Part shown: positions 1 to 64,000 of the stretch, one piece after another
Layout of the letters: each line of letters opens with the position of its first letter
Position numbering within the stretch: the first letter of the stretch is position 1
Translations under genes and position numbers: made by a program
From: a virus
Virus genome (UHGV): UHGV-0382128
Reading direction: 5' to 3' (one strand)
Length of the DNA stretch: 64,000 bases
Notes under the pieces: generated by a model
What the model was told of the DNA's origin: nothing
Databases searched by the model: none
The model's input: the letters and a program-made list of their open reading frames with translations, nothing else

Positions 1-18
1 AAAAAAGAATAAGGATTA

Positions 19-39
19 GGGGTGCTACATAAGCACCCC
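19..39 (-). terminator. rho-independent terminator for the minus-strand block
   Basis: perfect hairpin ggggtgct-acata-agcacccc; A-run on plus strand at 1-18 gives a U-run after the hairpin on the minus transcript. Confidence 0.55.
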
Positions 40-47
40 GTGAACTG

Positions 48-191
48 TTAAATTTTGCAAGCCCCGCCTGAGCAGTTATCGTCTTCCGTAGTTGGGTCAG
101 CACCCTTCTCTACGGTTTCTTCTGGGTCTAAGCCAGGGATTGCAAATTCGTCAGTTTCTTTAACGGTTTCTACTTTAACTTCTTCAGTCAT
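48..191 (-). CDS. small acidic hypothetical protein (47 aa), not in ORF track
   Basis: minus-strand ATG-TAA ORF read manually (MTEEVKVETVKE...); stop directly followed by terminator hairpin; preferred over overlapping plus ORF 55..237. Confidence 0.25.
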   Translation of the reverse strand: MTEEVKVETVKETDEFAIPGLDPEETVEKGADPTTEDDNCSGGACKI

Positions 192-233
192 TTTAGTTCC
201 CAAATTTCTTACAAAGGTGTTAGCAGTTTTGAT

Positions 234-416
234 TTAACGATGGCGAATGTGAGACAGAAGCAGGCCCATCCGTAGTGGAACTGACGCTGTCATTGCCTTT
301 TTATACTGCACAGTGCGTACTTTCGATTTACCAGGTCCCTTACGTACGCGGTTGTAGCCAATAAAATATAGAGTACCTGTAAAGAATCTGAGGTTATGAA
401 AATATGGCTTCTTCAT
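234..416 (-). CDS. small basic hypothetical protein (60 aa)
   Basis: ORF track; start overlaps the stop of the upstream 57-aa paralogue (ATGA coupling); shares K-G-P-x-K basic motif with it. Confidence 0.35.
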   Translation of the reverse strand: MKKPYFHNLRFFTGTLYFIGYNRVRKGPGKSKVRTVQYKKAMTASVPLRMGLLLSHIRHR

Positions 417-586
417 TGTTCCCCCTTCTCGAATGGGTTAGATTCAAGGAACTTGGAATAAGAAAATTGAATTACTTGGAAACGTTTACGTCCTTTACGT
501 GGCCCTTTGCACCAACGTGTAGTAACGGTACGGAATTTCTTCGGTTCGAAATACATTATCGTGAAACTAAGAACATCATCCAACAT
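413..586 (-). CDS. small basic hypothetical protein (57 aa), paralogue of 234..416, not in ORF track
   Basis: manual translation MLDDVLSFTIMYFEPKKFRTVTTRWCKGPRKGRKRF...; AAGGA SD about 7 nt upstream. Confidence 0.3.
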   Translation of the reverse strand: MLDDVLSFTIMYFEPKKFRTVTTRWCKGPRKGRKRFQVIQFSYSKFLESNPFEKGEQ

Positions 587-605
587 AAATTTTCCTTATC
601 GCCAA

Positions 606-1052
606 CTAACCCATTAAATGTATTACGACGTCTTTAGTTACTGAGTTTGCCAGTAAGCGAAAGAACTTCATGTAACGGAAAATGCTAAAGAAAACCCCAG
701 CGTCGTCTACAATAACAAGGCTGTATTTTTCTTTTTCTGTACCCATCTGATAACCAATGATTTGCGTGATATTCTCCGGTAAGTCTTCGAGACCCAAACG
801 GAATAGCACATCGTCCTCTAAGAACCCTTTTGGGTTAACGAATAATACCTTCCCTTTATGGTTCTTAGCTAACTCGACACCGAAGTCTGTAAGTCCTGTC
901 TGCCTGCCTGTACCGTAGCGGATAGTACGAAATTCAGATAAGGCATTGGGACCATAACGATCGGTAAACGGATTATCTTTAGAATCCAGATCGGTTAAAC
1001 CTTTTGATAATTCTTCTACTACGATGTTATAGTTAACATGAGTTTTAGACAT
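606..1052 (-). CDS. hypothetical protein (148 aa)
   Basis: ORF track; tight packing next to thymidylate synthase; no recognisable motif. Confidence 0.5.
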   Translation of the reverse strand: MSKTHVNYNIVVEELSKGLTDLDSKDNPFTDRYGPNALSEFRTIRYGTGRQTGLTDFGVELAKNHKGKVLFVNPKGFLEDDVLFRLGLEDLPENITQIIGYQMGTEKEKYSLVIVDDAGVFFSIFRYMKFFRLLANSVTKDVVIHLMG

Positions 1053-1109
1053 TTCAATGTTCCTTTTAGTTTCGAGGTGGTTCAGATATAGATTGCATGT
1101 GAAACAACT

Positions 1110-1406
1110 TTACTTAAAATCACGTTTGGCCTTGCTAATGATTTGAGATATTCTGCTTGGCGTCACTCCGTGTATTTCGGCCAATTTCTTGTTACTTAGG
1201 CCACCCAATTTACCAACAAGAATATTCAATACACGTAAGTCTTTTAACGTTGCCGAAATCTTCTCTAAGATTTCGATATCAGCTTGATCAAACTTACCTT
1301 TAGTCTGTAATGCTATCCCAGCACGCTCAGTAACAGTTTTTAGCTCAGCTAATCGACTAATGCCGAAAGAAGTTAACTCCACGTACGATTTCTCATTAAT
1401 CATCAT
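1110..1406 (-). CDS. small HTH protein resembling sigma-70 region 4 (possible transcription regulator)
   Basis: C-terminal LSNKKLAEIHGVTPSRISQIISKAKRDFK resembles sigma region 4.2 HTH. Confidence 0.45.
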   Translation of the reverse strand: MMINEKSYVELTSFGISRLAELKTVTERAGIALQTKGKFDQADIEILEKISATLKDLRVLNILVGKLGGLSNKKLAEIHGVTPSRISQIISKAKRDFK

Positions 1407-1413
1407 GTACCCC

Positions 1414-2448
1414 TTAGACAGCTATGGGAGCTTTAATTGTGTCGTGTGATTGATACCCAACCAATTCGAAGTCTTCGTATTTGTAATCGAAGATGGAATC
1501 AGGTTTACGTTTGATAACCAGTTTAGGTAGCGGGTAAGGTTCGCGAGTAAGTTGTAGTTTTGCCTGCTCCAGATGGTTAGAATACAGATGAACGTCTACA
1601 CCACTATAAACCAACTCGTCTGGAACCATGTTCAACTGCTGTGCAATCATGTGAGTTAACAACGCGTACGAAGCGACGTTAAATGGCGCGCCGAGTAGGT
1701 AATCGTTGCTCCGCATCATGTAAAAACATGAAAGCTTCCGACGTGGAATGTCCTCACGATCTAAAATTTCATGAAGTCGCTCTTCATCATCAATATCTTC
1801 GTGATTAATAAGCGGTGCGCTCGCAAATTTTTCCGGTTCGTTTACTTCGTACCAATCCAGTCGTTCAAGCAACGTCATTTCCGTTGTGTAGAATTGGAAA
1901 TAGTTGTGGCATGGGTTAAGTGCCATATCGTCCAGGTCACCTACATTCCAGGCACTAACAATAATACGACGGGAGTCAGGGTCTTCACGAAGTTGCTGGA
2001 TAACTTTACTGATCTGGTCATGTGCTTTTTCATAGACCAAATACGTCGTACCGTCTTCCTTCATATTCCCAATATACTTGTAACCCCGCTGCATTAGTTG
2101 TTGTGTACGTCTTACGTCATGACACTCCACAACTTTACAGTCGCGCCATTCACGCCATTGTTTACCATAAACTGGTCCTAAGTTCCCCTCTTCATCACTC
2201 CATTCGTTCCAAATTTTTACCCCGTTCTCTTGCAGGTACTTCACGTTAGTGTCACCATTTAAGAACCACAGCAGTTCATGAATGATACTTTTCAGGTGAA
2301 CCTTTTTCGTAGTAACTAATGGGAAACCTTCTTTTAGGTCGAAACGTAGTTGGCGACCAAATACAGAAAGTGTCCCTACGCCTGTACGGTCTTTCTTGAC
2401 AACACCGTTATCTAGAATGTCTTGCATTAACGCTAAATACTGTTTCAT
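1414..2448 (-). CDS. thyA: thymidylate synthase (ThyA family) with two in-frame insertions
   Basis: N-terminus [50 protein letters not shown], active-site NPCH, C-terminal [26 protein letters not shown] closely match E. coli ThyA; 344 aa versus about 264 aa. Confidence 0.85.
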
Positions 2449-2762
2449 TTGTTATTCTCCATACGTTTCGTTAAAATGTCTAAATTACGTTGCGCTTGCT
2501 CAGGACTAAAAATAATGTTTTCCTGGCTATACGTTACATGGAAATGTTTTTTGTTAACAATCTCAACCTTAAGGCCACGAACTTCGAATTGCCGTTTAGC
2601 CTCTTCAACCTTTTTTGGTGAGATTCTAAGAAGACCTGGAAATAGTTCGTCTGCAGGAACGTAGTATTTGATTTCCTTAGTTTCGGGAATTAATTCGATC
2701 CTATCTAAACTGACGCTTATGATTTCGTCAATCTTTTTCTTTATATTGTCGTTCACAGTCAT
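2445..2762 (-). CDS. hypothetical protein (105 aa)
   Basis: ORF track; ATGA overlap with thyA start. Confidence 0.5.
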
Positions 2763-3070
2763 CAGATTTTGTCCTTTTCGAGTTCAGTTAAAATTTCAAA
2801 CAGGTCTGCGTTGGACTGCAGTACGATTTCACTGCCTTCTGCTACAACAGTAATTAAAGGCTTCTTACCACGTAGCAAGAACTCCCAACGCATTGTTCTT
2901 ACGTGGCTGTCGAGTAACTGTTTTAATTTGTGGTTAACTTCAACTTCCAATTTGCCCAGTAACTGTGGTGTAATGCTTTCACCTGAGTTTTTGTTATAAA
3001 GTGTACGCACTAAAGAACGTAAAGAATAGCCAATGCACTGCGAAATTGCCCAACCCGAATAGTTTTCCAT
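2762..3070 (-). CDS. hypothetical protein (102 aa)
   Basis: ORF track; 1-nt overlap with downstream gene. Confidence 0.5.
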   Translation of the reverse strand: MENYSGWAISQCIGYSLRSLVRTLYNKNSGESITPQLLGKLEVEVNHKLKQLLDSHVRTMRWEFLLRGKKPLITVVAEGSEIVLQSNADLFEILTELEKDKI

Positions 3071-3071
3071 G

Positions 3072-3617
3072 TTAATCCTTCAAAATGTCTTTAAGTTTTA
3101 GTTTTGTATAGAACGGAGAACTACTTAGTTCTTCTGTCCAACTTATACGTCCGTTCTGTAGAACCCGGTCGAAGATTAGGCCGTTCATCTTTACAATTCT
3201 GGCCAATTGATAAAAGAGTGTCGCGAGATGTAGACGACGCTCCATTTGTGCGCGAGCGGTACAACTTCGTACCGCTTTGATAGCAAGTACCGCTTCTGGC
3301 ATCAACGTAACCGCGATTGACTCAGGATGTTCGTTTTTCCATTTCTTAATGGCTAGTAGTCGGTGTAGTGATTTTTCAAGGGGACGTAAATCCCCGTTAT
3401 TCATCACGTAAACTAGAGCAGCAATATCCCACAAGGCGTTACCCACCGCTTTAGCAACAAACAACCCGTCGTGTGATGTCGTGGATTCACAGACTTTGCC
3501 AATACTTCCATAAACACGTGCAGTCCATGCGTCTGTCTGTTCGCCGGGTTTTATACCCGCGTTATCCAGAAAGTGTTTAAACGCATTAACGTGATCAGTT
3601 AACTGTATTTGTTTCAT
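3072..3617 (-). CDS. hypothetical protein (181 aa)
   Basis: ORF track. Confidence 0.5.
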   Translation of the reverse strand: MKQIQLTDHVNAFKHFLDNAGIKPGEQTDAWTARVYGSIGKVCESTTSHDGLFVAKAVGNALWDIAALVYVMNNGDLRPLEKSLHRLLAIKKWKNEHPESIAVTLMPEAVLAIKAVRSCTARAQMERRLHLATLFYQLARIVKMNGLIFDRVLQNGRISWTEELSSSPFYTKLKLKDILKD

Positions 3618-3631
3618 TTCCGATACCCGAT

Positions 3632-4147
3632 TTAGTCACGAGACTTTATTTTAAGGTACGCAACCGCAGCTCCCACGATTGCAATACCGGCGCCCCAACC
3701 TATCTTTTCTATTACACTCATATCGTCCCATCTTTTCTCTTCGTTACGTCGTTTGGCCTCGTCTGCCCGTTCTCTCCACATCGCTTCGCGTTCCAGACAG
3801 CTGGGATTTATTTCCTCTTCACAACGACGTTTCCGCTCTTCTTCCCTAACCAGTTCTTCTAAATAGAGCCTCGTTTCTTCCACAGCTTGTTCATAGACGT
3901 CTATGCGTTCGGGAAGAATTCTCCTGTGAGCGGCTTTGTTGCGAACGGAAGCAATCATGTGGAGTTTCCGTTCGTATTTTGGTTCGAGAAGATGAGCTAT
4001 GCTTTTGGTCTTCCCATGAAGCCCATGACCGGTACCGCCGAGTTTTTCCACAAGTTCTTCTACAGAAATTGCAAGATCGAGAATATATCCACGCATAATT
4101 GTTTCTCCGCTTAAACGCAGTCTTGGGAGACATAAGTCTGTTCCCAA
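3632..4147 (-). CDS. hypothetical protein with HEPN-like Rx4H motif and C-terminal transmembrane helix
   Basis: motif SVRNKAAHRR (R-x4-H); C-terminal IGWGAGIAIVGAAVAYL hydrophobic helix; true start may be an internal Met. Confidence 0.4.
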   Translation of the reverse strand: MGTDLCLPRLRLSGETIMRGYILDLAISVEELVEKLGGTGHGLHGKTKSIAHLLEPKYERKLHMIASVRNKAAHRRILPERIDVYEQAVEETRLYLEELVREEERKRRCEEEINPSCLEREAMWRERADEAKRRNEEKRWDDMSVIEKIGWGAGIAIVGAAVAYLKIKSRD

Positions 4148-4156
4148 CTGTAAAAA

Positions 4157-4525
4157 TCATTTCAACAAAACAAGATGAATTTGGTATTCGTCATCAGCAG
4201 GAGAAGAATAATCGCCAGCTTCAGGTAACGTTATATCTCCCAGTAGAGCGTGGAAGGGTAATCCACGAGCAGCCTCAACTATTCGTACAAGCGGAAAACC
4301 TGTTCTTTTAATCCAATTGTAATCAACAAACATAACACCACCAGGACTTCCCGAACCTTCCCACACACGAATTTCCACAGTCTTTCCCGAAAAGTTGGCA
4401 AGTACGGTGCGTAGTCCTAATCGCACATAACTGGGAAAGGGTACTTCAATAACTTGTTTTGGTAAAACAAATTCAGGGAATTTAAAACCGAAACCTTTGG
4501 GTGTACTAAAAAACTGAGCTTGCAT
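4157..4525 (-). CDS. hypothetical protein (122 aa)
   Basis: ORF track; AAGGAG SD upstream. Confidence 0.5.
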   Translation of the reverse strand: MQAQFFSTPKGFGFKFPEFVLPKQVIEVPFPSYVRLGLRTVLANFSGKTVEIRVWEGSGSPGGVMFVDYNWIKRTGFPLVRIVEAARGLPFHALLGDITLPEAGDYSSPADDEYQIHLVLLK

Positions 4526-4557
4526 GATAATTCTCCTTTAGGGTAAAAAATGAAAAT

Positions 4558-4581
4558 ACCCTACTCCTGTCTAGGAGTAGG
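4558..4581 (-). terminator. rho-independent terminator (CCCTACTCC-loop-GGAGTAGGG family)
   Basis: hairpin ccctactcc-tgtcta-ggagtaggg with flanking A-run on plus strand; lies after the stop of 4589..5248. Confidence 0.55.
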
Positions 4582-4588
4582 GTAGGTA

Positions 4589-5248
4589 TTACATACGGGT
4601 AACTGAATCCCAGTAATCGCGAAGATATTCTTGATCTTCAGGATCTTTCGGTGTAGCCGGAATGTGGCCGTCAAACTCAAACGGAATTACAGACAGAACA
4701 TCCGCAATCTCGTAACGCTCGACTTCCAGTTCAACTTTCACCCAGTCACCGACGCTGGTACTACTACGCATCTCGGTGAGGAGATCGTTAAAGTCAGCCG
4801 AAACTTCAATTGCAGGGTGTCCGGTGGTGATAGTGAAAATATCAATATCCCAATGCTTAGCGCCTTTATCGGCTAATTCACCCGGTTCTAAGTGGATACG
4901 TTTCACCAGGTGAGCCAAATAACCGTCCTTGTAAAAAGAGAGTGCAGAACTAATACCGATATCCGAATTCTCTTCAACCTTTCCGTCCAGGAATTTACGC
5001 TTAAGCGTTAGCTGTGCTGTACCGTCTTCTTTAATACGGATACGACGACGCCCACCTTCTATCGGCATGAGAATGTCCATGAACATCTTAGTGGACTGTG
5101 CGTGTAGCCAATCCCATCCCGCTTGCGTGGGTTTTACCCAAACGCAATATTCCTTTTCCACTTCACGTTTAATGGATTCGCCTGCAACGCGAATAACTTC
5201 TTCTTCCTGCGCTTTTTCCAATTGCGCAAGGGTATCGAATAATCCCAT
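4589..5248 (-). CDS. hypothetical protein (219 aa)
   Basis: ORF track. Confidence 0.55.
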   Translation of the reverse strand: MGLFDTLAQLEKAQEEEVIRVAGESIKREVEKEYCVWVKPTQAGWDWLHAQSTKMFMDILMPIEGGRRRIRIKEDGTAQLTLKRKFLDGKVEENSDIGISSALSFYKDGYLAHLVKRIHLEPGELADKGAKHWDIDIFTITTGHPAIEVSADFNDLLTEMRSSTSVGDWVKVELEVERYEIADVLSVIPFEFDGHIPATPKDPEDQEYLRDYWDSVTRM

Positions 5249-6090
5249 TAGATTAATCCCATACTTTCACTGACGCTCGTAATGTCGAACGTTGTGTCGT
5301 TAAAGTCGATGTTTTCTACAATAGAAACCACCAGATTAGGAAGCCATTCTGAATGGGGTGGTGTAATAACCCGGCCGTTCATAACGTAGTAATGCAAGAA
5401 CGGTAGTCCCATCGAATGGCAGTACGATAACACATTACCTAAGCAACTTCCGTCAAACTTCAAGAGTCGGAGCTTACGCAGTAATGCGTTTTGAAATGCA
5501 CCGCTTGCGTAATTGCTAAACTCGCCAGGTCGATAATCCGTGCCCCCGTAGATACTCGCCTTTAATCGCCGACCGCGTTGTATACATTCAGCCCCAGTCA
5601 GGGTTCGTAATAAACGAATGTCTGGATATTCAGTTTCCAAACGACCCAAAGCGTTTATTCCGTAGCCCTTGTAGAACAGATAGTCTACGATCCTTAAATA
5701 ATGATAGTAACCTTCCAACGTTAAAAACTGACCGTGAATTGTGTCGAATTTAGCACCGTTAGGTTGCGCGTAGAAGTTACTGATCATTTTCCCTACGGTA
5801 GTACGACCGTTAGAGTAAAGGTTAAGGTGGTTGATACCGTCGGTAAAAGGGAGTTTTTCGGGTAACGCACAAACGTAGCCTAAACGACGAAGGTATAGGA
5901 CATAAACAAAGCGCTCATCAGGAGTAAGCACAATGTTTGACGCGTTAACGTATGTATTAGGATTATTTCGGCCAGGTTGATAACCCAGCGTTAAAGCCAA
6001 TGCTTGATTGTCTTCGCTCTGACTTTTGATCTTCTTTAATACGGAACGCAGTAATTGTGGTTCGGTCATAACCGGCCTCTTAAATTGCAA
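5248..6090 (-). CDS. hypothetical protein (280 aa)
   Basis: ORF track; 1-nt overlap coupling with downstream gene. Confidence 0.55.
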   Translation of the reverse strand: MQFKRPVMTEPQLLRSVLKKIKSQSEDNQALALTLGYQPGRNNPNTYVNASNIVLTPDERFVYVLYLRRLGYVCALPEKLPFTDGINHLNLYSNGRTTVGKMISNFYAQPNGAKFDTIHGQFLTLEGYYHYLRIVDYLFYKGYGINALGRLETEYPDIRLLRTLTGAECIQRGRRLKASIYGGTDYRPGEFSNYASGAFQNALLRKLRLLKFDGSCLGNVLSYCHSMGLPFLHYYVMNGRVITPPHSEWLPNLVVSIVENIDFNDTTFDITSVSESMGLI

Positions 6091-7381
6091 AATAGTCTTC
6101 CACGATTTTATCGGTAGACTGGTAACTTACACTGCCTGCAGCAATCACGTAATTACGTTTCTCAGTGGTCAGTAGTGCCTGAATCGCATTTACGCCCGCG
6201 TAGGTGTAAAGTTTAAGTTCAGTCATCTCCGGCGTGATGTTCTTCGCTTTGTCCCACTTTGCATCTAATCCTTTAAATAGTGTTAATAGGCGAGTACCAT
6301 ACGTTTTGAATCTGACACCAGGTTCAACCCGAAGGTTAGCCATGAGGTTTTGGATAACGGTGGCTGCGATCTGAGTCCCTTGTCCCGGTTGCAGTTTATC
6401 CAGATAGTATTCCGTTGAATCCAGATTACCTGTCGCTGCCGCCTGAATCATCAGCTCGCCGTACAGTACCTCTTTTGCTTGTGTGTCGGTAATCGCTTGA
6501 AGCATCGGCTCAATTTTAGCCGGTAAACCATAACTGTTCAGTTTGGTAGAGAGGCCATAAATCAGCGCCGAAGAGGTATTAATGTCTAACGCGGAGAAAC
6601 TGTTGCTGCCTTTAAAGCTATTAATCAGGTTATCGATGGCTAAGAAGTCATCTAAGTCTTTGTAGCTGTCGAAAGTATGTTGTACGTCATCAACGATCGA
6701 AGTGATTTGATAACGCATACTGTTGACTTCAGACATAAACCCGTTGACTTCTTGACTAACTTCCGAGGGGAGTTTAGCCAGTTGTCCAGCAATGTTCATC
6801 GTCCCTTCGAGACGTTTTTTCACCGAGTTAAAGTCAGTACCGATACCGGATAAAACGGAGTCGGTTAAGCTGCCGATGCTGTCCCACCCTTTACCTAACA
6901 GCTTCCCCATCCCACCTGGACTTAGGTAGTCTAGTGCTTTTAGGCCATCTTCATCCTTTTTCTTAAAGGGTTCAGAAACGTCACGCTTTTGTGGGTCGAG
7001 GACAGGAAGCGTTTCTTTGGTATTAGATGCAAAACCGGGAACCTTTTGTCCTGGCGACACCCCGGAGGCTGAACTCCCCGCAGTCTTAGTTCCCCCAACA
7101 CTGGCGGTATCGCTACCGCCAAAAAGGTTACCAATTTTGCTGGTCAGCTCGTTGCCGCCGCTAATGAGTTTGTTGAAAGTTTCACCAGCGCGGTCTGATA
7201 GTCGGCTGACGCTATCGACCGTGTTCTTAATACCACGCTCCGCATTTTCCACTGTTGTTTGTACGCGGTTTGTGGCGCTCTTTGCCGTATTAACGGAATT
7301 ATCGATTGCCGACTGACCTTTATTTATCTGACTGGTTATTTGGTCGATTTTCATTCTGGTCTCCAATTTGGTATTCGTCAA
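6080..7381 (-). CDS. hypothetical protein (433 aa), Ser/Thr/Gly-rich N-terminal half
   Basis: ORF track. Confidence 0.55.
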   Translation of the reverse strand: MTNTKLETRMKIDQITSQINKGQSAIDNSVNTAKSATNRVQTTVENAERGIKNTVDSVSRLSDRAGETFNKLISGGNELTSKIGNLFGGSDTASVGGTKTAGSSASGVSPGQKVPGFASNTKETLPVLDPQKRDVSEPFKKKDEDGLKALDYLSPGGMGKLLGKGWDSIGSLTDSVLSGIGTDFNSVKKRLEGTMNIAGQLAKLPSEVSQEVNGFMSEVNSMRYQITSIVDDVQHTFDSYKDLDDFLAIDNLINSFKGSNSFSALDINTSSALIYGLSTKLNSYGLPAKIEPMLQAITDTQAKEVLYGELMIQAAATGNLDSTEYYLDKLQPGQGTQIAATVIQNLMANLRVEPGVRFKTYGTRLLTLFKGLDAKWDKAKNITPEMTELKLYTYAGVNAIQALLTTEKRNYVIAAGSVSYQSTDKIVEDYFAI

Positions 7382-8165
7382 GGTTTACCGTGACCTGAAC
7401 TTCGTAGATCTTATTGTCTTTCTGACGCCTTAAGGTCAAAAGGATTTCGAAACTACGAACATCAATTGCCTTGAGTACCCTCATAAACCATTTCCAGGAA
7501 AACTTCTTTTTTAACCTTAGATTGTGCTGCATATTGTGCCGCAAATCATTTCGTTTCGACGGCGTCTGCTCACAGTTAGCGGGATCGTTAACGAAGTTTG
7601 TGGAAAGACGGTACCACCAATCCGCATTCATTTTCATGTTTGCGAAGATAGTCCAAGTTAACCGAGATAACGGATGTACCATCATCTTTGCGGTCTCACC
7701 ACAGTTCTGGAAATAACGGTTCAGTTGCGCCGTTGCAGACTCCTTAGGTCGTTCGTCGTTATCTTCGAACAAATCCCGAGCGAGATCTTCACGCACGCGT
7801 GTGGTAACTTCAGATACGGTTTTTGTTTTGAAGTGTCCTCGGTAAGTGGTTACACAAATCCGCAGTGTTTCCACTCCGGTAATCACCAACCCTTCTGTAA
7901 AACCTCGCCAGGTAAGATCGACAGGTAGTGCAGGGATGTTACCTGAACTCAGCTTCGTGGAGATACGTTGTATTCGATCGTCCATCGTTGCTTTTGAACG
8001 TGTTTTAAATTCTGGAGACAGAATATGTTTGGCGACGGCGAGTTTGTAATCCGAAGGCTTCCATCCGATCAATTCTTTATAATTCCAATAAAGCGTTTGA
8101 AGTGGTCCGCCAGCACGTTCGTCTTCAGCGTCCACGACCACACTTACTTTTTTGCTATCCATCAC
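7320..8165 (-). CDS. hypothetical protein (281 aa)
   Basis: ORF track; 3' end overlaps the start of 6080..7381 by about 60 nt. Confidence 0.5.
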   Translation of the reverse strand: MMDSKKVSVVVDAEDERAGGPLQTLYWNYKELIGWKPSDYKLAVAKHILSPEFKTRSKATMDDRIQRISTKLSSGNIPALPVDLTWRGFTEGLVITGVETLRICVTTYRGHFKTKTVSEVTTRVREDLARDLFEDNDERPKESATAQLNRYFQNCGETAKMMVHPLSRLTWTIFANMKMNADWWYRLSTNFVNDPANCEQTPSKRNDLRHNMQHNLRLKKKFSWKWFMRVLKAIDVRSFEILLTLRRQKDNKIYEVQVTVNLDEYQIGDQNENRPNNQSDK

Positions 8166-8195
8166 ATCACCTTGTTACAAGGGGTTACTGGTTTG

Positions 8196-8744
8196 TTAAA
8201 TAGGGCGTTCTAAAAGGTAGTGTTCGATCAGTGTTTCCAACTCCCGGAATAAATGCGCTGTTTGGTTTACCAACGCTTTGTCTTCGTCGGACTCCGGTTT
8301 AAGGAACGTCGATTCATAAGGTTGAATTAGCGCGAGTAATTTACCCAATTTATAAGCGGCAACCTCAGGACTGGACGTCCCAAAATAAGTGTCTAGCCAT
8401 CGGTATTCTGCCAAGTCGTTTCGTTTATTTAAAGCATCGGGCAATGGTAGCCATTCAATTGAACTCCTGTTAATTGCTCGTTGGTATTCGTTAATGAGAA
8501 ATGCTAAACGTTGATAAAGAATGTCAATGTTATTAACGCGCAATTCGAGGAAACCGCGAAGGCTGGGGCGAAAGGGTTCTTCATTTATGTTTAAAGGCAA
8601 TGTAAGCAATTGTAAGCCGGTAAAGACTCTGACATAGGGGTTGTGGGTGTTCTTATGGAACTCCTGCTTCAAAGACTCTCTGAGGGCTTTTAAACGGTTA
8701 TTCTCTAACCGTTGTTTAAAACGAGTTATTATTCCTGTTAACAT
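8196..8744 (-). CDS. hypothetical protein (182 aa)
   Basis: ORF track; CTAAAGGAG-type SD. Confidence 0.55.
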   Translation of the reverse strand: MLTGIITRFKQRLENNRLKALRESLKQEFHKNTHNPYVRVFTGLQLLTLPLNINEEPFRPSLRGFLELRVNNIDILYQRLAFLINEYQRAINRSSIEWLPLPDALNKRNDLAEYRWLDTYFGTSSPEVAAYKLGKLLALIQPYESTFLKPESDEDKALVNQTAHLFRELETLIEHYLLERPI

Positions 8745-8815
8745 AATTCACTCCTAAAGAATGTCTCACGTAGATAATATCTGTCTGACTTCTTTTTGAA
8801 ATTGAGGTAGTAAGA

Positions 8816-9280
8816 ATGGCTGACGAAGAAGTGAAATATCAGGCGTTTGATGGAGATGTGGACGACGAAGAATCGCTTCTCCGCCAAACGCAACAAGCCC
8901 GTGTACGGATTGTGAACCTCATCTTAGACGATCCACAAGCACACAAAGACTTGAAAACGGTAGACCGTTTAGGGTCTTTGCTTAACGACGTTGATAAACA
9001 AATCATTTCCAAACGTCGTGTCGCCGCTGCACAGAAAAACAGCGAAGCTAACCAAGATTTGGCGAATGCACTTAATAGCATCCTCATGCAACGTGGTAAT
9101 ATCAAAATACGACGTCATGATGAGGAAATCGAAGAAACCCAGGGCTACCAGCCCCCCGTTCCTGCTATTCCGGATGTTGAGGTAACAGAAGGGGAGCTGG
9201 CACCAGTAGGTGAACAAATCGATGTTAAGTCCATTATGATGGCGGCGTTTGCACGTCCTGAACAGGACGAGCAAGACTAA
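8816..9280 (+). CDS. highly acidic hypothetical protein (154 aa)
   Basis: ORF track; strong SD GAGGT 7 nt upstream; about 32 Asp+Glu versus 18 Lys+Arg; only plus-strand gene in a 12-kb minus-strand block. Confidence 0.5.
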   Translation: MADEEVKYQAFDGDVDDEESLLRQTQQARVRIVNLILDDPQAHKDLKTVDRLGSLLNDVDKQIISKRRVAAAQKNSEANQDLANALNSILMQRGNIKIRRHDEEIEETQGYQPPVPAIPDVEVTEGELAPVGEQIDVKSIMMAAFARPEQDEQD

Positions 9281-9956
9281 ATAAAGCAGCATCCCGTGGG
9301 TCGACACCGACCCACTCTGCCATAAACCGGATATGTTCCTTAAACGGGTTAACGCCGTCTTGTTTGATTTGTTCAACCAACACGCCGGTCAATTCTGGTG
9401 TGAGCATGGCAGGGTGTGTGATGGTAAAGCTTGGAATCGGTTTTTTCAAGTGCGAAGCGTTAAGCTTAATCCACTCGAACCAATCGTACATTATCCAGCA
9501 ATCCCACGCCAATGATAATCTCCCCGGTGTGAGGTCTTCTAACGACCAAGACACCAATTCGACTTGTACGTTATTGTAATACATCCGAAACAGATTCAAA
9601 AAGGCTTGAAGTTCTTCGCCTGTTAAATCCGTATAAGGCCATGTATTGATGGTCAGAGTAGGTTTTTCAATTGGCGAATGCATTTCGATTTCAAGCATCA
9701 TACACTCGAATTCGTTTTTCATCGTTGCCAATAATTCAGTAGGCTGCGCATTAATCAAAGCGCGCTTATCCCGCTTCCGCCACTCTTCATCCCATTTTTC
9801 AAACCCGAGTACACCCGCCCATGCTTCTGTATAGCGACGCCGATAAACATCGTAGTCTAGTAAGGCTAAGCTTTCAGGCTTAATGGCTTTTACCCAACCT
9901 AAACGCGTATCAAATAACGTATCAATATCGATTAAGAAACGTCGAGATAATCTCAT
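9234..9956 (-). CDS. hypothetical protein (240 aa)
   Basis: ORF track; convergent 3' overlap with 8816..9280. Confidence 0.55.
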   Translation of the reverse strand: MRLSRRFLIDIDTLFDTRLGWVKAIKPESLALLDYDVYRRRYTEAWAGVLGFEKWDEEWRKRDKRALINAQPTELLATMKNEFECMMLEIEMHSPIEKPTLTINTWPYTDLTGEELQAFLNLFRMYYNNVQVELVSWSLEDLTPGRLSLAWDCWIMYDWFEWIKLNASHLKKPIPSFTITHPAMLTPELTGVLVEQIKQDGVNPFKEHIRFMAEWVGVDPRDAALFSLARPVQDVQTPPS

Positions 9957-10621
9957 GACGGATGGCCTATGTTGTTACCGATATGCATCGCTTTCAGGTA
10001 CGCTGACCACGTACGCGTTGCTTTAGAACTCGTTCGCTCCGCTCCAGGCAAATCAATACGCCCTTTACCGGTTTGGCGCAGTGATTGATAGAAAGCACGT
10101 TGTAGTGCGTCGTTACCACCACGCGCCCACAAGAACTCTTTCAGTGTCCAGTCGTGACCATCGGAATACATGATGTATGCCTCTGGGAAGGACACCCCGG
10201 ATGCTTTGGAAGGCCCGACGACTTGACCGGAGAGCTTATCGCGGACTTTGTCGTTTTTCGCAACCGCCATTTTCTTTTCTTGCATCTGTGTCTGACGACG
10301 GACAGGCAAGCGTAAGACTAAGTGAGGGTAACGAGTACGATGATAAACACCCGTTTTTGGTTCTGTTAGCCACAGTCGTTGCTCCAGGTTTACCCCGAGA
10401 ATTTTACACACCTCGATATTGCGCAGGTGATCAATTTCGACTTTACTTCCCACCGGGTTGTAAATAGGCAAACCGTTACGAAGTCGGTTAAACTGTTCGT
10501 CGGTCATTCGTGCGAAGGCTTTCTTCGCGGCTTCAGCATTAATGCCAGAAGGGTCTACCAACTTTAAGATTTGTAAGGCGTAGGCTTCCGCCTTTTTACG
10601 CCGCGCTGGTTCGAGTTTCAT
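9953..10621 (-). CDS. hypothetical protein (222 aa)
   Basis: ORF track; ATGA overlap with downstream gene. Confidence 0.55.
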   Translation of the reverse strand: MKLEPARRKKAEAYALQILKLVDPSGINAEAAKKAFARMTDEQFNRLRNGLPIYNPVGSKVEIDHLRNIEVCKILGVNLEQRLWLTEPKTGVYHRTRYPHLVLRLPVRRQTQMQEKKMAVAKNDKVRDKLSGQVVGPSKASGVSFPEAYIMYSDGHDWTLKEFLWARGGNDALQRAFYQSLRQTGKGRIDLPGAERTSSKATRTWSAYLKAMHIGNNIGHPS

Positions 10622-10895
10622 TGTCTACCGCCTTACGTAAATTGGATAACGTTTCTGCTTCAAGCAGGTCAATCCAGTAGCTGATAGCTTCCGTGTTTTC
10701 AGGAAGTTCGGAACGTACTGGTGCATACCCGTAACGTACTAATAGATTCGAGTAATACTCAGCGACCTTTAAACAAAAGGATTCCAGATCGGGAAACGGA
10801 AGAGTGAAGGCTTCACGAAATTCGGCCGCTGTTTCTAAATTAACACTTGCCAATCCTTCACTTAAGCGTTCCACAATCTCCGTTTGATAACGCAT
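10596..10895 (-). CDS. hypothetical protein (99 aa)
   Basis: ORF track. Confidence 0.45.
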   Translation of the reverse strand: MRYQTEIVERLSEGLASVNLETAAEFREAFTLPFPDLESFCLKVAEYYSNLLVRYGYAPVRSELPENTEAISYWIDLLEAETLSNLRKAVDNETRTSAA

Positions 10896-10910
10896 GATGA
10901 CTCCTTAGGT

Positions 10911-10932
10911 CGGGTAGGGTTTACCCTACCCG
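10911..10932 (-). other. intergenic hairpin without U-tract (possible RNA stability or processing element)
   Basis: cgggtagggt..accctacccg inverted repeat between recombinase-like gene stop and next gene SD. Confidence 0.3.
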
Positions 10933-10939
10933 ATCCTAT

Positions 10940-12436
10940 TTATTTCTTTTTCGTCAGGAACTTCGGTTCTAGTCCATCGACAGCCATACCCAGAATAGTA
11001 CGTGCAGTCAGTGTACGTTTACCACCTTTGGTTTCCTGGTCTTTAAACATCCAGTATTCTACCGTGTTATCCAGAATTTCATTCCAGTCCCACTTCTCGT
11101 CAATCAGTTTGTAAATCTCACCCATGCTGAGATGATACTTCATTTCAAGACGGTGGTAGTTGTTTTGCATATACGCGATTGCCGCCGTGATTTCTAAAGC
11201 GCGACGTAAGCGTGCGTTATCAGAAATCATATCACGGATTGTCGTACGTTGGAATTTCACACCAGGTAAAATGTCCAGTTCTTTGATAGAACCGCCACTA
11301 CCGCTTGACGTAAAACCAAAGTCTGACTTCTTCAGCGTGTCACTTAAATAGTGCCACAGGCTCAGGTGATATAACAGACCCATTTCCTGAGAGAAGATCA
11401 TCTGGAATTTCACACCGGTGTGACCACCCTTCGCACGATACTGAGTAAAGGTGATAATCTTCAAGTCGTTTACCGAAGCATTCATCGCTTTAGAACGTGA
11501 CGTCGGATAAAGTTCTTCGTTAACACCGGTCTGTGCGTTATAGCTCTGGTCTTTCTTCAACTCCCCTGATTTCGTCGCGACGATAAAAGAGTTTGTTAAA
11601 AAGCTAAGCTGACGGCGAGGAATACCTGCGAATTTTAAATCGTCGTTGGCATCGTCAAGAATTTTCGCATTTGCTTTTTGTGCCTGACGACCACCTGCCA
11701 TCGCTTTCCCAGAGTCATCGGCCATCTGTGCCACGAAACCCATATAGAAACCACCGCGTGCAAACGCAGACGGCCAGCGGCTCATCATGTTCGATTTTTG
11801 CAGTGCATCGTGGGCGTTCAGGATGTTCTGATCAGAATCACCGATATCTGTTTTTGCGTGTTTGTCTTCCAGCGAACTGGAATGCCACTCTGACAAAGAG
11901 TCGATAGAATAAAGCCAGGGGTCCAGGATTTCTTTTAACTTCCGACGAACCGGATCGGGGAACGGCGTTACACGGGTTTTACCAGACATATACTGCTTGA
12001 AGCGTTTTTCAACTTCGTCACGAATATAATCACTGTAATACTGTTCCCCAGGCATTACATCAGAACCGACCAGGTTATAACGACCTTCGTGGATGAGTTC
12101 CAATACGGACGTTCCGTCGTCGATACCGTTGGCGTTCATGGCAGAGATGTACCCAGTTTCTAAACGATCGAGGGCGGCGGACACTTCTGTATCGTACTTA
12201 GAACCCCACTCTGCTTTATAACGTTGCAGGATTTGGAAGATACAGAAATCTAACAAAGTGGATTTAAAGGTGTTACCGCGACCTGCGAAACCCATGATGT
12301 GGGCAAAACCACCGTTAAGGTAGTACAAACCATCTTCACCTTTTTCGTAGTTACCTAAGGCATGATCCATGATGGTGTAAACGTTAAAACGTGGACGAAT
12401 TACTTCACCGATAACTTGCTTAGTTGGGCCTGCCAT
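10940..12436 (-). CDS. UvsX/RecA-like recombinase candidate (498 aa)
   Basis: GGFAHIMGFAGRGNTFKST matches the UvsX P-loop pattern GG..G....AG....FKS(N/T); size larger than T4 UvsX. Confidence 0.5.
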   Translation of the reverse strand: MAGPTKQVIGEVIRPRFNVYTIMDHALGNYEKGEDGLYYLNGGFAHIMGFAGRGNTFKSTLLDFCIFQILQRYKAEWGSKYDTEVSAALDRLETGYISAMNANGIDDGTSVLELIHEGRYNLVGSDVMPGEQYYSDYIRDEVEKRFKQYMSGKTRVTPFPDPVRRKLKEILDPWLYSIDSLSEWHSSSLEDKHAKTDIGDSDQNILNAHDALQKSNMMSRWPSAFARGGFYMGFVAQMADDSGKAMAGGRQAQKANAKILDDANDDLKFAGIPRRQLSFLTNSFIVATKSGELKKDQSYNAQTGVNEELYPTSRSKAMNASVNDLKIITFTQYRAKGGHTGVKFQMIFSQEMGLLYHLSLWHYLSDTLKKSDFGFTSSGSGGSIKELDILPGVKFQRTTIRDMISDNARLRRALEITAAIAYMQNNYHRLEMKYHLSMGEIYKLIDEKWDWNEILDNTVEYWMFKDQETKGGKRTLTARTILGMAVDGLEPKFLTKKK

Positions 12437-12451
12437 TTAGCGCTCCGATAA

Positions 12452-12751
12452 TTAACGATTCTTGGTCGGAAGAAGAAGACGGCGGTTGTGCCAGAATTCA
12501 AAGTAGGTCTCTACCCACTCAGTAACTTCTTCCGCATTTTCAGGATAAGGGTTTTCAATAGACTCGAAACGGCGTTTGTTACGCTCGTCAATTTCCAGTT
12601 CCATAACACGTTTACCGCTCGGGCACGACGTTACGCTCAAGACTTTTCCAACTTGAATAGGCTTACCGTTCTGACCTTTTTTAACAGGGCTCAGATAAAT
12701 TTCCGGTTCTAAACGCGGTGTGGTGTTTCGAGTCAGTAATTTGATTTTCAT
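12452..12751 (-). CDS. hypothetical protein (99 aa)
   Basis: ORF track. Confidence 0.45.
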   Translation of the reverse strand: MKIKLLTRNTTPRLEPEIYLSPVKKGQNGKPIQVGKVLSVTSCPSGKRVMELEIDERNKRRFESIENPYPENAEEVTEWVETYFEFWHNRRLLLPTKNR

Positions 12752-12849
12752 CGAGCTTTACCTTTATGGAATTGTCTCGGTCATAAGGTTTGGGTGAACT
12801 GTAAAAAGACTTTACTATGTAACCCTGACTTATAATCCGAGGTTTTAGA

Positions 12850-13605
12850 ATGAATGTAAATCCACTTGCAGCGTTATCTAGCTTCGCCGCTAAAGCGTCT
12901 GCAATCTTACCGAAAGGCTTTAGTGGCCCTCAACAAGAGATTGCATTAACCACTTATGACGAGATGTCGGACGTTTCCAAGTGGATGCAACAAGAAAAAT
13001 TCCTTCACTTTGCGGGAATGTTGGTTATCGTTCCACCTGGGTTTAATACCTACGTGATGGATCATTTGAACCGCTTAGAATCCGTATGGAGTTCACTGCA
13101 AAACATTTATACGGGTATTCTGTTCCCGGTCGATAAACAACTTTCGGCCCTTACACATGATGTGGGTGTACTGTCATTACCGATTGGTTTCCGTTACAAA
13201 AATGTTAATATACCTTTACGTAACGTTAACCCGAAAGATCTGGTTAACTTGTTAGCGAAATCGTACACTAACAACGTTATTGACCAGCGACCAATCGAGA
13301 AGACGTATCACAGCGCGTCCGAAATTGATGTTGCGTTCAATCGTGCTAAGGCACTGAACGTTGAAATCACAAAACGTCTACGGACAAACATCGACAAGTC
13401 AATCGAGTCTATTCGCACTACGTCAGAAATCTTGTCAGAACAAAACATTCATCCGAATGTAGCAAAAGAACTGACGATGATGTTAGATTTTGCTTCCGAT
13501 TGGGTGGAGCTGTTTGGTTTGTTCATGAAACAGGTTAACGAATTAATCGAATGCCTGAACGTTACTGCCGAACGCTTAAAAGCGCTTAAGGCAAACAAAA
13601 AATAA
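12850..13605 (+). CDS. hypothetical protein (251 aa)
   Basis: ORF track; GAGG SD; TATAAT hexamer at about 12825 upstream. Confidence 0.55.
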   Translation: MNVNPLAALSSFAAKASAILPKGFSGPQQEIALTTYDEMSDVSKWMQQEKFLHFAGMLVIVPPGFNTYVMDHLNRLESVWSSLQNIYTGILFPVDKQLSALTHDVGVLSLPIGFRYKNVNIPLRNVNPKDLVNLLAKSYTNNVIDQRPIEKTYHSASEIDVAFNRAKALNVEITKRLRTNIDKSIESIRTTSEILSEQNIHPNVAKELTMMLDFASDWVELFGLFMKQVNELIECLNVTAERLKALKANKK

Positions 13606-13618
13606 AAAAGTAAAGCTA

Positions 13619-13642
13619 CCCCTAGACCACACGGTCTAGGGG
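13619..13642. terminator. bidirectional rho-independent terminator between convergent genes
   Basis: hairpin cccctagacc-acac-ggtctagggg flanked by A-run upstream and T-rich run downstream. Confidence 0.55.
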
Positions 13643-13650
13643 TAAACTAT

Positions 13651-14550
13651 TTATTTCCCACGATAAAATCCAGAGATGTAGCTTGGCGCTATCCATCGCC
13701 ATTCGCGCCAACGCATTTCTGACATTTTACCACACCATACACGCTTCCAATGAGCACGACGGATATGTGCTGCGCAATAAATCGCCAAACAAACCTCGTG
13801 TCCCTCCTTGCGTTGTTGTTCTATATCTTCCCATTGTACCGGACTTACGTCTAAAACGACCGCTTCACTACGTGGGCGAATCTCTGTATCAGGAACATAA
13901 CGAATGGTCCTCCCGCGAAATTCTTTCTTCTCACGTTCAGTTCGTTTAATTCGCGATGAAAGATATAGTCCGATATAGACGGCGTCGAGTAGTCGTTGAT
14001 TCTCCTTAACCGAAGTAAGGAGCGGCTTTAACTCCACGAAATCATCATTACTTTTATCGATCGTGTAAATCTCAAACTCCATGTATACCGACTCGTCATG
14101 TTCTTCGCATGACATCACAAAGAGAACTTCTTCACCTTCGTAAAGACGTCTTCCGATAAATAACGTGATTGGACATTCGTCGAGATTTACGGTAACCGAG
14201 AAAGTAAATGAAGGGATGGTTTCTATCCAGAAGTACGGGATATTTTTTAGTCTCTCAGTTTTTGCTAAGAGCGCCATCAGTTCTTCATCCGAGATGATTT
14301 CAACAGCAGCGTATTGCCATCCTAGTCCCAGGGACTGCTTAATCAGTCTGGGAATCTGTTCGGTAACGCCATATTCACGATAGGTCGGATCTTTAACTGG
14401 CATAAACGTTACGGGTATTTGTCGTTTATGCTCGTTAATGAACCGAATAAAACGGCACTGATCTAATCCGTGAATTGTTTGGTGTGCTTTTTCTATCTGT
14501 TCGCTCATGCGTCTTAGCGCTTTCCCGTAAAGTCTATTATTCGTTGTCAT
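13651..14550 (-). CDS. hypothetical protein, member of a 2-gene paralogue family with conserved C-terminal AAHIRRAHW motif
   Basis: ORF track, start moved to internal Met (MTTNNRLYG) preceded by AGGAG SD so it no longer overlaps the upstream paralogue; C-terminus AAHIRRAHWKRVWCG. Confidence 0.55.
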   Translation of the reverse strand: MTTNNRLYGKALRRMSEQIEKAHQTIHGLDQCRFIRFINEHKRQIPVTFMPVKDPTYREYGVTEQIPRLIKQSLGLGWQYAAVEIISDEELMALLAKTERLKNIPYFWIETIPSFTFSVTVNLDECPITLFIGRRLYEGEEVLFVMSCEEHDESVYMEFEIYTIDKSNDDFVELKPLLTSVKENQRLLDAVYIGLYLSSRIKRTEREKKEFRGRTIRYVPDTEIRPRSEAVVLDVSPVQWEDIEQQRKEGHEVCLAIYCAAHIRRAHWKRVWCGKMSEMRWREWRWIAPSYISGFYRGK

Positions 14551-14575
14551 TTTAATGCTCCTAAACACTTTTAGC

Positions 14576-15502
14576 TTAATTGTGGGGTACGTAGCCACGG
14601 ACAAATGTAGGTGGAATCCAACAAAGTTTTCTTTTTCTTTCCCCATCTCTTGGACCGACCCAATATCTGCGCCAGTGCGCGCGACGAATATGTGCGGCCT
14701 TGGCGTGTTTGATACCTTCCATGGTTTTCAAGTCGGTGTTAAATCCCTTTAGATATTTCACTTGTTCTGGTGTGATGTCTATTTTAACGTCACGTTCACG
14801 AGGTTTGATTTCGTGACTTATGCTACCATTCTTTTTGATTTCTTTGAACTTAATGTCATTGAAAGACCCTCTGAGATTGGGCGGGATTAGCGTACAGAGA
14901 AATATCAACGATATGGCGGTTTTGGCCAGTGATAACCATAACGTCTTCTCTTGTTCGGTCTGTACGCCAGTTGTATAATCGATTTCAACAAGCCCGTTTC
15001 CAACACTACATATCTCTAACGAGCAGGTGGCGATTGTGGTAACGCCTTCTGTTAACCCGTAATCAGTATTTGTAGCAATTATAATAAACCTTCTATTCCC
15101 ATTTTTTCGATAACCGAGAAAGAAAGTCTCATCTTCTTTACCTACATCGATTGCCACAGTCCAAGTAGGTATAAAGTCCAACCATTCTTCAGGGAATTTA
15201 CTGGGCATCTCAGTCTCGAAAACAAGTTCTCTAAGTGCTCGATCGGATATTAAGGAAGCACCACCGTATAGCCATCCGATCGCCAATGTTTGAGCGTGAA
15301 GGGAACGGGGATCTTTGAGACCTAACTCAGCATCGTAGGGTATAAAGGCATTAGTTAAATGCTTACGATTCTTTTTTATCCATTTCGAGACGGGATTTTC
15401 TTTTGTTTGGTTTTCTTCCATGACATTTTCTAGATGCTGACTCCCCATTTGTCTAAGGCAGTCTTTAATACCTTTTACTTTTTTACTTTTGTACAAATAC
15501 AT
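14576..15502 (-). CDS. hypothetical protein, paralogue of 13651..14550
   Basis: C-terminus AAHIRRAHWRRYWVGP...WIPPTFVRGY parallels the neighbouring gene. Confidence 0.55.
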   Translation of the reverse strand: MYLYKSKKVKGIKDCLRQMGSQHLENVMEENQTKENPVSKWIKKNRKHLTNAFIPYDAELGLKDPRSLHAQTLAIGWLYGGASLISDRALRELVFETEMPSKFPEEWLDFIPTWTVAIDVGKEDETFFLGYRKNGNRRFIIIATNTDYGLTEGVTTIATCSLEICSVGNGLVEIDYTTGVQTEQEKTLWLSLAKTAISLIFLCTLIPPNLRGSFNDIKFKEIKKNGSISHEIKPRERDVKIDITPEQVKYLKGFNTDLKTMEGIKHAKAAHIRRAHWRRYWVGPRDGERKRKLCWIPPTFVRGYVPHN

Positions 15503-15560
15503 GGTATATTCTCCTAAAATGGTTAAAAAAGATAGAGGGACGCTTTAGCGTCCCTCTAAG

Positions 15561-16046
15561 TCAATCATCTTCGGTAAGTTCAGGATGGTGGGTTTTTAAG
15601 TATCCCCATATCTGAATGGCGAGTGGCTCTTGATTTTCTAGAATCATCTGCTTTATTTTAGACTTCGACCCCCCATTCCAAATTTCCTTATAAAGTTTTC
15701 TCCATTCCTCACAAGCATAAAGAACGGTTGTTGTCGGATTTATAGGTAATGAACGATCGTTGTCTAAGAGTTTGACTGTACTATCTAGGATAATGTTAAG
15801 ACATGTTATTATATCTGCTTTTGACACGACAGACTTATCGGAGGGAAAGAAATTAGGCAGATGGCCCATTATAACGCTTTTATAGGTTATCGTAATAAAT
15901 TTACCCACGGCGGTTACCATCCATGGTTCAGCTTTTCTAGATACGTACAAATAAGATGGTAACTGTTTCTCTATTAAATCTATATGGTTTAAAAACAAGT
16001 GAGTAATAGCGCTATTACTCGGCTTAATGATGTTATTTATGTACAT
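15561..16046 (-). CDS. hypothetical protein (161 aa), tandem paralogue A
   Basis: ORF track; shares EEW.K.Y..IW...L..W..LK..P pattern with 16076..16561. Confidence 0.5.
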   Translation of the reverse strand: MYINNIIKPSNSAITHLFLNHIDLIEKQLPSYLYVSRKAEPWMVTAVGKFITITYKSVIMGHLPNFFPSDKSVVSKADIITCLNIILDSTVKLLDNDRSLPINPTTTVLYACEEWRKLYKEIWNGGSKSKIKQMILENQEPLAIQIWGYLKTHHPELTEDD

Positions 16047-16075
16047 AAAGTACTCTCTTATTTTCAGTCTATATT

Positions 16076-16561
16076 CTATAGTGACACGTAAATAGGATAA
16101 TTAGCTTTCAGCCACTCCCATAGCTGTAAGGAAAGTAGGTTTTCATTACGTTCGATGATTTCCATGATTTCGTCCAAGTTAGAATCTTCAACCCAAATCC
16201 GGGTATAAAATTTTTCCCATTCCGGTTCTGTATAAGGGACTAGAGGAGTAGGGAATCGCTCCATGTGGTACGCATCAGAAACTTTCTTTAAGAACTCGTC
16301 GCGACCATGGCGTAGGCGTTGCCGAACGTCTGTTTCTGTTATGCGCTTGCTTGATAGATCGGAGAAGTCAAATAGGCTAAATATGTATTGCGTTAGACAC
16401 CGAGAAGAAAAGTAGGACGCGGCATAAGCCGCCATCCAAGGAGTGTCTGCAACCAACGGAGTCAACTTTTCTTCAATTTCTTTTCTTACACGTGTTTCGT
16501 TATTGAGAAATTCATGTACGATATCGCAGTTACGAATATCGAAGATATGATTTAAGTTCAT
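16076..16561 (-). CDS. hypothetical protein (161 aa), tandem paralogue B
   Basis: ORF track; same length and C-terminal pattern as 15561..16046. Confidence 0.5.
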   Translation of the reverse strand: MNLNHIFDIRNCDIVHEFLNNETRVRKEIEEKLTPLVADTPWMAAYAASYFSSRCLTQYIFSLFDFSDLSSKRITETDVRQRLRHGRDEFLKKVSDAYHMERFPTPLVPYTEPEWEKFYTRIWVEDSNLDEIMEIIERNENLLSLQLWEWLKANYPIYVSL

Positions 16562-16562
16562 T

Positions 16563-17087
16563 TTACTGTCCTAAAATTGGGGTGAGTCTGTCTGCGGTGT
16601 TTAACAATGCTTTTGTAATTTCGTGGTTGGTCTCTTTTAGGATGGCGCAGCAGAGAGTGGTATAAACCTCGATTGCTAAACCGATTTCTTGTTCAGTCAG
16701 ACACGGTTCGGTGCCGCCAATCCCGTAACGCTGCGCTGCATACTCAATTTCAAGTTTCAAACGTTTTCGTAGTGCCTCGTCATCAGTTAAACGCGCGCAC
16801 GCCCGATCGAAACGTCTATTGTAAGCCTCGATCTTGTGGACAATTTCGCGTCGCAGTTGGTCGACCTTTACGTTATCATCAAGAGTGATGGTGACGTTGT
16901 CAACTAAACAGTAATGCACCGCGTGTCGTAAGTTGTGTAATGTGGCGGCAGTAACGACCCGCTCCTGATGGTCGCTAAAGCCGTGGGCACCACAGAGCTT
17001 GCGTGCAACCGCGCCAGAGATTTTCTCCTCTAACGCTATCGGCGTGGCAATGGTTGTTTTCTTACGAAGCTGAATTAAAATATCCAC
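16563..17087 (-). CDS. hypothetical protein (174 aa)
   Basis: ORF track. Confidence 0.5.
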   Translation of the reverse strand: MDILIQLRKKTTIATPIALEEKISGAVARKLCGAHGFSDHQERVVTAATLHNLRHAVHYCLVDNVTITLDDNVKVDQLRREIVHKIEAYNRRFDRACARLTDDEALRKRLKLEIEYAAQRYGIGGTEPCLTEQEIGLAIEVYTTLCCAILKETNHEITKALLNTADRLTPILGQ

Positions 17088-17089
17088 GG

Positions 17090-17632
17090 TTATACTCCTT
17101 TAGGTTGTCCGTATTTTGACGATAGGTAGATGAGTTCAGCATGGCAGATTTTCTCAACTAACCCGAGTGTCTCAAGGAAAATATCCCGGATACGGGACAT
17201 CGTTTCGTTGGTAAGAATATCGCTCCAACATGTTGTGTCTATTATATCCGTCGTTGAAGATTGGCGCTGCAATATTGCGACATACACTTCGTCGAGGCTA
17301 TCTGGTGCATTATTCTGTAAGTAATGGGCGGCATGTAGAAAGGCTTTCTCAAGAATCAGCTGAATATCCGTATCGGGATCAGTTACCCGTACTAAATGCG
17401 GGTATGTCATAGCCGAACTGATTTTTATCACTAACTGCTCAACGAGGTTATTCACCATCGCTTCTGAATCCAGGATAGTAATATCAGCTCCATCGTGTTC
17501 TTCAGAAATCTTATTCTCATGCACTGCTATCGCATCGTGTAATTCAAACGCAACGCGACTTCGCATCTCACTTAACACTTTGTTTAATTTGTCCCGTGAC
17601 TCGCTGAGTGAGAAATCGATAAGTATTTTCAT
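17090..17632 (-). CDS. hypothetical protein (180 aa)
   Basis: ORF track. Confidence 0.5.
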   Translation of the reverse strand: MKILIDFSLSESRDKLNKVLSEMRSRVAFELHDAIAVHENKISEEHDGADITILDSEAMVNNLVEQLVIKISSAMTYPHLVRVTDPDTDIQLILEKAFLHAAHYLQNNAPDSLDEVYVAILQRQSSTTDIIDTTCWSDILTNETMSRIRDIFLETLGLVEKICHAELIYLSSKYGQPKGV

Positions 17633-18375
17633 TATACGTACTCCTGATAAATTGGCCGACCCCGATCTTCTCGAATCTGGCAGTATGTTACAACAATACC
17701 GTTAGGGATTTGTGCGCCGCTGTCTTCAAGGTAAATAACGCCCGTAGCTTCACAGAGATAAAACGACCACAATCGTGAGATACCAAGCCGTGCGTTCTCG
17801 TAGTGACTGAATGGCCAGAAACCACAGTGAATCTCATCATAGTCTCCCCGTTCTATCCCGTAAGCAATCATTTCTTTTTCCCACAACGTACATTCAGCGT
17901 CGTAAGTCGAAAACCAGAAACCAACGAGATTCTTTGTCCGCTTAACGTTCATTAAGTCGTTATAAATGGGAAAGAGTGCTTTATTGAAATTTTCTAACAT
18001 CTCTGGAGAGAATAGAAAATTCATGTAGTATTCTAGCCATTGATAAACGGCTTCCCAGACATCTTCAGAAGAGAAATGTTCGAATACGGCGTCATCGCAA
18101 TCGTAGTTATCGAAGATCCCTGAGAGATCTATTTCGACGACGCCGCGAAGGTCAAAGTTTCTGTTGGTATTGACAGCGTCAATAACCTCAGCGATGAGAC
18201 GAGTAAAGACGATTGTGCAGGCGGTTTGTGCGGTATAAAAGAATTCTCCTTGTACGGTTGACCACTTCGGGTCCTTCAAATGTTCATTGAAGTATTGTGG
18301 CCAAATTTTATAAAAGATTCCCTCGAACAACGAGGGATTGATACGTTGTAATTGAGGGACATAAACTTTTAGCAT
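17632..18375 (-). CDS. hypothetical protein (247 aa)
   Basis: ORF track; 1-nt overlap with downstream gene. Confidence 0.5.
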   Translation of the reverse strand: MLKVYVPQLQRINPSLFEGIFYKIWPQYFNEHLKDPKWSTVQGEFFYTAQTACTIVFTRLIAEVIDAVNTNRNFDLRGVVEIDLSGIFDNYDCDDAVFEHFSSEDVWEAVYQWLEYYMNFLFSPEMLENFNKALFPIYNDLMNVKRTKNLVGFWFSTYDAECTLWEKEMIAYGIERGDYDEIHCGFWPFSHYENARLGISRLWSFYLCEATGVIYLEDSGAQIPNGIVVTYCQIREDRGRPIYQEYV

Positions 18376-18411
18376 TCTAATAACTCCAATGGTGTTACAC
18401 CTGGATAATAT

Positions 18412-19080
18412 CTATCTAAGAATATTTTTAATGAAAAAAGGATCGGCTGTAAACTCCTTCACTTGTGAGTCATAACCCGAATGTATTTGATCGCTACTGA
18501 GCAAATACTGGTCTAGGTCGTGCGGAAGAATCCAAGAATCACCTTGCTTAAAAATACCATAATCTGCTGTTCCTGCGGAAAAAATGATTTCCTCTGGAAA
18601 CGAATAGACACGGCGTAAGGCAAGATCGGATGGCTTTAACACGATTAATCGAACGGGATGTTGACTGACTGCCTCTTTAATAAACTGTTCACGATTAAAC
18701 CAAATTATTTTTTCGGGGTAAGTTTCGAATTCAGCCCATGCCCGCGTGATAACTAATTTGGAAATCTTTCTCAATTCTTCAGAACGCTCTGCGTAGCCGA
18801 TGCACTCCTTGCGTACTTCATGATTTTCTATCGATGTTGTGAATTTTTGGAATAGGTGTTGTTGGAAAAAGCCGTTCTCCGGGATATCACAACCCGCGTT
18901 GTATAGTGCTATGATCTCCCACAACAACGAAAGAGAAAACACAAATGCTAACTTTTCCACAACTTCCCAATCTTCGGAGTAAGGGGCTTTAAAGCCCCAA
19001 TACTGCCGTGCGTTATACATAAAGTGAGTTTGTAAAAACCGAGGGGCTTTTGACAAGACCTCACTATAAACGATCAGCAT
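18412..19080 (-). CDS. hypothetical protein (222 aa)
   Basis: ORF track. Confidence 0.5.
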   Translation of the reverse strand: MLIVYSEVLSKAPRFLQTHFMYNARQYWGFKAPYSEDWEVVEKLAFVFSLSLLWEIIALYNAGCDIPENGFFQQHLFQKFTTSIENHEVRKECIGYAERSEELRKISKLVITRAWAEFETYPEKIIWFNREQFIKEAVSQHPVRLIVLKPSDLALRRVYSFPEEIIFSAGTADYGIFKQGDSWILPHDLDQYLLSSDQIHSGYDSQVKEFTADPFFIKNILR

Positions 19081-20594
19081 TCAAGCTCCTTATCCGTCAA
19101 TATTCGTTTGTTTGAATAATAGCCGCACCACAAACCATGATATTTTTCCCCGATATAAACCAACGCGTATTCGATATACTGCCGTTCTGGACGACGTACA
19201 GCCACGTAAAACCGCCCTTCCGGTTCTTTGATACGGTTGATTTCCGTACGCGTCGGTATGTCGATACCTCGAGTAAGGATAGCTTTAACCTTGTTTTTAC
19301 TACCAGGGATCTTGATGGTTACGTCAAAACCTTTATCTACGTTACGATAAATGTCTTTCTTCGGCTTACCTTTCTCATCGTAAAGTACGTCAGTAATGTC
19401 ATTCAACACTACTGAGTTTTTCCCTTCCATGGCATCGCGTAACCAACCTGCAAGCTCATCACGAATCGCAATACAACGATAAGATAATAGCGCAGGACGA
19501 AGAATTCGTGTAATCGAAAGATCTTCAAACATCCACAGGTTTTTGTCTTCACTAAAATGCATCCGATCGATAGGAATGCCGTTAGCAGCGGCTTCTGCGA
19601 ACTTCTTGCGCTTTACGAATAAGTTAAAAACAACGGCGATTGGATCAAATTGACGTAAACGGGGCACCCCTTCCCACGCTTTCGCAGAATGGGTATTTAC
19701 CAACTCGTATACGTTATCCCACGGTTCTTTGGTAAACATTACGCAGAATTGTGCATCTGGAATGTACTTACCAACGAAGACGATATCATCCTTCTGTTTT
19801 GCGTGGTTTCCACCGAACATGTAATAAAGTTTATTACCGTTAACTGTAACAGTGGGGTGAGGCTCGTTCACCATCGGGTAACAGAACTTCGTAACACAGA
19901 TATCGGGAAAAGTGGACAAATTGACACCCTCACCAACAACTTCCGGTTGCTGTTCTTCCTCAGGCAGTTCGTCTTTTGACCAATACGGTGTATAGTCTAA
20001 CCCCTCCCCTCGGGCAGAGATAATTGAGCCTTTCCGCGCTAACTCGTCTGCGCGTTCGTTTCCATAACGTCCAGAGTGGCCTTTAATTTTAAGGACACGA
20101 ACACCTTTCCCTTCTTTCTTTAAGCGCTGTTTAACCACCCACATCCGTTGGATTAATTCCAGATTCGCAATAGGTGTACCGTCCGCACGACGCCAACCAC
20201 GTGCTGCCCAACCATCAATCCAGTCGTTATACGTGTTGACAACGTAAGATGCGTCGATATAGATAACGTAGTTTTTGGCAACGAAGGGGGCGTGTTCGAA
20301 GACGGTCAGGAAAGCCACGAGTTCTGCAACGTCGGAGTGTGACATTTTTGGTACAGGAACAACTCCGTCAATAAACTCCACGGTTTCTGGTAAAGGCGGA
20401 AGTTTTTCATCTTTGTTTATCTGGCGGTATCCTGACGTCGTAATCCCCTCGGGAATAGTGGGATGGCGGTAAACCCGACCATCCTCAATCGCTTCACGAT
20501 TAAATAAGTATCCATGAATCCCCGCCCCTGTACCGAGCGGGGAGGTCAAATGGCTACCGTCCGTGTAAATTACTGCAACATCAACGTTCTTCAT
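19074..20594 (-). CDS. RNase HI domain protein fused to an approximately 310-aa C-terminal domain of unknown function
   Basis: N-terminal VIYTDGS...GAG, DVAEL, IDASYV, WAARGWRRADG, KIKGHSGRYGNERADELARKG match RNase HI catalytic motifs. Confidence 0.75.
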   Translation of the reverse strand: MKNVDVAVIYTDGSHLTSPLGTGAGIHGYLFNREAIEDGRVYRHPTIPEGITTSGYRQINKDEKLPPLPETVEFIDGVVPVPKMSHSDVAELVAFLTVFEHAPFVAKNYVIYIDASYVVNTYNDWIDGWAARGWRRADGTPIANLELIQRMWVVKQRLKKEGKGVRVLKIKGHSGRYGNERADELARKGSIISARGEGLDYTPYWSKDELPEEEQQPEVVGEGVNLSTFPDICVTKFCYPMVNEPHPTVTVNGNKLYYMFGGNHAKQKDDIVFVGKYIPDAQFCVMFTKEPWDNVYELVNTHSAKAWEGVPRLRQFDPIAVVFNLFVKRKKFAEAAANGIPIDRMHFSEDKNLWMFEDLSITRILRPALLSYRCIAIRDELAGWLRDAMEGKNSVVLNDITDVLYDEKGKPKKDIYRNVDKGFDVTIKIPGSKNKVKAILTRGIDIPTRTEINRIKEPEGRFYVAVRRPERQYIEYALVYIGEKYHGLWCGYYSNKRILTDKELEC

Positions 20595-20596
20595 TC

Positions 20597-21331
20597 TTAA
20601 TCCCTGGTTAATTGATCACGAATCTGCGGCGCAACATACTCGCCAGTTTTCAGTTCTTCGTGACAGGCTTTGGCGCGTTCAAACCCGTATTGGTGTGTGA
20701 CCAAAGCGAGGTGGTAAATACGTGCCGTGGTGTAGGCTTCTTTTGCTGCATCCCACATTGCGTGGTGCTCAAAAGCGGGCTTACCGCGTGTCCAATAAAC
20801 TTGCTCTACCGTTAAGTCGGGTTCGAAACCAAACGCAAAGGCTAAACGTTCTGCGGTGCGATCGCTATCCAGCGCACTAAATTTACGGAACTTCCCGGGC
20901 GGAATATCGCATTGTGCGAAAGCGTTCATGAAAATCGGCGCATCGAAGTCGGGACCGCGCATGGTAATAACAAACTCATGTTTTGCGGTGATCTCCCCGA
21001 GCCATTTTTGCATCGCCCACAGAGCATCAGGCAATGCTGTTGTTCCACCCCATGCTTCCGCATAGGCTTCACGAGACGGCGCGTATTCAGGTTCGCCTTT
21101 ACCTTCCCACCATCCCACCGTTTGTGGGTCTTCGTGGAAAATAGCTTTTGCTTTAGGGTCATTAGGATCGATACGGATGTATGAGGAACCAACCATTTTC
21201 AAGGTAGGGACGTCAAACGCCACTAAACCTGCACTCAACAGATAAGCGTCGGGACGTAACGATTTGGTTTCTGCATCGGCACCAATAACCAACGTCGGTG
21301 TGTACGGGGTGATAATTTTTGGGTAGGTCAT
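20597..21331 (-). CDS. DEDDh-type 3'-5' exonuclease candidate (244 aa)
   Basis: Exo I-like VIGADAETKS, Exo III-like HHAMWDAAKEAY; adjacent to the RNase H gene. Confidence 0.6.
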   Translation of the reverse strand: MTYPKIITPYTPTLVIGADAETKSLRPDAYLLSAGLVAFDVPTLKMVGSSYIRIDPNDPKAKAIFHEDPQTVGWWEGKGEPEYAPSREAYAEAWGGTTALPDALWAMQKWLGEITAKHEFVITMRGPDFDAPIFMNAFAQCDIPPGKFRKFSALDSDRTAERLAFAFGFEPDLTVEQVYWTRGKPAFEHHAMWDAAKEAYTTARIYHLALVTHQYGFERAKACHEELKTGEYVAPQIRDQLTRD

Positions 21332-21420
21332 GTTGAATTCTCCTGTTAGTCTACATTAAAATAGTCGTAAACGTTAAAAAGAAAGGCCCTCCTGTACCTC
21401 GAAGGGTACAGGAGGGAGTG

Positions 21421-21879
21421 TCAGTACAAACACGATGTCAAGTATTGGTTATACGAATCGAGCAGTGCCTGACGGTCGGAACGGTAATTCCACAACAAAT
21501 TATTGAGTTTACGCGATAAATCACGGCTAATCTCCTGGGCCGTTAAAGAGCTCTCATCAAGAAACATGCGCTCAGGTACAACGTGTAATTTCGGTAACTC
21601 ATAGCGTTCACAAAGTGGAGCCAACATTGGTGGACTCCAGCCACGTTTAGCGGCTTGCTGGTTTAAATTTCGTGTGTAGACATAAACGTAATAAGCATAG
21701 GTGTTGACATCTGCAACATACTCACGCATTGCATTCTTGTCAATTTTCCAATTCACCATTATTGGCGGTTCAGGAGGAAGTTCCAGTGGTCTATAAGCTG
21801 GACGTTTAACTTCGTCACCGTAGCTATTACTCACCAACCCCACGAACACTACCATGATGAATAATAGCATTTTCATCAA
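21421..21879 (-). CDS. secreted Pro-rich protein with Sec signal peptide
   Basis: N-terminus MMKMLLFIMVVFVGLVSNSYG then PLELPPEPP; no lipobox Cys. Confidence 0.5.
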   Translation of the reverse strand: MMKMLLFIMVVFVGLVSNSYGDEVKRPAYRPLELPPEPPIMVNWKIDKNAMREYVADVNTYAYYVYVYTRNLNQQAAKRGWSPPMLAPLCERYELPKLHVVPERMFLDESSLTAQEISRDLSRKLNNLLWNYRSDRQALLDSYNQYLTSCLY

Positions 21880-22383
21880 TCACTCCTTAGAAGACGATAG
21901 CGTCTTTATGATCTCCTGTCGAAAACTGTTCGCGTTTAAATTACCAACAGGTCTCGCCGAAGCCTCTTTACGTTGTTCTGGTGTTGAAGCCGGATTAACA
22001 GGAGTTTCTGGTTTTGCCGAGGACAGATCCTTCGTCGTACCGCTCGCTTTCGATGAATTAAACGTGCTTTCATATGGCGGTTTCTGGCCGAGGCAAACGA
22101 AGAGTCTGTCGTATAACTTATCATTATCTTCTTTTAGTTTATCTCGATCTTGTTTCATCTCTTGGTAAGACTGTGACATATAAGTGTCATGAGACTGCAC
22201 TGCAACGAGCGCGTGAAACTGTTGTACATAGGCGTAGGAGACGAAGCCAGAATACGACAACAAGATCGTGATGATTAAAGTCATTATCTTGCTTGCTCTT
22301 GATACGTTTTCTCCTTCTCCTGGTTTAAATGCTTCCATTAACATCTGAAGGAAGAACGGAAGCACTTTAAAAAATGAACCCAT
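21880..22383 (-). CDS. membrane-anchored coiled-coil protein
   Basis: TM helix IMTLIITILLSYSGFVSYAYV followed by charged coiled-coil; immediately upstream of the secreted Pro-rich protein. Confidence 0.5.
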   Translation of the reverse strand: MGSFFKVLPFFLQMLMEAFKPGEGENVSRASKIMTLIITILLSYSGFVSYAYVQQFHALVAVQSHDTYMSQSYQEMKQDRDKLKEDNDKLYDRLFVCLGQKPPYESTFNSSKASGTTKDLSSAKPETPVNPASTPEQRKEASARPVGNLNANSFRQEIIKTLSSSKE

Positions 22384-22408
22384 TGCTCACCTCGGAGTAT
22401 TTTTAATT

Positions 22409-23782
22409 ATGTTAGACTTACAAGGTTTTATTCAGATACCGGCACTGTTTGACAATCAGGACGGCGTCACCGCTCCGGTGGGCGAGCTGTCGGATTTGAC
22501 ACTCTCGTACGCGAAGAGTAAACAGACGTTTACCAAAACCAATTTGCAAGTTCAATTGGTGACTTTTACGTCTAAACGAGAAAAACAGACGGTTGTTGTA
22601 CCAGCCGAATTTTCTGATCATATTCTAACCGTTTCTCAATGGATATACCAGCAAGCCATCTTGGGGAATCTGAGAAATGACGAACTTGAATTCCAGCGCC
22701 TGTTACTAGGACAATTCCAATCAACCATTTCTGGCGTTCAGTCCGGTGCGATGATTCAGACGAACAGTAATTGGTTCCCACGCTGGGTGAGCTGGAAATA
22801 TGAAGCAACAGCAGATCAAGTACAAGATGACACTGATGTAGATAATCAGATCATTGTTTGGTTCTCGGATGAAGACTTCGATCAAGATTACACAGGGTTC
22901 GAAATCGAAGTGCAGATGCCGATTTCACCAATCGACACATTTTTGTCGACCAAGTCAGTCGTTGAAAAGGCGATGGAAGGGTTTAACCTTACCGAACACC
23001 ATAAGAAAATCAATGAGTTAATGGCAGGATTTCCTTACACCGCTATCCAAACCAACTACTATACTTGGCACGATAAAGAAAACTACGAGTCCACCCTAGT
23101 TGTCCCAATGTCGGTTATTATTTACGGCCGCGCGGGAAAAAACCCAACGAAAATAAAGCAAGCATTGCGAGAACATATTCTTGCCAATTCTAGCTTTACT
23201 GTCCCCGTCGGGGTAAAGGTATTTCCTGAAATTTTCACTACCACGAAATTTACAATTGTTCCTGGATGGAAAATTCGTGGAATACCTAATGAGGAAGACG
23301 TAGCGGCGCTTTATTCCCCTATCCTTCCATATGATTTCTGGGTCAAAGCTATCAGTCGGTTTGGAGAATGGGCAGACCTGACGGTAGCGGAAAGAAATAC
23401 TAAAACGATCAGTAAGCCTACGACAGATGTAACTGACTTACCAACCGTTTATAAATCATTAAACTGTGTTGTAATCAGTGGGCCGGAAAATGATACGCGG
23501 AAAGCGACCTTACACGAAACTATCCCGGATTATGCGTTAATTGCGACGACTAACCCTGATATTGCGCGTATGTCGAAAACAACGACCGAATGGTTGGCGT
23601 TATTCTTCCAGGCACTTATTGCTGCGGAAGAATACCACCCGTATCAAACCAGCTTAGATGTTGTAAAACTGGTCGATGAGGCTGACCCTGATAACTACTT
23701 CTGGGTGTTTGAATACGACAACGTAGAATATCGTATCCTGTCTCGGAAAGCGAAATGGTACACCGAGTTAGACGAGGAGTAA
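22409..23782 (+). CDS. hypothetical protein (457 aa)
   Basis: ORF track; divergent from the 21880..22383 gene. Confidence 0.6.
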   Translation: MLDLQGFIQIPALFDNQDGVTAPVGELSDLTLSYAKSKQTFTKTNLQVQLVTFTSKREKQTVVVPAEFSDHILTVSQWIYQQAILGNLRNDELEFQRLLLGQFQSTISGVQSGAMIQTNSNWFPRWVSWKYEATADQVQDDTDVDNQIIVWFSDEDFDQDYTGFEIEVQMPISPIDTFLSTKSVVEKAMEGFNLTEHHKKINELMAGFPYTAIQTNYYTWHDKENYESTLVVPMSVIIYGRAGKNPTKIKQALREHILANSSFTVPVGVKVFPEIFTTTKFTIVPGWKIRGIPNEEDVAALYSPILPYDFWVKAISRFGEWADLTVAERNTKTISKPTTDVTDLPTVYKSLNCVVISGPENDTRKATLHETIPDYALIATTNPDIARMSKTTTEWLALFFQALIAAEEYHPYQTSLDVVKLVDEADPDNYFWVFEYDNVEYRILSRKAKWYTELDEE

Positions 23783-23785
23783 TGA

Positions 23786-24409
23786 ATGGCTACGCGTTTA
23801 CCACTCCAGGTACCAGTCAACACCACGGGACTGTTTAAAGTAAAAACACCATTTACTTTGGCCGAGACCGTCATTTATACGGTAGAAGCGTCACGTACCT
23901 TCCCAGATTTAGTACGTCAGAATATTGACGTTTATAACTCGTATTACCAGCCAGTAGGGCTAGGACGTGAAGAATATTTAGCAGATGCGAATGTTAGCGC
24001 GTCGATTCTGACATTTAAATCTCGTGATGGTCAAGTTGTATACATACCTGACACCTACCTGGAATCATACCCAGGTTTATCCGGGATCACGTATCAACGA
24101 AATGTGTTAGTGGTAGATTTGGCACTGGTACCGGATTACGTGAAAGTGTCGTCTATAACAAAAGACGTTTCAGATATTCTCACGCATACACTAGGGATTG
24201 AGCCGAAAGTTGAAATTACAACGCTCGAGTATGAGGGGAAGGTAACGGAGGAACAACACTTGCAGATGGAAGCGGCACGAAAAAATAAAATTCGTGAATC
24301 TATTCCATTAGGTGAGAAAGTTGCTGCGTTGACAGAAGAGAACAAAAAATTAAAAGAGTTAAACAACCAAATGTTAGAGATTCTTAAAGCTAACGGGTTA
24401 GTTAACTAA
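23786..24409 (+). CDS. hypothetical protein (207 aa) with C-terminal coiled-coil
   Basis: ORF track; 3-nt spacing from upstream gene. Confidence 0.55.
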   Translation: MATRLPLQVPVNTTGLFKVKTPFTLAETVIYTVEASRTFPDLVRQNIDVYNSYYQPVGLGREEYLADANVSASILTFKSRDGQVVYIPDTYLESYPGLSGITYQRNVLVVDLALVPDYVKVSSITKDVSDILTHTLGIEPKVEITTLEYEGKVTEEQHLQMEAARKNKIRESIPLGEKVAALTEENKKLKELNNQMLEILKANGLVN

Positions 24410-24418
24410 AAAAGATTA

Positions 24419-24440
24419 CCCTACTCCTTCGGGAGTAGGG
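24419..24440. terminator. bidirectional rho-independent terminator (CCCTACTCC family)
   Basis: hairpin ccctactcc-ttcg-ggagtaggg between convergent genes, A-run upstream and T-run downstream. Confidence 0.6.
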
Positions 24441-24451
24441 TAGCTTTTATT

Positions 24452-25000
24452 TTAAATGTCAACTTCTAGTTTACGGTAATCGATGACACCTTGAGCAATC
24501 ATAGCAGCAACATCGTTCCAAGTACGAAAAATGAAGTAAACTGTGTCTCCGTTTAAAAAGATGTTAGATTCTTTATCCGGGAAATCGTCTTCACTGAGGT
24601 AGTAGTAGGGTTTGTCGAATGGGAAGTCGCGCTCATCAGAGGAACCAAGTACCGCATAACGATTGCCACAATCAAACAGAATCTTCCAACCAGACATTTC
24701 ACTATTAGCGTCAATACGATCGACGATTTCAACGGTAATAGGAGAATGATCAAGAAAACTGATTGTAATATCTCCGTTATAACGCTTGAATCGCCAAATA
24801 TCTGTAGGTACGATTTCAGATGCCGCTATAAGGGAATAAAGTTGTGTTGATGTGATCTTTTTGTAAACGTTAGTTCCATCTCCAAAATGGTTATATAAGA
24901 AATTAGCCAGGAAATTTATATCCTTTAAACGTGTGCGGAAAACAGAACCACGACGAATACCGTAAGCCAGATGAGTTAAATATTCAGATGATGGAAACAT
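24452..25000 (-). CDS. hypothetical protein (182 aa), N-terminal paralogue of 25062..26006
   Basis: ORF track; N-termini MFPSSEYLTHLAYGIRR / MTFPSEVIYTLANIFRR align. Confidence 0.5.
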   Translation of the reverse strand: MFPSSEYLTHLAYGIRRGSVFRTRLKDINFLANFLYNHFGDGTNVYKKITSTQLYSLIAASEIVPTDIWRFKRYNGDITISFLDHSPITVEIVDRIDANSEMSGWKILFDCGNRYAVLGSSDERDFPFDKPYYYLSEDDFPDKESNIFLNGDTVYFIFRTWNDVAAMIAQGVIDYRKLEVDI

Positions 25001-25031
25001 TTTAATACTCCTAAGATGGAAAAAGAATTAA

Positions 25032-25053
25032 CCCTACTCCCGGAGGAGTAGGG
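25032..25053 (-). terminator. rho-independent terminator (CCCTACTCC family)
   Basis: hairpin ccctactcc-cgga-ggagtaggg with T-rich run on minus strand. Confidence 0.5.
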
Positions 25054-25061
25054 GACTTAAA

Positions 25062-26006
25062 TTATTTTTTGGTTTGGCCCAGCTTTTCAAGAACCAGTTC
25101 ACGAATGTACTTTTGAGTACGTTTCTTCGGCGGTAAAGCCATAAGGGTGTCAACGATTTCCTGGCCGCTGATAACCTTGCTGACGAGTTGCTGAACTTGG
25201 AAGAGTTCTGCTTCTTCGTCGCTAATTTCGTTAGCTTGGTCTTTCTGACACAACGCTTCTACCAGATCAGCTACGGATATTTCATTTTCGTCACCGGGGA
25301 AATCCAGGTTTAACGATTCGAAAACATCACGTTTAACGAGTACAGATTTCAGATCATCGTAGTTTTCACAAACGGCGACTTCTGTACCAGGTACCGTCGG
25401 TTCATTGTACTCAGCAAACAAATCTTCCATTACTTTCTGATCGTGCTCTACTTTCAAAGCGTGGAAGGTGTTGGAAGCCTTGGTTAAGACGTAACCAATT
25501 TGCTGCCAGCTACTCAGAATGAAGCAAAGCGTTTTTCCAGTTAGACCGATATTGCCCTGACGTGCGTCAAAAAAGATTTCTTCGGTGCGAGAAATCTGAC
25601 CCAGTTCGAAAAAGGTTTCTTTTTTGGCCGCGACGACTTCATACCGATTCTTACCCTGTTCTACAACAATTAACCAGTTACCAAGAATTTCGTGTTGGTA
25701 GTTTGATAGGGAGAGAGACTCGTTACCCACGAGTGGTTTAATGTCAATGGACGCCCGGCGCATACCCATTGAGAAGTTGAACTTAACCCCATTGTTATAC
25801 GCTGAGGCGTACTCGATCGGGATAATTTCTGAGACACGTTCAATATCCATAATTGTTTCCTGCGTAACACATGCAGGATCGGTACCAATTAGGTAATTAA
25901 ACAGAAAGTCGGCTGTAACGTCTGCCGATTTCCGAAAGATTGGGAAATTATGGCTGCGGCGGAAAATATTAGCCAGTGTATAGATTACTTCAGATGGAAA
26001 AGTCAT
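25062..26006 (-). CDS. hypothetical protein (314 aa) with acidic C-terminal extension
   Basis: ORF track. Confidence 0.55.
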   Translation of the reverse strand: MTFPSEVIYTLANIFRRSHNFPIFRKSADVTADFLFNYLIGTDPACVTQETIMDIERVSEIIPIEYASAYNNGVKFNFSMGMRRASIDIKPLVGNESLSLSNYQHEILGNWLIVVEQGKNRYEVVAAKKETFFELGQISRTEEIFFDARQGNIGLTGKTLCFILSSWQQIGYVLTKASNTFHALKVEHDQKVMEDLFAEYNEPTVPGTEVAVCENYDDLKSVLVKRDVFESLNLDFPGDENEISVADLVEALCQKDQANEISDEEAELFQVQQLVSKVISGQEIVDTLMALPPKKRTQKYIRELVLEKLGQTKK

Positions 26007-26059
26007 TTTAATAGTCCTCTTTTAGGTTTGTTCAAATCAACTAAGGGTTATGTAAAAAG

Positions 26060-26539
26060 TTAAAATAAAGGCAAGTTACGCCATTGTCCTACCGAGTAAA
26101 AAGCTTTTGGATGTTTACGGATATACGCTTTCGCTTCTTCTGGCAACCAACGGTCACCTACCAGTTTTTGTTGTGCAACAATTACTGCCATCAACAAATA
26201 CGGGTTTTTCGCACCGGGAAACTTTGCATTGGTTTCTAGCGCAATATCCAACATTGACGACCAGCCCAGTAATTTATGTTGCGCCGGTAAACGTTCTTCA
26301 ATATACATCAGCCACTTCATGATTTGTTTAGGCTTATACGGACAGGTATAATTCGCCCAACAGACCATGACGAACTTAATAGCCTTCGCAATCACCCATA
26401 CAGGGACAGTCACGAAAAGGCAGAAAATAGCCAACTGCGAGGCGGGCGCTTCGACAAAAGTAACCGCTACAAGAACCATACACAGTTCAAGTACCACAAA
26501 CCAAAAACGTGTCGGATAACGCCAAATGAATTTTATCAT
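26060..26539 (-). CDS. membrane protein with two N-terminal TM helices (holin-like candidate)
   Basis: FWFVVLELCMVLVAVTFV and LAIFCLFVTVPVWVIAKAI hydrophobic segments; about 600 nt from the lytic transglycosylase. Confidence 0.45.
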   Translation of the reverse strand: MIKFIWRYPTRFWFVVLELCMVLVAVTFVEAPASQLAIFCLFVTVPVWVIAKAIKFVMVCWANYTCPYKPKQIMKWLMYIEERLPAQHKLLGWSSMLDIALETNAKFPGAKNPYLLMAVIVAQQKLVGDRWLPEEAKAYIRKHPKAFYSVGQWRNLPLF

Positions 26540-26572
26540 AACTCTGCTCCTTTAGGGAATGAAAATAAAAGT

Positions 26573-26600
26573 ACCCCTTACTCCGTATAGGGTAAGGGGT
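26573..26600 (-). terminator. rho-independent terminator
   Basis: hairpin accccttac..gtaaggggt preceded on plus strand by A-rich run. Confidence 0.45.
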
Positions 26601-26605
26601 AGAGG

Positions 26606-27115
26606 TTAGAAGAACGGCTGGTTTGGAATGACAGCGTACTCTAAAATGAACATGTGTTCTGGGGCGTCTTCTTTACGCCAGACTTTGTGTGTCGACACAA
26701 GTTTTTCCAGAATCGTTAAGAAACTGCGCTGGCAGTATGTGTTTTCACCAAGCAGTAGATTTTGAAGTTCTACAGTAGCGTCCATATACGCCTGTTTAAA
26801 GACTAAATTACGGTTATACTGCCCGGTAAAATTCCAAAGCAAGACTTTCCCTTCTTCGGTTTCTTTTACCGTTGGTCGTAAACCACAAATCCACAGTAAG
26901 GCAAGGTTGACGTTCCAGTCAAACTCTAAACCTTCTTCTTCGTCATCACCGAATGCTGTGGGTAAAGCATCGTAAAATTCGTGTTTCTCTGCGAATTCTT
27001 CATCCGACTTAATCTCGTCTTCGATACTGCTTCGGACGATACTGTAAACGTCTTTCGCGGTCAATTGTGCGGCTTTTGTAATGCCTTTATACCAATCGGT
27101 TACTACGATGCTCAA
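26606..27115 (-). CDS. hypothetical protein (169 aa)
   Basis: ORF track; ATGA overlap with upstream gene. Confidence 0.5.
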   Translation of the reverse strand: MSIVVTDWYKGITKAAQLTAKDVYSIVRSSIEDEIKSDEEFAEKHEFYDALPTAFGDDEEEGLEFDWNVNLALLWICGLRPTVKETEEGKVLLWNFTGQYNRNLVFKQAYMDATVELQNLLLGENTYCQRSFLTILEKLVSTHKVWRKEDAPEHMFILEYAVIPNQPFF

Positions 27116-27810
27116 AGGGTAACTCCTCTATTGATTGGAAAACTCGTGTTTATCGTATCCCAAATTCTACTAACTTCCGCCAGTTGAATCTGACGTGGTG
27201 TTTTCTTCGCAAACGCAAGCTGACGTGGGGCCGAGCCCACAACAACAGGCACATCGATTTTCGCGCTATAGAACGCGGCGTCTTTCATAAAGCCTGCCAT
27301 TTCTCGTTGTGCTGCTCGAGATTTGCTTTTGATTCGCGTGTGAGCGCCACTTTCACCCCAGTGGTAAGCTAACGCAATTTCAGCCATGGTGGGCTTGCGT
27401 TTGAGTCGTTTGGTTAACCCCCTCTCAAGATGTTTAACATACGCGGCAGCCAGCAAAACAGCATTACGCGGATTATATAAATCGGCGTTCTGACTAAGAC
27501 CTAATTCTTTTCCATAAAGCCTTAGCAGATTACGCTTGGTACTTGGAAGCATCTGTACCAGGCTGTGTGCTCGTGAGCTTTTGTTGTAAGCCTTGGGATC
27601 AAAACGTGATTCGCGATAAATCAGCGTAATCATCAGCTTAGGATCAACGCCTTGCTTTCGTGAGATTTCCACAATTAACGGGCTGACTTTTTCGAACCGA
27701 TGTTGGATTTGTGCAAACTCACGCTGATGCTTAGAATGTGGCGTTGACGTTGACGCCTGTGCGTTAAACGCGAAAAGTGTTACCAGTAAAAGAAAGAAGA
27801 TACGAAACAT
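27112..27810 (-). CDS. lytic transglycosylase (SLT domain) with Sec signal peptide; candidate endolysin
   Basis: start moved to MFRIFFLLLVTLFAFNAQAS (GGAG SD upstream); SLT catalytic region YRESRFDPKAYNKSSRAHSLVQMLPST. Confidence 0.7.
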   Translation of the reverse strand: MFRIFFLLLVTLFAFNAQASTSTPHSKHQREFAQIQHRFEKVSPLIVEISRKQGVDPKLMITLIYRESRFDPKAYNKSSRAHSLVQMLPSTKRNLLRLYGKELGLSQNADLYNPRNAVLLAAAYVKHLERGLTKRLKRKPTMAEIALAYHWGESGAHTRIKSKSRAAQREMAGFMKDAAFYSAKIDVPVVVGSAPRQLAFAKKTPRQIQLAEVSRIWDTINTSFPINRGVTL

Positions 27811-27910
27811 TTTGTTTCTCCAGTTGGATTTATACATTTCCGTATTCCGTAAGACGAAATGACGGCGCGGACAGCTAATACTCCTTTGTTGTGTGCCCTA
27901 ATGATAATAT

Positions 27911-28471
27911 CTATTTAAAAGAGTTTGGAATTAATGACTCTGCTTCTTGGTACAACTTATCAGGTAAGTATAACGTGTAGCACTGCCTCCTCGGTTCAAG
28001 TTTTTTGTAAAGCCACAAAAAGATTTCTTGTCTTTCCCAGGAATCTAACCACCCATTTGCCATTCCCAGTGGAGGGATAGCAACGCTGGTATTCAGATCC
28101 TCAGCACAGTCTGCTAGTGCGCTAATGCCCGCAGTAACATAAGAAACCTGTGACTTTAAACGCCAATGGGTTTTCGTGGGGAGCAAGATACACTTTTCAT
28201 CAGAGTAAACGTAAACGCTTCCAATCTTAATTTCGTCTTCACGACACCGCTTACGATAATCCTGATAAAGGTTGGGGTAGCGTTCACGGCACGCCAGTGC
28301 AATACCGCGACCCATCGCTCCTACGCAGTTAATGGTAACGACTTTATAGTCTTCGGGTGCATTAAAAAGATCGTTACCAATTTCAGATTCTTTACGTACC
28401 GTTAACATAACGAAACGTCCGGAGTTGGTGTGTAGTATTAAAACGTGTACCGCCGATTGATAGCTCGACAA
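27911..28471 (-). CDS. macro-domain-like protein (186 aa)
   Basis: VVTINCVGAMGRGIALA and SVAIPPLGMANGW resemble macro-domain VVNAAN..GGGV..AI and SIAFPAISTGVYG motifs. Confidence 0.45.
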   Translation of the reverse strand: MSSYQSAVHVLILHTNSGRFVMLTVRKESEIGNDLFNAPEDYKVVTINCVGAMGRGIALACRERYPNLYQDYRKRCREDEIKIGSVYVYSDEKCILLPTKTHWRLKSQVSYVTAGISALADCAEDLNTSVAIPPLGMANGWLDSWERQEIFLWLYKKLEPRRQCYTLYLPDKLYQEAESLIPNSFK

Positions 28472-28495
28472 GTATAGCGATATATGTTTTACCCA

Positions 28496-28864
28496 TTATC
28501 GATTTTTCGTAATCCATTGCTTGACCGCCGCTTCTAAACCTTCGTGTTGTAAGCCCAGGCGTTGCATAGTCAGTGCCAGGTTGAGCGTGTGTACAACCTG
28601 TTCACGGAACTGATGATCGTTCATACGGTCCCAGACCTTCTCTACTGAAATGTTGTGTTTCCAGAGCAAATAAGCTTCGCGACACGATGCGCGACGAACC
28701 AAGCTGGGTTTAACAAAAGGCAACTCGATTTCAGGCAAGTAACCTAAAAGCTTAACTAGCGGCGTTACTTGCGTCTTACCGAAGTCACCGCACTGATAAC
28801 AAATTTGCAGAATATCAATTTCATTCAACGGTATACCGTAAATTGATGGGTTCTCTGTGAACAT
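28496..28864 (-). CDS. hypothetical protein (122 aa)
   Basis: ORF track. Confidence 0.45.
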   Translation of the reverse strand: MFTENPSIYGIPLNEIDILQICYQCGDFGKTQVTPLVKLLGYLPEIELPFVKPSLVRRASCREAYLLWKHNISVEKVWDRMNDHQFREQVVHTLNLALTMQRLGLQHEGLEAAVKQWITKNR

Positions 28865-29132
28865 TCATATTCTCCTCAGGCTCGAAATGTGATTCGGGTG
28901 GCAATGTCCCTAAAGCCCCTTGGATACAAGCCGTCAGCGTAGGTTTGCCAAAACAGACCTTACCTATTGTCCCCACATTGGGATGTTGTAAGAACGCTTT
29001 TGCACGTTCGTATTCCTTCCAACAAATACTCGTATCCAAACCACCCACTCCGTACGATTTTAACATAATTAGCTCTCCTGACGTAAATTTCTCACACTCA
29101 TAGTGAGGTACGTCAGGAGAGCTTGATTGTTT

Positions 29133-29582
29133 TTAGAATGTTTTGCTAAAATCGACCCACTCACGATCGTGCGAGTAAACCGCCTGATAGCCGCGTCGGA
29201 TGAAATACTCTTTTGCTTCTTTACATTTCGCATACATGCCAGTAACAATCTCACCGAAAACTTCATCAGCTGCAATTGCTTTGAAAATCTCTTTCATTAC
29301 ACCCCGTTGACGATAGTCTGGGAGCACGTATACCGAACGTATCTTAAGTGAACCGTTACGATTCCGATAACTACAGTATCCTACCGCGACATCATCCTGA
29401 TACACCAGAACTATGCAGTTACCTTCGATCAGCTGTCGCGCATTTAACTTCGGCACCGACGTTTTGATTTTCAGTAACGTGGCCTGGTGGTCTAAGTAAC
29501 GGTAGTGTAGTTTGAGTAAATCGGCAGCTTGTCGCTCACCGACTTTAGAAGATGCGTTCAACAAATAAATTTCCATTTGCAA
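29133..29582 (-). CDS. GNAT-family acetyltransferase candidate (149 aa)
   Basis: VLPDYRQRGVMKEIFKAI resembles GNAT motif A. Confidence 0.5.
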   Translation of the reverse strand: MQMEIYLLNASSKVGERQAADLLKLHYRYLDHQATLLKIKTSVPKLNARQLIEGNCIVLVYQDDVAVGYCSYRNRNGSLKIRSVYVLPDYRQRGVMKEIFKAIAADEVFGEIVTGMYAKCKEAKEYFIRRGYQAVYSHDREWVDFSKTF

Positions 29583-29608
29583 ACCTTAGAGACGCAAAAA
29601 AAGTAAAA

Positions 29609-29737
29609 TTAAAACCAACGCGCGATGACGAATGCCGCAGCGGCTAATATGGCCGTGGTGATTATTAATCCACCCCATGAAAGTTCCGCATCGTATAATG
29701 CGGATATCGCTACATTCGTAGTGTTTATCGAGGTCAT
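29609..29737 (-). CDS. small single-TM peptide (about 42 aa), not in ORF track
   Basis: manual translation MTSINTTNVAISALYDAELSWGGLIITTAILAAAAFVIARWF; AGGAG SD 5-6 nt upstream. Confidence 0.3.
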   Translation of the reverse strand: MTSINTTNVAISALYDAELSWGGLIITTAILAAAAFVIARWF

Positions 29738-29794
29738 TTTCTGCTCCTAGTAATACCCTCACGCCGGAGGGTATCTTCTGGATTATTTGGGTGG

Positions 29795-29893
29795 TTAATC
29801 TTCGAACGCCCAACGGTGTCGTTTAATCAGCCAGTTTAAACCTTTACCAATTAACCACAACGAGCCAAGTGTTAACAGAACCCCTACAACCAT
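29795..29893 (-). CDS. small single-TM peptide (32 aa), not in ORF track
   Basis: manual translation MVVGVLLTLGSLWLIGKGLNWLIKRHRWAFED; SD AGGAGAGGG upstream. Confidence 0.3.
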   Translation of the reverse strand: MVVGVLLTLGSLWLIGKGLNWLIKRHRWAFED

Positions 29894-29903
29894 ATTCCCT
29901 CTC

Positions 29904-30089
29904 CTAATTCCGCCATTCGCATTCGCGTTGACGCCAAATTGAACCCCACGATAGTTTAATCAGATAAGATGAAACTACCCATAAAATCATCACCACACAA
30001 AACATGACATAAAGAACCGCTAGAATGGACATGAAGCCAAACCCTGCCGCATCCACAATACGACGGAACCAATCAGTTTGCATAAACAA
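29904..30089 (-). CDS. small membrane protein (61 aa)
   Basis: ORF track; hydrophobic core FGFMSILAVLYVMFCVVMILWVV; start overlaps end of the Rad50-like gene. Confidence 0.3.
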   Translation of the reverse strand: MFMQTDWFRRIVDAAGFGFMSILAVLYVMFCVVMILWVVSSYLIKLSWGSIWRQRECEWRN

Positions 30090-32577
30090 TTTTTACTCCT
30101 TCGTTATACACCGCAGGCAATGTCACTCCTTCCGGTTCGATGACACAGTACGATGCTTCATTAAGTTTAGAATGGACCTCAGCTTCGTGGGAAACTACCA
30201 AGAGTTGTGAAAATTCTCCCGAGTTTGCTAACGTTTTAATAAAGCCGACCAGGTTATTACGGTGTTCCTCGTCCATGCCTTCCGAAGGCTCATCCAAAAG
30301 CAACGGAAACTGATGCAACTTCAGCGCTTTGTACGCAGTCAGTCTGAACATCAGATTAAATATAGCACGCTGTGCCTTAGACCCTTTACGCACGTCAGGA
30401 ACAGGCTCAGGGTGCGTTTTTAGCTGGACAGGAAAAGTATAATCCAAATCGCCGTCAGTGAGATCACAGGGCATAACACGCATGGGGTACGTCCAGACCT
30501 GTTCGATATAACGCGTCATTAACTCTGTGATTCTAACGATAGCGTTGTAAAAATACTTTCTAAGTACACCCTTTTCTGGCGAGAAGGCTTGAATCATCAG
30601 TTTGTTATTGAACTGCTGGGCTTGTAAGTCAGCAAGTTCACGTTCCAAACTGTTGAGTTGGTTCAATTCATTTTCCATCTGACGATAACGCTCGCGTGCG
30701 GTTGTAAAAGCATCCAGCTTCCCTTCCCGCACTCGTAAGAGTTCCTCGACGACCGTATTTGTCAACGTAACCTTAACATCACTCTCTAACCGTTCGAATA
30801 ACGCACTGAAATCATCTACAGCACGTTTAACATTCACTAGATAGGTAAGTGTCGTGTTAGCCAGTTCGTGCTCTCTACGACGCATTGAGAGCATCTCTGT
30901 GGCTTTACCTAATCGCGACTGTTGGAAGGCGATTTTCTGTTGTAAAGCACCATCGACGTTACCAACGGCCGCTACGGCATCCTGCCATTCTTTTTCCGCT
31001 TTCACTAACCGTTGTCGGGTTTCATGGTACTCAATAGCAGAGTACAATTCACCGTCAAACGCTGCACATAGACTCCCGAACTGCTCGCGAGATTCTGTGA
31101 AAACGTTACGTTCTTGCAAACGCTTAAAGAACATGCTCAATATCGGGTCCTTTGAATACGTCAGCACAATCTCACGAACCTGCCGCATATAAGTTACATC
31201 AGATTCTAATTCAACACGATCGCGTAATAAGGTCTCTAGCTGTGTTTGAAGTTCCGTCCGTTGCTGCTGTTGACCACGAATCGATGACTCGAGTTCAGGT
31301 AAAGAACGCGTAACACCTGGCCGAAACTTAAACCGACACTGCGGACAATCCACTTCTGCCGTTTCTAAGTAGTGGTTACGTTCGTGATTTAAATTCTGTA
31401 AAACGTTCTCCACTCGCTGGAGTCTATCCCGTAATCCTGCGGTTTTTTGATCCATCACCAGAAGACGTTCTTCCAAAACATTGAGTTTCTCGGTTGAATG
31501 AATAGCGTCCAGTGTTGTTCCCAACCGTTGTCCCCAAACACGCGCATCGGTAGCCGCACGAAGTTGGTCTAAATTAACGTTATCGTTAAATAAACCTGGA
31601 AAGAGATGTTCGGTGTCCCACTTGGTAAGTAACTCACGTAAACGTGCCAGTGTGTTCTTGAGACCTTCGTGGTTCCGCATCAGGTAGTCTTGTCGTGTTG
31701 ACTCATCCATCAATAGCGATAAATCTTTATTCAACATCGATACCTCTGTTTCGGTAGAAACGACGGCTTCGCGGGCTGTCGCTTCATTTTGTCGGGCGGC
31801 CAGTATCTGTTCATCAGTAGGCAACCCACCACGATGTTGTAATATTGCGTCGATGGTTGGACCCAAACCGTTTAATAACGCTTGGATTGTTTCGATCGTG
31901 ACAGCACGATTTAATCCTGGCAACTGTTCGATTTCTCGGTTCAGTTCACGTAAATCCGATTCCAAACCTTTTAATCTCGTTGCTAATTGTTGTCGTTCTT
32001 CCTCGTTCTCAATAACGCGCGTCCGTAATTCGGCAATCTTACGACTGGTGATTTCAATACCTCCATTTAAGGCGGTAAGGTTTTTACGCAAACGTTGATA
32101 AAACCCTAACGCGTATGTGAGATCAGAGGTACTTAAACGGTAAAACCATTTACGGCGTAATTCGGTTCCCGCTTCGGTTAACAAAACCTCACCATTTAAT
32201 AGTTCTTTAATTTCTTTCGTAATACCCGTGATTTCTTCAACACGAGAGTTGTAGACCTTCGCATTACCTTGCTCGACGATCTTTGCTCCCGTGGTCAGAT
32301 TTTCAATATCGCAAACCAAAGAGTTACCTTTACGGGCAACTTTGAATCGATACCGTTGATCACCAACTAAACAGTAGTTCGTGTAAGAACCGCCGTCTCT
32401 GAATTCAGTTTTAGCCGGTGCTAAGGGTAAGAATACAGACAGTAGACTGGTTTTCCCGCAACCGTTCCCACCTAGGATAATTGTTGTTGGAGACTGGATA
32501 GTGAAATCGAAAGTTTCAATTTCATGTAATCCCATCCCCGTAAAACCTTTGAGTATAATGCGTTCAACTTTTAGCAT
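30073..32577 (-). CDS. Rad50/SbcC-like SMC-family ATPase (T4 gp46-like) with CPxC zinc hook
   Basis: Walker A GGNGCGKTSLL, central coiled-coil with VDCPQCRF hook, Walker B LLLDEPSEGMD, H-loop VVSHEAEV; start moved to MLKVERI with GGAGGTGGGT SD. Confidence 0.65.
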   Translation of the reverse strand: MLKVERIILKGFTGMGLHEIETFDFTIQSPTTIILGGNGCGKTSLLSVFLPLAPAKTEFRDGGSYTNYCLVGDQRYRFKVARKGNSLVCDIENLTTGAKIVEQGNAKVYNSRVEEITGITKEIKELLNGEVLLTEAGTELRRKWFYRLSTSDLTYALGFYQRLRKNLTALNGGIEITSRKIAELRTRVIENEEERQQLATRLKGLESDLRELNREIEQLPGLNRAVTIETIQALLNGLGPTIDAILQHRGGLPTDEQILAARQNEATAREAVVSTETEVSMLNKDLSLLMDESTRQDYLMRNHEGLKNTLARLRELLTKWDTEHLFPGLFNDNVNLDQLRAATDARVWGQRLGTTLDAIHSTEKLNVLEERLLVMDQKTAGLRDRLQRVENVLQNLNHERNHYLETAEVDCPQCRFKFRPGVTRSLPELESSIRGQQQQRTELQTQLETLLRDRVELESDVTYMRQVREIVLTYSKDPILSMFFKRLQERNVFTESREQFGSLCAAFDGELYSAIEYHETRQRLVKAEKEWQDAVAAVGNVDGALQQKIAFQQSRLGKATEMLSMRRREHELANTTLTYLVNVKRAVDDFSALFERLESDVKVTLTNTVVEELLRVREGKLDAFTTARERYRQMENELNQLNSLERELADLQAQQFNNKLMIQAFSPEKGVLRKYFYNAIVRITELMTRYIEQVWTYPMRVMPCDLTDGDLDYTFPVQLKTHPEPVPDVRKGSKAQRAIFNLMFRLTAYKALKLHQFPLLLDEPSEGMDEEHRNNLVGFIKTLANSGEFSQLLVVSHEAEVHSKLNEASYCVIEPEGVTLPAVYNEGVKIVYAN

Positions 32578-32630
32578 ACCCACCTCCATAAAGACGGAGT
32601 GTGGTGTAAAAAGAAAAAAAAATAGAGAAA

Positions 32631-32652
32631 GGGAGAACCCGAAGGTTCTCCC
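32631..32652 (-). terminator. rho-independent terminator
   Basis: hairpin gggagaacc-cgaa-ggttctccc preceded on plus strand by A10 run. Confidence 0.55.
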
Positions 32653-32657
32653 AAACG

Positions 32658-33266
32658 TTATTTGGTATATGGGTGATAACCCATTGAAGTCCAATAATCG
32701 ATGTTCTTTGTGTTTTCTACCCAAACCTGTCCCGCTTTTGTGGCCAAGACTTCCATTGTCAGTGCACAGATCAGGTTTGTTACCGGAATGCAATTTCCTG
32801 GCGTAACGTCGTCCAGATAAACCGGGTATAAAAACGGTGATTTAATGGATTGGTACGGATAAGAATAGTGATTGCCGACCTTCCACCCTTCCTCTACAGG
32901 ACAGAGATTAAACGTACGTGTTTCTGGAACTGCGTTTTCAGAGATCCAGTTAACAACATCGGCTTTAATTCGGTCGTGGTCGATATAGTAGAACACGACA
33001 CGTTGTGGGATACTTGTGGTACCAGCCGGGTCTAAAGCCTCCAACGCCTTGAAAGGCGTCGTTAACAATGTTGAACTGTTCTCAAGTGCGTAAACCAATT
33101 TTTCGTAAGCAGTCGGCGTTTTACGTTTAAAATACTCCCGTAAGCGTGGATACGCCAGGAAGCCCTCTACTTCCTCTTCCATTAAGTCGATGAATAAAGG
33201 CGTATGCGAAAAACGCTCTGCATTTTGCATCGCTTCAAGAAAACGAACTAATGTAATTTCGTTCAT
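32658..33266 (-). CDS. hypothetical protein (202 aa)
   Basis: ORF track. Confidence 0.5.
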   Translation of the reverse strand: MNEITLVRFLEAMQNAERFSHTPLFIDLMEEEVEGFLAYPRLREYFKRKTPTAYEKLVYALENSSTLLTTPFKALEALDPAGTTSIPQRVVFYYIDHDRIKADVVNWISENAVPETRTFNLCPVEEGWKVGNHYSYPYQSIKSPFLYPVYLDDVTPGNCIPVTNLICALTMEVLATKAGQVWVENTKNIDYWTSMGYHPYTK

Positions 33267-33296
33267 CTGGTCTTTCCTTTTAGATCAAAAAAAGAA

Positions 33297-33315
33297 GCCC
33301 CGAATAAACGGGGCC
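33297..33315 (-). terminator. rho-independent terminator
   Basis: hairpin gcccc-gaataaa-cggggc preceded on plus strand by A-run. Confidence 0.5.
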
Positions 33316-33322
33316 GGGCTAA

Positions 33323-33799
33323 TTATAGCCCTAAGTGCGTGAGTGATAAAATAGGCTGTGTTTCACCTTTAATCGTCGCGAAGGAACGATACATTTCTGC
33401 GTTACTTGAAAAAACTTCGTTAGCAACGATACATTCACCCGTCTCTAAAGAAAGGAGATAAATGTAGTCGCTCCATACGCTTTGTACCAATACCCATTCG
33501 AGCGCGGTGTCATTTTCGCGTGTTGTCCGCAGGTGGTGAAAGTAAGGCCGGATTGCGTCAACCGCCGCATTAAAACGACGATGATAAATTCGGGTTAAAT
33601 CAAATGTCCAGATTGTTTCCAGGTCAACTGGATGTAATGTGCGCACAGTGTCGATAATCGTCGACTGATCGTTAAGGCGTGCGGCCTCTGCGATACGCAG
33701 CAGTTTCCAGGCCACCGTTAAGTTGTGGCGAATTTGTTCAGGTTTAGCCGACAGGTCATGATGAAATTGCGCAGCTTGATAGACGTTAGATAATTGCAT
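33323..33799 (-). CDS. hypothetical protein (158 aa)
   Basis: ORF track; CTAAAGGAG-type SD. Confidence 0.5.
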   Translation of the reverse strand: MQLSNVYQAAQFHHDLSAKPEQIRHNLTVAWKLLRIAEAARLNDQSTIIDTVRTLHPVDLETIWTFDLTRIYHRRFNAAVDAIRPYFHHLRTTRENDTALEWVLVQSVWSDYIYLLSLETGECIVANEVFSSNAEMYRSFATIKGETQPILSLTHLGL

Positions 33800-33837
33800 T
33801 TTAATACTCCTTTAGGTAAAACATGTCGTAAAAAGGA

Positions 33838-33854
33838 CCCCGGACGTTCCGGGG
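33838..33854 (-). terminator. rho-independent terminator
   Basis: hairpin ccccgga-cgt-tccgggg preceded on plus strand by AAAAAGGA. Confidence 0.5.
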
Positions 33855-33866
33855 CCAAGACTACAC

Positions 33867-34256
33867 TCAATGTTCTAATTCGATAGCGCCAGCCATCTTG
33901 CCCCGTTCTTCGATAACGATCAGATAACGGTCGCGAGATTTGCTTTTAGCGAGAGTTAAGACAACAGTAGGGTCGCACGTTTTCGTGGTGATAGGAAGAA
34001 CCTCTCTTGCAACGGAATCGAGTAGAAAGTAATAACCTGCGGGACACATTGTGCCGCCATCAGCTTTTACCAGAATATAGCGCCCGTCTGCGCCGACTTC
34101 TTGGCAGATTGTTTCACCGACTTCACAAACTTCAAACCCCGGGGGATTGTACTGATAATCGGTATTGTTGTTTGAGGTTAGCAGTAAATCATTAACCTGG
34201 GTAGATGCCGCTACACTCAGGGAGAAGAAGAATGCTAAAGCGCAGATGAGACGCAT
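33867..34256 (-). CDS. secreted small Cys-containing protein (129 aa), secreted-array member 1
   Basis: signal peptide MRLICALAFFFSLSVAAS; shares Cys pattern and YILVKADGG/YVFIVEQGG core with 34267..34677. Confidence 0.5.
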   Translation of the reverse strand: MRLICALAFFFSLSVAASTQVNDLLLTSNNNTDYQYNPPGFEVCEVGETICQEVGADGRYILVKADGGTMCPAGYYFLLDSVAREVLPITTKTCDPTVVLTLAKSKSRDRYLIVIEERGKMAGAIELEH

Positions 34257-34266
34257 GAGTTACTCC

Positions 34267-34677
34267 TTAAATTTTAAGTTTATCCATAGCTACAACGATA
34301 GGTTTTTCCGAAGTGTCTAATATCCCTACCATCGGTACACCATTTTTGATTTCGAAGAACGGTTTGTTATTGCCAGAGCACAAACGTTTGTCGTTGTATT
34401 CGAGACGTTGTGCCTTCCACGTTTCGAGGTTGAGTACGGACATAGGGCTGTCGTAGCACCAGGCCCCACCCTGCTCAACGATGAACACGTATCTGCTACC
34501 TTTGTATTTAAACAGGCTCTTCGCCTGACAGTACAGACCGTCAATTTCTGTACAGTAGAAATCGTCGGTACTATTGACGTACTTAATTCCAGCTGGCAAT
34601 TGTGTTATTTTTGCTGATACGTTAACAGAGAACAGAATAGCAATTGCAATGAGAAGAGTGTTGATGATAGTTTTCAT
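34267..34677 (-). CDS. secreted small Cys-containing protein (136 aa), secreted-array member 2
   Basis: signal peptide MKTIINTLLIAIAILFSVNVSA. Confidence 0.5.
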   Translation of the reverse strand: MKTIINTLLIAIAILFSVNVSAKITQLPAGIKYVNSTDDFYCTEIDGLYCQAKSLFKYKGSRYVFIVEQGGAWCYDSPMSVLNLETWKAQRLEYNDKRLCSGNNKPFFEIKNGVPMVGILDTSEKPIVVAMDKLKI

Positions 34678-34687
34678 GATAAACTCC

Positions 34688-35173
34688 TTAGTATTTAGAT
34701 TGTTCTACGTACTTCTTAACCAGATAACCGAATTCAGCAACGCCGATTTCGCCGAACCAAACCAGATAACCGGGGTCGATGTTGTAGTAATAACCGACGA
34801 GTTTCTTGGTGTGTGGGTTGTATAGCGTTACGATATATTCCCAGCCACAAGCGTTAGCTTTACAGCCACCACTTTCAATCCAGATTTTGTTGTTGATATT
34901 TACCGGATACATGTTACCGCCAGGGCCATCCATGTAACCTTTAGAGCCGAACATTCCATCCAGCCCCACCGGATCTAGTGTTTTATCAACAACACCTTTA
35001 AATGACTTATCGGTATCGTACAAGTCGTTGATGTTTGGACACGCATTTGGCTGACCTTCCCGAGCGTTCCCATCGCAGGTAAGTAATTCGTCTACGGAGG
35101 CCGCATCTACAGTAGGTGTGGCACCGATAAACAAGAAAACCAGAAAGAACATCAGTGTATGTAAACGTTTCAT
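34688..35173 (-). CDS. secreted protein (161 aa), secreted-array member 3
   Basis: signal peptide MKRLHTLMFFLVFLFIGATPTVDA. Confidence 0.5.
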   Translation of the reverse strand: MKRLHTLMFFLVFLFIGATPTVDAASVDELLTCDGNAREGQPNACPNINDLYDTDKSFKGVVDKTLDPVGLDGMFGSKGYMDGPGGNMYPVNINNKIWIESGGCKANACGWEYIVTLYNPHTKKLVGYYYNIDPGYLVWFGEIGVAEFGYLVKKYVEQSKY

Positions 35174-35191
35174 TGTGACTACTCCTTTAGA

Positions 35192-35584
35192 TTATTCAGC
35201 AGGACGATTTAAAGTAACTCGGCCAATTAATTCGGAGTTATGAAAGAAGTCCACAGCGGTATAGTTACCAACTGATAACGGATGTATGCTAACCGACATG
35301 ACTTTTGGTTGTTCACAGGCGATATCGGTCAAACGTTGGTAGACTTGTGCACGGGTGTCAGCAATGAGTAATCCTGTACATGTTTCACCACGTACTAAAC
35401 GATAAACTTGCAGTTTACCGAAACTGCGCATTAACGTAGGTGTCTCATCCGGGTTGATAATCGGTGAGTCAGGAGCGGGTTCGTAATGGTTGACATCCGA
35501 ACCGCCGAAAGCGTAAGTGCCAGTAATGCCGATTGCACAGAAAACAATGATAGTATAAAGTATAGTTCTAATATTCATTTTCAC
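35192..35584 (-). CDS. secreted protein (130 aa), secreted-array member 4
   Basis: signal peptide MKMNIRTILYTIIVFCAIGITGTYA. Confidence 0.5.
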   Translation of the reverse strand: MKMNIRTILYTIIVFCAIGITGTYAFGGSDVNHYEPAPDSPIINPDETPTLMRSFGKLQVYRLVRGETCTGLLIADTRAQVYQRLTDIACEQPKVMSVSIHPLSVGNYTAVDFFHNSELIGRVTLNRPAE

Positions 35585-35606
35585 GCACTCTAAAAAAGAT
35601 TAATAC

Positions 35607-36068
35607 TTATTTGTTAGGACGGGTGTGTCCACAGTTCTGGAAGAAAGTTTCAGATAGACGTTCGCCTTCTACGGTAAAGTTAGCGGCGTCATTACCATTG
35701 ATACTCACGCTGAAATTTTTGGCATTACCGATAGCATTAACGAAAGCAACCCAAGCGAGTTCTGCTTTGTCACTACCATCCACGGTAGGGATGTTATAGG
35801 TTTTGCCGTTTACGACAATATCCATCGTGTTATCTTCAGCGTTAGTTGCACCTACAGGTTCCCCGTAATACCAAACCATGCGACCGTAAAATTTGCGATT
35901 CGCGGTTTCAGTGTCACAGTTGATAGACAGTCCGTTTCCGGTGGTGTCTTCGATTTCGTAAACTGCCTGACCAGGGTTCTGTATTTGTTCCCAGCTGTTG
36001 ATAGCGGCGTGTGCAGTATTGAATCCGAAAGTTAAAATGGTTACTAAGAACGCGATAAAAGTTTTCAT
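35607..36068 (-). CDS. secreted protein (153 aa), secreted-array member 5
   Basis: start moved to MKTFIAFLVTILTFGFNTAHA (AAGGAG SD upstream). Confidence 0.5.
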   Translation of the reverse strand: MKTFIAFLVTILTFGFNTAHAAINSWEQIQNPGQAVYEIEDTTGNGLSINCDTETANRKFYGRMVWYYGEPVGATNAEDNTMDIVVNGKTYNIPTVDGSDKAELAWVAFVNAIGNAKNFSVSINGNDAANFTVEGERLSETFFQNCGHTRPNK

Positions 36069-36114
36069 TGAAATGCTCCTTCGGGTTATGGGAAAGTTCC
36101 CACAAATCATGAAA

Positions 36115-36486
36115 TTAAATGAGAAAGTGGGCAACTCTTTTAATCTGTCTATAACTATCATCGATACCTCTTATTATTTCCAGACGTTCTTCTGAAGAAA
36201 GGCATTGGTTAATGTCTTTGTCAAGATTGAACAATGTCATGAGTTTTGCAATCGAAACTGCCAGGTTGTCCGATAGCTCGTTGTTTTTACGCCATTCTTC
36301 GTTACGGAAAATACAGATAAGGTCTTTCACCTGGTTTTCAGCGAGCGGTTTGGCTAACTGTGCGTCGCGCTGTTCGAGAAGGTATGCTTCGTTGGTAAGT
36401 AATTGTTTCAGGTCTTCTGGGTAAAGGGCAGCGCGAGTAACGATCAGTAATACAACAAACGGGTCTTTGAACAATTCGTTTTTCAT
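36115..36486 (-). CDS. hypothetical protein (123 aa)
   Basis: start moved to MKNELFKDPF with AGGAGAACTAAAG SD; the annotated longer ORF runs into an upstream hairpin. Confidence 0.45.
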   Translation of the reverse strand: MKNELFKDPFVVLLIVTRAALYPEDLKQLLTNEAYLLEQRDAQLAKPLAENQVKDLICIFRNEEWRKNNELSDNLAVSIAKLMTLFNLDKDINQCLSSEERLEIIRGIDDSYRQIKRVAHFLI

Positions 36487-36515
36487 CTTTAGTTCTCCTA
36501 AAATGGTTTCGTTAA

Positions 36516-36537
36516 GTGAGAGTAACTGAACTCTCAC
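36516..36537. other. hairpin immediately preceding 21-nt conserved element copy 1
   Basis: gtgagag-taactgaa-ctctcac inverted repeat. Confidence 0.4.
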
Positions 36538-36538
36538 C

Positions 36539-36559
36539 TAAGTAATATATATCTGAAAT
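36539..36559. repeat. 21-nt AT-rich conserved element copy 1 (taagtaatatatatctgaaat)
   Basis: identical 21-mer also at 40921..40941, same orientation, both directly downstream of a hairpin. Confidence 0.6.
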
Positions 36560-36590
36560 TATTTTTAATGTTGACGAACAAAAAATAAAA

Positions 36591-36610
36591 GGTGGGGGTA
36601 AACCCCCACC
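36591..36610 (-). terminator. rho-independent terminator
   Basis: hairpin ggtgggggt-aaa-cccccacc preceded on plus strand by AAAAAATAAAA. Confidence 0.55.
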
Positions 36611-36614
36611 GACG

Positions 36615-37193
36615 TTATACATCGAACCGATACTGCCGGGAGTTAATGAGGAACTCAGTATTCAGCTCAATCCATTCGAGTAAATCCCCCAACGGTAATC
36701 GGTTTGGGTTTTCTAACTCGATAGATGCAACCGGATAAGAGTTTACTAATTCCGTAATCGCCTCAATGCCCTCTTGCGTTCCATCGTCTTCTAAGGTGAT
36801 TGTAAACGGCATATCGGTACGTTCCGCATTAGGATTGTACAAACTGACTTTCGTTGCTTGCACAAACGCAGTCAGGTCGTCTCGCATAATGCGAATATCT
36901 GGCGCTAGAACTACCCAGAGATGTTGCCCTGGCTGGAGTTTACGTTTTGCGTAGTTTACGAAAGGACTTGCCGTCAAGTTATCTAAACCACAACAGATGT
37001 TACGTAAACGAATTCCGCGCGGATCTTTGTAATCCACGTCGAAAATCCCCACAGGTTCATTCGCTGCCCGCTTTATCAGAAAGGCTAATACCGTGTCCGC
37101 TCTTTCTGGTAAGGAAAGCTCTATTCCCTCAAGCTCCCCATCGACGAGATTTTCTAACCAAACGTCTTTTCGCATTTCTATTAATCGGTACAC
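36615..37193 (-). CDS. hypothetical protein (192 aa)
   Basis: ORF track. Confidence 0.5.
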   Translation of the reverse strand: MYRLIEMRKDVWLENLVDGELEGIELSLPERADTVLAFLIKRAANEPVGIFDVDYKDPRGIRLRNICCGLDNLTASPFVNYAKRKLQPGQHLWVVLAPDIRIMRDDLTAFVQATKVSLYNPNAERTDMPFTITLEDDGTQEGIEAITELVNSYPVASIELENPNRLPLGDLLEWIELNTEFLINSRQYRFDV

Positions 37194-37205
37194 GGTTCCA
37201 CCTCA

Positions 37206-37979
37206 CTAATAATTAAGTTTTACATCGGCAATAAACAGCAACTGTTTACCGTGTTGCTGCACTTCTTTCCAACCTAGTTTCATAGCAGCGTCAACAACAT
37301 CTATCATGCTGTAACGAGACATCAACGCGGTTGATTTTGTTCCTGACATTAAGTAAAGCGGCTCGTTGGGGCAACGGTCGCGTGCATCAGGAAGTTCCCG
37401 AGAGACTGCTGAGCCTTCGGGTACGGTAACAACATGAATCACGGTAAATGGTCTTTTGTGGGTTAAATAAATACGAAACCCAACGTGTTCAGACTCATGA
37501 AAGACTTTCTTTACAACCACATCTTTTAGTGTCGTCTGAACATCAATCCCAGGTAATATCGTGGATTCGCGAGAAACAAAACAACGACTATTTTCAACCA
37601 TGGAGAAATAATTACGTATCGGTAAACTGGCGTTATGATCGCGCAGTTTTTTGCTCAGTAGATCGAAGTTCAGTTCTTTAACTTTCTCTAGCCATTCTTT
37701 GGCTTGTTGTATGTAATAACTACCAACGGTGCGATAAGTCAATACCTTACCTGTGCTTACTTTCCAAAGTTTAACGCTTAGTGAATTCGGCTTATAGCGA
37801 CGATACTCACCCCGCGTATAGTTGATGCGCTCGTAACGCTCTACATCGTCAACGGGCGCAGATTCGATCGATTGTAATTGCAACGTACGATCTAATCTAT
37901 CGGCGAATAGTAGTGATGTTAGCGGACCTTCGATCAAATACGGTTCGGTTTTAAAGATATCATCTAGATGGATTTTCAT
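37206..37979 (-). CDS. hypothetical protein, 4-gene paralogue family member (C-terminal GW..V...G.QLLF.A motif)
   Basis: C-terminus LGWKEVQQHGKQLLFIADV. Confidence 0.55.
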   Translation of the reverse strand: MKIHLDDIFKTEPYLIEGPLTSLLFADRLDRTLQLQSIESAPVDDVERYERINYTRGEYRRYKPNSLSVKLWKVSTGKVLTYRTVGSYYIQQAKEWLEKVKELNFDLLSKKLRDHNASLPIRNYFSMVENSRCFVSRESTILPGIDVQTTLKDVVVKKVFHESEHVGFRIYLTHKRPFTVIHVVTVPEGSAVSRELPDARDRCPNEPLYLMSGTKSTALMSRYSMIDVVDAAMKLGWKEVQQHGKQLLFIADVKLNY

Positions 37980-38046
37980 TTCTATTTCCTTCTTAACAAA
38001 AGCCGCGACTAAAGCGCGGCAGTTAGAGAAAGTCTATTTTTACTTA

Positions 38047-39198
38047 TTAGAGGTCAGCAACAAACAACAGCTGGCAGCCGTACTTTTGTACGTCCGCCCA
38101 ACCGTAGTCTTTTCCGATTATAGGTAGATGTAAAAAATCCAGCTTCTCGTCTTTCGCTTTTAGTTTCGCCATTAACGTATTGGACTCCTCAGCACTGAGC
38201 AGTAATGCGGGCTCTTTTTCAGTACGTCCTTCTGCGGTTGGGAAGAAATTGTAATAGCTGCGAGTAGGTAAATCGACAGAAAAACTACGATTGCCTATTC
38301 TGGCGATGAACGCAACTCCTTCACAGTTAGCATCTACACTACACGACCATCCCGCCTCCGTTAAAAGGTCTTTTAACAGACACCACACTTTAAGTTGGTT
38401 CTTAGAAACTGTACGGTAAATAGCAAGATGTTCAGGAAGTAAATGTACGCCCATAACCACGTTTTCAGATTTCTCGTCAAGCAACTCTGGATGCTGTATC
38501 GGGAACAATAATTCAGTGATACCCACGTTATCAATTTTGTTAACAAAATCAGTTAATTCATCTTTTAAGGTACACACGGATTTTTCTCCTTTGTCTTCAA
38601 TAATCAGGTGGGGTTCGCCGCTAATTAAAATGTGGTAAACGAGATCGTCAGTAGAACGGTAAGTGAGCTTGATTGCTTTATCACTTAATATTTCGTAGCG
38701 GAAGAAACTTTCGTACCAACTTGAGCCGAAATCGTTTTGTGTGAGTTCCTGCTCAACTTTGATGGTTTTTGCTTCAAAGCCGATTAACTCGCTTAATAAC
38801 GCGAGTTCTTGTTTAGTTAAAATAGCTACACCGTGAAAGGGCACTTGTTCAAGCTGAAAACATAACTTAGTGACTTCACCATTTGGGAAGACCTTAAACA
38901 TAATCTTCCGGTTGCTACTCTTTTCCCTAACAACGAGTTTACGGTAATTTAGTCCACAATTTGTGTAAGCCGCGAACTGGTAACCTTCAATTTCTTCATC
39001 GGAAGTACAGACATCGACAGGCGCGATAATCTCATCGTATTCACTAAGTACACAGCAGCCCAATTTATAACCAAACAACGTATGTTGTAAAAAATAGTCG
39101 AGGGTTAAGCTTGGTAGTGGCCAAGCCCGATTATAGCATCTGTCCATCAGTTCTTTTAGGTACTTGGCATGTCTTGGTTTAGAAATAATATTTCGCAT
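38047..39198 (-). CDS. hypothetical protein, paralogue family member (383 aa)
   Basis: C-terminus DYGWADVQKYGCQLLFVADL. Confidence 0.55.
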   Translation of the reverse strand: MRNIISKPRHAKYLKELMDRCYNRAWPLPSLTLDYFLQHTLFGYKLGCCVLSEYDEIIAPVDVCTSDEEIEGYQFAAYTNCGLNYRKLVVREKSSNRKIMFKVFPNGEVTKLCFQLEQVPFHGVAILTKQELALLSELIGFEAKTIKVEQELTQNDFGSSWYESFFRYEILSDKAIKLTYRSTDDLVYHILISGEPHLIIEDKGEKSVCTLKDELTDFVNKIDNVGITELLFPIQHPELLDEKSENVVMGVHLLPEHLAIYRTVSKNQLKVWCLLKDLLTEAGWSCSVDANCEGVAFIARIGNRSFSVDLPTRSYYNFFPTAEGRTEKEPALLLSAEESNTLMAKLKAKDEKLDFLHLPIIGKDYGWADVQKYGCQLLFVADL

Positions 39199-39229
39199 TT
39201 TTACTCTCCTTTAGGGGTTTTTTCGTTAC

Positions 39230-39784
39230 TTAAGCAGGGCAAGCTAAGAACAACAACTGCTGACCGATTTTACGTACGGTATACCAACCGTGGGCTTTAG
39301 CGACCGCGATCAACGTTTCCCAGTCATCAACATCACATTGCTCGTTCCGAAGTTTTGTAAAGAGTGCTTCGGCTTCGTCTTGGTTTAATAACTTACCTGG
39401 ATTATCAGGGGTGGTGCCAGAAGGGGTTGGAAAGAAATCGTATTGACGCGCTAAGAGAAAATCAACCAGATACTTGGTGTTCTCTTTATAAACCAGCGTG
39501 GAAGTCTTCCCTTCGTGGAAGAAGCTGCCTGTTTTCCAAACGCTATCTTTCAGTAAGCTCTGAAGGTAATCTGTAAAGCCCGTTCTAAATGGGATATGCG
39601 TTTTACGCGTGATGTTGCGACGCAGCGGGGTTTCCTCTACAGCTTGTACACTTACCCCTACTATCATCGCACCTGGCTGGATAATGGTATTGGTCAGTAC
39701 GGTATAAGGACGGACAAAGAAATGTTCGCCTACGCCTTTTTCAAGGGTTTGGATAATTTCATTTTTCAGTTCAGTTTGAAACAT
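39230..39784 (-). CDS. hypothetical protein, paralogue family member (184 aa)
   Basis: C-terminus AHGWYTVRKIGQQLLFLACPA. Confidence 0.55.
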   Translation of the reverse strand: MFQTELKNEIIQTLEKGVGEHFFVRPYTVLTNTIIQPGAMIVGVSVQAVEETPLRRNITRKTHIPFRTGFTDYLQSLLKDSVWKTGSFFHEGKTSTLVYKENTKYLVDFLLARQYDFFPTPSGTTPDNPGKLLNQDEAEALFTKLRNEQCDVDDWETLIAVAKAHGWYTVRKIGQQLLFLACPA

Positions 39785-39810
39785 GGTATATTCTCCTTTT
39801 AGGTTTTTAC

Positions 39811-40545
39811 TTACGCGGTTTTAATTAGCAGCAGATAGCCCTTCGTAATCTCAGCACAACTCCACCCTTTTACGGCAGCGACACCACGAAGGTAATTTTC
39901 TGTGTGATACTGTAAAAACGGATCGTCTGGATTAATCTCAACTAGGTGAGTGGCTTTAGAAATCGTTTCCGCCTCTGGGATTTGTTTTGTTAAGCCTGAT
40001 GCAATCAGTTCAATAACGCGGTATCCCTCTAACCAAGAAACATAGATACGTAAACCGTATAACTTACCGTTATCTTTTAAGGGATAAAGACTGATGTCCC
40101 GGCCGAGCAACGTTAATTCTACATCAGTGGGAAGGTTTTCTACATGCTTGATTAACCCTACCCCATGTCTAAACAGTGGGAAGTAAGAGTATAGCGTCAG
40201 CATACTGCTTCCTCCAATAAACGTAACATCGGAAACGGTAGGCGTGCTGGCAATGAGGCGAACATGTTCCGCTACGACTTCAAGTTCGGCGTCACTGATC
40301 AATTTATAGAATAAAATGACGCTGGTTTCGGTATTAAGAACAAAGAAGAACCGGTTGGCGTGACTGCTTATCGTGTATTCGTCAACCATGCTGTCGATAA
40401 CGTCACTGTCTGGATAATCTTCGGGTTTAATTGTTTCAGCAGAGACTAACTTAGCAGGTTGGGATTGCCCTATTAGTTCATTAACCACCGTAGAAGAAAG
40501 TTCTAAACTGGTGTTAGTAAAGATATCGTCTAATAATTCTCTCAT
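39811..40545 (-). CDS. hypothetical protein, divergent paralogue family member (244 aa)
   Basis: C-terminus AAVKGWSCAEITKGYLLLIKTA. Confidence 0.5.
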   Translation of the reverse strand: MRELLDDIFTNTSLELSSTVVNELIGQSQPAKLVSAETIKPEDYPDSDVIDSMVDEYTISSHANRFFFVLNTETSVILFYKLISDAELEVVAEHVRLIASTPTVSDVTFIGGSSMLTLYSYFPLFRHGVGLIKHVENLPTDVELTLLGRDISLYPLKDNGKLYGLRIYVSWLEGYRVIELIASGLTKQIPEAETISKATHLVEINPDDPFLQYHTENYLRGVAAVKGWSCAEITKGYLLLIKTA

Positions 40546-40752
40546 GATTTACTCGCTAATCTCAATAAAGGGGAGTCTATTATTATGGATTGTAAAAGAG
40601 GTATAAGGAAGTCACTACGTTCCTCTGGGAAGAGTATGTCGGTATACTACGTATACCTCCGCTATTTATATCCGTATACATAATGCCCCCTACCCCCTAC
40701 CGGTATCCCGAGTAGCAGAATAAAGGGGCAGACTGTAAAATTTTAGTACCTG

Positions 40753-40833
40753 TTATCGGAAGGTACTAAATGGAGTGTAGTCTTTAAGCCGTTTGAGCAG
40801 CTCATTGAGACTTTCTTTCTTTTTAGTAGACAT
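40753..40833 (-). CDS. possible small basic peptide (26 aa), not in ORF track
   Basis: MSTKKKESLNELLKRLKDYTPFSTFR with GGGGAGA SD 6 nt upstream; lies in the 420-nt strand-switch region. Confidence 0.2.
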   Translation of the reverse strand: MSTKKKESLNELLKRLKDYTPFSTFR

Positions 40834-40886
40834 GATCTGTCTCCCCAAATGGTTTAATCAATCCGTTTCGAATGAAACGTGTCCGT

Positions 40887-40911
40887 AGGGGCTGAACTGG
40901 CACTTCAGCCC
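40887..40911. other. hairpin immediately preceding 21-nt conserved element copy 2
   Basis: ggggctgaa-ctggcac-ttcagcccc (9-bp stem). Confidence 0.45.
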
Positions 40912-40920
40912 CTATTCACT

Positions 40921-40941
40921 TAAGTAATATATATCTGAAAT
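40921..40941 (+). promoter_or_regulatory. 21-nt AT-rich conserved element copy 2, candidate promoter or 5' UTR element for 40967..41932
   Basis: identical to 36539..36559; 25 nt upstream of the ATG of the first plus-strand gene after the long minus block. Confidence 0.4.
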
Positions 40942-40966
40942 CAATTCCGATCTAAGGAACGTCCCG

Positions 40967-41932
40967 ATGGAGAAATCCAGTGTTGATTTTTTCTCAATTG
41001 GTATCGTCGCGGAAGACAAACCCCGTGGTACAGATCGGGTAAAAGTGATACCAATTGAAACCAACTTTGCTAACCCTACCGTGGTGCAATCTGTTTCTTC
41101 AGCAACTGAAAAGACGCATGAAACATCTGGTGCAACAGATAACCTAACCATTAAGACGGGTAACACGATAACAGCAAAGTGGTGGAAGTTTAACTCCAAC
41201 CGAATTAATTCCCCTGACGTTAAACGAGAAGATTACGTTATCTTGTTACGTTTGGGGAAAACCGATATTTATTTTTGGATTGATCTGAACTTCGCTAACG
41301 TTAAGCGATTAGAGGATGCGGTTTACGCGTGGTCTGCTGACCCTGAAAACCAGATGGCGGATGACCTGTCCAATGCGTATGTGTTGAATATCTCGACGAT
41401 TGACAAACATATCACGCTAAGAACAAGTATGGTGAACGGTGAGAAAGCGGCGTGGTTGTTTCAGTTTGATAATGCAAACGGTACGTGGCAGTGTGTTGAC
41501 CATAAAGGAAACAAGTATTACATTAACTCGGTTGAAGATGATCTCGGGTTTGAGAATGCGATGCTTTCAAAAGTGAACATCAACAAAGAAGATGCGTTCA
41601 TTTATTCAAAGCGTTCTATTAACCTGGAAACGAAAACAATTAATGAAAAATGCGAAGTTCGCAATACGGAAGCAGCGAAATCCGTTACGTTTAAAACGCA
41701 AACCTGGTTAACGGAAGCAGGGAGTTCGACAACATTTAAAACGCCGAACTTTAAACAAGAAGGGAATGAAGCGATGTTCACCGGTAATCTGGAAATCGCT
41801 AAGAACTTCAAATACGGTGGTACGGGCAAAGGCGTCGGTGTCTTTACGGTTAAAGATGCCGTTATTTCTGGTATTACCTTTAGCGTTCACATTCACCAAG
41901 GTAAACATGGCCCGACATCACCTCCACAGTAA
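40967..41932 (+). CDS. hypothetical protein (321 aa), possibly structural
   Basis: ORF track; AAGGA SD; beta-rich Thr/Asn/Lys composition. Confidence 0.55.
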   Translation: MEKSSVDFFSIGIVAEDKPRGTDRVKVIPIETNFANPTVVQSVSSATEKTHETSGATDNLTIKTGNTITAKWWKFNSNRINSPDVKREDYVILLRLGKTDIYFWIDLNFANVKRLEDAVYAWSADPENQMADDLSNAYVLNISTIDKHITLRTSMVNGEKAAWLFQFDNANGTWQCVDHKGNKYYINSVEDDLGFENAMLSKVNINKEDAFIYSKRSINLETKTINEKCEVRNTEAAKSVTFKTQTWLTEAGSSTTFKTPNFKQEGNEAMFTGNLEIAKNFKYGGTGKGVGVFTVKDAVISGITFSVHIHQGKHGPTSPPQ

Positions 41933-42050
41933 TTCCCCTTTTTCTTACGTTGTTTTTATATATTGTGACCTGACGTTGGTAAAACTTTTTATCAACACTT
42001 TTCTTAAACCCATCGTTTAGTTAAGCAGGCCACTTTTTTCGCGCACTCTA

Positions 42051-42070
42051 CTCCTCCCTACGGGGAGGAG
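42051..42070 (+). terminator. hairpin, weak terminator or attenuator candidate
   Basis: ctcctccc-tacg-gggaggag followed by a weak U-stretch. Confidence 0.3.
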
Positions 42071-42138
42071 CTATCTTATGCTTCGGTTGTAACACACGTC
42101 GGTCTTAGACCACTAACCTTTTGAAATGGAGAGCTGTT

Positions 42139-42348
42139 ATGTCTATTAAAGAGTTCTCTTCTGCTGAGCATATTCCAGAAGAGTTTAAGAAAATCGGTAA
42201 CGTCAGCGCTTTCGGCGATACCGTTGATCATGTAACTGGTAAACTGGCTGCTGAAGCCGAAAAAATTGGTGGTGACGCATTCAAAGTTATCGGTATTTCC
42301 GGCAACAACAAACTGCACGGTAACGCGATTGTCTACAAAAAAGACTAA
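42139..42348 (+). CDS. DUF1471 (YhcN/BhsA/YdgH-like) domain protein without signal peptide (69 aa)
   Basis: GNVSAFGDTVDHVTGKLAAEAEKIGGDAFKVIGISGNNKLHGNAIVYKK matches the enterobacterial DUF1471 pattern; start at Met 7 of the ORF (GGAGAG SD). Confidence 0.55.
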   Translation: MSIKEFSSAEHIPEEFKKIGNVSAFGDTVDHVTGKLAAEAEKIGGDAFKVIGISGNNKLHGNAIVYKKD

Positions 42349-42367
42349 GCGAAAAAAAAACGTGCTA

Positions 42368-42392
42368 CTCCTACCCTCTAAGAGGGTAGGAG
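42368..42392. terminator. bidirectional rho-independent terminator
   Basis: hairpin ctcctaccctct-a-agagggtaggag with A9 run upstream and T7 run downstream, between convergent genes. Confidence 0.65.
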
Positions 42393-42398
42393 GTTACT

Positions 42399-43661
42399 TT
42401 ATTTTTTTCGTGCTCTAAAGCGATGCATTTCTAAATACACTTTTTCCCAGGGACCGAATGGACCAACGATTGCTTGAGCATCGTTAATCTTCTTCTGATT
42501 ATACCACCGGGCTTCACGAAAGACGTAGTTTTGACTGTCGAATTCGGTAGTGTTAAATACCCACTCACCTTCCTCCCACGTAGGCCAATAACCTACCGTC
42601 TTTCCAAATCGATTATTTAAGTACCCTAATGGTTTTTCAGAATCAGGATCGTTGGGGTCCTTGAGATAACAGCGTCCCCAAACGGCGTTATGCGAAACAC
42701 CCACAACTTCTTCTTCTAAATACGGATTATCTACCGTAAAGATAAAAGAGGATTCGTGGAGTAAAAGTGCTTTTAGTGTTTCAGGGTTACGAATACGTTG
42801 AACGTTGGTAGGCGATGATAAATCCCCTACACCGATGCTATCCCAGTCGTAATAACGGCGGGTTTCCAGAACGGTCCGTGCAAGATCAAAATTCGGTAAA
42901 GAAATCATGATCGCACGGTCAGAGAAATAACCGTCCGGTGGCAACCAACGTAGCAATCCGCCTATGACGAAACCCACGGTTTTTCCCGTAATAGACTCAG
43001 GCAGCGATATCATTAACGTGGAGTAATAGTCGCGCGTAGTGTCGAGCTTGTTTAGCGTAAGGTTGGCGATTGGGTAAGTTTTAACATTCCCTAGCTGACC
43101 AAAAACCATACAGCCAATATCTGGTGTACATGCTCTCCGTACGATTTTACCGGCCCCAGGCAATCGCACACCTACGGTATCCGTCTGGTGTGGTACCCAT
43201 TGGCCGTTAATGTTGTACAGTACACTATTACGGTATTTGTCTTTCCACTTGTCCTCACAAACGACGACAACGTCATCAGCATCGTCTAGGCTGAAATCTT
43301 GACTGTGGTGGTACCCTGGTGGACACAGATATGTTTCGACAGGTACATCGGCATTAATTGATTGGTAATGTGCCCAACTGAATTCCAGTTTCGGCAATCC
43401 AGCCTTTAGAGTGGGAATGACGTTTCCGGCCTTTTCGTTTAACCAATCTTGTAAAGTGTCTGTTCGGTTTTGTAGTTCGGCAAGATGGTATTGACTGACT
43501 AACGTATAGTCTTTACCAAGTGCACTTAAACCGATCTCAAAGGTGTGGTAGTCTGAACACAACGTAGTTAAAGGTTGCGTGACATCGATGGCTCCCCAGG
43601 TACGGGACTCTCGAGAGAAGCCAAAAGCGCTGTCGGGCCGCACTTGATAAGCAGTAGTCAC
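42399..43661 (-). CDS. hypothetical protein (420 aa), divergent from the tail-fibre operon
   Basis: ORF track; apparent GTG start. Confidence 0.55.
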   Translation of the reverse strand: MTTAYQVRPDSAFGFSRESRTWGAIDVTQPLTTLCSDYHTFEIGLSALGKDYTLVSQYHLAELQNRTDTLQDWLNEKAGNVIPTLKAGLPKLEFSWAHYQSINADVPVETYLCPPGYHHSQDFSLDDADDVVVVCEDKWKDKYRNSVLYNINGQWVPHQTDTVGVRLPGAGKIVRRACTPDIGCMVFGQLGNVKTYPIANLTLNKLDTTRDYYSTLMISLPESITGKTVGFVIGGLLRWLPPDGYFSDRAIMISLPNFDLARTVLETRRYYDWDSIGVGDLSSPTNVQRIRNPETLKALLLHESSFIFTVDNPYLEEEVVGVSHNAVWGRCYLKDPNDPDSEKPLGYLNNRFGKTVGYWPTWEEGEWVFNTTEFDSQNYVFREARWYNQKKINDAQAIVGPFGPWEKVYLEMHRFRARKK

Positions 43662-43730
43662 AGCTCTTTTTCCTCTATAGATTCAAGTCATAGTATGAAC
43701 TTCGACGCCCACGGACTATAGGAGTAGATA

Positions 43731-46700
43731 ATGGCTGTCGTCTTAGACCCACACTTCAAAAAACCGGGGAATAAAATAACCGGTGAAGCGGTCGCCGTCA
43801 TTGGTACGAAATACCGAATGTTGGTACCTGCCCACGCCCCTTTTTTCACCACATCCCTGGTGGTCAAGAGCGGCGGCAAAATACTGACCTTAGGCGACGA
43901 TTACGTTATTACACACTCGTACGAGACTGGTATGTTGCGCACAGCCTATCTCATTCACGGGATGATTTGGATTGTTAATGACAAATACAAATCGAACTTT
44001 ACTGTAGATTACCATGCTGTTGGTTGTGGTGAAGCAACCCAAGAGCAGATTACCGCAGAGCGCGAGCTTAATAAAGGTAAATACCCCTCCGCGTGTCAGT
44101 GGGACACCGTTATCGGAGACGTTTACTTTCCACCGGTCGATATCCAGTTCGATTGGGAGAATTGGAAAGGTGAACTGGAGCTAATGCAGGCCATTGCTGG
44201 GGTAGGCGATTCGTTAGGGGAAGTCGTGAGTCGTCTTAACCCAATCGCACGCAATACACTGGATTTGGAATATCGTGCTAATAGCAAGGTTATCACTTCC
44301 GAGCAGTATGCTGCGTACGATAATAAAGGCGGTTTCACCTACAACACAGCTCGCCACCGTTATAGCCTGAGTTATAAAGCGACAACCTTTAACAACTATT
44401 CCCTGTCGGTGAAACACAGAATTCCTGCTATTCTGCCAGACATGACAAAGTTGAATCCGAACGAACAGATCGATTGGATGCTCTGTTATGCCAACGGCGG
44501 TGCAAGTATTCTACGGTTACAGCTAAAACAGCGCAAAATCTCACTGGTCTTAACTGTCGCTATTGGCAGTGGTTCAACAAACTACGATTATACTTTAATC
44601 AACGGTTTAACTGACGATGAGTTAAAAAACGATATCGATTTTAGTGTAACCCGACAACCCGGAAACGGCGTTTACGTAATCGTAGTAAAAACAAATAAAC
44701 AGACCATGGATTATACGTTCAACGTAGATACGCCGCCTGATGAGTTCTCGGCAGGGTATTCGAAAACGGATGTAGCCAAATGGTTGAAGTCTAAAACGAA
44801 CATTAACCTGAACTGGTATGCGGCTGAAAACGATTATGTTCAAATTCGTTCTTTACCCGGCGCGCCGGAGCCTGACGTCGATAACGATGTTTACCAGTTA
44901 ATAGTTAAGTATCATCAGTTGGTTGAGCAGCTGTATCGTAATGCGCCTGCGCACGAACACATCACACGTAAGGACAACCCACACACAGATACGTGGGGTC
45001 CGATCCGTGCGTTAGAGTTGAACGGTATTGCGTCGGATGCAGCATTAGCTTACGGAAAAACGAAGCCGCAGTTAACGGATTATGTTAATGCTAAGTATCC
45101 AACACAAGCGACGCTGACAGCACAAAAGAAACTATTGCGCACGTCAGCTACGAAAACGGCTAACGGAACTATTGGAACGCTGCCCGGTTTTACTTCGTTC
45201 ACGACGGAAGTTGACCCGGTGTCAATGTCGAAATACGTGAGTCCTCGTTTTAGCGAAAGCTACGTTAGTAATGGTCACAGGTATCACGGTGCGCTTCGTT
45301 ACACAGGAACGAAGAGTGGATTCGCCACTTCTTTTAATGCGGTACCTGCTAACCTGCAAGATATTGACTTTATTGTTACCGGACGTAAAACAGCGTCTGG
45401 TAATGAAGCTGTCGGTACGGTTAGCCTACGTTTCTATCAGAAACCTGGTACTAACTCTGGAAAATTTATCCAGCTTACAGGTGAAATTTCTGCGGGTAAA
45501 GTCGGCGTTAAGTTGGAACTGAACGGTTTTTCGAATCCCACACCGGAAGTTCAGTATCTTTCCCAAGCTCCTAATCCAGCAATACCGGATGGGGATTTTA
45601 CGCTGCGTTTTCAACTGAAACGCACAGGGAACGTGTTTGATGTCGTTATTACCATAAACGGCAAGACATACAGTGCACGTGTTAACTTCACTAACATGGA
45701 CGCTGCACTAGAAGCATTGGAGAATAGCCACCACTTTAAATCATTGATCAGTAATGTTGCTGACAACGTCACTATTAGCTCGGGGAATAAAGGTAACACG
45801 GTTACCATTAAGAAAGCGCCCGACGTCGTTGACGGGACCCGTTTAGGTGCCCAGTTTGTCGTTGACCCGAAATCCATTAAGTTTATTGGACAAGGTTCAA
45901 CCGAGGTTAATGTGGGGAATAACCCGGTAACGTTTCAAGCAGGTATTAACCAGCTTATATTGTATCCTGATGATCGTGGATTACAGTGGCGTGGTAAGAA
46001 ACTCTTAGACCCCACTACCGTGGCTCCGTATCTGCCAGGCAATACCGCGGGCGGTACGGGATTATTCTACGGTACATCTACAACCACGGTAGAGCTTACC
46101 GGTAGCGGGATAAAAGCATCGCCGTTCGTAGCGACTTTTATTCTCCCTACCGCGACAGATACAACAGCCCTGGCAGCTTGGCAGTTGACTGATGAGTTTG
46201 GTACCGCTGAAAACCTTGCAGCAACGCCAGCACTGATTGAAAAACTCGATGCGGAGTTCACCGGTAAATTAGTTGCGGTTAAATCGTACATTAACGATAT
46301 GCAACTTACCAGCTCGGTCACTATCGACAAAATTACCTTTGGTTTAGGTAACGTTGCGAATACACCCGATGTCAATTTACCGATTTCTACAGCACAACGT
46401 GCGGAGTTAGATAAATACTCGCCTAAAGTTCACCAACACCCGTTTACCGCTTTTGGTACTGGGAACGCAACCACAGCGAAACGTGGTCTGATTAAATTTG
46501 GTCTGGATGTGGATGATGCGACTTTAGCACTCGATGGGAGTGTGGTAATGGCGCAGACCTCCCAGATTGAAAAATTGGAAAATGCTGTCGGTGGCGTTGA
46601 CTCGGGTGCTCGCGTTGACATTATTCGTTTCGGCAAGTCTGGTGACGACTTAATTAACGTTACGGTTAAAGACAAAATTCTGGCTATGCTCCCCGCTTCA

Positions 46701-48053
46701 ACGTACTTTGTTGGTGGTGAGACGTATGACGTACCGTTAATGTCGGTTAACGTCACTGAACGTTTCCCGAATCCGAAAACGTTGATCTACGCAGGAATTT
46801 TTGTTGATATTGTTGACAACAAAGCGAAGTATGTTATCCACGACAGCTACAATCAGGCTGAAACGGATACCATGACGCGCGTGGGAAGACTCGTTGTCAA
46901 TGAGCTTTCCGAAGTGGACGTAGTGGAATTGCGTAACGTGACACGATTAGGCGAATTCCACGAGCTGAAAGACCACATCGCTAATGACAACGCACACATT
47001 CAACGTTCTGCTTCGCGTGCAGTATTGGGGTTAAGTGATTTAACAGTAGGTGCACCTTGCTGGGCTTCTGGACTCCAGGCAGTAGTGCGTGGTGAAGCAG
47101 ATTGGCGTTATGTTGTTCGTGGACAGTATAAAGCCTTAGACGGGGTGAAATACGACCAGATCGCATCAAAGTGGATTTTCGATGCGAAAGGGGTAAGTGA
47201 CAACGTTCACGGGTTTATTCACAACTTATTCCCGACTTTCAAAAACGCAGGAATGCGGGTAAGTTGGGAAACAGAAAGCAACGCAAAAACCGGAACAGTG
47301 TTAGAAACTGTTTTAGGTTGTTGGAAGAACAACGACGGCGAGTTTATGCGGTTGTCATTACTTATCACTCGCGGTTATCGTTTAACTGACAGTAACGGTG
47401 AATATTGTTACGCAGGGTTCGGTTTGAACTTCGGTAGCGGGAAATCGGTAGTGGTAGGTTTCACACCAACGAAGCGTGTTACGCCTGCACCGTGGAGTTC
47501 ATTACGACCTGACGTAACGTTTACCCACACCCGTGGTGCAAACAACGCAATAACGTTTAATGCATCGCTGACTTTAGCTGGCACTGTGTATACTATCGTG
47601 GTGTTTTTATCCGCGACAGATAAATACGTAAGCTGTACGGCGGCAGGGGGAACTACGCAGAAAATCCCATTAGCCGACCGTTTAACCGGGTTCAATATCG
47701 AACCTATCGTTAATGATCCGTATACCCCTATTTACTACGGTTTAGGGGGACTTTATGAGGATGAGGTTCGTGCCAACATCCGCTCTACAGCAGACAGCGC
47801 AACTGCGAACAAAGTCTACGGTACGTTGTTGGACTATGTTAGCAACTATTCCTCATTAAATCGAGTACGCGTCATGGAATTGTCCGGTGTCAGCTCAGAC
47901 CCCGAAACGCTTAATGCGTTAGTGGCAACTGAATTTAATAACAACCTGGCAGATTACGCTGCGTTACCGATACCTCCTTATCTTAACAAGGAGCGCGTAA
48001 TGTCGTTTATCGACACCGACAATAAAGTGCAGGCGGTAATCATTCGCGATTAA
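43731..48053 (+). CDS. tail fibre protein 1 (1440 aa)
   Basis: very large Gly/Thr/Ser/Asn-rich protein; ATTAKRGLIKFG-type fibre repeat; N-terminal region paralogous to the next three genes. Confidence 0.6.
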   Translation: MAVVLDPHFKKPGNKITGEAVAVIGTKYRMLVPAHAPFFTTSLVVKSGGKILTLGDDYVITHSYETGMLRTAYLIHGMIWIVNDKYKSNFTVDYHAVGCGEATQEQITAERELNKGKYPSACQWDTVIGDVYFPPVDIQFDWENWKGELELMQAIAGVGDSLGEVVSRLNPIARNTLDLEYRANSKVITSEQYAAYDNKGGFTYNTARHRYSLSYKATTFNNYSLSVKHRIPAILPDMTKLNPNEQIDWMLCYANGGASILRLQLKQRKISLVLTVAIGSGSTNYDYTLINGLTDDELKNDIDFSVTRQPGNGVYVIVVKTNKQTMDYTFNVDTPPDEFSAGYSKTDVAKWLKSKTNINLNWYAAENDYVQIRSLPGAPEPDVDNDVYQLIVKYHQLVEQLYRNAPAHEHITRKDNPHTDTWGPIRALELNGIASDAALAYGKTKPQLTDYVNAKYPTQATLTAQKKLLRTSATKTANGTIGTLPGFTSFTTEVDPVSMSKYVSPRFSESYVSNGHRYHGALRYTGTKSGFATSFNAVPANLQDIDFIVTGRKTASGNEAVGTVSLRFYQKPGTNSGKFIQLTGEISAGKVGVKLELNGFSNPTPEVQYLSQAPNPAIPDGDFTLRFQLKRTGNVFDVVITINGKTYSARVNFTNMDAALEALENSHHFKSLISNVADNVTISSGNKGNTVTIKKAPDVVDGTRLGAQFVVDPKSIKFIGQGSTEVNVGNNPVTFQAGINQLILYPDDRGLQWRGKKLLDPTTVAPYLPGNTAGGTGLFYGTSTTTVELTGSGIKASPFVATFILPTATDTTALAAWQLTDEFGTAENLAATPALIEKLDAEFTGKLVAVKSYINDMQLTSSVTIDKITFGLGNVANTPDVNLPISTAQRAELDKYSPKVHQHPFTAFGTGNATTAKRGLIKFGLDVDDATLALDGSVVMAQTSQIEKLENAVGGVDSGARVDIIRFGKSGDDLINVTVKDKILAMLPASTYFVGGETYDVPLMSVNVTERFPNPKTLIYAGIFVDIVDNKAKYVIHDSYNQAETDTMTRVGRLVVNELSEVDVVELRNVTRLGEFHELKDHIANDNAHIQRSASRAVLGLSDLTVGAPCWASGLQAVVRGEADWRYVVRGQYKALDGVKYDQIASKWIFDAKGVSDNVHGFIHNLFPTFKNAGMRVSWETESNAKTGTVLETVLGCWKNNDGEFMRLSLLITRGYRLTDSNGEYCYAGFGLNFGSGKSVVVGFTPTKRVTPAPWSSLRPDVTFTHTRGANNAITFNASLTLAGTVYTIVVFLSATDKYVSCTAAGGTTQKIPLADRLTGFNIEPIVNDPYTPIYYGLGGLYEDEVRANIRSTADSATANKVYGTLLDYVSNYSSLNRVRVMELSGVSSDPETLNALVATEFNNNLADYAALPIPPYLNKERVMSFIDTDNKVQAVIIRD

Positions 48054-48063
48054 GGAGAATTTT

Positions 48064-51000
48064 TTGATGAAAGCGTATCCTTACGATCCTCGGGGGACGA
48101 AAACCGAGAATCACTTCTTAGAGGAGCGTATCATCGGGTCAGAAAACAACAACGATCGGGTGGTGATTTTAGACCATCGCCCGTTCTTTGAAGATTTAGT
48201 CGTCAGACAACCAGGTTCAACCACCCCACTGAGTCGTGGGGTGGACTACGAACTGCAATATCAGCTGACGGAACTGGATGACTCGGTAGCAGCCAACGTG
48301 TATTGTGGGGTACACCTTATCAACCCTTCCATCAAAGGCATCGTAACCTTTGAAGGACAAATGCTCGGCGGTACGTTCTACGACCCGTTTGTTGATATTC
48401 TCGATGAGCTGGTGAAATATTTGAATAACCCAGTCAGCGCTGACTGGCTGTTATTAGACGGTAGACCGTCGTTATATCCAGCGACGCCTGCGGCAACGTC
48501 TTGGGCGGATTTGCTAAACAAAAAATATTTAGCGTCGGCAGTCCACGATGTTGAATTGAAAACCGATGACGCTAACCAGTTAATTAAAGATAAATTAGCC
48601 GAAGTTAAAGCGTTAGTCGCCGCGCTGGGTAAAGAAATCGAGGCATTTAACTACCCGGCACACATCGCGGAAACCAACCCGCACCAAACTACTTCTGCAC
48701 AGATTAGCGCACATCCTGTTAACTTGAAAACACCCGACACCTTTATGGCGTACGGGTTAAAGTTGAAAGCACTGACGGATGAACTGAAAGCGTTTCGTTT
48801 ACCACAGTCAGTTATCGACACGTATATCTCTCACTGGATTTCTTCGGAAGTACGGGGTGTGTTTAACTGCACGGTGTCAGGAAACCGTGCACAGTTCCGC
48901 TCAAAAAACGGTGAGTCAGAAATCATTTTTGCGAATGATGGCTTTACGTTAAAATCCAACGGTTCTGTAGTGTTAGCGGTAGGGCATCTGGAAGGAACGG
49001 GTGCAGGACGTTACATTAACTGGCGTGCTGGTAAAAACACGTTACGCATCGAGTCAACGGGCGATGCTTTAGGGATGAACAAACTTACCCTAAACGGTAA
49101 CCCGTTACTGACCACCACAGCATTGATGGAATACCAACAGGACCCGGATGCTGGCGGGAGCGGTGGCGGTGACCCTGACGACTCAAAGGTGTACATCGAA
49201 GGCCGTAATGGGATTAGCTTCACCGGTAAAGGCTCTCGGACCGATCCTATCGTGGGTACTATCGAACCGACGAAAGCGACAACCACCGAAAAAGGTGTTG
49301 TTAAGCTTAAAACTGGTAAAGGTACAGAAATCGTTGGGGTTGCAGCAACTCCGGCTTCGTTAGCGCCATATGCGACCGACCTATCGGGGTATGTGGCTAA
49401 AACGACCATGATTAACGGTAAGCCGATGAATGACGGCTCCAGGACAATCACGAAAGCTGACCTGGGGTTAGGGCAAGCGGATAATACCGCAGATCTTGAC
49501 AAACCGTTGTCAACCAAGTTAACTGAGGCGGTTAGCGGTCTAGCAGATGTGGGCCATCATCACGATTGGTCGGAGTTAGGTATTTATAAAGCCTCTCAAT
49601 CTGTTTACGGTATCGGTCGTTATGCAACTAACCAGAACGGTTTGGTTGAAAACCGTGCAGTGGTACCGAACATCCTAAAAGAGCTTTCGGCACGTTTAAG
49701 TGTGGTCGCTGCGGCAATTGCAAATGCGAAAGAAGGAACAGTCACGGATTTCGCTGCTGTAAAAGGCGCAGACTGGCGATTTAATAGCCAGGGTACGGCA
49801 ATCTCCGTTCAGGATTTGAAATATTTCTATTTGCTGGACGGCACGAAAGGTGACAGCACCGTTACCGGTGCGATTGACCTGCAAACCACTCCGATGTTTA
49901 ACTGGTTCTCACCGAACAACCAACTTGAGCTGACTTGGCCTACGGGTAAGGTGAGTAAAGGTACCGGGATTAGTTGGGATGGAATTGTTGATCCCCCAAC
50001 AATGGGGTTTCAGTCAGTTCCGGTAGGTAAAAGCGCCACCCAGATGGGCGTTCAGTCCGTTGTATCGGTACTGGCTAAAACGCGCGTCAAAGCTCGTCAG
50101 AAAAGGCTGTTTGTTTATGCCGCTGGCGGTGGGACAATAACCGTTTATGTAAATGGTGTTGTAGCCGCTACTGGTGCGTCGCCATTGTTAATGAACTATG
50201 GAACGTCTCCAGATGTTGAAAACTACACAATTGCTGTTAAAGCAGAGTGTAGTGACACGGCTAAATCTGCAGCGGTACAGTTCGAAGTTTACGATGGTGA
50301 CTACCCCGTTTATTTCAGTGGTCCTGAAACGCGTGTAGATCTTCTCCAGGAGTTTGTCACAACGCATGTAGGTATTCGTCATTATTTGTACGTTAACATG
50401 CTCACAGGCTCTCTGTATTCGCGTGCTGAACCAGTTCAAGGATTTGAGGTCGATCCAGAACGCGGATATATCGGTTATGTTGATATCGTTCCTGGTCAGT
50501 CTTACGCGAATAAAACCGTGGGATTTGAAACCACGTTTGATTTCGGGAAAAGTGCGGAAGTTAGCGAGCATAATAGTATTCGTAAGGCACACGGTCTCAA
50601 CGCTGCGGACTGGTCACTGACGGATAACCCACGGTTGCCGTTATTAAACCGTGCTATTGCCGAACCAAGAGCGTGTATCTTTAGGAAACCGTTAGCAACC
50701 GCTACAGGGGATGTTTTCCATCTTGTCAGTCGTGGCCTTTATACCTACGCACACAACCAAAACGTGAAGTCGAGTCTTCAATACGTTGTGATACCTGAAG
50801 GTGCTACGCCGTATTGTTGGTTTACACCATTTAACCCGAAAGAAAACAACGCACCGACATTCGAAGGCTCGTTTGCGTTCGATGTTGACGATGTTGGTGG
50901 AACGCAAGCCCTTGCTGCTGCGCCGGATTTGGTTCTATGCACGTCAACGCAAGGTAGCAGCGTTAAACGTCGCTATCTACGCATTGACCTAACTACCAAA

Positions 51001-52248
51001 GCCTGTAGGCTGGGGATTGGTTCCCGTTCAGATTCTGCCGTTACAGATATTCCGTTAGTGATGGAGGAGTCTGGGGAAACGGCGGTGGTCGCAACGTTTA
51101 AGGATGTGTTGTTCAACGGCGAGGAAACCAACCCCGCGGCACTCGACTTGATAGGTTGGGGTGCCAGCCGAGATAAAATTTCTGCAAACCATGCACCTCG
51201 TGGCATGATTCGCTATCGTTACAACGTAAACACTCGGGTATTACGTTTAGCACTGTCGTTCTCACAGTTCGGAACGACAACAGTTAAACATCGACAGCTG
51301 GAGATTCAATTCCCGTTCGATTTAGTGGATTATTTCACTGGCGACGGTGTGGGATTGTCGTTTAAAGAACTGTCTGCGAAATGCCGTGTAACGATTAGTC
51401 ATGCACTGATTGATCCGGCTACGAGTAACGTCGACATTGATAAGTACCATTACTTACGTTCGTTGTTCGAATCGTATCTGGATTCGTCCGTTGGGTATTT
51501 GGCTGATACCAAAGACGTTGATTTTAGTCAGTCTGTGATTGACCCTGCGACTTACGAGGTTAGTCAAAAATACCGCGTTACAGAAAGCATCGCGCTGCCA
51601 ACCGGCCAGGGAAGTGTTGCTGTTTCCCATGACGGCCAGTTGCCTGCGCAGTTCTTTGACCGTAAGCTGTCTCGTGGTGCCTTGATGGCCAAGAAAGGTG
51701 AACTCAACACTTCCTGGAATAATGAGTGGAGCACGACTAAAGCTGCTGCGAGTCGTTATCGCCATAAACTCATTCTACGCTTTGCACAAGGTGCTGATAA
51801 ACAGCAGTATCGCGTTGCAAAAGTGGCCGGGACGGTGAAGTCTAACTGGCCGGGTAAAGTGATTATCGGTGATGCCGGGAAGGACCCGTATGTATCGGCT
51901 ATTGATAGCGTATCTTTTGCGCTTTCGACCGCCTCTGATACAGGTAAAGCGATTACTCTTACGCCAAAGGACTTACGTGTAGGTCAGGACATTTATATTG
52001 TCTTAGAACCACCCGGCAATAATCCAGAAGGTTATGAACTTAACTTCACTTGTTCGTTAGATGTCACTGACGAGAAAAGTGTCCGTCAAGATCAACTCAA
52101 TGCACAGAGTTTCGAACTCCGTAGCGGCGAAAGTCAGTTCTTAATGGAGAAACGCAACCCGTACCACATCACGAGTAAAGCGTGGAAGTGGATTCTGGCT
52201 GTACTGAAACGAGAACTTAACGGGAAGCAGTTAGGGGATCGTACTTAG
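48064..52248 (+). CDS. tail fibre protein 2 (1394 aa)
   Basis: TTTEKGVVKLKTGKGTEIVGVAATPASL resembles the T4 gp12/gp34-type fibre repeat; HHHD metal-site-like motif. Confidence 0.65.
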   Translation: MMKAYPYDPRGTKTENHFLEERIIGSENNNDRVVILDHRPFFEDLVVRQPGSTTPLSRGVDYELQYQLTELDDSVAANVYCGVHLINPSIKGIVTFEGQMLGGTFYDPFVDILDELVKYLNNPVSADWLLLDGRPSLYPATPAATSWADLLNKKYLASAVHDVELKTDDANQLIKDKLAEVKALVAALGKEIEAFNYPAHIAETNPHQTTSAQISAHPVNLKTPDTFMAYGLKLKALTDELKAFRLPQSVIDTYISHWISSEVRGVFNCTVSGNRAQFRSKNGESEIIFANDGFTLKSNGSVVLAVGHLEGTGAGRYINWRAGKNTLRIESTGDALGMNKLTLNGNPLLTTTALMEYQQDPDAGGSGGGDPDDSKVYIEGRNGISFTGKGSRTDPIVGTIEPTKATTTEKGVVKLKTGKGTEIVGVAATPASLAPYATDLSGYVAKTTMINGKPMNDGSRTITKADLGLGQADNTADLDKPLSTKLTEAVSGLADVGHHHDWSELGIYKASQSVYGIGRYATNQNGLVENRAVVPNILKELSARLSVVAAAIANAKEGTVTDFAAVKGADWRFNSQGTAISVQDLKYFYLLDGTKGDSTVTGAIDLQTTPMFNWFSPNNQLELTWPTGKVSKGTGISWDGIVDPPTMGFQSVPVGKSATQMGVQSVVSVLAKTRVKARQKRLFVYAAGGGTITVYVNGVVAATGASPLLMNYGTSPDVENYTIAVKAECSDTAKSAAVQFEVYDGDYPVYFSGPETRVDLLQEFVTTHVGIRHYLYVNMLTGSLYSRAEPVQGFEVDPERGYIGYVDIVPGQSYANKTVGFETTFDFGKSAEVSEHNSIRKAHGLNAADWSLTDNPRLPLLNRAIAEPRACIFRKPLATATGDVFHLVSRGLYTYAHNQNVKSSLQYVVIPEGATPYCWFTPFNPKENNAPTFEGSFAFDVDDVGGTQALAAAPDLVLCTSTQGSSVKRRYLRIDLTTKACRLGIGSRSDSAVTDIPLVMEESGETAVVATFKDVLFNGEETNPAALDLIGWGASRDKISANHAPRGMIRYRYNVNTRVLRLALSFSQFGTTTVKHRQLEIQFPFDLVDYFTGDGVGLSFKELSAKCRVTISHALIDPATSNVDIDKYHYLRSLFESYLDSSVGYLADTKDVDFSQSVIDPATYEVSQKYRVTESIALPTGQGSVAVSHDGQLPAQFFDRKLSRGALMAKKGELNTSWNNEWSTTKAAASRYRHKLILRFAQGADKQQYRVAKVAGTVKSNWPGKVIIGDAGKDPYVSAIDSVSFALSTASDTGKAITLTPKDLRVGQDIYIVLEPPGNNPEGYELNFTCSLDVTDEKSVRQDQLNAQSFELRSGESQFLMEKRNPYHITSKAWKWILAVLKRELNGKQLGDRT

Positions 52249-52286
52249 GACAGACTGCCTGCGGGCAGTTGTGTGTCCGTAGGTAA

Positions 52287-52309
52287 CCCCTCCCTGTAAT
52301 GGGGAGGGG
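52287..52309 (+). terminator. rho-independent terminator inside the tail-fibre operon
   Basis: hairpin cccctccc-tgtaat-ggggagggg followed by tatccattttattt. Confidence 0.55.
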
Positions 52310-52342
52310 TATCCATTTTATTTAAAAGTAGGAGTCTTTACG

Positions 52343-55300
52343 ATGCCGAGAGAAGACGCGGCGCAGTTTAACGGTACGCTAAGCACAACGACGTACCCTA
52401 ACCGATTTAACGTGGTCATTCCGCCTGAAGGACCTTTTTATCGTATCGGATTAAAACTCACAGTAGCCGACGATACCGCGCCTAACGGACGTCGTACTCT
52501 GATTGAGGGGTTGGACTACTATTTAGGCTATTACTTTAAAGAACTCGCAGAAGCTGAACAAGATCAGATTTATGGCGGGTTTATGTTGCTTACTGCAACA
52601 GAAATCGAATATGAGATTTTAGGGGTAGCACGTCAATACCGTGTACCGCAATCTGAAATCGGTAAGTTCTTAGTTCGTACTGACCTGAAAGACCCACGTA
52701 ACGTGGACTGGTCGGAGTTAATGGCGTACGCGCCGGTTATTCAACCAATCGACCCCCCTGCTAACTTAGAAGAAGCTATTCTGAGGGACGAGGTCGTTAA
52801 AGCGTTGAACGATATCCGCAAGAAAATCATTCAGCGTTCAACAGAGTTAGATGCGGCCTTCACCGAAGTCACTAACCTGATTTACGAGAACGGTAAAAAG
52901 ATTTTCGATGAAGAACTATACCAACACCACCTTAATCCTAACGCTCACCAGTATACGACCAATGACGTTGGGGCCCTTCCGGTTTTAGGACGTGCTGTTG
53001 ACGCTACAAAAGCGTTTGGGTTGACAATTGACCAACTGGCTACGCTGATGGGTTCGGCGGGCATTGAGCAATCAGACGTTGAACAGCTAATGGGTGAAGC
53101 CCTCGGTACCGTTTACGGTCGTTGGGGCACCACGAACGGTAACGAACTAACGTTTAAAACACCGGGTGGACACATCATCAGCATCCGTGGTGATAAGTGG
53201 TTAATTACCTCCCCGCAACCGTTAGTGATTAAAGCAGACCAAGACAACAACGAATCCGGTTTGGCGGTTGAGTTTAGTGCGGGACTGAATACGCTTTGGG
53301 TACACTCTGGGTCAGAACAGGATGTATTAGCACCGGTCTATAACTCTGTGTATCTCGTTACACCAGAAATGGTGAACATGTACCTGACGTCTGTAACGTT
53401 ACTTGAAGCGAATGCCTATTTCAAACCGTCAGACACCGTAAAACCGTACGGTACAGCGAAGCAGTCTAACCCACTAACGTTGAACGCGAATATTCCCACA
53501 GCAACCGAGTCGGTTTATGGGGTGTTTTCGATTACGAATATCGCAACCTCTGTAGCGCTAGGCACTGCTATTTCCCAAAAGGCTGTGACCGAGTTAAAAA
53601 ACCGGTTGGACTTGTACGTTGACGACGACTACACGGTTAACGGTAAAGGGTTTGTTAAGACAGGCGACAACATGGTGTTAACCTTAACGAAGGCCGATTT
53701 CGGTATCGATAAGATGAATAACACCGCACCCATCGCTAAACCGGTAACAAAAGCATTAGCGAACGTGCTGAAAAATAAAAGTTTGAAGGTTCACACGCAC
53801 ACTACCGCTGATTTGGATAATGTCCCGATTGGTAGCGCAACAGTGGACGGTATCTTACAGCTGTGGGATGCGATTGATACCACGAATGATAAAGCCGTCA
53901 CATCACGCCAAGGGTGGCTGTTCGCAAAAGAGATTAAGAAGGTCTCTGATAAACTGAATACCCTCTTGCCCGCATGGACAACGGCCGGGAGCAAATATAC
54001 CAACAATTCGATATTGCCGATCTTGTCGATGGGTAATTACGAAGGTTATGGTAAAAACATGGATGCGCTCCAGATGGTTATAGGGGTACAACAAGGTAAG
54101 CTTTATGCTTTAATTAGCTCTAAATCCGCCCTTCCGGGAACTGAGGGTATTTATTACGCTGTTGCTGGGTTAAAAAACGACAAAAGTCTCGGTGAAATTT
54201 ACAAAACAACTTTCCGTTATAAGCCGAAAGGGTTAGAGACGAATTATCCGGGGGTGGAACTAAAAGAAATTACCGTTACTGGTACCGAAGCATTTATAGC
54301 GAAGGGCAGCGACGATAATTATTATTTAGTTAAACTGAACGGTTCAATGGATTACACCAAACATACCGATGTCAGGTTGGTAACTTTCTCAGAATTTGTT
54401 TCAGAAACAACATGGGAATTTGTGCCGAATATGTTCATGGATCGTGTGGTCATAGCCGATAACGGCGTCTATGTTTTGCGTACGATGCTAATGGCCGATC
54501 TGAAAAACAATACTCTGGTGGACTACATTAAGGATACCCCACAACCCATGTTCCGTGTTGGCTTATTGCGGCTTAATAAAACCGATCGGTTTGAACAGGT
54601 TGATTTAAGGTCTACACGAAAAATCGGTAAGTGTGCCGATTTGGTTGAACCTGGCGCGTTCGATGTAGATAATCCGAATACGAAGCGTCTTGCCTACTTC
54701 ACTGCGGAAGGCAAAGCGTTGTGGACAGTGAACTTACAATTAACTAGAGGGTCGTCAAGATGGATAACGCCCGTTGTTAAGGACGGTCACTTGTTAACCG
54801 TCGGCGTGTCTGGTGTTTGTCTTGGTTTTTCTTCAACGAAAGGTACCACATTCGGGCCATGGAATGGTGCTTATCGTCTTGACCTATTAACCGGGGAGGT
54901 TGGGTTAGAGACAACTAACGTCTTCCCAATTAAAATCGATACTACAGGTTGTTACTTAAAAGACGGAACAAAAATAGAGCTGAAATGGAAATGGGCTACT
55001 CGAAGTTCTGGCTATATGGCCGACAATAGAATCTGTGTCGGTGATATGGTTTATTCTTGCTGCTGTTCGACAGAAAAACAACTTGCACCATCTCTCCATT
55101 ACCAGAAACTCCCAGAAGGAGTTAGTTATCTGGACTATGTTAAGTTGAGTGTGGGGTATGAGGGGCAATCTACGTTTGAAAATCGGATAAACCCTGTGGT
55201 GGGTTCGGTGTGGAAACCGTCTATGACCTTCCCATTGTTCTTCCCAGGAACAAACAAAGTATGGCTTAAACATCAAAAATCGGCTTATTTCATTGAAGCC

Positions 55301-57529
55301 GAATATGATAAAAATACGACCTATGGTTATCCTGGATACGGTGGTTTTGGACCAACATCCCGCCGTGTTGAAAAAACAGCGAACGAATACGGCATATTGA
55401 CAAATATACCGCTGGTTGTTACGCCAGAAATACCGAACGGCCTACTAGAAGGGGCTTATTTTATCGGTGCCGAAAGTAAACCGTGTACAGTTGTTTACGG
55501 TACCACTACGGTGGGTAGTGATCGGTTGTCTATCGATGCGGCAGAATGGGCGAAGCTGACTAATATTGTTCAGTCCAGCCAGTTCTCCGGGGCATCTAAC
55601 GGCAACGCCTATGAGCGGATTAGCGTAGCTAAGACCAAAAAGAACAACTACAGTTTGTCCTTTTGGGTGCTTGGTCAAACGATGTCTGGTGGTCCGCTTT
55701 GTATCGCGATAGTGAGTCTTATCTATAAAGACACTGACGGGGTAAATAAGTTTGCTTTTTACTTCTTTCAGGTAAAACCGACTATAACCAACGGGGTCAT
55801 AAGGTTCGTTAGTTCGGAAGCGAGATTGATGACGTTTAGGGAAAAAGTGGCCAGTAACGCCATTAATCTCTCACCCACAGCTTTTAATGGTGAACTTAAA
55901 CAACGCTCCGGTCAAGTTTTCCTTTATTCGCAAGACGGACAAAAGTTCAGATTCTCAATACATAACCTGGTTGGTGGGAATCTTGTAGGATCAGAGATTT
56001 CTTTTGCTTTTGGGATAAACTTGACTAAAAAAGGCGAATGGTTTACCGGCGAAATTCATCGGGCGTGGGGCTATACGTATACGCTGAATAATACATCTGA
56101 AGTCTATATACCCGATCTCTCGGGCATCGCGCTATTGACTTGTAACTCGGAAGATTTAAACGAGTTGTATCTCGGTGGCGAACAGTATAGAATCTCTGAT
56201 TTGTTTAACAAAAAATATACTGTTATCGATAAGATTATTATTGGCGGCGTACAAACACAGAGCGGTTGGAATTTCTATCTGACGGAGGAAACCGAGTTAA
56301 GTTTTGGAAATAAAAGATATACCGTTCCAAGATGGTCCGTTGATTTAAGCGATGAATTCCCGACTAATCATGCTAACCAGACGTTCTACGTTTATGCTGA
56401 AGTGGTCGGTTCTACTGCCCAATACCGCATCGGTTTAGAGCAGTTAGCTGATACCTCGTCGAGACTGTTTGTTGGGACTGTAACCACTGATTCGAACCGT
56501 ATTACGGATATCAGTATCGATAAAGTAAAACGGTTAGGTCGCGTAAAAGAGCTGGAAAATCATGCCTCGATTGTTGATCAACACGATGTGGCGCAGGCAT
56601 TCGACAGGAAAACTGGCCCACTATTAACGCTGGTTAATAAACCCGTTAAAGTCGTTACAGCATCTGCGAGCAAGGGTGCTGGGTATGTCGATGGTCAGAA
56701 ATGGAATACGTTGTCCGGGATTACAACACGTTCCAGGTTGCCGGTACAGGAAACCTATTCAGGTTATAAAAGTATCAGCAGGGTGGCGTATGAGAACTGC
56801 GCTGACCAGTTCTGGCAGAAAGCGGTTGCTGCGAACGTTGCAGCGGCTACTGCTTCTGAGAACAAACAAGCAGCAACCGCGAACATGAAGTGGTTGGGCG
56901 CGTATACGAAACCGACTGTCGGTGCGAATGTGTGTCTGGTATTGAGTCTACGTGTTAAAGTGCCTGGTAATCCCGGCACCGCTAATCGTAAACTAAAAAT
57001 CAGATTCGCGGCTCCGACAGGTATAACTGATGTTAGTTACGGGCTAAATCAGTCTGGCGGTTCGATGGCTGAACAGACAGTAACGCTAACTGCTAACAGT
57101 TATCTGGAAAAAGAACATGCCGGATTTAAGCCAGCCGAAGAAGTCCGTCTTCATGCTACGTTTTACATTCCAACAAATGAATACGATAGTTACCGTACGA
57201 AGTTCGGTGCTGTTCAGCTGATTGACGTTGAGACGAACACTGTCATTAAACAGACAGATATCGACACACCGTTTATCGTGTACACCGCCACAGAGCAAGC
57301 GGCACAATCTGGTTTGGTCTATAAAGCGGTTAAGAGTCAGTTTCGTCAACTCCCGGCTCAACCTGTCGTCATTGTAACTGATGGACAGACAGGGACTACA
57401 CCACCGGTGAAAACCGCGTATTCTGACGGCACGTTAACGGTCTATGTGGCAACCACGTACGATGCGGTTAACCCAGCACAAACTCGCGATATCGATAAAC
57501 TCCAGTTCAATCTTATGTTTACATCTTAA
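52343..57529 (+). CDS. tail fibre protein 3 (1728 aa)
   Basis: TESVYGVFSITNIATSVALGTAISQKAVTEL fibre repeat; shared N-terminal domain (PEGPFY...GLDYYL). Confidence 0.65.
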   Translation: MPREDAAQFNGTLSTTTYPNRFNVVIPPEGPFYRIGLKLTVADDTAPNGRRTLIEGLDYYLGYYFKELAEAEQDQIYGGFMLLTATEIEYEILGVARQYRVPQSEIGKFLVRTDLKDPRNVDWSELMAYAPVIQPIDPPANLEEAILRDEVVKALNDIRKKIIQRSTELDAAFTEVTNLIYENGKKIFDEELYQHHLNPNAHQYTTNDVGALPVLGRAVDATKAFGLTIDQLATLMGSAGIEQSDVEQLMGEALGTVYGRWGTTNGNELTFKTPGGHIISIRGDKWLITSPQPLVIKADQDNNESGLAVEFSAGLNTLWVHSGSEQDVLAPVYNSVYLVTPEMVNMYLTSVTLLEANAYFKPSDTVKPYGTAKQSNPLTLNANIPTATESVYGVFSITNIATSVALGTAISQKAVTELKNRLDLYVDDDYTVNGKGFVKTGDNMVLTLTKADFGIDKMNNTAPIAKPVTKALANVLKNKSLKVHTHTTADLDNVPIGSATVDGILQLWDAIDTTNDKAVTSRQGWLFAKEIKKVSDKLNTLLPAWTTAGSKYTNNSILPILSMGNYEGYGKNMDALQMVIGVQQGKLYALISSKSALPGTEGIYYAVAGLKNDKSLGEIYKTTFRYKPKGLETNYPGVELKEITVTGTEAFIAKGSDDNYYLVKLNGSMDYTKHTDVRLVTFSEFVSETTWEFVPNMFMDRVVIADNGVYVLRTMLMADLKNNTLVDYIKDTPQPMFRVGLLRLNKTDRFEQVDLRSTRKIGKCADLVEPGAFDVDNPNTKRLAYFTAEGKALWTVNLQLTRGSSRWITPVVKDGHLLTVGVSGVCLGFSSTKGTTFGPWNGAYRLDLLTGEVGLETTNVFPIKIDTTGCYLKDGTKIELKWKWATRSSGYMADNRICVGDMVYSCCCSTEKQLAPSLHYQKLPEGVSYLDYVKLSVGYEGQSTFENRINPVVGSVWKPSMTFPLFFPGTNKVWLKHQKSAYFIEAEYDKNTTYGYPGYGGFGPTSRRVEKTANEYGILTNIPLVVTPEIPNGLLEGAYFIGAESKPCTVVYGTTTVGSDRLSIDAAEWAKLTNIVQSSQFSGASNGNAYERISVAKTKKNNYSLSFWVLGQTMSGGPLCIAIVSLIYKDTDGVNKFAFYFFQVKPTITNGVIRFVSSEARLMTFREKVASNAINLSPTAFNGELKQRSGQVFLYSQDGQKFRFSIHNLVGGNLVGSEISFAFGINLTKKGEWFTGEIHRAWGYTYTLNNTSEVYIPDLSGIALLTCNSEDLNELYLGGEQYRISDLFNKKYTVIDKIIIGGVQTQSGWNFYLTEETELSFGNKRYTVPRWSVDLSDEFPTNHANQTFYVYAEVVGSTAQYRIGLEQLADTSSRLFVGTVTTDSNRITDISIDKVKRLGRVKELENHASIVDQHDVAQAFDRKTGPLLTLVNKPVKVVTASASKGAGYVDGQKWNTLSGITTRSRLPVQETYSGYKSISRVAYENCADQFWQKAVAANVAAATASENKQAATANMKWLGAYTKPTVGANVCLVLSLRVKVPGNPGTANRKLKIRFAAPTGITDVSYGLNQSGGSMAEQTVTLTANSYLEKEHAGFKPAEEVRLHATFYIPTNEYDSYRTKFGAVQLIDVETNTVIKQTDIDTPFIVYTATEQAAQSGLVYKAVKSQFRQLPAQPVVIVTDGQTGTTPPVKTAYSDGTLTVYVATTYDAVNPAQTRDIDKLQFNLMFTS

Positions 57530-57569
57530 CGCCACGAGACAAGGACGTCTCGGATTAAGGAGAGTGGCC

Positions 57570-58769
57570 ATGGCCTCCATTGTATACCAATACCCTTTAG
57601 ATTTAACGGGAACCCTAACCTCTAACGCCGTGGAGCGTCAGATTACGTTAGGTACAGGCAAAGTTAACCGTGCGTTTGCTTTCCCTGATGGTCCGTTTTA
57701 TGCCGATACGTTCCGCTTGCGGGTTGCCAATCGACCTGGAGCGACATATGAGCGTGGAACGGACTATGAACTGATTTTTGCACACCCGGCTTATGAGAAA
57801 TTGACGAAGAACCGGGAAGTGGTAATGGCGGTTGTTGTAACGAACACCGCGATTCCGACCGATATCACGGTATCGGCGCAAGTAGTTGGTGGTCCTCAGT
57901 CTGCAAATGTGACCGCGATTGAGCAAGCGATTGCCGAGTTGAAACTCGATAATCGAACTGTTGGCTTTAAAGACTTGCGAAATGTGCCGGACACGTTTCC
58001 TTCAGCACCAACGTATAAAGACGTCGGTGATATTTACGGCTTCGAATATATCATTACAGTGCTCGCTGGCATTAAAGATGCGATAACTGCGGGTGATGCT
58101 GTACAGCTTGAGAACATCAAAGCGATTCTCGATAGCCTGAAAAACGATTTCCTGGACGCGCTGAACGCGCACATTAACTCTACTGGTAATGTCCACCATC
58201 TGGATATTCATCAGGTTAACGGGTTAACGGAAACGGAGATCCGCGCTTTAATTCGCAGTGTTCAGACAGCCATTGATGCAACGATTGCCGATATCAATGC
58301 ATTGAAGAAAGCGGACGAAGCGTTAGGAAAACGTATTGATGCTGTTGTCAAATCTCTGGAAGCGTGGAACGACCAACTTAACGTCGTTGCACAAAACTAT
58401 CAGAAAATGGCACTGGCGCTGGCGAACCTAAACTCGTTAGTGTTACAGTTACAGAAAAATATCAACGATCTGAACACCAAACTCAACCAAGCGATTCAGC
58501 GCATTGCTGCGTTAGAACAGCGGGGTAATGAGACCGATCAGAAAATTGATAATCTGCAACAAAACTTGGATGCGCTTAAACAACAGGTTGCGAATAACAC
58601 GAACGCAATCAGTCAGGCGAATCAGAACCTACAAAACCATATTGCGGCAGATAACCCACACACAGGTTATCTCCACAAGAAATACGGTGGTGTGGTTCAG
58701 GCTTCAGTACACGTTAACGCTAACCTGACGTCCCGTGATGACGTTCAGGCAGAAGCAGGTACGAAATAA
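57570..58769 (+). CDS. fibre-like protein with shared N-terminal domain and C-terminal coiled-coil (400 aa)
   Basis: start moved to MASIVYQYPL (TAAGGAGAG SD); PDGPFY...GTDYEL N-domain; long heptad-repeat segment. Confidence 0.5.
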   Translation: MASIVYQYPLDLTGTLTSNAVERQITLGTGKVNRAFAFPDGPFYADTFRLRVANRPGATYERGTDYELIFAHPAYEKLTKNREVVMAVVVTNTAIPTDITVSAQVVGGPQSANVTAIEQAIAELKLDNRTVGFKDLRNVPDTFPSAPTYKDVGDIYGFEYIITVLAGIKDAITAGDAVQLENIKAILDSLKNDFLDALNAHINSTGNVHHLDIHQVNGLTETEIRALIRSVQTAIDATIADINALKKADEALGKRIDAVVKSLEAWNDQLNVVAQNYQKMALALANLNSLVLQLQKNINDLNTKLNQAIQRIAALEQRGNETDQKIDNLQQNLDALKQQVANNTNAISQANQNLQNHIAADNPHTGYLHKKYGGVVQASVHVNANLTSRDDVQAEAGTK

Positions 58770-58779
58770 TTTAATTACA

Positions 58780-58810
58780 GGAGGAACTATGTTTATGGAC
58801 GTAGTCCTCC
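58780..58810 (+). terminator. rho-independent terminator after the fibre operon
   Basis: hairpin ggaggaact..agtcctcc followed by attcttttttatttt. Confidence 0.55.
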
Positions 58811-58833
58811 ATTCTTTTTTATTTTAAGGATAC

Positions 58834-59229
58834 GTGATGGCGATCAGTGTTAAAAATGTGCGTGACCGAATCACCAACGTAGAGAACCAAATGGCAACTG
58901 GCCCACGTGTTGATCCGCAAGTTGCGTCGAAAGCACATAATGCTGCTGATTCATTTTCAGGTTGGACACCCGGTCGATTAGATTGTGGAGGTAGCTGTAG
59001 CTGGACGTGCTCAAACGGTTGTACGCATGGTTGTACGAGTTGTTCAGGTACATGTACATCGGTGTGCGTAGGAAGCTGTTCCTCTGCGTGTGGTAATCAA
59101 TGCAGTGGTTGTAGCGGAACGTGTTCTGGTGGTTGTTCAGGATGTAGCGGGACTTGTAGTGGGGGATGTGCTGGACGTTGTTCCTCGGGGTGTAGCGGTT
59201 CTTGTGCAGGTGGTTGTTCTAACCCATAA
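58834..59229 (+). CDS. Cys/Gly/Ser-rich protein 1 with leader-like N-terminus (131 aa); candidate radical-SAM substrate
   Basis: N-terminus MAISVKNVRDRI..., then about 21 Cys at roughly 4-residue periodicity starting DCGGSCSWTCS. Confidence 0.6.
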   Translation: MMAISVKNVRDRITNVENQMATGPRVDPQVASKAHNAADSFSGWTPGRLDCGGSCSWTCSNGCTHGCTSCSGTCTSVCVGSCSSACGNQCSGCSGTCSGGCSGCSGTCSGGCAGRCSSGCSGSCAGGCSNP

Positions 59230-59248
59230 AAAATAAGGATCAATTCGA

Positions 59249-60163
59249 ATGGAAGAACTTACTAGACCGACGGTATCCGATAAGCTCTACAGTAATCCGA
59301 GAACGTTAAACGTGATTACAACATCCAAATGTAATCTGGACTGTAGCTTCTGCGGCGGAGCCTATTACATGCATAGAGAGGATACAACCGCAGAAGTACA
59401 AAAGGAAAGTATTATCGAGGCGCTGGAAAATAACCCGACTATCACAAATATCCAATGGTCAGGGGGCGAACCATTACTTGCCACGCGTAAAATTGATACC
59501 CTTATAGAAGAGATAAGGGAGAAGTATCCTCGTTGCGAACATTACCTGTATACCAATGGTTTAAAAATGCGTAAATCGCATCTACCGTTGTTAAAGGGTT
59601 TTGATAGTATCTTTTTTAGCATGGATGGATTCAAAGAATCAGAGCGTCCGTTCATGCGGATTATCGAAGAAAAACAATACGAGGTTTTGGAGACAATTTA
59701 CGAATTGAAAAATATTCGTACTTGGGCGGTTTTGACGCGCGAGCGTATTGGGGATAAACGTTGGTACGAAGATATAATTGCGTTACATAACCACATTTAC
59801 CATTATGGTTTTTGTGAGATGTCGCTGGTTTTGGACAAAAACATGCCAAAACCGTTATCTCCCGATCACGTTATGAACTTTATTTACGGGTATTTTAGAA
59901 TTCAGGAGAATATAGAAAGACTGAATTCGTCCAATCGAAGCGAATGTGCGTTTACGCTAAATGCGTTATTTGATGAACCCTGTAACACATGTAGTCGTTG
60001 TTTTCGCATTGAGTCTGACGGTGCCCAGAACCAAGTAAAGAACGTTGAAATCGTAACGCAACACGGCTGTAGTGACTTGGCCAGAAAGGTTGGATTAGAT
60101 GCTTACGACTATATACGTCGTGTGGTAGGGGCTAAGAATAGAGTCTCAGAAAAACTACGATAA
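59249..60163 (+). CDS. radical SAM enzyme 1 (304 aa)
   Basis: CNLDCSFCGG (CxxxCxxC), GGEPLL, C-terminal CNTCSRC and GC auxiliary-cluster-like cysteines. Confidence 0.75.
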   Translation: MEELTRPTVSDKLYSNPRTLNVITTSKCNLDCSFCGGAYYMHREDTTAEVQKESIIEALENNPTITNIQWSGGEPLLATRKIDTLIEEIREKYPRCEHYLYTNGLKMRKSHLPLLKGFDSIFFSMDGFKESERPFMRIIEEKQYEVLETIYELKNIRTWAVLTRERIGDKRWYEDIIALHNHIYHYGFCEMSLVLDKNMPKPLSPDHVMNFIYGYFRIQENIERLNSSNRSECAFTLNALFDEPCNTCSRCFRIESDGAQNQVKNVEIVTQHGCSDLARKVGLDAYDYIRRVVGAKNRVSEKLR

Positions 60164-60221
60164 TTTTACAGAAAGTGAATTATAATGTGTCCTAGGGGGC
60201 ACTAAACCAGTAGGTATTAAA

Positions 60222-60620
60222 ATGGCGATTGGTTTATCTTCTTTAAAGGCCCGGCTAGATAACATAGACTCTACTGCATTAAAAAATACAGGTGCGGTGC
60301 AGAACTATATTCGTGGTAAAGCCACTAATAATAGCGATCTGTTTGGAGGACAGCCGAGAAATCACTATGACTGCGGAGGTAGCTGTAGCTGGACGTGCTC
60401 AAGTTGTTCGGGCGGCTGTACCGGCAACGCCTCCGGCGGCTGCGGTTCTTCCTGTTCAGCGAACTGTGTTTCAGGATGTAGTACAGGTTGCACAGGTTGT
60501 AGCAGTACCTGCTCAGGAGGGTGCACAGGTAATTGCTCGGGCGGTTGTTCAAGTAGTTGCACCGGAACATGTTCAGGTTCATGTCGAGGCGGATGTCAGC
60601 AATCGTGTACTGGAAGATAA
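60222..60620 (+). CDS. Cys/Gly/Ser-rich protein 2 with leader-like N-terminus (132 aa)
   Basis: N-terminus MAIGLSSLKARL...; core begins YDCGGSCSWTCSS with about 22 Cys. Confidence 0.6.
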   Translation: MAIGLSSLKARLDNIDSTALKNTGAVQNYIRGKATNNSDLFGGQPRNHYDCGGSCSWTCSSCSGGCTGNASGGCGSSCSANCVSGCSTGCTGCSSTCSGGCTGNCSGGCSSSCTGTCSGSCRGGCQQSCTGR

Positions 60621-60623
60621 GAA

Positions 60624-61290
60624 ATGATAAGTCTTAAAAACATACGCGACAGATTAGTGACGGCGGAGGGATATATCACCACCGCTAATGCAAACAACTA
60701 TATTGCAAACCAAGGAACGGTTTCCTCAACCAACAATCTCGCAGGATTACCTTTAAGTCATTATAATTGTAATGGCGGATGTAGTTGGTCGTGCAGCGGT
60801 AGCTGTAGTAAGGGGGCGGGGGGGGGTAAGTAAGCCCTCTAGCGGTGGTTCTACGCCAACCCCTTCAAGACCAACCTACGACAACAAAGCCGTTGTTTAT
60901 GTTGAGTCTAAGCTACACGCTAAAGATACTGTTCGTATCAATTTCTCTACTGGGGCTGTCTTTATTCAATGCGTAACGTCAACCGGTAGAGAGAAACCGA
61001 TAAGGGTCTTTAAATCGTTACTGTCTGGAAAGTCCTACGCCTACCCTCAAGTTGCAATGGGTAATGGTATCACTGTTAATTTTACAGACGCGGCTAGTTT
61101 TAAGATAGACTCTATCGGTAATGCATCTTCTGCTTCTATCTCATTAGAAGTATTAAGTAATTCCGGCGGAAGCATGGCGATTACGCAGCAACCGAGTAAA
61201 TCAAACGGCTTTACTGCAGAATTTGAAGTTACCGGCAGGCAATGGCGTGGCGGGTTCTATACCTTGAACGTCAGATTGACCGTAAAATAA
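60624..61290 (+). pseudogene. Cys-rich protein 3 interrupted at a G9 tract; both frames (60624..60833 and 60772..61290) look coding and a 1-nt change would fuse leader plus short Cys core to a 150-aa C-terminal domain
   Basis: frame A ends ...CNGGCSWSCSGSCSKGAGGGK; frame B continues through the same G-run as RGRGGVSKPSSGGSTPTPSRPTYDNK... (Ser/Pro/Thr linker then beta-rich domain). Confidence 0.4.
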
Positions 61291-61302
61291 TTGGAGTAAT
61301 CA

Positions 61303-62190
61303 ATGAAAAACGATTTGCATTTAGCCTATAAAACAATTTTCAACCACCCACTTCATATTTCTTCCCCCGATTCAATACGCGCTCATTTGGAAGATAAAGT
61401 TCGTTTGTTAACCCAGTTACCTGGCGAATGGCCCAAAGTGCGTGGTCGTTTTTTTACCGATCGCAATAACTATTCAGTAGAAAACACTTTTAAAATACGC
61501 GATCTGACAGCAGAAAGCGTAGTGGTGTTTACCGGTGATTCAGATTTACGCGGTAAATTGGTTGACGGTAAATATTTCTTTAGTGACGGTATTCTGAATA
61601 ATTCTGTAGATTTGGAATTGTTCTTTACGCCATTTAAAGAGTTGAATGCGAAGCCTGTAGCACGACGTTGGTGGTCTCCAGACTATCTTGGTTCATTCCC
61701 GTACTTTTATGCCCTGGTTCCTGTAGAAACAAAAAACTATGTTGATACTGAACCGTATATTGAAATAGAAGGTTACGAGGAACTTGGCATCAACTGTTTA
61801 GCAGATCTGATGGCGTACAGTTACAAATTTATGTGGGATCGTGAACGTTCAGTATGGGTTGCCCTTACAGATGAACATGAAATCACAAAACGTATTCGTA
61901 AACCATGGATGCAGCATTTAATTCAAACACGTATTGGTGAACATCCGTCATCGGAAGCAGATTTAGCGAAACTTGTTAGTTTCTTAATGACGAAAGTCAC
62001 GTTAACTGATGAAGAAAAAGCGGCAGTGTCGGCGGTATTGGAACGTAACGTAACGTTAGCGGATCTAGAACGTTTAAACGTGCGTTATAAAGACCTTAAT
62101 CGTATTATTGAGGCTTACAATTCACCGTTTGTATTAAAACCTGGAGTTAACGCTTACGACGATCCTTTGTTATCCATTGGCTATATTTAA
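61303..62190 (+). CDS. hypothetical protein (295 aa) inside the radical-SAM cluster
   Basis: ORF track; GGAG SD. Confidence 0.55.
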   Translation: MKNDLHLAYKTIFNHPLHISSPDSIRAHLEDKVRLLTQLPGEWPKVRGRFFTDRNNYSVENTFKIRDLTAESVVVFTGDSDLRGKLVDGKYFFSDGILNNSVDLELFFTPFKELNAKPVARRWWSPDYLGSFPYFYALVPVETKNYVDTEPYIEIEGYEELGINCLADLMAYSYKFMWDRERSVWVALTDEHEITKRIRKPWMQHLIQTRIGEHPSSEADLAKLVSFLMTKVTLTDEEKAAVSAVLERNVTLADLERLNVRYKDLNRIIEAYNSPFVLKPGVNAYDDPLLSIGYI

Positions 62191-62196
62191 AAATAG

Positions 62197-63135
62197 ATGG
62201 ACTCACCTGCAATGACAACCGACGTAGAGCCAAGGTTATCGAATCGTTTATACAATAAACCCACCGTATTGTCCGTAGTTGCTACATCCAAATGTAATCT
62301 GGACTGTAGCTTCTGCGGCGGAGCCTATTACATGCATCGTGAAGATTCTCCGCGAGAGTTTCAACGTGAACGAATTTTGAAAGCGTTGGCGTCTAACCCA
62401 ACCATTACTGAAATTCAGTGGACTGGCGGTGAACCGCTACTGGCAACTCGAAAGATTGAGGCGTTTGTCGACGAATTAAAAACGATCCGTCCTGAACTCA
62501 AACACCAGATGTTCACGAACGGTTTAAAAATGCGTAAATCGCATCTACCGTTGTTAAAACAATTCGATGGTATATATGTTAGCATCGATGGGTTTAATCT
62601 TTCTGAACGGCCTTTTAAGCGCTTTATTGATGATAATTGTCATGAAGCGTTAGAAGTAATTTACAGCTTGAATAATGTTAACACCTGGGCTGTTGTTACG
62701 AGGGAGAATTTATCCAATAAAAGATGGCATGAAGATATCATTCAATTACATACTGCTATCTATCATTACGGTTTTCGTTCCATGTCCTTATTACTAGATA
62801 AAAACATGCCAAAACCGTTATCTCCCGATCACGTTATGAACTTTATTTACGGGTATTTTAGAATTCAGGAGAATATAGAAAGATTAAACGTTCTAAATTC
62901 TAGAGACTGCGGTTTTATTGTAAACAGATTCTTCGATCATGCTTGTAATGTCTGTAGCGAAAGTCTCAGGATAGACGCGGACGGGGAAGAAAACCAACTT
63001 AAAAATGTACCAATAACTACAAAAGCAGGGTGTAACCAACTAGCCTCCTCAATAGGTGTAGAAGCTTACGAGTACATTCGTCGTGTAGTGATGGCAGAGC
63101 GTAATAGAGGGGCGGAAAATGAGTCAAGAAAATAG
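62197..63135 (+). CDS. radical SAM enzyme 2 (312 aa), paralogue of 59249..60163
   Basis: CNLDCSFCGG motif; several blocks of perfect nucleotide identity with radical SAM enzyme 1. Confidence 0.75.
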   Translation: MDSPAMTTDVEPRLSNRLYNKPTVLSVVATSKCNLDCSFCGGAYYMHREDSPREFQRERILKALASNPTITEIQWTGGEPLLATRKIEAFVDELKTIRPELKHQMFTNGLKMRKSHLPLLKQFDGIYVSIDGFNLSERPFKRFIDDNCHEALEVIYSLNNVNTWAVVTRENLSNKRWHEDIIQLHTAIYHYGFRSMSLLLDKNMPKPLSPDHVMNFIYGYFRIQENIERLNVLNSRDCGFIVNRFFDHACNVCSESLRIDADGEENQLKNVPITTKAGCNQLASSIGVEAYEYIRRVVMAERNRGAENESRK

Positions 63136-64000
63136 TTATCCTAAACAACTGACTTATCAAATTGTTACAAATTTATCGTGTAACTTGGACTGTGAGTATT
63201 GTTACGAACGTAAGTATCCCCGTAATAACAAAGCGGCGGATATTGTTGATTTTCTACACGCTTGTTTTGAACGAGATAAAGATCTGACAAACATCGAGGT
63301 CGTTATCGATATCATCGGTGGTGAGCCGTTTATGCAGCCTAAACTATTAAAGGCGGCATTTGAAACCGCAGAAGAGTTATGCGAAAAACATAATCGGCCG
63401 TTTATGTTTAGCATCTCTACTAACGGAACGTTGTTAGATAGACCTTTGAATAGAGAAATTATTGAACGTTGGAAAGACAGGCTTTCTATCGGCGTGTCTA
63501 TTGATGGATTGCCCGAATCGCACGATAAGTACCGGATTTTTACAACAACTCGTGAAGGATCTTACGAGGCCGCTGTGCGGGGCTATAACTACTTAAAAGA
63601 AGTCGGTATTGCAGAACTTGGTGTAAAAGCGACCTTTACGTTGGAAACGTTACCGTTCTATGCTGCTGGAATGAAATCATTAATTGATATTACTGGCGGC
63701 GGAACTATTTCTGGCAACGTAACCTTCGAAGACATTATGCCACGGAGCATGGCTACTTCAATCGCATTGCAGATGATGGACGTGGTAGATTATTGGGTTG
63801 AGAAGGGCTTACACACCAACCCACGTAACACTTTGTCGCACATCATTCCAGACGGGTTAGATTTTGATACTATCTGGGAACCAAACTGGCGTGATCAGTT
63901 ATTGTATAACGATACTGTACGTTTGAATCCAGAACGTTTACGCCCGTTCTGCGGTACGTTAACACACATGACATGCTTAGGATTTGATCGTAAGATCTTC
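63119..64000 (+). CDS. radical SAM enzyme 3 (partial, runs off the window end), SPASM/anSME-like
   Basis: manual translation MSQENSYPKQLTYQIVTNLSCNLDCEYCYE..GGEPFMQP..ISTNGTLL; no stop before position 64000; overlaps the stop of the upstream gene. Confidence 0.7.
   Translation, partial: MSQENSYPKQLTYQIVTNLSCNLDCEYCYERKYPRNNKAADIVDFLHACFERDKDLTNIEVVIDIIGGEPFMQPKLLKAAFETAEELCEKHNRPFMFSISTNGTLLDRPLNREIIERWKDRLSIGVSIDGLPESHDKYRIFTTTREGSYEAAVRGYNYLKEVGIAELGVKATFTLETLPFYAAGMKSLIDITGGGTISGNVTFEDIMPRSMATSIALQMMDVVDYWVEKGLHTNPRNTLSHIIPDGLDFDTIWEPNWRDQLLYNDTVRLNPERLRPFCGTLTHMTCLGFDRKIF

What the first reader, a model, noticed from the sequence alone, without database searches (positions are those of the whole stretch)
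3632..4147. HEPN-motif protein with C-terminal membrane anchor
The product contains SVRNKAAHRR, matching the Rx4-6H HEPN RNase motif, and ends in a hydrophobic helix (IGWGAGIAIVGAAVAYL). HEPN domains are typical of abortive-infection and toxin RNases; a phage-encoded, membrane-anchored one could be a host-shutoff RNase, an inter-phage competition factor or an anti-defence decoy.
Basis: partly seen in the sequence, partly recalled or inferred. Interest (0 to 1): 0.45.

Follow-up and report, generated by a model that had tools for sequence, protein, structure and literature searches.

The report
Membrane-tethered mini-HEPN RNase in jumbo phage
A small jumbo-phage gene encodes a predicted RNA-cutting (HEPN) domain held at the cell membrane by a C-terminal anchor; it belongs to a widespread, so far unnamed protein family and is most likely a weapon in conflicts between mobile genetic elements.

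Summary
The gene lies on the minus strand, but the true start is the ATG at 4096 (CDS 3632..4096, 154 aa), not the TTG at 4147.

- **Motif.** The loose Rx4-6H motif alone is uninformative: it appears in 84% of shuffles of this Arg-rich protein.
- **Family.** A profile of the domain finds 334 remote relatives. RNxxxH is present in 144 of the 147 listed. About 70% carry transmembrane segments after the domain, most often one C-terminal anchor.
- **Annotation.** No library tested names the family. Pfam DUF4145 matches are below threshold.
- **Context.** Relatives sit in prophages, a conjugative element and restriction/defence neighbourhoods. In the phage clade, a Seoul-like "persistent" nucleus-forming jumbo phage, the gene occupies a fast-diverging two-gene slot.

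Best reading: a cytoplasm-facing, membrane-tethered HEPN RNase used in inter-element conflict. RNase activity, dimerisation, topology and biological role are inferred, not shown.

The parts
3632..4096 (-). CDS of the 154-aa mini-HEPN plus TM protein (ATG 4096..4094, stop 3634..3632)
   Evidence: ORF list and sequence. 57 homologues were found, and all 22 aligned start at this Met. N-domain dN/dS is 0.28.
4105..4108 (-). Shine-Dalgarno GGAG, 8 nt upstream of the ATG
   Evidence: Read directly from the sequence.
3842..4096 (-). Residues 1-85: four-helix HEPN-like domain (helices 2-18, 25-32, 39-58, 65-84)
3926..3943 (-). R52-N53-K54-A55-A56-H57, the putative catalytic Rx4H motif at the C-terminal end of helix 3
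   Evidence: R52, N53 and H57 are invariant in alignments A1, A3 and A4. RNxxxH is present in 144 of 147 remote representatives. Its position matches the published HEPN description (PMC3710099).
4058..4060 (-). Codon of E13, the invariant acidic residue of the family (candidate second active-site residue)
   Evidence: Invariant in A3 and A4. A conserved upstream acidic residue is a described HEPN feature. Its spatial proximity to R52/H57 was not checked.
3722..3841 (-). Residues 86-125: highly charged (about 60% D/E/K/R) helical stalk, variable in length and sequence among phage variants
   Evidence: Composition. Predicted helices 65-94 and 98-125 at falling pLDDT. Indels make the protein 136-191 aa long across the clade.
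3647..3703 (-). Residues 132-150: predicted C-terminal transmembrane anchor (IGWGAGIAIVGAAVAYLKI), rich in small-xxx-small motifs and followed by a 4-residue tail, KSRD
   Evidence: The Kyte-Doolittle maximum lies here. G137, I138, A139, I140 and A144 are invariant in the phage clade. A C-terminal TM is the commonest architecture in the family.
4157..4525 (-). Upstream 122-aa ORFan in the same transcription direction; co-variable neighbour and possible partner
   Evidence: No Pfam or PHROG match. Homologues occur only in this phage clade. It diverges as fast as the HEPN gene while the flanks are 95-99% identical.
4557..4584 (-). Terminator-like hairpin (12-bp stem plus T run) upstream of the 122-aa gene; possible boundary of the transcription unit
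   Evidence: Consensus scan only.

Best explanation
The gene encodes a one-pass, tail-anchored inner-membrane protein. Its 85-residue N-terminal domain is a minimal HEPN domain, closest to Pfam DUF4145, that faces the cytoplasm. A charged helical stalk of variable length links it to a single C-terminal transmembrane helix.

By analogy with characterised HEPN enzymes, two copies would pair so that R52, N53 and H57 (probably with E13) form a metal-independent RNase site. That site would cut RNA at the inner face of the membrane.

The gene sits in a fast-changing accessory slot of a 'persistent' nucleus-forming jumbo phage. Its relatives sit in prophage moron positions, a conjugative element and restriction/defence neighbourhoods. 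Its most likely job is therefore inter-element conflict: superinfection exclusion or abortive-type defence of the infected cell against competing phages or plasmids.

Shown here:
- fold similarity to HEPN domains;
- motif position and its invariance;
- the family's architecture;
- the genomic contexts.

Inferred, not shown:
- dimerisation;
- RNase activity and its target;
- N-in topology;
- the trigger;
- the biological role.
For: 2. **Motif.** RNKAAH lies at the end of helix 3, before the loop to helix 4, with a polar residue after the Arg. This is as described for HEPN (PMC3710099).
3. **Family.** The domain profile finds 334 relatives at E <= 1e-3 among 1.84 billion representatives. E13, R52, N53 and H57 are invariant at 20-40% identity. 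RNxxxH is present in 144 of 147.
4. **Link to HEPN families.** Relatives match DUF4145 in 13 of 61 (best E 5.5e-7; P0059 at the gathering score), plus HEPN_Apea, RiboL-PSP, Swt1 and DUF3644. The phage clade itself matches DUF4145 in 11 of 23 and Abi_2 in 6 of 23, weakly.
5. **Membrane.** 106 of 147 relatives have at least one hydrophobic segment. Of the 144 with the motif, 51 have a single C-terminal anchor with a median 3-residue tail, 24 a single TM plus a C-terminal extension, and 28 several TMs.
6. **Topology.** C-terminal extensions include domains normally found outside the cytoplasm: Excalibur and PG_binding_1. This implies the HEPN domain is inside.
7. **Conflict context.** Relatives lie in a Pseudomonas prophage, a conjugative element, a phage-like contig, between terminase and integrase, next to type I HsdR plus Fic, and next to a NERD-helicase.
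8. **Variable slot.** SPN3US carries two unrelated genes at this position. Within the clade, the flanks are 95-99% identical with dN/dS 0.06-0.08. The HEPN gene and its 122-aa neighbour are 58-96% identical with dN/dS 0.23-0.28 and higher dS.
9. **Lifestyle.** The clade persists in bacterial isolates (bioRxiv 10.1101/2024.12.31.630880). In that lifestyle, protecting the host cell pays.
Against: - The window protein is below Pfam's threshold for DUF4145 (14.5 bits against 23.1).
- It has no PHROG, PADLOC or NCBIfam match.
- No sequence-level PDB hit is significant: the best is HepS at E = 1.
- Foldseek E-values are not significant, the best being 0.26.
- The TM helix of this particular protein is only marginally hydrophobic and is modelled with low confidence.
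- TM calls for the family come from a crude hydropathy rule.
- No dimer model could be made.
- No conserved partner, trigger or antitoxin was found across contexts.
- Many Planctomycetota and Acinetobacter relatives sit among housekeeping genes, so the family is not exclusively a mobile-element or defence family.
- An unregulated RNase would also harm the phage. How self-damage is avoided is unknown.
Confidence: 0.55

Rival explanations
1. The protein is a membrane-tethered HEPN RNase as above, but it serves the phage's own programme rather than conflict with other elements. It would cause host shut-off, or turnover of membrane-proximal host mRNAs or of the phage's own early transcripts.
For: The gene lies in a same-strand block with nucleotide-metabolism genes such as thymidylate synthase, with no lysogeny-type regulation nearby. 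The phage shelters its DNA in a chimallin nucleus, so a cytoplasmic RNase would mainly meet host RNA.
Against: The gene is not part of the conserved Seoulvirus gene set: SPN3US has unrelated genes in the slot. It diverges 4-5 times faster than its flanks. Its closest non-clade relatives are prophage morons and defence-island genes. This is the pattern of accessory conflict genes, not core takeover functions.
Confidence: 0.2
2. The HEPN-like domain is catalytically inactive. It acts as an RNA- or nucleotide-binding or protein-binding module at the membrane, for example as a regulator, scaffold or decoy for a host HEPN-based defence.
For: Several HEPN families are non-catalytic binders (PMC3710099). 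The domain is unusually small at 85 aa. No activity data exist.
Against: Inactive HEPN families have typically lost the Rx4-6H motif. Here R, N, H and an upstream Glu are invariant across relatives with only 20-40% identity. That degree of conservation is hard to explain without catalysis.
Confidence: 0.12
3. The transmembrane helix is the effector: a holin-like or small-toxin-like membrane permeabiliser, rich in GxxxG/A motifs. The HEPN-like head only senses or regulates it.
For: The anchor is rich in small-xxx-small motifs (G133xxxG137, G135xxxA139xxxA143, G142xxxA146) that favour helix packing, and G137, I138, A139, I140 and A144 are invariant in the clade. Many defence effectors are small TM proteins. 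The known two-gene HEPN-TM system combines both parts.
Against: Across the family the TM sequence is not conserved beyond hydrophobicity, while the head's catalytic residues are invariant. The TM number varies from 1 to 6, and 41 of the 147 listed representatives had no hydrophobic segment by the hydropathy rule.
Confidence: 0.06
4. There is no HEPN domain: a chance Rx4H in an Arg-rich helical protein with a hydrophobic tail.
For: Rx4-6H occurs in 84% of shuffles. All library matches for the window protein itself are sub-threshold.
Confidence: 0.03

Closest known systems
Pfam DUF4145 (PF13643), a HEPN-clan family, including the experimentally studied defence proteins RAZR (zinc finger + DUF4145) and Ishtar (N-terminal DUF4145/DUF3644)
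   Same: It is the best-matching profile for the phage protein and for its relatives. Both are small helical domains with an RNxxxH-type motif. DUF4145 is reported in R-M and defence contexts, in dsDNA viruses, and fused to TM segments (PMC3710099). In Ishtar the HEPN domain is N-terminal, as here.
   Different: The window protein scores 14.5 bits against the 23.1 gathering score. None of the 120 listed hits of the alignment search carries a precomputed DUF4145 annotation. There is no zinc-finger or other sensor domain: the partner module here is a stalk plus a TM helix. The family has its own signature, E..L...GAxGxGLHxK..S, before the RNK..HE motif.
'Bacterial membrane-associated HEPN domains' predicted by Anantharaman et al. 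2013 (PMC3710099), especially the group with an N-terminal HEPN, two TM helices and a C-terminal Zn ribbon (Planctomyces)
   Same: Both have an N-terminal cytoplasmic HEPN followed by TM segment(s). Planctomycetota dominate the genomic relatives. One relative has a double zinc ribbon. The proposed logic is the same: RNA processing at the inner face of the membrane, possibly stimulus-dependent.
   Different: That description is a computational note on multi-domain bacterial proteins. The commonest form found here is a 110-190-aa protein with a single C-terminal anchor. Its presence in phages, prophages and a conjugative element was not described there.
HEPN-TM anti-phage system of phage-inducible chromosomal islands (Fillol-Salom et al., Cell 2022, as cited in PMC11087260, PMC12724294 and PMC12948488)
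   Same: It combines a HEPN module with a membrane module on a mobile element and has demonstrated anti-phage activity.
   Different: As cited in PMC12724294, that system is two adjacent genes: a HEPN protein next to a second, membrane protein. Here both modules are in one 154-aa polypeptide. Sequence relatedness could not be tested because the paper and its sequences are not held. PADLOC-DB gave no HEPN-related hit, though whether that library models this system was not checked.
Prophage-encoded single-protein HEPN RNases HepS (Gifsy-1) and Tha (S. aureus phages)
   Different: HepS and Tha are described as proteins of about 210 and 301 residues that are activated by phage tail proteins. The sources read here mention no membrane anchor. 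No trigger is known for the present protein.
Type VII toxin HepT (HEPN-MNT toxin-antitoxin systems)
   Different: No MNT nucleotidyltransferase antitoxin is adjacent: the 122-aa neighbour has no family match. HepT has no TM segment. Sequence identity is 10-17%.
Eukaryotic Ire1 (KEN domain) and C6orf70, membrane-anchored HEPN RNases
   Same: Both are one-pass membrane proteins with a cytoplasmic HEPN RNase. Some bacterial relatives add an extracytoplasmic domain (Excalibur, PG-binding). One Planctomycete lineage has RtcB ligase two genes away.
   Different: There is no kinase domain and no evidence of splicing-type cleavage. The resemblance is architectural only. The RtcB linkage comes from one closely related lineage.

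Membership tests
HEPN superfamily | Four-helix up-and-down bundle made of two alpha-hairpins | tested here: met
HEPN superfamily | Rx4-6H motif at the end of helix 3 or start of the loop to helix 4, with a polar residue (N/D/H) after the Arg | tested here: met
   R52-N53-K-A-A-H57 lies at the C-terminal end of helix 39-58. It is invariant in the family. The criterion is taken from PMC3710099.
HEPN superfamily | Second conserved acidic residue upstream, near the active site (often Ex3[KR]) | tested here: inconclusive
   E13 is invariant, but it lies in the first helix of the model and not in an Ex3[KR] context.
HEPN superfamily | Dimerisation that forms a composite active site; metal-independent RNase activity | not testable with these tools
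Activity needs biochemistry.
Pfam DUF4145 (PF13643) | Score at or above the curated gathering threshold (23.1 bits) | tested here: not met
   The window protein scores 14.5 bits, E = 0.039. Eleven of 23 clade members match weakly. Among remote relatives, 13 of 61 match at E below 0.01, with a best E of 5.5e-7, and P0059 is exactly at the threshold. This makes it a sister or outlier family rather than a member by Pfam's rule.
HEPN-TM two-gene defence system (PICI) | Separate HEPN protein and TM protein encoded by adjacent genes | tested here: not met
   Here both modules are in one protein. The upstream 122-aa and downstream 181-aa neighbours have no HEPN match.
HEPN-TM two-gene defence system (PICI) | Sequence homology to the S. 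saprophyticus SS413 proteins | not tested
   The sequences WP_129531117.1 and WP_129531118.1 and the paper are not held. PADLOC-DB gave no HEPN-related hit.
HEPN-MNT (type VII) toxin-antitoxin | Adjacent minimal nucleotidyltransferase antitoxin | tested here: not met
   No nucleotidyltransferase family matches any of the six neighbouring products.
Tail-anchored / one-pass N-in membrane protein | Single hydrophobic helix near the C-terminus, no signal peptide, cytoplasmic N-domain | tested here: inconclusive
   One hydropathy peak lies at 132-150 (score 1.66), followed by four residues. The feature is conserved across the family. C-terminal Excalibur and PG-binding fusions in relatives imply N-in. 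No dedicated topology predictor was available and no experiment was done. pLDDT is low at the tail.

The most novel reading that the evidence does not exclude
A nucleus-forming, persistently infecting jumbo phage carries its own immune effector: a membrane-tethered HEPN RNase. It would create a peripheral zone where transcripts of newly entering phages or plasmids (or membrane-proximal host mRNAs) are destroyed, while the phage's own messages near its central nucleus are spared. This would help stabilise the carrier state.

More broadly, the family would be a bacterial counterpart of Ire1-type one-pass transmembrane RNases. An outside domain (Excalibur, PG-binding, Zn ribbon) or a membrane perturbation would switch on the cytoplasmic HEPN head. 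In one Planctomycete lineage, RtcB would act as a repair partner.
Probability: 0.12. Interest if true: 0.8.

Novelty: new variant of a known kind. Interest (0 to 1): 0.45.

Why it matters
HEPN RNases are central effectors of bacterial immunity, as in Cas13, Csm6, HepT, HepS, Tha and RAZR. Membrane-bound versions, however, have only been predicted, in 2013, and never studied.

This work defines a large family that public annotation misses. It has 334 representatives at 50% clustering, spread from Planctomycetota to Pseudomonas and Acinetobacter, and is labelled 'hypothetical' or named only for a C-terminal Excalibur domain.

The family's commonest form is one of the smallest conceivable effector designs: an 85-residue nuclease head on a membrane anchor.

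It also occurs in a variable slot of Seoul-like jumbo phages that persist in clinical Salmonella, Shigella and E. coli isolates. That gives a short, testable candidate for how such phages exclude competitors or hold the host in a carrier state.

It also raises a clear question: how does a phage with cytoplasmic mRNAs tolerate its own RNase?

Tried and rejected
- **Nucleotide and protein search of the phage collection.** Megablast of 3000-5000 and tblastn of the protein found no match. The clade is absent from that collection at this locus.
- **PHROGs, PADLOC and NCBIfam.** No family matches the protein. The weak PADLOC hits (ZorA, Ppl, PbeC) fall on the charged stalk or TM and were ignored.
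- **PDB sequence searches with two profiles.** Nothing is significant. The TRIO hit (E = 0.26) and the PI3K hits (E above 6) are coiled-coil noise.
- **Foldseek against PDB and BFVD.** No hit reaches E <= 0.001. The afdb50 library was unavailable.
- **SPN3US gp227 as a homologue.** It occupies the syntenic position but shows no similarity. The 122-aa neighbour is likewise unrelated to gp226.
- **The 122-aa neighbour as a family-wide partner.** This was rejected. It is unrelated to the neighbours of remote relatives and is found only in this clade.
- **A search for any universal neighbour across 78 loci.** None was found. The MoxR/RtcB neighbours come from genomes whose RtcB is 90-93% identical, so they count as one event.
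- **The Fillol-Salom 2022 paper.** It could not be read.
- **Lysis-gene reading (holin or spanin).** Considered because of the protein's size and single TM. Rejected because the conserved part is the cytoplasmic head and because relatives occur in non-phage chromosomal contexts.
Full report
**1. The observation**

The flagged interval holds a minus-strand ORF.
- SVRNKAAHRR is residues 50-59.
- IGWGAGIAIVGAAVAYL is residues 132-148.

These numbers count from the ATG at 4096. The mechanical ORF starts at a TTG at 4147, but the ATG at 4096 is the real start. A GGAG lies 8 nt upstream at 4105-4108. All 22 homologues aligned begin MR at that codon (57 were found). The gene is therefore 3632..4096 (-), 154 aa.

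R-x4-6-H appears in 84% of composition-preserving shuffles of this protein, which has 18 Arg and 5 His. The stricter RNxxxH appears in 1.2%.

The hydrophobic tail gives the only hydropathy peak: residues 132-150, score 1.66 against a cut-off of 1.6. It is followed by just four residues, KSRD.

**2. The window**

The window is part of a jumbo phage distantly related to Salmonella phage SPN3US (Seoulvirus).
- Large virion proteins are about 52% identical to SPN3US-group phages.
- PHROG matches include virion proteins, a UvsX-like recombinase, SbcC, a ribonuclease and others.
- Gene order around the finding matches SPN3US gp218-gp229.

There is no nucleotide-level match in the phage collection. 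The locus is, however, about 90% identical to circular 'plasmids' of about 222 kb in complete genomes of E. coli 98232 and Enterobacter ludwigii. Protein homologues sit on contigs of about 221-226 kb from Salmonella, Shigella and E. coli assemblies.

This fits the 'Seoul-like persistent jumbo phages' reported in bacterial isolate assemblies. All of those encode the phage-nucleus protein chimallin (bioRxiv 10.1101/2024.12.31.630880). I did not look for chimallin in this window.

**3. Is the N-terminal domain HEPN?**

*Profile evidence on the protein itself is weak but consistent.*
- DUF4145 matches at E = 0.039 and 14.5 bits, below the 23.1-bit threshold, over residues 11-65.
- Across 23 clade members, DUF4145 matches 11 and Abi_2 matches 6. 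Both are HEPN families.

*Structure evidence is stronger.*
- An AlphaFold2 model of residues 1-85 has pLDDT 95.3 and four helices: 2-18, 25-32, 39-58 and 65-84.
- Lower in the list come 8xdj, MtlR, HI0074, ST0689, Csm6 and the prophage defence RNase HepS.
- Foldseek ranks HepT, 1wwp and 2hsb first too, but without significant E-values; the best is 0.26.

*Motif position.* R52-N53-x3-H57 lies at the C-terminal end of helix 3, just before the loop to helix 4, with Asn after the Arg. This is the position and form given for the HEPN active site by Anantharaman et al. 2013 (PMC3710099).

**4. The family**

A profile of the 85-residue domain was searched against 1.84 billion cluster representatives. 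It returned 334 proteins at E <= 1e-3, and hits outside the phage clade start at E = 2e-16.

Conservation in alignments of 61 and 41 relatives with 20-40% identity to the phage protein:
- E13, R52, N53 and H57 are invariant in both, together with a glycine of the G-rich loop (G23 in the 41-sequence alignment).
- G20, G25, H27, K29, S32 and A49 are nearly invariant.
- The resulting signature is E..L...GAxGxGLHxK..S ... IA.(I/V)RNK..HE.

RNxxxH is present in 144 of the 147 listed representatives, usually at position 53-56. Invariance of exactly the catalytic-type residues at this divergence argues for an active enzyme.

Relatives match DUF4145 in 13 of 61 (best E 5.5e-7; P0059 is at the gathering score). 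They also match HEPN_Apea, RiboL-PSP, Swt1, DUF3644, Cthe2314 and HepT-like models, mostly below threshold.

None of the 120 listed hits of an alignment search has a precomputed DUF4145 annotation, and NCBIfam has no model. The family is thus a distinct, unnamed HEPN family whose nearest profile is DUF4145.

The best PDB sequence match of the family profile is HepS (E = 1, not significant). It aligns IRNKavHe to HepS IRNKYAHK. The aligned His is presumably the catalytic H105, because a deposited mutant is named H105A. The two-residue numbering offset is my inference.

**5. The membrane part**

Of the 147 representatives, 106 have at least one hydrophobic segment. Among the 144 with the motif:

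| Architecture | Number |
|---|---|
| Single C-terminal anchor (median tail 3 residues) | 51 |
| Single TM plus a C-terminal extension | 24 |
| Several TMs | 28 |
| N-terminal TM only | 2 |
| None by this crude rule | 39 |

In genome loci the commonest product is 114-140 aa with one C-terminal TM.

C-terminal extensions include domains that are normally extracytoplasmic:
- An Excalibur domain occurs in a 225-aa Acinetobacter protein seen on 896 contigs. That protein is named only 'excalibur calcium-binding domain-containing protein'.
- A PG_binding_1 domain occurs in one relative.

These fusions place the HEPN head in the cytoplasm.

In the phage clade, the head and the anchor are conserved. 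G137, I138, A139, I140 and A144 are invariant. The anchor contains G133xxxG137, G135xxxA139xxxA143 and G142xxxA146, which are helix-packing motifs. The charged stalk between head and anchor varies from near absence to about 55 extra residues.

Closer relatives share a juxtamembrane W-x-(D/E)-x-x-G-W-E-K motif.

Weak points: hydrophobicity for this particular protein is marginal, pLDDT at the tail is 34-47, and no dedicated topology predictor was available.

**6. Genomic context**

*In the phage.* The gene follows a 122-aa ORFan (4157..4525) after a 60-nt gap. It precedes, by 14 nt, a 181-aa gene (3072..3617). All are on the minus strand, and thymidylate synthase lies further downstream. A terminator-like hairpin at 4557-4584 precedes the 122-aa gene.

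SPN3US has the same flanking genes (gp225; gp228; ThyA gp229). It carries two unrelated genes, gp226 and gp227, in the slot.

Within the clade:

| Gene(s) | Amino-acid identity | dN/dS |
|---|---|---|
| Flanking genes | 95-99% | 0.06-0.08 |
| 122-aa gene | 58-94% | 0.23 |
| HEPN gene | 60-96% | 0.28 (N-domain) |

The 181-aa gene falls to 40% identity in one lineage (L001). Against that same lineage, dS of the cassette is two to three times that of the flanks, which suggests allelic replacement by recombination. This is the signature of an accessory, fast-evolving cassette. The 122-aa protein has no relatives outside the clade.

*Outside the clade.* Relatives lie in the following places:
- a Pseudomonas prophage, opposite in orientation to the late genes;
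- a conjugative element, among TraI, TraG and DtrJ genes;
- a phage-like contig;
- IMG/VR viral contigs;
- between terminase and integrase, directly after a type I HsdR plus Fic on a Vibrio plasmid, and after a NERD-UvrD helicase plus MZB protein in Xanthomonas.

Many Planctomycetota and Acinetobacter members, however, have ordinary chromosomal neighbours. No neighbour is shared across lineages.

**7. Mechanism proposed**

*Shown:* a small HEPN-like head with intact catalytic-type residues; a stalk; a C-terminal hydrophobic anchor; a family-wide link to membranes; an accessory, fast-evolving position in a persistent jumbo phage; frequent residence on mobile elements and in defence neighbourhoods.

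*Inferred:*
- The head faces the cytoplasm.
- Two heads pair to form a composite RNase site, as in characterised HEPN enzymes (established knowledge).
- The enzyme cuts RNA at the inner face of the membrane.
- The purpose is conflict with other mobile elements, that is, superinfection exclusion or abortive-type defence.

Tethering could either restrict the enzyme to the cell periphery or control its activation through lateral clustering of anchors. I could test neither idea. I put about 0.55 on this overall reading. By component:

| Component | Confidence |
|---|---|
| HEPN fold | about 0.9 |
| Membrane anchoring with N-in topology | about 0.75 |
| Catalytic activity | about 0.65 |
| Conflict role | about 0.45 |

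**8. Rivals**
- *A phage housekeeping or host shut-off RNase.* This is possible, but the gene is not conserved in SPN3US and evolves like an accessory gene.
- *An inactive binding or decoy module.* This is disfavoured by the invariant R, N, H and E.
- *The TM helix as effector.* This is disfavoured because TM sequences are not conserved across the family while the head is.
- *A chance motif.* This is disfavoured by sections 3 and 4.

**9. Comparison with what is known**

Anantharaman et al. 2013 listed DUF4145 fusions to TM segments. They also described three groups of 'membrane-associated HEPN domains', including an N-terminal HEPN followed by two TMs and a Zn ribbon in Planctomyces. They proposed RNA processing at the inner membrane face. 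The present family very likely includes or adjoins that third group.

Experimentally studied relatives in function:
- RAZR and Ishtar (DUF4145-type heads);
- HepS and Tha (prophage HEPN RNases);
- HepT toxins;
- the two-gene HEPN-TM system of PICIs.

None of these is a single small tail-anchored protein, and the sources I could read describe none from a jumbo phage. A comparative review of jumbo-phage conflict systems does not mention HEPN at all.

I therefore rate this a new variant of a known kind. The superfamily is known and a membrane association had been predicted. The family itself is unnamed and uncharacterised, and the phage setting is new.

**10. Verdict**

It is moderately interesting rather than surprising: interest 0.45. 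The value lies in a compact, testable candidate effector and in the delineation of a large unannotated family.

Noticed in passing
whole window; L096 (NZ_CP173450.1), H20 (NZ_CP134650.1): The window belongs to a jumbo phage of about 222-226 kb with no nucleotide match in the phage collection. It is deposited as a circular 'plasmid' in complete genomes of E. coli 98232 and Enterobacter ludwigii, and it is present in many Salmonella, Shigella and E. coli assemblies. This matches the 'Seoul-like persistent jumbo phages' of bioRxiv 10.1101/2024.12.31.630880.
   Followed up: partly
window 3072-4525 (-); L001, L008-L011, L096: A three-gene stretch (122-aa ORFan, HEPN-TM, 181-aa gene) diverges far more between otherwise near-identical phage genomes than its flanks do: 40-96% against 95-99% amino-acid identity, with dS 2-3 times higher towards L001. 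SPN3US has unrelated genes gp226 and gp227 in the first two positions. This is a recombining variable slot.
   Followed up: partly
window 2762-3617 (-): The single SPN3US gene gp228 (289 aa; phrog_10269, 299 positions) corresponds here to two separate ORFs. The 181-aa ORF matches profile positions 31-163 and the 102-aa ORF matches positions 201-298. The two are separated by one base. The split is kept in all clade genomes examined.
   Followed up: no
L035:4747-9069 and L036, L037, L038, L042, L057, L067, L072: In Thermoguttaceae (Planctomycetota) MAGs the mini-HEPN-TM gene sits in a same-strand array: MoxR AAA+ ATPase, HEPN-TM, an unknown 369-aa protein, and RtcB RNA ligase (Pfam RtcB E = 4e-99). 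RtcB seals the kind of RNA ends that HEPN RNases make. All loci are from one close lineage (RtcB 90-93% identical), so this counts as a single observation.
   Followed up: partly
P0282; L094:5980-6657: A 225-aa Acinetobacter protein seen on 896 contigs is annotated only as 'excalibur calcium-binding domain-containing protein'. It is in fact N-terminal mini-HEPN (RNKVVH), one TM, then a C-terminal Excalibur domain. This is a receptor-like one-pass architecture. Its neighbours in A. parvus are housekeeping genes.
   Followed up: partly
P0059, P0060, P0083, P0099, P0146, P0148; L037, L057, L067, L072: Some relatives carry two tandem mini-HEPN domains (two RNxxxH motifs about 90-130 residues apart) before the TM segment(s). 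This would give an intramolecular 'dimer'.
   Followed up: no
window 43731-57529 (+): Three consecutive giant genes (1440, 1394 and 1728 aa) are paralogues of one another. They cross-match phrog_7557, phrog_8078, phrog_7449 and phrog_2163 (virion structural proteins), as in SPN3US-like phages.
   Followed up: no
window 4557-4584 (-): A strong terminator-like hairpin (12-bp stem, 6 G-C pairs, T-rich tail) lies between the conserved 219-aa gene and the variable cassette. It may mark the start of a separate transcription unit.
   Followed up: no
BFVD hits A0A482IIS2 and A0A223W0X1 (Agrobacterium phage Atu_ph08, 158 aa): These are the only viral predicted structures with a high Foldseek probability (0.99 and 0.90) to the domain model, though their E-values are not significant (0.12 and 1.0). 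They may be further phage mini-HEPN proteins.
   Followed up: no

What the first reader, a model, noticed from the sequence alone, without database searches (positions are those of the whole stretch)
13651..15502. Paralogue pair with conserved C-terminal His/Arg/Trp motif AAHIRRAHW(K/R)R.W.G
Two adjacent approximately 300-aa proteins share a near-identical C-terminal basic motif (AAHIRRAHWKRVWCG... and AAHIRRAHWRRYWVGP...WIPP) despite divergent upstream sequence. The His/Arg/Trp-rich signature looks like a nucleic-acid or metal-binding site; I cannot assign it to a known family from memory.
Basis: seen in the sequence. Interest (0 to 1): 0.45.

Follow-up and report, generated by a model that had tools for sequence, protein, structure and literature searches.

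The report
Tandem AcrVA2-like genes in jumbo phage
The two neighbouring phage proteins with the shared His/Arg/Trp motif are real paralogues of a named family, AcrVA2-like, whose founding member silences one specific host protein by destroying its mRNA during translation; this is a new example of a known kind with unknown targets.

Summary
Two adjacent minus-strand genes, B (14576-15502, 308 aa) and A (13651-14550, 299 aa), both carry AAHIRRAHW. They are homologous over about 280 residues, not only at the motif (BLASTP E=4e-20, 23% identity).

Both belong to the AcrVA2-like family (Pfam PF26125).
- An HMM built only from canonical family members hits B at 1e-34 and A at 3e-21, and nothing else in the window.
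- Profile-profile probability is 99.9%.

The motif is the family's HxRxxH signature. In AcrVA2, H286A, R288A and H291A abolish Cas12a mRNA downregulation but keep Cas12a binding (Marino et al., bioRxiv).

The genes form a terminator-bracketed bicistron in a jumbo phage syntenic with the nucleus-forming Erwinia phage Asesino, which has one copy. Among near-identical relatives, codons 1-220 of B are a divergent cassette (48-82% nt) and the C-terminal 85 residues are identical.

Most likely each protein is a target-specific, translation-coupled mRNA silencer with a different, non-Cas12a target. It is a new member of a known kind, of moderate interest.

The parts
14576..15502 (-). Gene B, an AcrVA2-like protein of 308 aa. 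It is the copy closer to the single-copy orthologues of other jumbo phages.
13651..14550 (-). Gene A, an AcrVA2-like protein of 299 aa. It is the more divergent paralogue.
   Evidence: ORF. AGGAG at 14562-14558 lies before ATG 14550, 25 nt after the stop of B. Orthologues P0004 and P0005 start at the same place. The canonical-family HMM gives E=2.6e-21. Its orthologues in related contigs are labelled PF26125 AcrVA2-like.
14672..14692 (-). HIRRAHW in B (H271, R273, H276). This is the family's invariant HxRxxH effector motif.
   Evidence: It aligns to AcrVA2 H286-I-R288-R-G-H291-W.
13747..13767 (-). HIRRAHW in A (H262, R264, H267).
14594..14716 (-). C-terminal domain of B (residues 263-303), made of four short beta-strands that carry the motif and the WIPP element. 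This is the constant module.
   Evidence: Secondary structure of the model. It is 98% identical among B orthologues that are 68% identical overall. A profile of this domain alone finds only AcrVA2 in the PDB, at E=1.8e-11.
14843..15502 (-). N-terminal and central domains of B (codons 1 to about 220). This is the variable module and the presumed target-recognition part.
   Evidence: Among near-identical relatives, nucleotide identity drops to 48-82% exactly over these codons and returns to 93-100% after them. The central part is 41-51% identical at protein level among orthologues.
15533..15558 (-). Terminator-like hairpin plus T-run between the upstream 161-aa gene and B.
   Evidence: 11-bp stem with 7 GC pairs and tail TCTTTTTT.
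13616..13645 (.). Bidirectional terminator-like hairpin after A, shared with the convergent gene 12850-13605.
   Evidence: 12-13-bp stem with 7 GC pairs, scored on both strands.

Best explanation
The locus is a two-gene operon of a jumbo phage related to the nucleus-forming Erwinia phage Asesino. It encodes two paralogous AcrVA2-like (PF26125) proteins.

Shown here: both proteins belong to the family by sequence profile. B also belongs by fold. Both keep every residue shown by mutagenesis to matter in AcrVA2 (W79, D89, H286, R288, H291).

Inferred by homology with AcrVA2: each protein uses its N-terminal and central domains to recognise a particular polypeptide, probably as it emerges from the ribosome. 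It then uses the constant C-terminal HxRxxH module to trigger loss of the mRNA encoding that polypeptide, so the target is never made.

Inferred from context: the two copies have different targets. The targets are host or rival-element proteins other than Cas12a. The recognition part evolves, or is exchanged, as a cassette under arms-race pressure. How the motif causes mRNA loss is unknown for the whole family. It could act as a nuclease itself, recruit a host RNase, or cause ribosome stalling.
For: Family membership:
- phmmer of B against the PDB finds only AcrVA2, E=1.7e-4, on the motif.
- A profile of the window clade finds 648 representatives, and 149 of the 153 listed carry HxRxxH.
- The family profile matches AcrVA2 over its full length at E=2.9e-46, and at 4.8e-45 without any window sequence.
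- hhalign of the window clade against canonical members gives 99.9%, E=7e-34, over 281 columns.
- The canonical HMM against all 386 window ORFs gives B 1e-34 and A 3e-21, with nothing else.
- Orthologues of both genes carry the precomputed label PF26125 AcrVA2-like.

Conserved functional residues: W77/W78, D87/D88, H271/H262, R273/R264 and H276/H267 in B/A.

Mechanism of the prototype: AcrVA2 lowers Cas12a mRNA in a translation-dependent way. Motif mutants still bind Cas12a but no longer lower it. Homologues occur on megaphages, mostly without Cas12a.

Modularity: the C-terminal 41 residues are 98% identical among B orthologues, while the central domain is 41-51%. In relatives whose flanks are 93-100% identical in DNA, only codons 1 to about 220 of B diverge.

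Accessory-island context: flanking core genes are 85-97% identical to relatives, against 63-64% for A.

Operon structure.
Against: - No functional data exist for any jumbo-phage member.
- The AcrVA2 mechanism rests on one preprint plus conference reports, and its biochemical step is unknown.
- Identity to AcrVA2 is only about 11-20%.
- The jumbo-phage clade lacks the third histidine of the HWH that is conserved in about 90% of the family, so effector chemistry could differ.
- A was not modelled structurally.
- Different targets for A and B are inferred only from 23% identity and independent conservation of both copies.
- Foldseek against the PDB did not recover 7CI1.
Confidence: 0.6

Rival explanations
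1. They are genuine type V-A anti-CRISPRs. One or both recognise Cas12a of the host and block its synthesis, exactly as AcrVA2 does.
For: Same family and fold, with all five mutationally defined AcrVA2 residues conserved. Huge-phage proteins clustering with AcrVA2 have been proposed as Acrs.
Against: - Relatives of this phage are linked to Enterobacter, Erwinia, Salmonella and Escherichia. To my knowledge, untested here, Cas12a is rare or absent in these genera.
- Marino et al. state that homologues are typically found where Cas12a is absent.
- The syntenic relative Asesino forms a phage nucleus, which already shields DNA from DNA-targeting CRISPR nucleases.
- AcrVA2's Cas12a-peptide contact residues D129 and D195 lie in segments that are insertions or variable in the family profile.
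- Identity to AcrVA2 is about 11% in the structural alignment.
Confidence: 0.07
2. They act like FinQ as originally described: inhibitors that lower transcript levels of a rival mobile element (a plasmid or co-infecting phage) at the level of transcription or termination, rather than by translation-coupled decay.
For: FinQ is a family member. It inhibits F-plasmid transfer and lowers tra mRNA by an undetermined mechanism. Variable-cassette evolution fits conflict between mobile elements.
Against: The only mechanistic dissection in the family points to dependence on translation and on the target's amino-acid sequence. In a nucleus-forming phage, transcription of phage DNA is separated from the cytoplasm. 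This rival differs from the best explanation mainly in target class and in the step affected, so the two overlap.
Confidence: 0.15
3. The conserved C-terminal module is a nucleic-acid- or metal-binding element used for the phage's own DNA or RNA transactions, as suggested by the neighbouring UvsX, RNase H, exonuclease and SbcC genes. It would not be a weapon against a specific host protein.
For: The motif is rich in His, Arg and Trp. The neighbours are replication and recombination genes.
Against: - Core replication genes are 85-97% conserved among relatives, while A and B are 63-90% and copy number varies between one and two. That is accessory-gene behaviour.
- The family is spread over plasmids, prophages and phages of many bacterial classes.
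- The third histidine is not conserved in this clade.
Confidence: 0.1
4. The shared motif is a chance or low-complexity similarity between unrelated ORFs.
For: None beyond the basic composition of the segment.
Against: BLASTP E=4e-20 over 280 residues. Both hit the same PHROG, phrog_6160, at 3e-19 and 4e-38. There are 648 database relatives with the same invariant residues.
Confidence: 0.01

Closest known systems
AcrVA2 of Moraxella bovoculi prophage (PDB 7CI1/7CI2; Pfam PF26125 AcrVA2-like)
   Same: - Same length class, about 300-320 aa.
- Same C-terminal HxRxxH-W...W.G...W.P signature.
- Same conserved N-terminal Trp and Asp.
- Also encoded on a mobile element.
   Different: - Only about 11-20% identity.
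- The third histidine (H293 of HWH) is replaced by R or K.
- Encoded by a lytic jumbo phage of Enterobacteriaceae rather than a Moraxella prophage.
- No acrVA1 neighbour.
- Present as a tandem pair.
- The target is almost certainly not Cas12a.
- No functional data.
FinQ, fertility inhibitor of IncI/F-like plasmids in E. coli
   Same: Reported as an AcrVA2 homologue with the conserved HxR motif and a similar predicted C-terminal domain. It lowers mRNA of a rival element's genes. It shows that the family has non-CRISPR targets.
   Different: It is plasmid-borne and directed against F transfer genes. I did not align FinQ itself here, because no sequence was in hand, so the relation is taken from the paper.
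Asesino gp235 and single-copy homologues in Erskinevirus and SPN3US-like jumbo phages (phrog_6160)
   Same: Direct orthologues in the same syntenic slot: UvsX, then a 99-aa gene, a convergent 251-aa gene, the AcrVA2-like gene and small genes. All are annotated as hypothetical. They share the clade-specific HMRRAHW[RQ] variant.
   Different: Those phages have one copy, while this phage and its Enterobacter-associated relatives have two. Identity is 25-30%.
TTC5-mediated tubulin autoregulation in mammalian cells (works-like analogue named by Marino et al.)
   Same: Recognition of a nascent N-terminal peptide on the ribosome leads to decay of the mRNA being translated.
   Different: No sequence or fold relationship is claimed. 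It is a eukaryotic host pathway, not a mobile-element weapon.

Membership tests
AcrVA2-like (Pfam PF26125) | Significant full-length match to a profile of canonical family members | tested here: met
   An HMM of 44 canonical representatives, with no window sequences, gives B E=1.1e-34 and A E=2.6e-21. hhalign gives 99.9%, E=7e-34. The same HMM matches AcrVA2 7ci1_A at 4.8e-45. The local Pfam copy lacks this model, so hmmscan gave nothing even for canonical members. The PF26125 label comes from precomputed annotation of close orthologues.
AcrVA2-like (Pfam PF26125) | AcrVA2 fold: helical N-terminal domain, mixed central domain, small four-stranded C-terminal domain | tested here: met
AcrVA2-like (Pfam PF26125) | C-terminal HxRxxH motif (AcrVA2 H286, R288, H291), essential for mRNA downregulation | tested here: met
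   B has H271, R273 and H276. A has H262, R264 and H267. These positions are invariant in 110 aligned members.
AcrVA2-like (Pfam PF26125) | Conserved N-terminal Trp and Asp (AcrVA2 W79, D89; partial loss of function when mutated) | tested here: met
   B has W77 and D87; A has W78 and D88. The Trp column is 93% conserved and the Asp column 67%. Mapping to AcrVA2 uses, where PDB chain numbering is natural numbering plus one.
AcrVA2-like (Pfam PF26125) | Third histidine directly after the motif (HWH; AcrVA2 H293) | tested here: not met
   B has R278 and A has K269. The whole jumbo-phage clade has R/K/Q, whereas 135 of 149 representatives have H. This residue has not been tested by mutagenesis, so it is a common feature rather than a proven defining one.
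AcrVA2-like (Pfam PF26125) | Translation-dependent, polypeptide-specific lowering of a target mRNA | not testable with these tools
   This needs expression, RNA-seq and pull-down experiments.
Type V-A anti-CRISPR (AcrVA2 in the strict sense) | Inhibits Cas12a; host carries a type V-A system | not tested
   No host genome was examined. Context argues against it: the relatives are linked to enterobacterial hosts, the syntenic relative forms a phage nucleus, and the family is mostly found without Cas12a.
FinQ-type fertility inhibitors | Encoded on a conjugative plasmid and inhibits transfer of a co-resident plasmid | tested here: not met
   The locus lies in a jumbo-phage genome, among virion structural proteins, UvsX, a split RNA polymerase gene, and in synteny with Asesino. 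The one 'plasmid' hit is a 222-kb non-mobilizable circular record collinear with the phage.

The most novel reading that the evidence does not exclude
The pair may be a two-barrelled, nascent-chain-directed gene-silencing system of a nucleus-forming jumbo phage. A constant HxRxxH effector tail would be fused to exchangeable recognition heads, with a cassette boundary at about codon 220 of B. Each head would be tuned to a different host defence or rival-element protein that matters even to a phage whose DNA is shielded, for example RNA-targeting or abortive-infection immunity. If so, swapping heads would re-target the silencer. These tractable enterobacterial phages would then offer a route to the first non-Cas12a, non-plasmid targets of the family and to the unknown mRNA-decay step.
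Probability: 0.3. Interest if true: 0.65.

Novelty: new member of a known kind. Interest (0 to 1): 0.35.

Why it matters
AcrVA2 is so far the only bacterial-world example of a protein that recognises a specific nascent polypeptide and eliminates its mRNA. Two questions about the family remain open: what the hundreds of homologues without Cas12a target, and how the HxRxxH module causes mRNA loss.

This locus adds no new principle, but it offers three useful things.
- It has two diverged copies side by side in one operon, which is a natural specificity comparison.
- In relatives that are otherwise nearly identical, only the head of one copy has been replaced. That is a natural domain-swap series.
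- The hosts are genetically tractable enterobacteria.

It also shows that current annotation pipelines still call these genes hypothetical. A simple motif or profile rule would label them.

Tried and rejected
- Local Pfam and NCBIfam scans gave no hit for either protein. Canonical family members also gave none, so the libraries at hand lack the PF26125 model; this is not evidence of novelty. A weak AAA_19 match (E=0.16-0.28) is noise.
- Megablast of the locus against the phage collection found no match.
- The profile of only the seven close sequences hit AcrVA2 more weakly (E=0.033) than B alone, because the shallow profile was over-specific.
- The first AlphaFold run with 7 sequences was unusable (pLDDT 49). 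The run with 110 sequences worked.
- The afdb50 library was unavailable.
- BFVD returned only uncharacterised jumbo-phage proteins, plus one entry, 'putative mycothiosynthase', which I regard as a mis-annotation.
- A profile of the C-terminal domain alone was searched against the PDB for a hidden nuclease or RNA-binding relative. Only AcrVA2 is real. The apparent hit to the Bdellovibrio RNA pyrophosphohydrolase 3EES (E=8e-4) is the sum of two insignificant pieces 85 residues apart, and I rejected it as chance.
- A third paralogue in the window was looked for and not found.
- The neighbouring 174-aa and 180-aa genes are not paralogues of each other or of the 161-aa genes.
- dN/dS was not attempted, because the variable head is too diverged (about 50-60% nt) for reliable synonymous rates.

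Full report
**What is there**

The region holds two adjacent minus-strand genes.
- Gene B runs from 14576 to 15502 (308 aa). It is preceded by a strong hairpin plus T-run at 15558-15533 and by AGGAG nine bases before its ATG.
- B ends with TAA at 14578-14576. Twenty-five bases later, after another AGGAG, gene A starts at ATG 14550 and runs to 13651 (299 aa).
- The longer mechanical ORF for A (to 14646) overlaps B and is not supported. The database orthologues of A begin at the 14550 position.
- A 12-13-bp GC-rich hairpin at 13645-13616 scores as a terminator on both strands. It separates A from the convergent gene 12850-13605.

B and A therefore look like a bicistronic unit bracketed by terminators.

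**Checking the observation**

- Both proteins contain AAHIRRAHW followed by [KR]R.W.G and, about 12 residues later, W-I-[AP]-P.
- In the six-frame translation of the whole 64-kb window the pattern occurs only at these two places.
- The proteins align over about 280 residues at 23% identity with E=4e-20, and both match the same PHROG of unknown function, phrog_6160.

The similarity is not confined to the tail, however. A second conserved block lies near residue 75-115: GW.Y....ISD...L...TE....P..W...IP.

**Identifying the family**

- A plain phmmer search of B against all PDB sequences returned one hit, the anti-CRISPR AcrVA2 (7CI1), E=1.7e-4. It aligned HIRRAHWRRYWVGP...CWIPPTFV with HIRRGHWHGYWQGT...RWQPAVFV.
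- Close database homologues of both A and B carry the precomputed Pfam label PF26125. The gene tables name this family 'AcrVA2-like'.
- The Pfam and NCBIfam copies I could scan do not contain this model. Even canonical members score nothing there.
- An exhaustive HMMER search with a profile of the window clade found 648 cluster representatives at E<=1e-3. Most are 300-380 aa with the match running to the C-terminus. Of the 153 listed, 149 contain HxRxxH.
- A profile of 110 of these matches AcrVA2 over its full length at E=2.9e-46.
- A profile of 44 canonical members, containing no window sequence, matches AcrVA2 at 4.8e-45. The same profile picks out B (E=1.1e-34) and A (E=2.6e-21) and nothing else among the 386 ORFs of the window.
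- Profile-profile comparison of the window clade with the canonical set gives 99.9% probability, E=7e-34, over 281 columns.

Membership in the AcrVA2-like family is therefore established by sequence for both genes and by fold for B.

**What the motif is**

Across the 110 aligned members, the only invariant positions are H271, R273, H276, G283 and W295 in B numbering. W77, P104, P112, W281 and P298 are at least 90% conserved.

The PDB chain is numbered one higher than the natural protein. On that basis:
- H271, R273 and H276 in B correspond to AcrVA2 H286, R288 and H291.
- W77 and D87 in B correspond to AcrVA2 W79 and D89.
- A has the same residues at 262, 264, 267, 78 and 88.

Marino et al. 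(bioRxiv 10.1101/2022.11.29.518452) report the following.
- AcrVA2 lowers Cas12a mRNA and protein more than ten-fold, independently of promoter and codon usage.
- It needs the target's start codon and its N-terminal LSKT residues.
- H286A, R288A and H291A abolish this activity while the mutants still co-precipitate Cas12a. W79A and D89A give a partial loss.

How it causes mRNA loss is explicitly unknown.

There is one clade-specific difference. The histidine that normally follows (HWH) is present in 135 of 149 representatives. It is R in B, K in A, and R/K/Q in all jumbo-phage relatives. This argues against a conserved three-histidine metal site, at least here.

**Genomic setting**

- The window encodes UvsX-like recombinase, RNase H, an exonuclease, SbcC, a split RNA-polymerase beta subunit and three giant paralogous virion proteins.
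- The block from UvsX to the AcrVA2-like gene is collinear with Erwinia phage Asesino gp238-gp235. Asesino is a nucleus-forming member of the Chimalliviridae.
- tblastn finds single-copy homologues of 21-31% identity in Asesino-like Erwinia phages and in Salmonella and Escherichia jumbo phages. All are annotated hypothetical or not annotated at all.
- The tandem pair is present in the closer relatives: a 224-kb ENA contig, 201-kb and smaller Logan contigs, and a 222-kb circular non-mobilizable 'plasmid' of Enterobacter ludwigii (NZ_CP134650.1). That record is evidently the same kind of phage.
- B is nearer to the single-copy orthologues than A (121 versus 78 bits to gp235). A is therefore the more derived duplicate, and the duplication predates the split of these phages.

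**Evolutionary behaviour**

Against the relatives, flanking core genes are 85-97% identical in protein. A is only 63-64% and B 68-90%. The small genes just upstream are 30-61%.

Among B orthologues that are 68% identical overall, residues 263-303 are 98% identical while residues 113-215 are 41-51%.

The clearest evidence comes from three relatives whose flanks are 93-100% identical in DNA.
- The B gene drops to 48-82% nucleotide identity starting at its start codon.
- Identity returns to 93-100% at about codon 220.
- The last 85 residues are identical in protein.

This is a cassette-like replacement or rapid diversification of the N-terminal and central domains on a constant C-terminal module. 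In AcrVA2, the residues that contact a Cas12a peptide in the crystal (D129, D195) lie in segments that are insertions or variable in the family profile. This fits the variable part being the specificity determinant.

**Most likely mechanism**

- Shown: family membership, fold (for B), conserved functional residues, operon structure, a variable head and a constant tail.
- Inferred from the prototype: each protein binds a specific polypeptide, probably co-translationally, and its HxRxxH tail triggers loss of the corresponding mRNA.
- Inferred from context: A and B have different targets, and these are not Cas12a. Three points support this. Marino et al. say homologues are typically found where Cas12a is absent. 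A phage nucleus already shields DNA from such nucleases. From my own knowledge, not tested here, the enterobacterial hosts of these relatives are not known for Cas12a.

I put about 0.97 on family membership, about 0.6 on the translation-coupled silencing mechanism with non-Cas12a targets, and less on the two-targets detail.

The rivals are a true anti-Cas12a function, a FinQ-style transcript-level inhibition of a rival element, a role in the phage's own nucleic-acid transactions, and chance. They are scored in the rival list.

**Novelty and verdict**

The family is named and has a crystal structure. Its presence in megaphages has been noted. The motif has been mutated in the prototype. The finding is therefore a new member of a known kind, not a new family.

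Three points go modestly beyond what I found in the literature: the conserved tandem pair in an Asesino-related phage lineage, the sharp head-cassette boundary, and the loss of the third histidine in the jumbo-phage clade. The family's targets outside Cas12a and F-plasmid genes, and the decay mechanism, remain open. This locus would be a practical place to study them. Interest is 0.35.

Noticed in passing
window 15561-16046 and 16076-16561 (minus strand): Two adjacent 161-aa genes directly upstream of B are paralogues (BLASTP E=2e-16, 26% identity). They have no PHROG match. Relatives L002, L005 and L007 have only one such gene, so 15561-16046 is an extra copy that does not align to them (4-7% identity in the DNA alignment). 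The shared copy is only 30-40% identical to relatives. It is a second hypervariable, duplicating gene family next to the AcrVA2-like pair.
   Followed up: partly
L005 = NZ_CP134650.1 (Enterobacter ludwigii 51A:C 'plasmid unnamed1', 222,441 bp, circular): A record deposited as a non-mobilizable plasmid is collinear with this jumbo-phage region gene for gene (exonuclease, RNase H, small genes, both AcrVA2-like genes, UvsX-like and others). It is presumably a jumbo-phage genome assembled with its host. It points to Enterobacter as a host genus for this phage group. All genes in the stretch except two are annotated hypothetical.
   Followed up: partly
window 43731-57529 (plus strand): Three consecutive giant genes (1440, 1394 and 1728 aa) cross-match each other's PHROG families (phrog_7557, 8078, 7449, 2163; virion structural proteins). 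They are a paralogous set of huge structural proteins typical of SPN3US- and Asesino-like jumbo phages.
   Followed up: no
window 17090-17632 and 18412-19080 (minus strand): Two further genes of unknown function in the same block are much less conserved against close relatives (60% and 57% protein identity) than their neighbours (82-97%). The accessory, fast-evolving zone therefore extends beyond the AcrVA2-like pair.
   Followed up: no
window 9953-10621 (minus strand): A 222-aa ORF matches an RNA polymerase beta-subunit PHROG (phrog_3233, E=6e-93). This fits the split multisubunit RNA polymerases of chimalliviruses. The corresponding Asesino gene gp240 is annotated only as a putative virion structural protein.
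   Followed up: no
whole window: ARAGORN found no tRNA or tmRNA genes in the 64 kb.
   Followed up: yes

What the first reader, a model, noticed from the sequence alone, without database searches (positions are those of the whole stretch)
27911..28471. Macro-domain-like protein (possible ADP-ribose-removing enzyme)
The 186-aa product carries the two hallmark macro-domain stretches (VVTINCVGAMGRGIALA and SVAIPPLGMANGW). Macro domains hydrolyse ADP-ribose adducts, so in a phage this is a candidate counter-measure against host ADP-ribosylating systems, or a regulator of phage ADP-ribosylation of host proteins. It lies in a region with a GNAT and small membrane peptides, consistent with an accessory or host-interaction island.
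Basis: partly seen in the sequence, partly recalled or inferred. Interest (0 to 1): 0.55.

Follow-up and report, generated by a model that had tools for sequence, protein, structure and literature searches.

The report
Jumbo-phage AdfM anti-DarT macrodomain gene
This gene encodes a small stand-alone macrodomain enzyme of the recently described AdfM family, which nucleus-forming jumbo phages use to strip ADP-ribose off their DNA and so escape the bacterial DarTG2 defence; it is a routine new ortholog of a known counter-defence protein.

Summary
The macro-domain gene is real, but it lies on the minus strand and is shorter than reported: 27911..28408, 165 aa, ATG start. The 21-codon TTG extension is not coding. 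Close relatives carry in-frame stops there, and all homologs are 161-166 aa.

The product is a DarG-type macrodomain:
- Pfam Macro scores above its gathering threshold, and PADLOC DarG gives 2e-36.
- The best solved-structure matches, by sequence and by predicted fold (pLDDT 93.5), are the DarG macrodomains of M. tuberculosis and T. aquaticus (TM 0.78/0.85).
- The catalytic Lys (K79 = Taq K80) and Asn (N27 = Taq N22) are conserved.

It lacks DarG's C-terminal DarT-binding domain and has no adjacent darT gene. It is 61% identical to Erwinia phage Asesino gp217 and 40% identical to PhiKZ gp104. Both are named members of AdfM ("anti-DarT factor macro", Morgan et al., Cell Rep 2026), which removes DarT2-made ADP-ribose from phage DNA inside the phage nucleus.

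The whole window is collinear with Salmonella jumbo phage SPN3US, so the gene sits in a conserved backbone rather than a mobile island. The family is already characterised, so interest is low.

The parts
27911..28408 (-). adfM-like gene: 165-aa stand-alone DarG2-type macrodomain (ATG 28408..28406, TAG stop 27913..27911)
   Evidence: ORF. Start codon settled by relatives. Pfam Macro above the gathering cut-off. PADLOC DarG 2.2e-36. 61% identity to Asesino gp217 and 40% to PhiKZ gp104/AdfM. AF2 model pLDDT 93.5, with DarG macrodomain 5m3e as top fold hit.
28409..28471 (-). Spurious 5' extension of the mechanical ORF (21 codons from a TTG); not part of the protein
   Evidence: In-frame stops at the equivalent position in L005/L006 and SPN3US. 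The 186-aa sequence is absent from the protein collection while the 165-aa one is present.
28292..28342 (-). ADP-ribose-binding motif 1, VVTINCVGAMGRGIALA (residues 23-39). Includes T25 (= Taq DarG T20), N27 (= Taq N22 / PhiKZ N23; codon 28328..28330) and the GxMGxG loop.
   Evidence: Alignment to the DarG structures. Residue roles from PMC5179494 and PMC13309987. N27 is at least 90% conserved and G30/M32/G33/G35 are invariant in 32 homologs.
28163..28180 (-). Catalytic segment P-T-K-T-H-W (residues 77-82). K79 (codon 28172..28174) = Taq DarG K80 / PhiKZ K78, the catalytic lysine; W82 = Taq W83.
   Evidence: Alignments. T78 and K79 are invariant in 32 homologs. K80A inactivates Taq DarG (PMC5179494).
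28049..28087 (-). ADP-ribose-binding motif 2, SVAIPPLGMANGW (residues 108-120). G115/N118/G119 = Taq G117/N120/G121. A117 replaces Taq G119, as in PhiKZ AdfM (GCANGG). W120 replaces Taq G122.
   Evidence: Alignments. Ligand contacts listed in PMC5179494.
28392..28496 (-). Small conserved upstream ORF (34 aa, MGKTYIAILVELSIGGTRF...). Its ATG overlaps the stop of the 122-aa gene (TAATG) and its 3' end overlaps the adfM start by 17 nt. Context only; function unknown.
   Evidence: Present in L005, L006 and L007, with many synonymous differences over the first 19 codons. The N-terminus resembles SPN3US gp071, which likewise overlaps gp070.

Best explanation
The gene encodes an AdfM ortholog, an 'orphan antitoxin': the catalytic macrodomain of a DarG2 antitoxin without DarG's C-terminal toxin-binding domain and without a partner toxin. 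The host DarT2 toxin of a DarTG2 defence system ADP-ribosylates thymidine in single-stranded phage DNA (TNTC-type motifs). In PhiKZ this reduces phage DNA replication and blocks genome packaging. The phage macrodomain binds the ADP-ribose adduct in its cleft, formed by the T25/N27, GxMGxG and GMANG loops, and cleaves the thymidine-ribose bond using the catalytic lysine K79, restoring unmodified DNA. The phage is an SPN3US/Asesino-type nucleus-forming jumbo phage. The protein is therefore most likely imported into the phage nucleus and acts there as a second layer of protection behind the nuclear shell. Shown here: the gene, the fold, DarG-type identity, conserved catalytic residues, orphan architecture, and orthology/synteny with named AdfM members. 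Inferred from published work on homologs: the enzymatic activity, DNA-thymidine specificity, nuclear localisation, and protection from DarTG2.
For: DarG-type identity:
- Best solved-structure sequence matches are the DarG macrodomains 5m3i (1.1e-25) and 5m31/5m3e (1.7e-20).
- PADLOC DarG scores 2.2e-36.
- The NCBIfam DarG equivalog scores 1.7e-35 and covers only its macro half, positions 7-155 of 338.
- The AF2 model has pLDDT 93.5 and pTM 0.90. Top fold hits are 5m3e, 5m3i and 5m31 (E about 1e-13, TM 0.78/0.85, rmsd about 2 A), then T. africanus DarTG, ahead of TARG1 and viral nsP3 macrodomains.

Active site:
- N27 and T78-K79 align with Taq N22 and T79-K80 and are conserved across 32 homologs.
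- K80A and N22A cripple Taq DarG, and the macrodomain alone suffices as antitoxin (PMC5179494).

Orthology to AdfM:
- 40% identity and E 2e-29 to PhiKZ gp104, which removes DarT2 ADP-ribose from DNA in vitro, rescues DarT2 toxicity and is needed for growth on DarTG2 hosts.
- 61% identity and E 8e-73 to Asesino gp217, a named AdfM shown to localise to the phage nucleus.
- Same gene order in all: SMC ... GNAT ... macro, then transglycosylase.

Phage type and substrate:
- The window is collinear with SPN3US over about 60 kb, including an RNAP beta-subunit fragment at 83% identity. SPN3US has a chimallin homologue (PMC9365700).
- TNTC sites are abundant and not depleted (2292 observed against about 2203 expected), so the genome is a substrate for DarT2.
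Against: - No activity, localisation or phenotype data exist for this protein or any member of its immediate clade. For Asesino only localisation was shown. Biochemistry and genetics come from PhiKZ/PhiPA3 homologs at about 40% identity.
- Three ligand-contact or functionally tested Taq positions differ: K29->R34, Q34->A39 and G119->A117. The last is shared with active PhiKZ AdfM. In addition, Taq G122, within the ADPr-gripping loop (residues 117-122), is W120 here.
- The chimallin and PicA genes are not in the window, so nucleus formation by this particular phage is inferred from collinearity.
- The host and its DarTG2 content are unknown. Relatives occur in Salmonella enterica assemblies.
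Confidence: 0.8

Rival explanations
1. It removes ADP-ribose from another substrate instead of, or in addition to, DarT2-modified DNA. Candidates are ADP-ribosylated proteins (as for the structurally related TARG1), ADP-ribosylated RNA, or adducts made by a phage-encoded ADP-ribosyltransferase.
For: TARG1 is a clear but more distant structural match (4j5q E 2.9e-7, TM 0.72/0.80) and shares the catalytic lysine mechanism (PMC5179494). Loop substitutions relative to DarG (W120, R34, A39) could alter specificity. The finding's second hypothesis was of this kind.
Against: All the best sequence, profile and fold matches are DarG macrodomains, by 6 or more orders of magnitude. The AdfM paper states that DarG2 macrodomains act on DNA ADP-ribosylation, and loss of PhiKZ AdfM had a phenotype only on DarTG2 hosts. 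No second macro gene was found in the window.
Confidence: 0.08
2. It is a metabolite-processing macrodomain, either an ADP-ribose-1''-phosphate phosphatase or an O-acetyl-ADP-ribose deacetylase. This is what the legacy annotations imply ('Appr-1-p processing protein', PHROG 335 'phosphatase').
For: PHROG 335 is labelled phosphatase. Several Erwinia phage records call the homolog 'putative Appr-1-p processing protein'. There are weak matches to Poa1p-type phosphatase structures 6lft etc. (E 0.018-0.046 over about 57 residues).
Against: Those labels are inherited generic macro-domain names. The Poa1p matches are about 20 orders of magnitude weaker than the DarG matches. The protein has the TARG1/DarG-type catalytic lysine context P-T-K-x-H-W. 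The homolog PhiKZ gp104 has demonstrated DNA de-ADP-ribosylation activity.
Confidence: 0.04
3. It is a catalytically inactive ADP-ribose binder (reader or decoy) rather than a hydrolase.
For: Some loop positions differ from Taq DarG (A117, W120, R34). One 95%-identical database relative (P0001) has Tyr at the Asn27 position.
Against: The catalytic Lys and the Asn are conserved in this protein and in nearly all of 32 homologs. The A117 substitution is shared with enzymatically active PhiKZ AdfM. The predicted cleft-forming fold is intact.
Confidence: 0.03

Closest known systems
AdfM (anti-DarT factor macro) of chimalliviruses: PhiKZ gp104, PhiPA3 gp108, Goslar gp83, Asesino gp217 (Morgan et al., Cell Rep 2026, PMC13309987)
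   Same: Stand-alone macrodomain of about 160-166 aa with DarG2-like sequence and fold. The active-site Asn and Lys are conserved. It is encoded by a jumbo phage of the nucleus-forming group. It is 61% identical to Asesino gp217, in the same gene neighbourhood, and 40% identical to PhiKZ gp104.
   Different: No experimental data exist for this protein. It belongs to the enterobacterial (SPN3US/Asesino-like) branch, for which only localisation (Asesino) has been shown. Its loop reads GMANGW, against GCANGG in PhiKZ.
DarG2 antitoxin of DarTG2 toxin-antitoxin / phage-defence systems (T. aquaticus and M. tuberculosis DarG; PDB 5m3e, 5m31, 5m3i; NCBIfam NF048014)
   Same: The macrodomain is the closest solved structure (TM 0.78/0.85, 32-35% identity). 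It has the same catalytic Lys, the Asn, and the ADP-ribose loop glycines and Asn.
   Different: It lacks the C-terminal DarT-binding domain: only positions 7-155 of the 338-position model match, scoring 122.9 bits against a cut-off of 250. It has no adjacent darT gene. It is encoded by a phage, so it works against the defence rather than as part of it.
AdfN (phage NADAR-type orphan antitoxin against DarTG1; Johannesman et al., Nat Commun 2025, PMC11825919), and AdfA/AdfB
   Same: Same strategy: a phage-borne orphan antitoxin-like enzyme, or a toxin inhibitor, that neutralises DarT.
   Different: AdfN has a different fold (NADAR) and a different adduct (guanosine, DarT1), and does not counter DarTG2. 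AdfA and AdfB are not known to be glycohydrolases; AdfB likely neutralises DarT by direct binding.
Human TARG1 (C6orf130) macrodomain
   Same: Same macrodomain subclass and lysine-based catalytic mechanism, and a clear structural match (4j5q/4j5s, TM 0.72-0.84).
   Different: Only about 19% identity. TARG1 acts on protein-linked ADP-ribose. The Trp after the catalytic Lys (W82 = Taq W83, proposed to stack on thymine) is Ala in TARG1.

Membership tests
AdfM (chimallivirus anti-DarT factor macro) | Macrodomain fold | tested here: met
   AF2 model pLDDT 93.5 / pTM 0.90. 186 PDB hits at E<=1e-3; the 50 listed are macrodomains or proteins designed on that scaffold. Pfam PF01661 scores 27.6 bits, above the cut-off of 22.
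AdfM (chimallivirus anti-DarT factor macro) | Closest to bacterial DarG2 macrodomains rather than other macro classes | tested here: met
   PDB sequence search: DarG 1e-25 and 2e-20, against the next class at 0.018. PADLOC DarG 2.2e-36. NCBIfam DarG 1.7e-35. Foldseek top 4 are all DarG/DarTG.
AdfM (chimallivirus anti-DarT factor macro) | Active-site Asn (PhiKZ N23 / Taq N22) and Lys (PhiKZ K78 / Taq K80) present | tested here: met
   N27 and K79 align to these positions. K79 is invariant and N27 at least 90% conserved in 32 homologs.
AdfM (chimallivirus anti-DarT factor macro) | Significant similarity and positional orthology to named members | tested here: met
   Asesino gp217: 61% identity, E 8e-73. 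PhiKZ gp104: 40% identity, E 2e-29. Same flanking genes (SMC, GNAT, transglycosylase) in Asesino and SPN3US.
AdfM (chimallivirus anti-DarT factor macro) | Orphan architecture: stand-alone macrodomain, no DarT-binding domain, no adjacent darT | tested here: met
   165 aa. Matches only positions 7-155 of the 338-position DarG model. Neighbours are SLT, GNAT, SbcC-like and unknowns, with no DarT hit.
AdfM (chimallivirus anti-DarT factor macro) | Encoded by a nucleus-forming (chimalli-) jumbo phage | tested here: met
   Indirect. The 64-kb window is collinear with SPN3US (25-83% aa identity), including an RNAP beta-subunit fragment at 83%. SPN3US has a chimallin homologue and Asesino forms a nucleus. 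Chimallin and PicA themselves lie outside the window.
AdfM (chimallivirus anti-DarT factor macro) | Removes DarT2-installed ADP-ribose from thymidine in ssDNA and neutralises DarT2 toxicity | not testable with these tools
   Shown only for PhiKZ gp104. Needs biochemistry and co-expression.
AdfM (chimallivirus anti-DarT factor macro) | Imported into the phage nucleus (PicA pathway); protects phage on DarTG2 hosts | not testable with these tools
   Localisation shown for PhiKZ, PhiPA3 and Asesino proteins; protection shown for PhiKZ and PhiPA3.
DarG2 antitoxin (NCBIfam NF048014 equivalog) | Full two-domain protein scoring above the curated cut-off | tested here: not met
   122.9 bits against a cut-off of 250. 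Only the macro half of the model is matched.
DarG2 antitoxin (NCBIfam NF048014 equivalog) | Encoded next to a darT toxin gene | tested here: not met
   No DarT domain among 10 flanking ORFs. The context is a phage backbone.
Appr-1''-p phosphatase / MacroD-type metabolite macrodomains (legacy annotation) | Best similarity to Poa1p/MacroD-type enzymes | tested here: not met
   Poa1p-type structures match only at E 0.018-0.046 over about 57 residues. MacroD/viral-type folds rank well below DarG.

The most novel reading that the evidence does not exclude
The enterobacterial branch of AdfM (this protein, SPN3US gp070, Asesino gp217) carries clade-specific changes around the ADP-ribose cleft: a near-invariant Trp in place of Taq DarG G122, Arg for K29, Ala for Q34, and a conserved YLPxxLYxEA C-terminal helix. 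These could reflect a shifted specificity, such as a different DarT family, a different modified base, or ADP-ribosylated RNA. They could also be a distinct nuclear-import surface. The translationally overlapping 34-aa upstream peptide might be a functional partner. None of this is excluded by my data, but nothing positively supports it.
Probability: 0.07. Interest if true: 0.45.

Novelty: new member of a known kind. Interest (0 to 1): 0.15.

Why it matters
It adds one more uncharacterised ortholog to the AdfM family, in a roughly 225-kb SPN3US-like jumbo-phage lineage. That lineage is absent from the phage reference collection at the DNA level, but is seen repeatedly in public assemblies, including Salmonella enterica isolates. 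Practically, it corrects the gene model and replaces the legacy labels 'phosphatase' and 'Appr-1-p processing protein' with a specific, testable function. It also predicts that this phage resists DarTG2-carrying enterobacterial hosts. It opens no new question, because the mechanism was published in 2026.

Tried and rejected
- Megablast of 27000..30000 against 50,697 phage records gave no match, so the phage could not be identified at the DNA level. Protein-level search was needed.
- The 186-aa TTG-start gene model was rejected.
- The sigma-70 promoter and intrinsic terminator scan of 27000..29700 found nothing above shuffled expectation near the gene (4 promoter-like sites against 4.5 expected). 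The terminator-like sites lie inside coding regions. This is uninformative, as expected for a phage with its own RNA polymerases.
- I tested whether the genome avoids the DarT2 motif TNTC. It does not (2292 against about 2203 expected from base composition).
- I tested for recent horizontal acquisition by composition. Gene GC is 43.4% and GC3 42.2%, against 44.2% GC for the window, so there is no anomaly.
- I searched the window for a second macrodomain with a profile of the 32-sequence alignment. Only this ORF was found.
- Pfam scan of ten ORFs, most of which lack SPN3US counterparts, gave no hits.
- I considered the 'accessory island' reading and rejected it as stated, because of conserved synteny. 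The few small genes between GNAT and macro do differ between phages.

Full report
**Observation**

The ORF listing shows an ORF at 27911..28471 on the minus strand, 186 aa from a TTG. The finding gave no strand. Both quoted peptide stretches are in its translation. The macro-domain signal is not chance:
- Pfam PF01661: E 3.1e-6, 27.6 bits against a gathering cut-off of 22.
- PHROG 335: 1.3e-35.
- PADLOC DarG: 2.2e-36.
- NCBIfam antitoxin_DarG: 1.7e-35.
- Solved DarG macrodomains: 1.1e-25 (5m3i) and 1.7e-20 (5m31/5m3e).

**Gene model**

The TTG start is wrong. An ATG at 28408 gives a 165-aa protein.
- Database homologs are 161-166 aa, apart from one 174-aa and one 175-aa call.
- The exact 165-aa sequence is in the public collection (P0049). 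The 186-aa sequence is not.
- In the 88%-identical relatives L005/L006 an in-frame stop lies three codons upstream of the ATG. In SPN3US a stop lies directly before it.
- The apparent extension is the alternate frame of a small ORF at 28392..28496 (34 aa, MGKTYIAILVELSIGGTRF...). This ORF is conserved in L005-L007, with many synonymous differences. Its ATG overlaps the stop of the upstream 122-aa gene (TAATG), and its 3' end overlaps the macro ATG by 17 nt.
- The small ORF's N-terminus resembles SPN3US gp071, which likewise overlaps the macro gene gp070.

The gene is therefore 27911..28408 (-), running from ATG to TAG.

**What the protein is**

The best matches by sequence are all DarG, the antitoxin of the DarTG2 system. 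The NCBIfam DarG equivalog is matched only over model positions 7-155 of 338. The score is 122.9 bits against a cut-off of 250. So the protein corresponds to DarG's N-terminal macrodomain alone and lacks the C-terminal DarT-binding domain.

An AlphaFold2 model built on a 32-sequence alignment is confident, with pLDDT 93.5 and pTM 0.90. Foldseek against the PDB ranks the hits as follows:
- T. aquaticus DarG macrodomain with ADP-ribose (5m3e): E 1.5e-13, TM 0.78/0.85, rmsd 2.0 A.
- M. tuberculosis DarG (5m3i) and apo Taq DarG (5m31).
- T. africanus DarTG (7omu).
- Only after these, TTHA0132, TARG1 and the alphavirus nsP3 macrodomains, at E about 1e-7.

**Active site**

The residue roles come from Jankevicius et al. 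2016 (PMC5179494), and the equivalences from the alignments.

| Taq DarG residue | This protein (165-aa numbering) |
|---|---|
| N8 | D13 (Mtb DarG also has Asp) |
| L9 | L14 |
| T20 | T25 |
| N22 | N27 |
| K29 | R34 |
| Q34 | A39 |
| T79 | T78 |
| K80 (catalytic) | K79 |
| H82 | H81 |
| W83 | W82 |
| G117 | G115 |
| G119 | A117 (PhiKZ gp104 also has Ala: GCANGG) |
| N120 | N118 |
| G121 | G119 |
| G122 | W120 |

T78, K79 and the loop glycines are invariant across the 32 homologs, and N27 is at least 90% conserved. K80A abolishes Taq DarG activity and N22A is the next most damaging mutation. The macrodomain alone is sufficient as antitoxin.

**Genome context**

Megablast found no phage record. 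tblastn found homologs in 264 phage records. The best, at 57-61% identity, are SPN3US-like Salmonella/Escherichia jumbo phages and Erwinia jumbo phages.

ORF-by-ORF tblastn shows the whole window is collinear, in reverse, with SPN3US from about 200.7 kb to 141 kb, at 25-83% amino-acid identity. This includes an RNA polymerase beta-subunit fragment at 83%.

Around the gene the order is:
- an SbcC/SMC-like protein (30073..32793);
- three small hydrophobic peptides;
- a GNAT (29133..29582);
- an 81-aa ORF, a 122-aa ORF and the 34-aa ORF;
- the macro gene;
- an SLT transglycosylase (27112..27837).

The same order holds in SPN3US (gp080...gp068), in Asesino (gp207...gp218) and in close metagenomic relatives.

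Gene GC is 43.4%, against 44.2% for the window. This is a conserved backbone segment and not a mobile island, although the few small genes between GNAT and macro vary between phages. SPN3US carries a diverged chimallin homologue (PMC9365700), and Asesino is an experimentally studied nucleus-forming phage.

**Comparison with what is known**

Morgan et al. (Cell Rep 2026, PMC13309987) describe exactly this family as AdfM, 'anti-DarT factor macro'. Their main results are:
- PhiKZ gp104 removes DarT2-installed ADP-ribose from a TNTC oligonucleotide. An N23A mutant is impaired.
- It rescues DarT2 toxicity in E. coli.
- It is required for PhiKZ and PhiPA3 to grow on DarTG2-carrying hosts.
- It lowers ADP-ribosylation of DNA in infected cells.
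- It is imported into the phage nucleus.

They find AdfM in about half of chimalliviruses and name Asesino gp217 as a member, showing its nuclear localisation. The window protein is 61% identical to Asesino gp217 (E 8e-73) and 40% identical to PhiKZ gp104 (E 2e-29). It occupies the same genomic position as gp217.

Related counter-defences differ in fold or mechanism:
- AdfN is a NADAR enzyme against DarTG1, specific for guanosine adducts.
- AdfA and AdfB are not known to be glycohydrolases; AdfB likely neutralises DarT by direct binding.

**Mechanism, and what is shown versus inferred**

Shown here:
- the gene and its fold;
- DarG-type identity;
- conserved catalytic residues;
- orphan architecture with no adjacent darT;
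- orthology and synteny with named AdfM members;
- abundant TNTC target motifs in the genome (2292 observed against about 2203 expected).

Inferred from homologs:
- hydrolysis of thymidine-linked ADP-ribose on phage ssDNA made by host DarT2;
- action within the phage nucleus;
- protection of replication and packaging.

I put about 0.8 on this explanation. The rivals are low for the reasons given in their entries. They are another ADP-ribosylated substrate, a metabolite phosphatase/deacetylase as in legacy annotations, and an inactive binder.

**Verdict**

The second hypothesis (regulating phage ADP-ribosylation of host proteins) and the 'island' framing are not supported. This is a new, uncharacterised member of a published family, so interest is low.

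Noticed in passing
window 28392..28496 (-): A conserved 34-aa ORF (MGKTYIAILVELSIGGTRFNTTHQLRTFRYVNGT) with a hydrophobic N-terminal half. Its ATG overlaps the stop of the upstream 122-aa gene (TAATG) and its end overlaps the adfM start by 17 nt. It is conserved in L005-L007 with many synonymous changes. Its N-terminus resembles SPN3US gp071 (82 aa), which likewise overlaps gp070. Function unknown; possibly translationally coupled to adfM.
   Followed up: partly
window 30073..32793 (-): The SbcC/SMC-like ORF is listed as 906 aa from a TTG, but homologs are called at about 834-836 aa and the Pfam/PHROG matches begin near residue 70-76. The true start is probably the ATG of 'MLKVERIILKG' (about residue 73). 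This would also remove the overlap with the upstream gene 32658..33266.
   Followed up: partly
window 59249..60163 (+) and 62197..63135 (+): Two paralogous genes (63% identical, E 5e-150) both match the SPN3US gp102 'radical SAM domain-containing protein' region. They flank a gp101 homolog. This is a local duplication or rearrangement relative to SPN3US.
   Followed up: partly
window 13651..17087 (-): Five consecutive ORFs (331, 308, 161, 161 and 174 aa) have no counterpart in the syntenic SPN3US region and no Pfam hit. They include two diverged tandem paralog pairs: 13651/14576 at 23% identity (E 4e-20) and 15561/16076 at 26% identity (E 1.5e-16). This is a lineage-specific expansion and a better candidate for an accessory region than the macro locus.
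   Followed up: partly
window 24452..25000 (-) and 25062..26006 (-): Adjacent genes are diverged paralogs (27% identity over 192 aa, E 7e-10), with no Pfam hit. The longer one matches PHROG 11818 (unknown function).
   Followed up: partly
relatives: P0008 / L005 (GCA_014613015.1 contig AAWEAX010000007.1, 226,167 bp), P0051, P0052-P0057: The 90%-identity protein cluster has 157 members, on contigs of up to about 227 kb, in many public assemblies. These include Salmonella enterica isolate genomes. Yet the region has no megablast match in the 50,697-record phage collection. This suggests an undescribed SPN3US-like jumbo-phage lineage that travels with Salmonella isolates (carrier state or contamination).
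   Followed up: no
P0001 (95% identical homolog, 1.4-kb ENA contig): The cluster representative has Tyr instead of the active-site Asn27 (TIYCVG against TINCVG). It is either an inactive variant or a sequencing error.
   Followed up: no
window 29609..30089 (-): Three small hydrophobic ORFs (42, 32 and 61 aa) lie between the SMC-like gene and the GNAT. Small genes are annotated at the same position in SPN3US (gp079-gp076), Asesino (gp208-gp211) and close relatives (L006/L007), so they are probably real small membrane proteins.
   Followed up: partly
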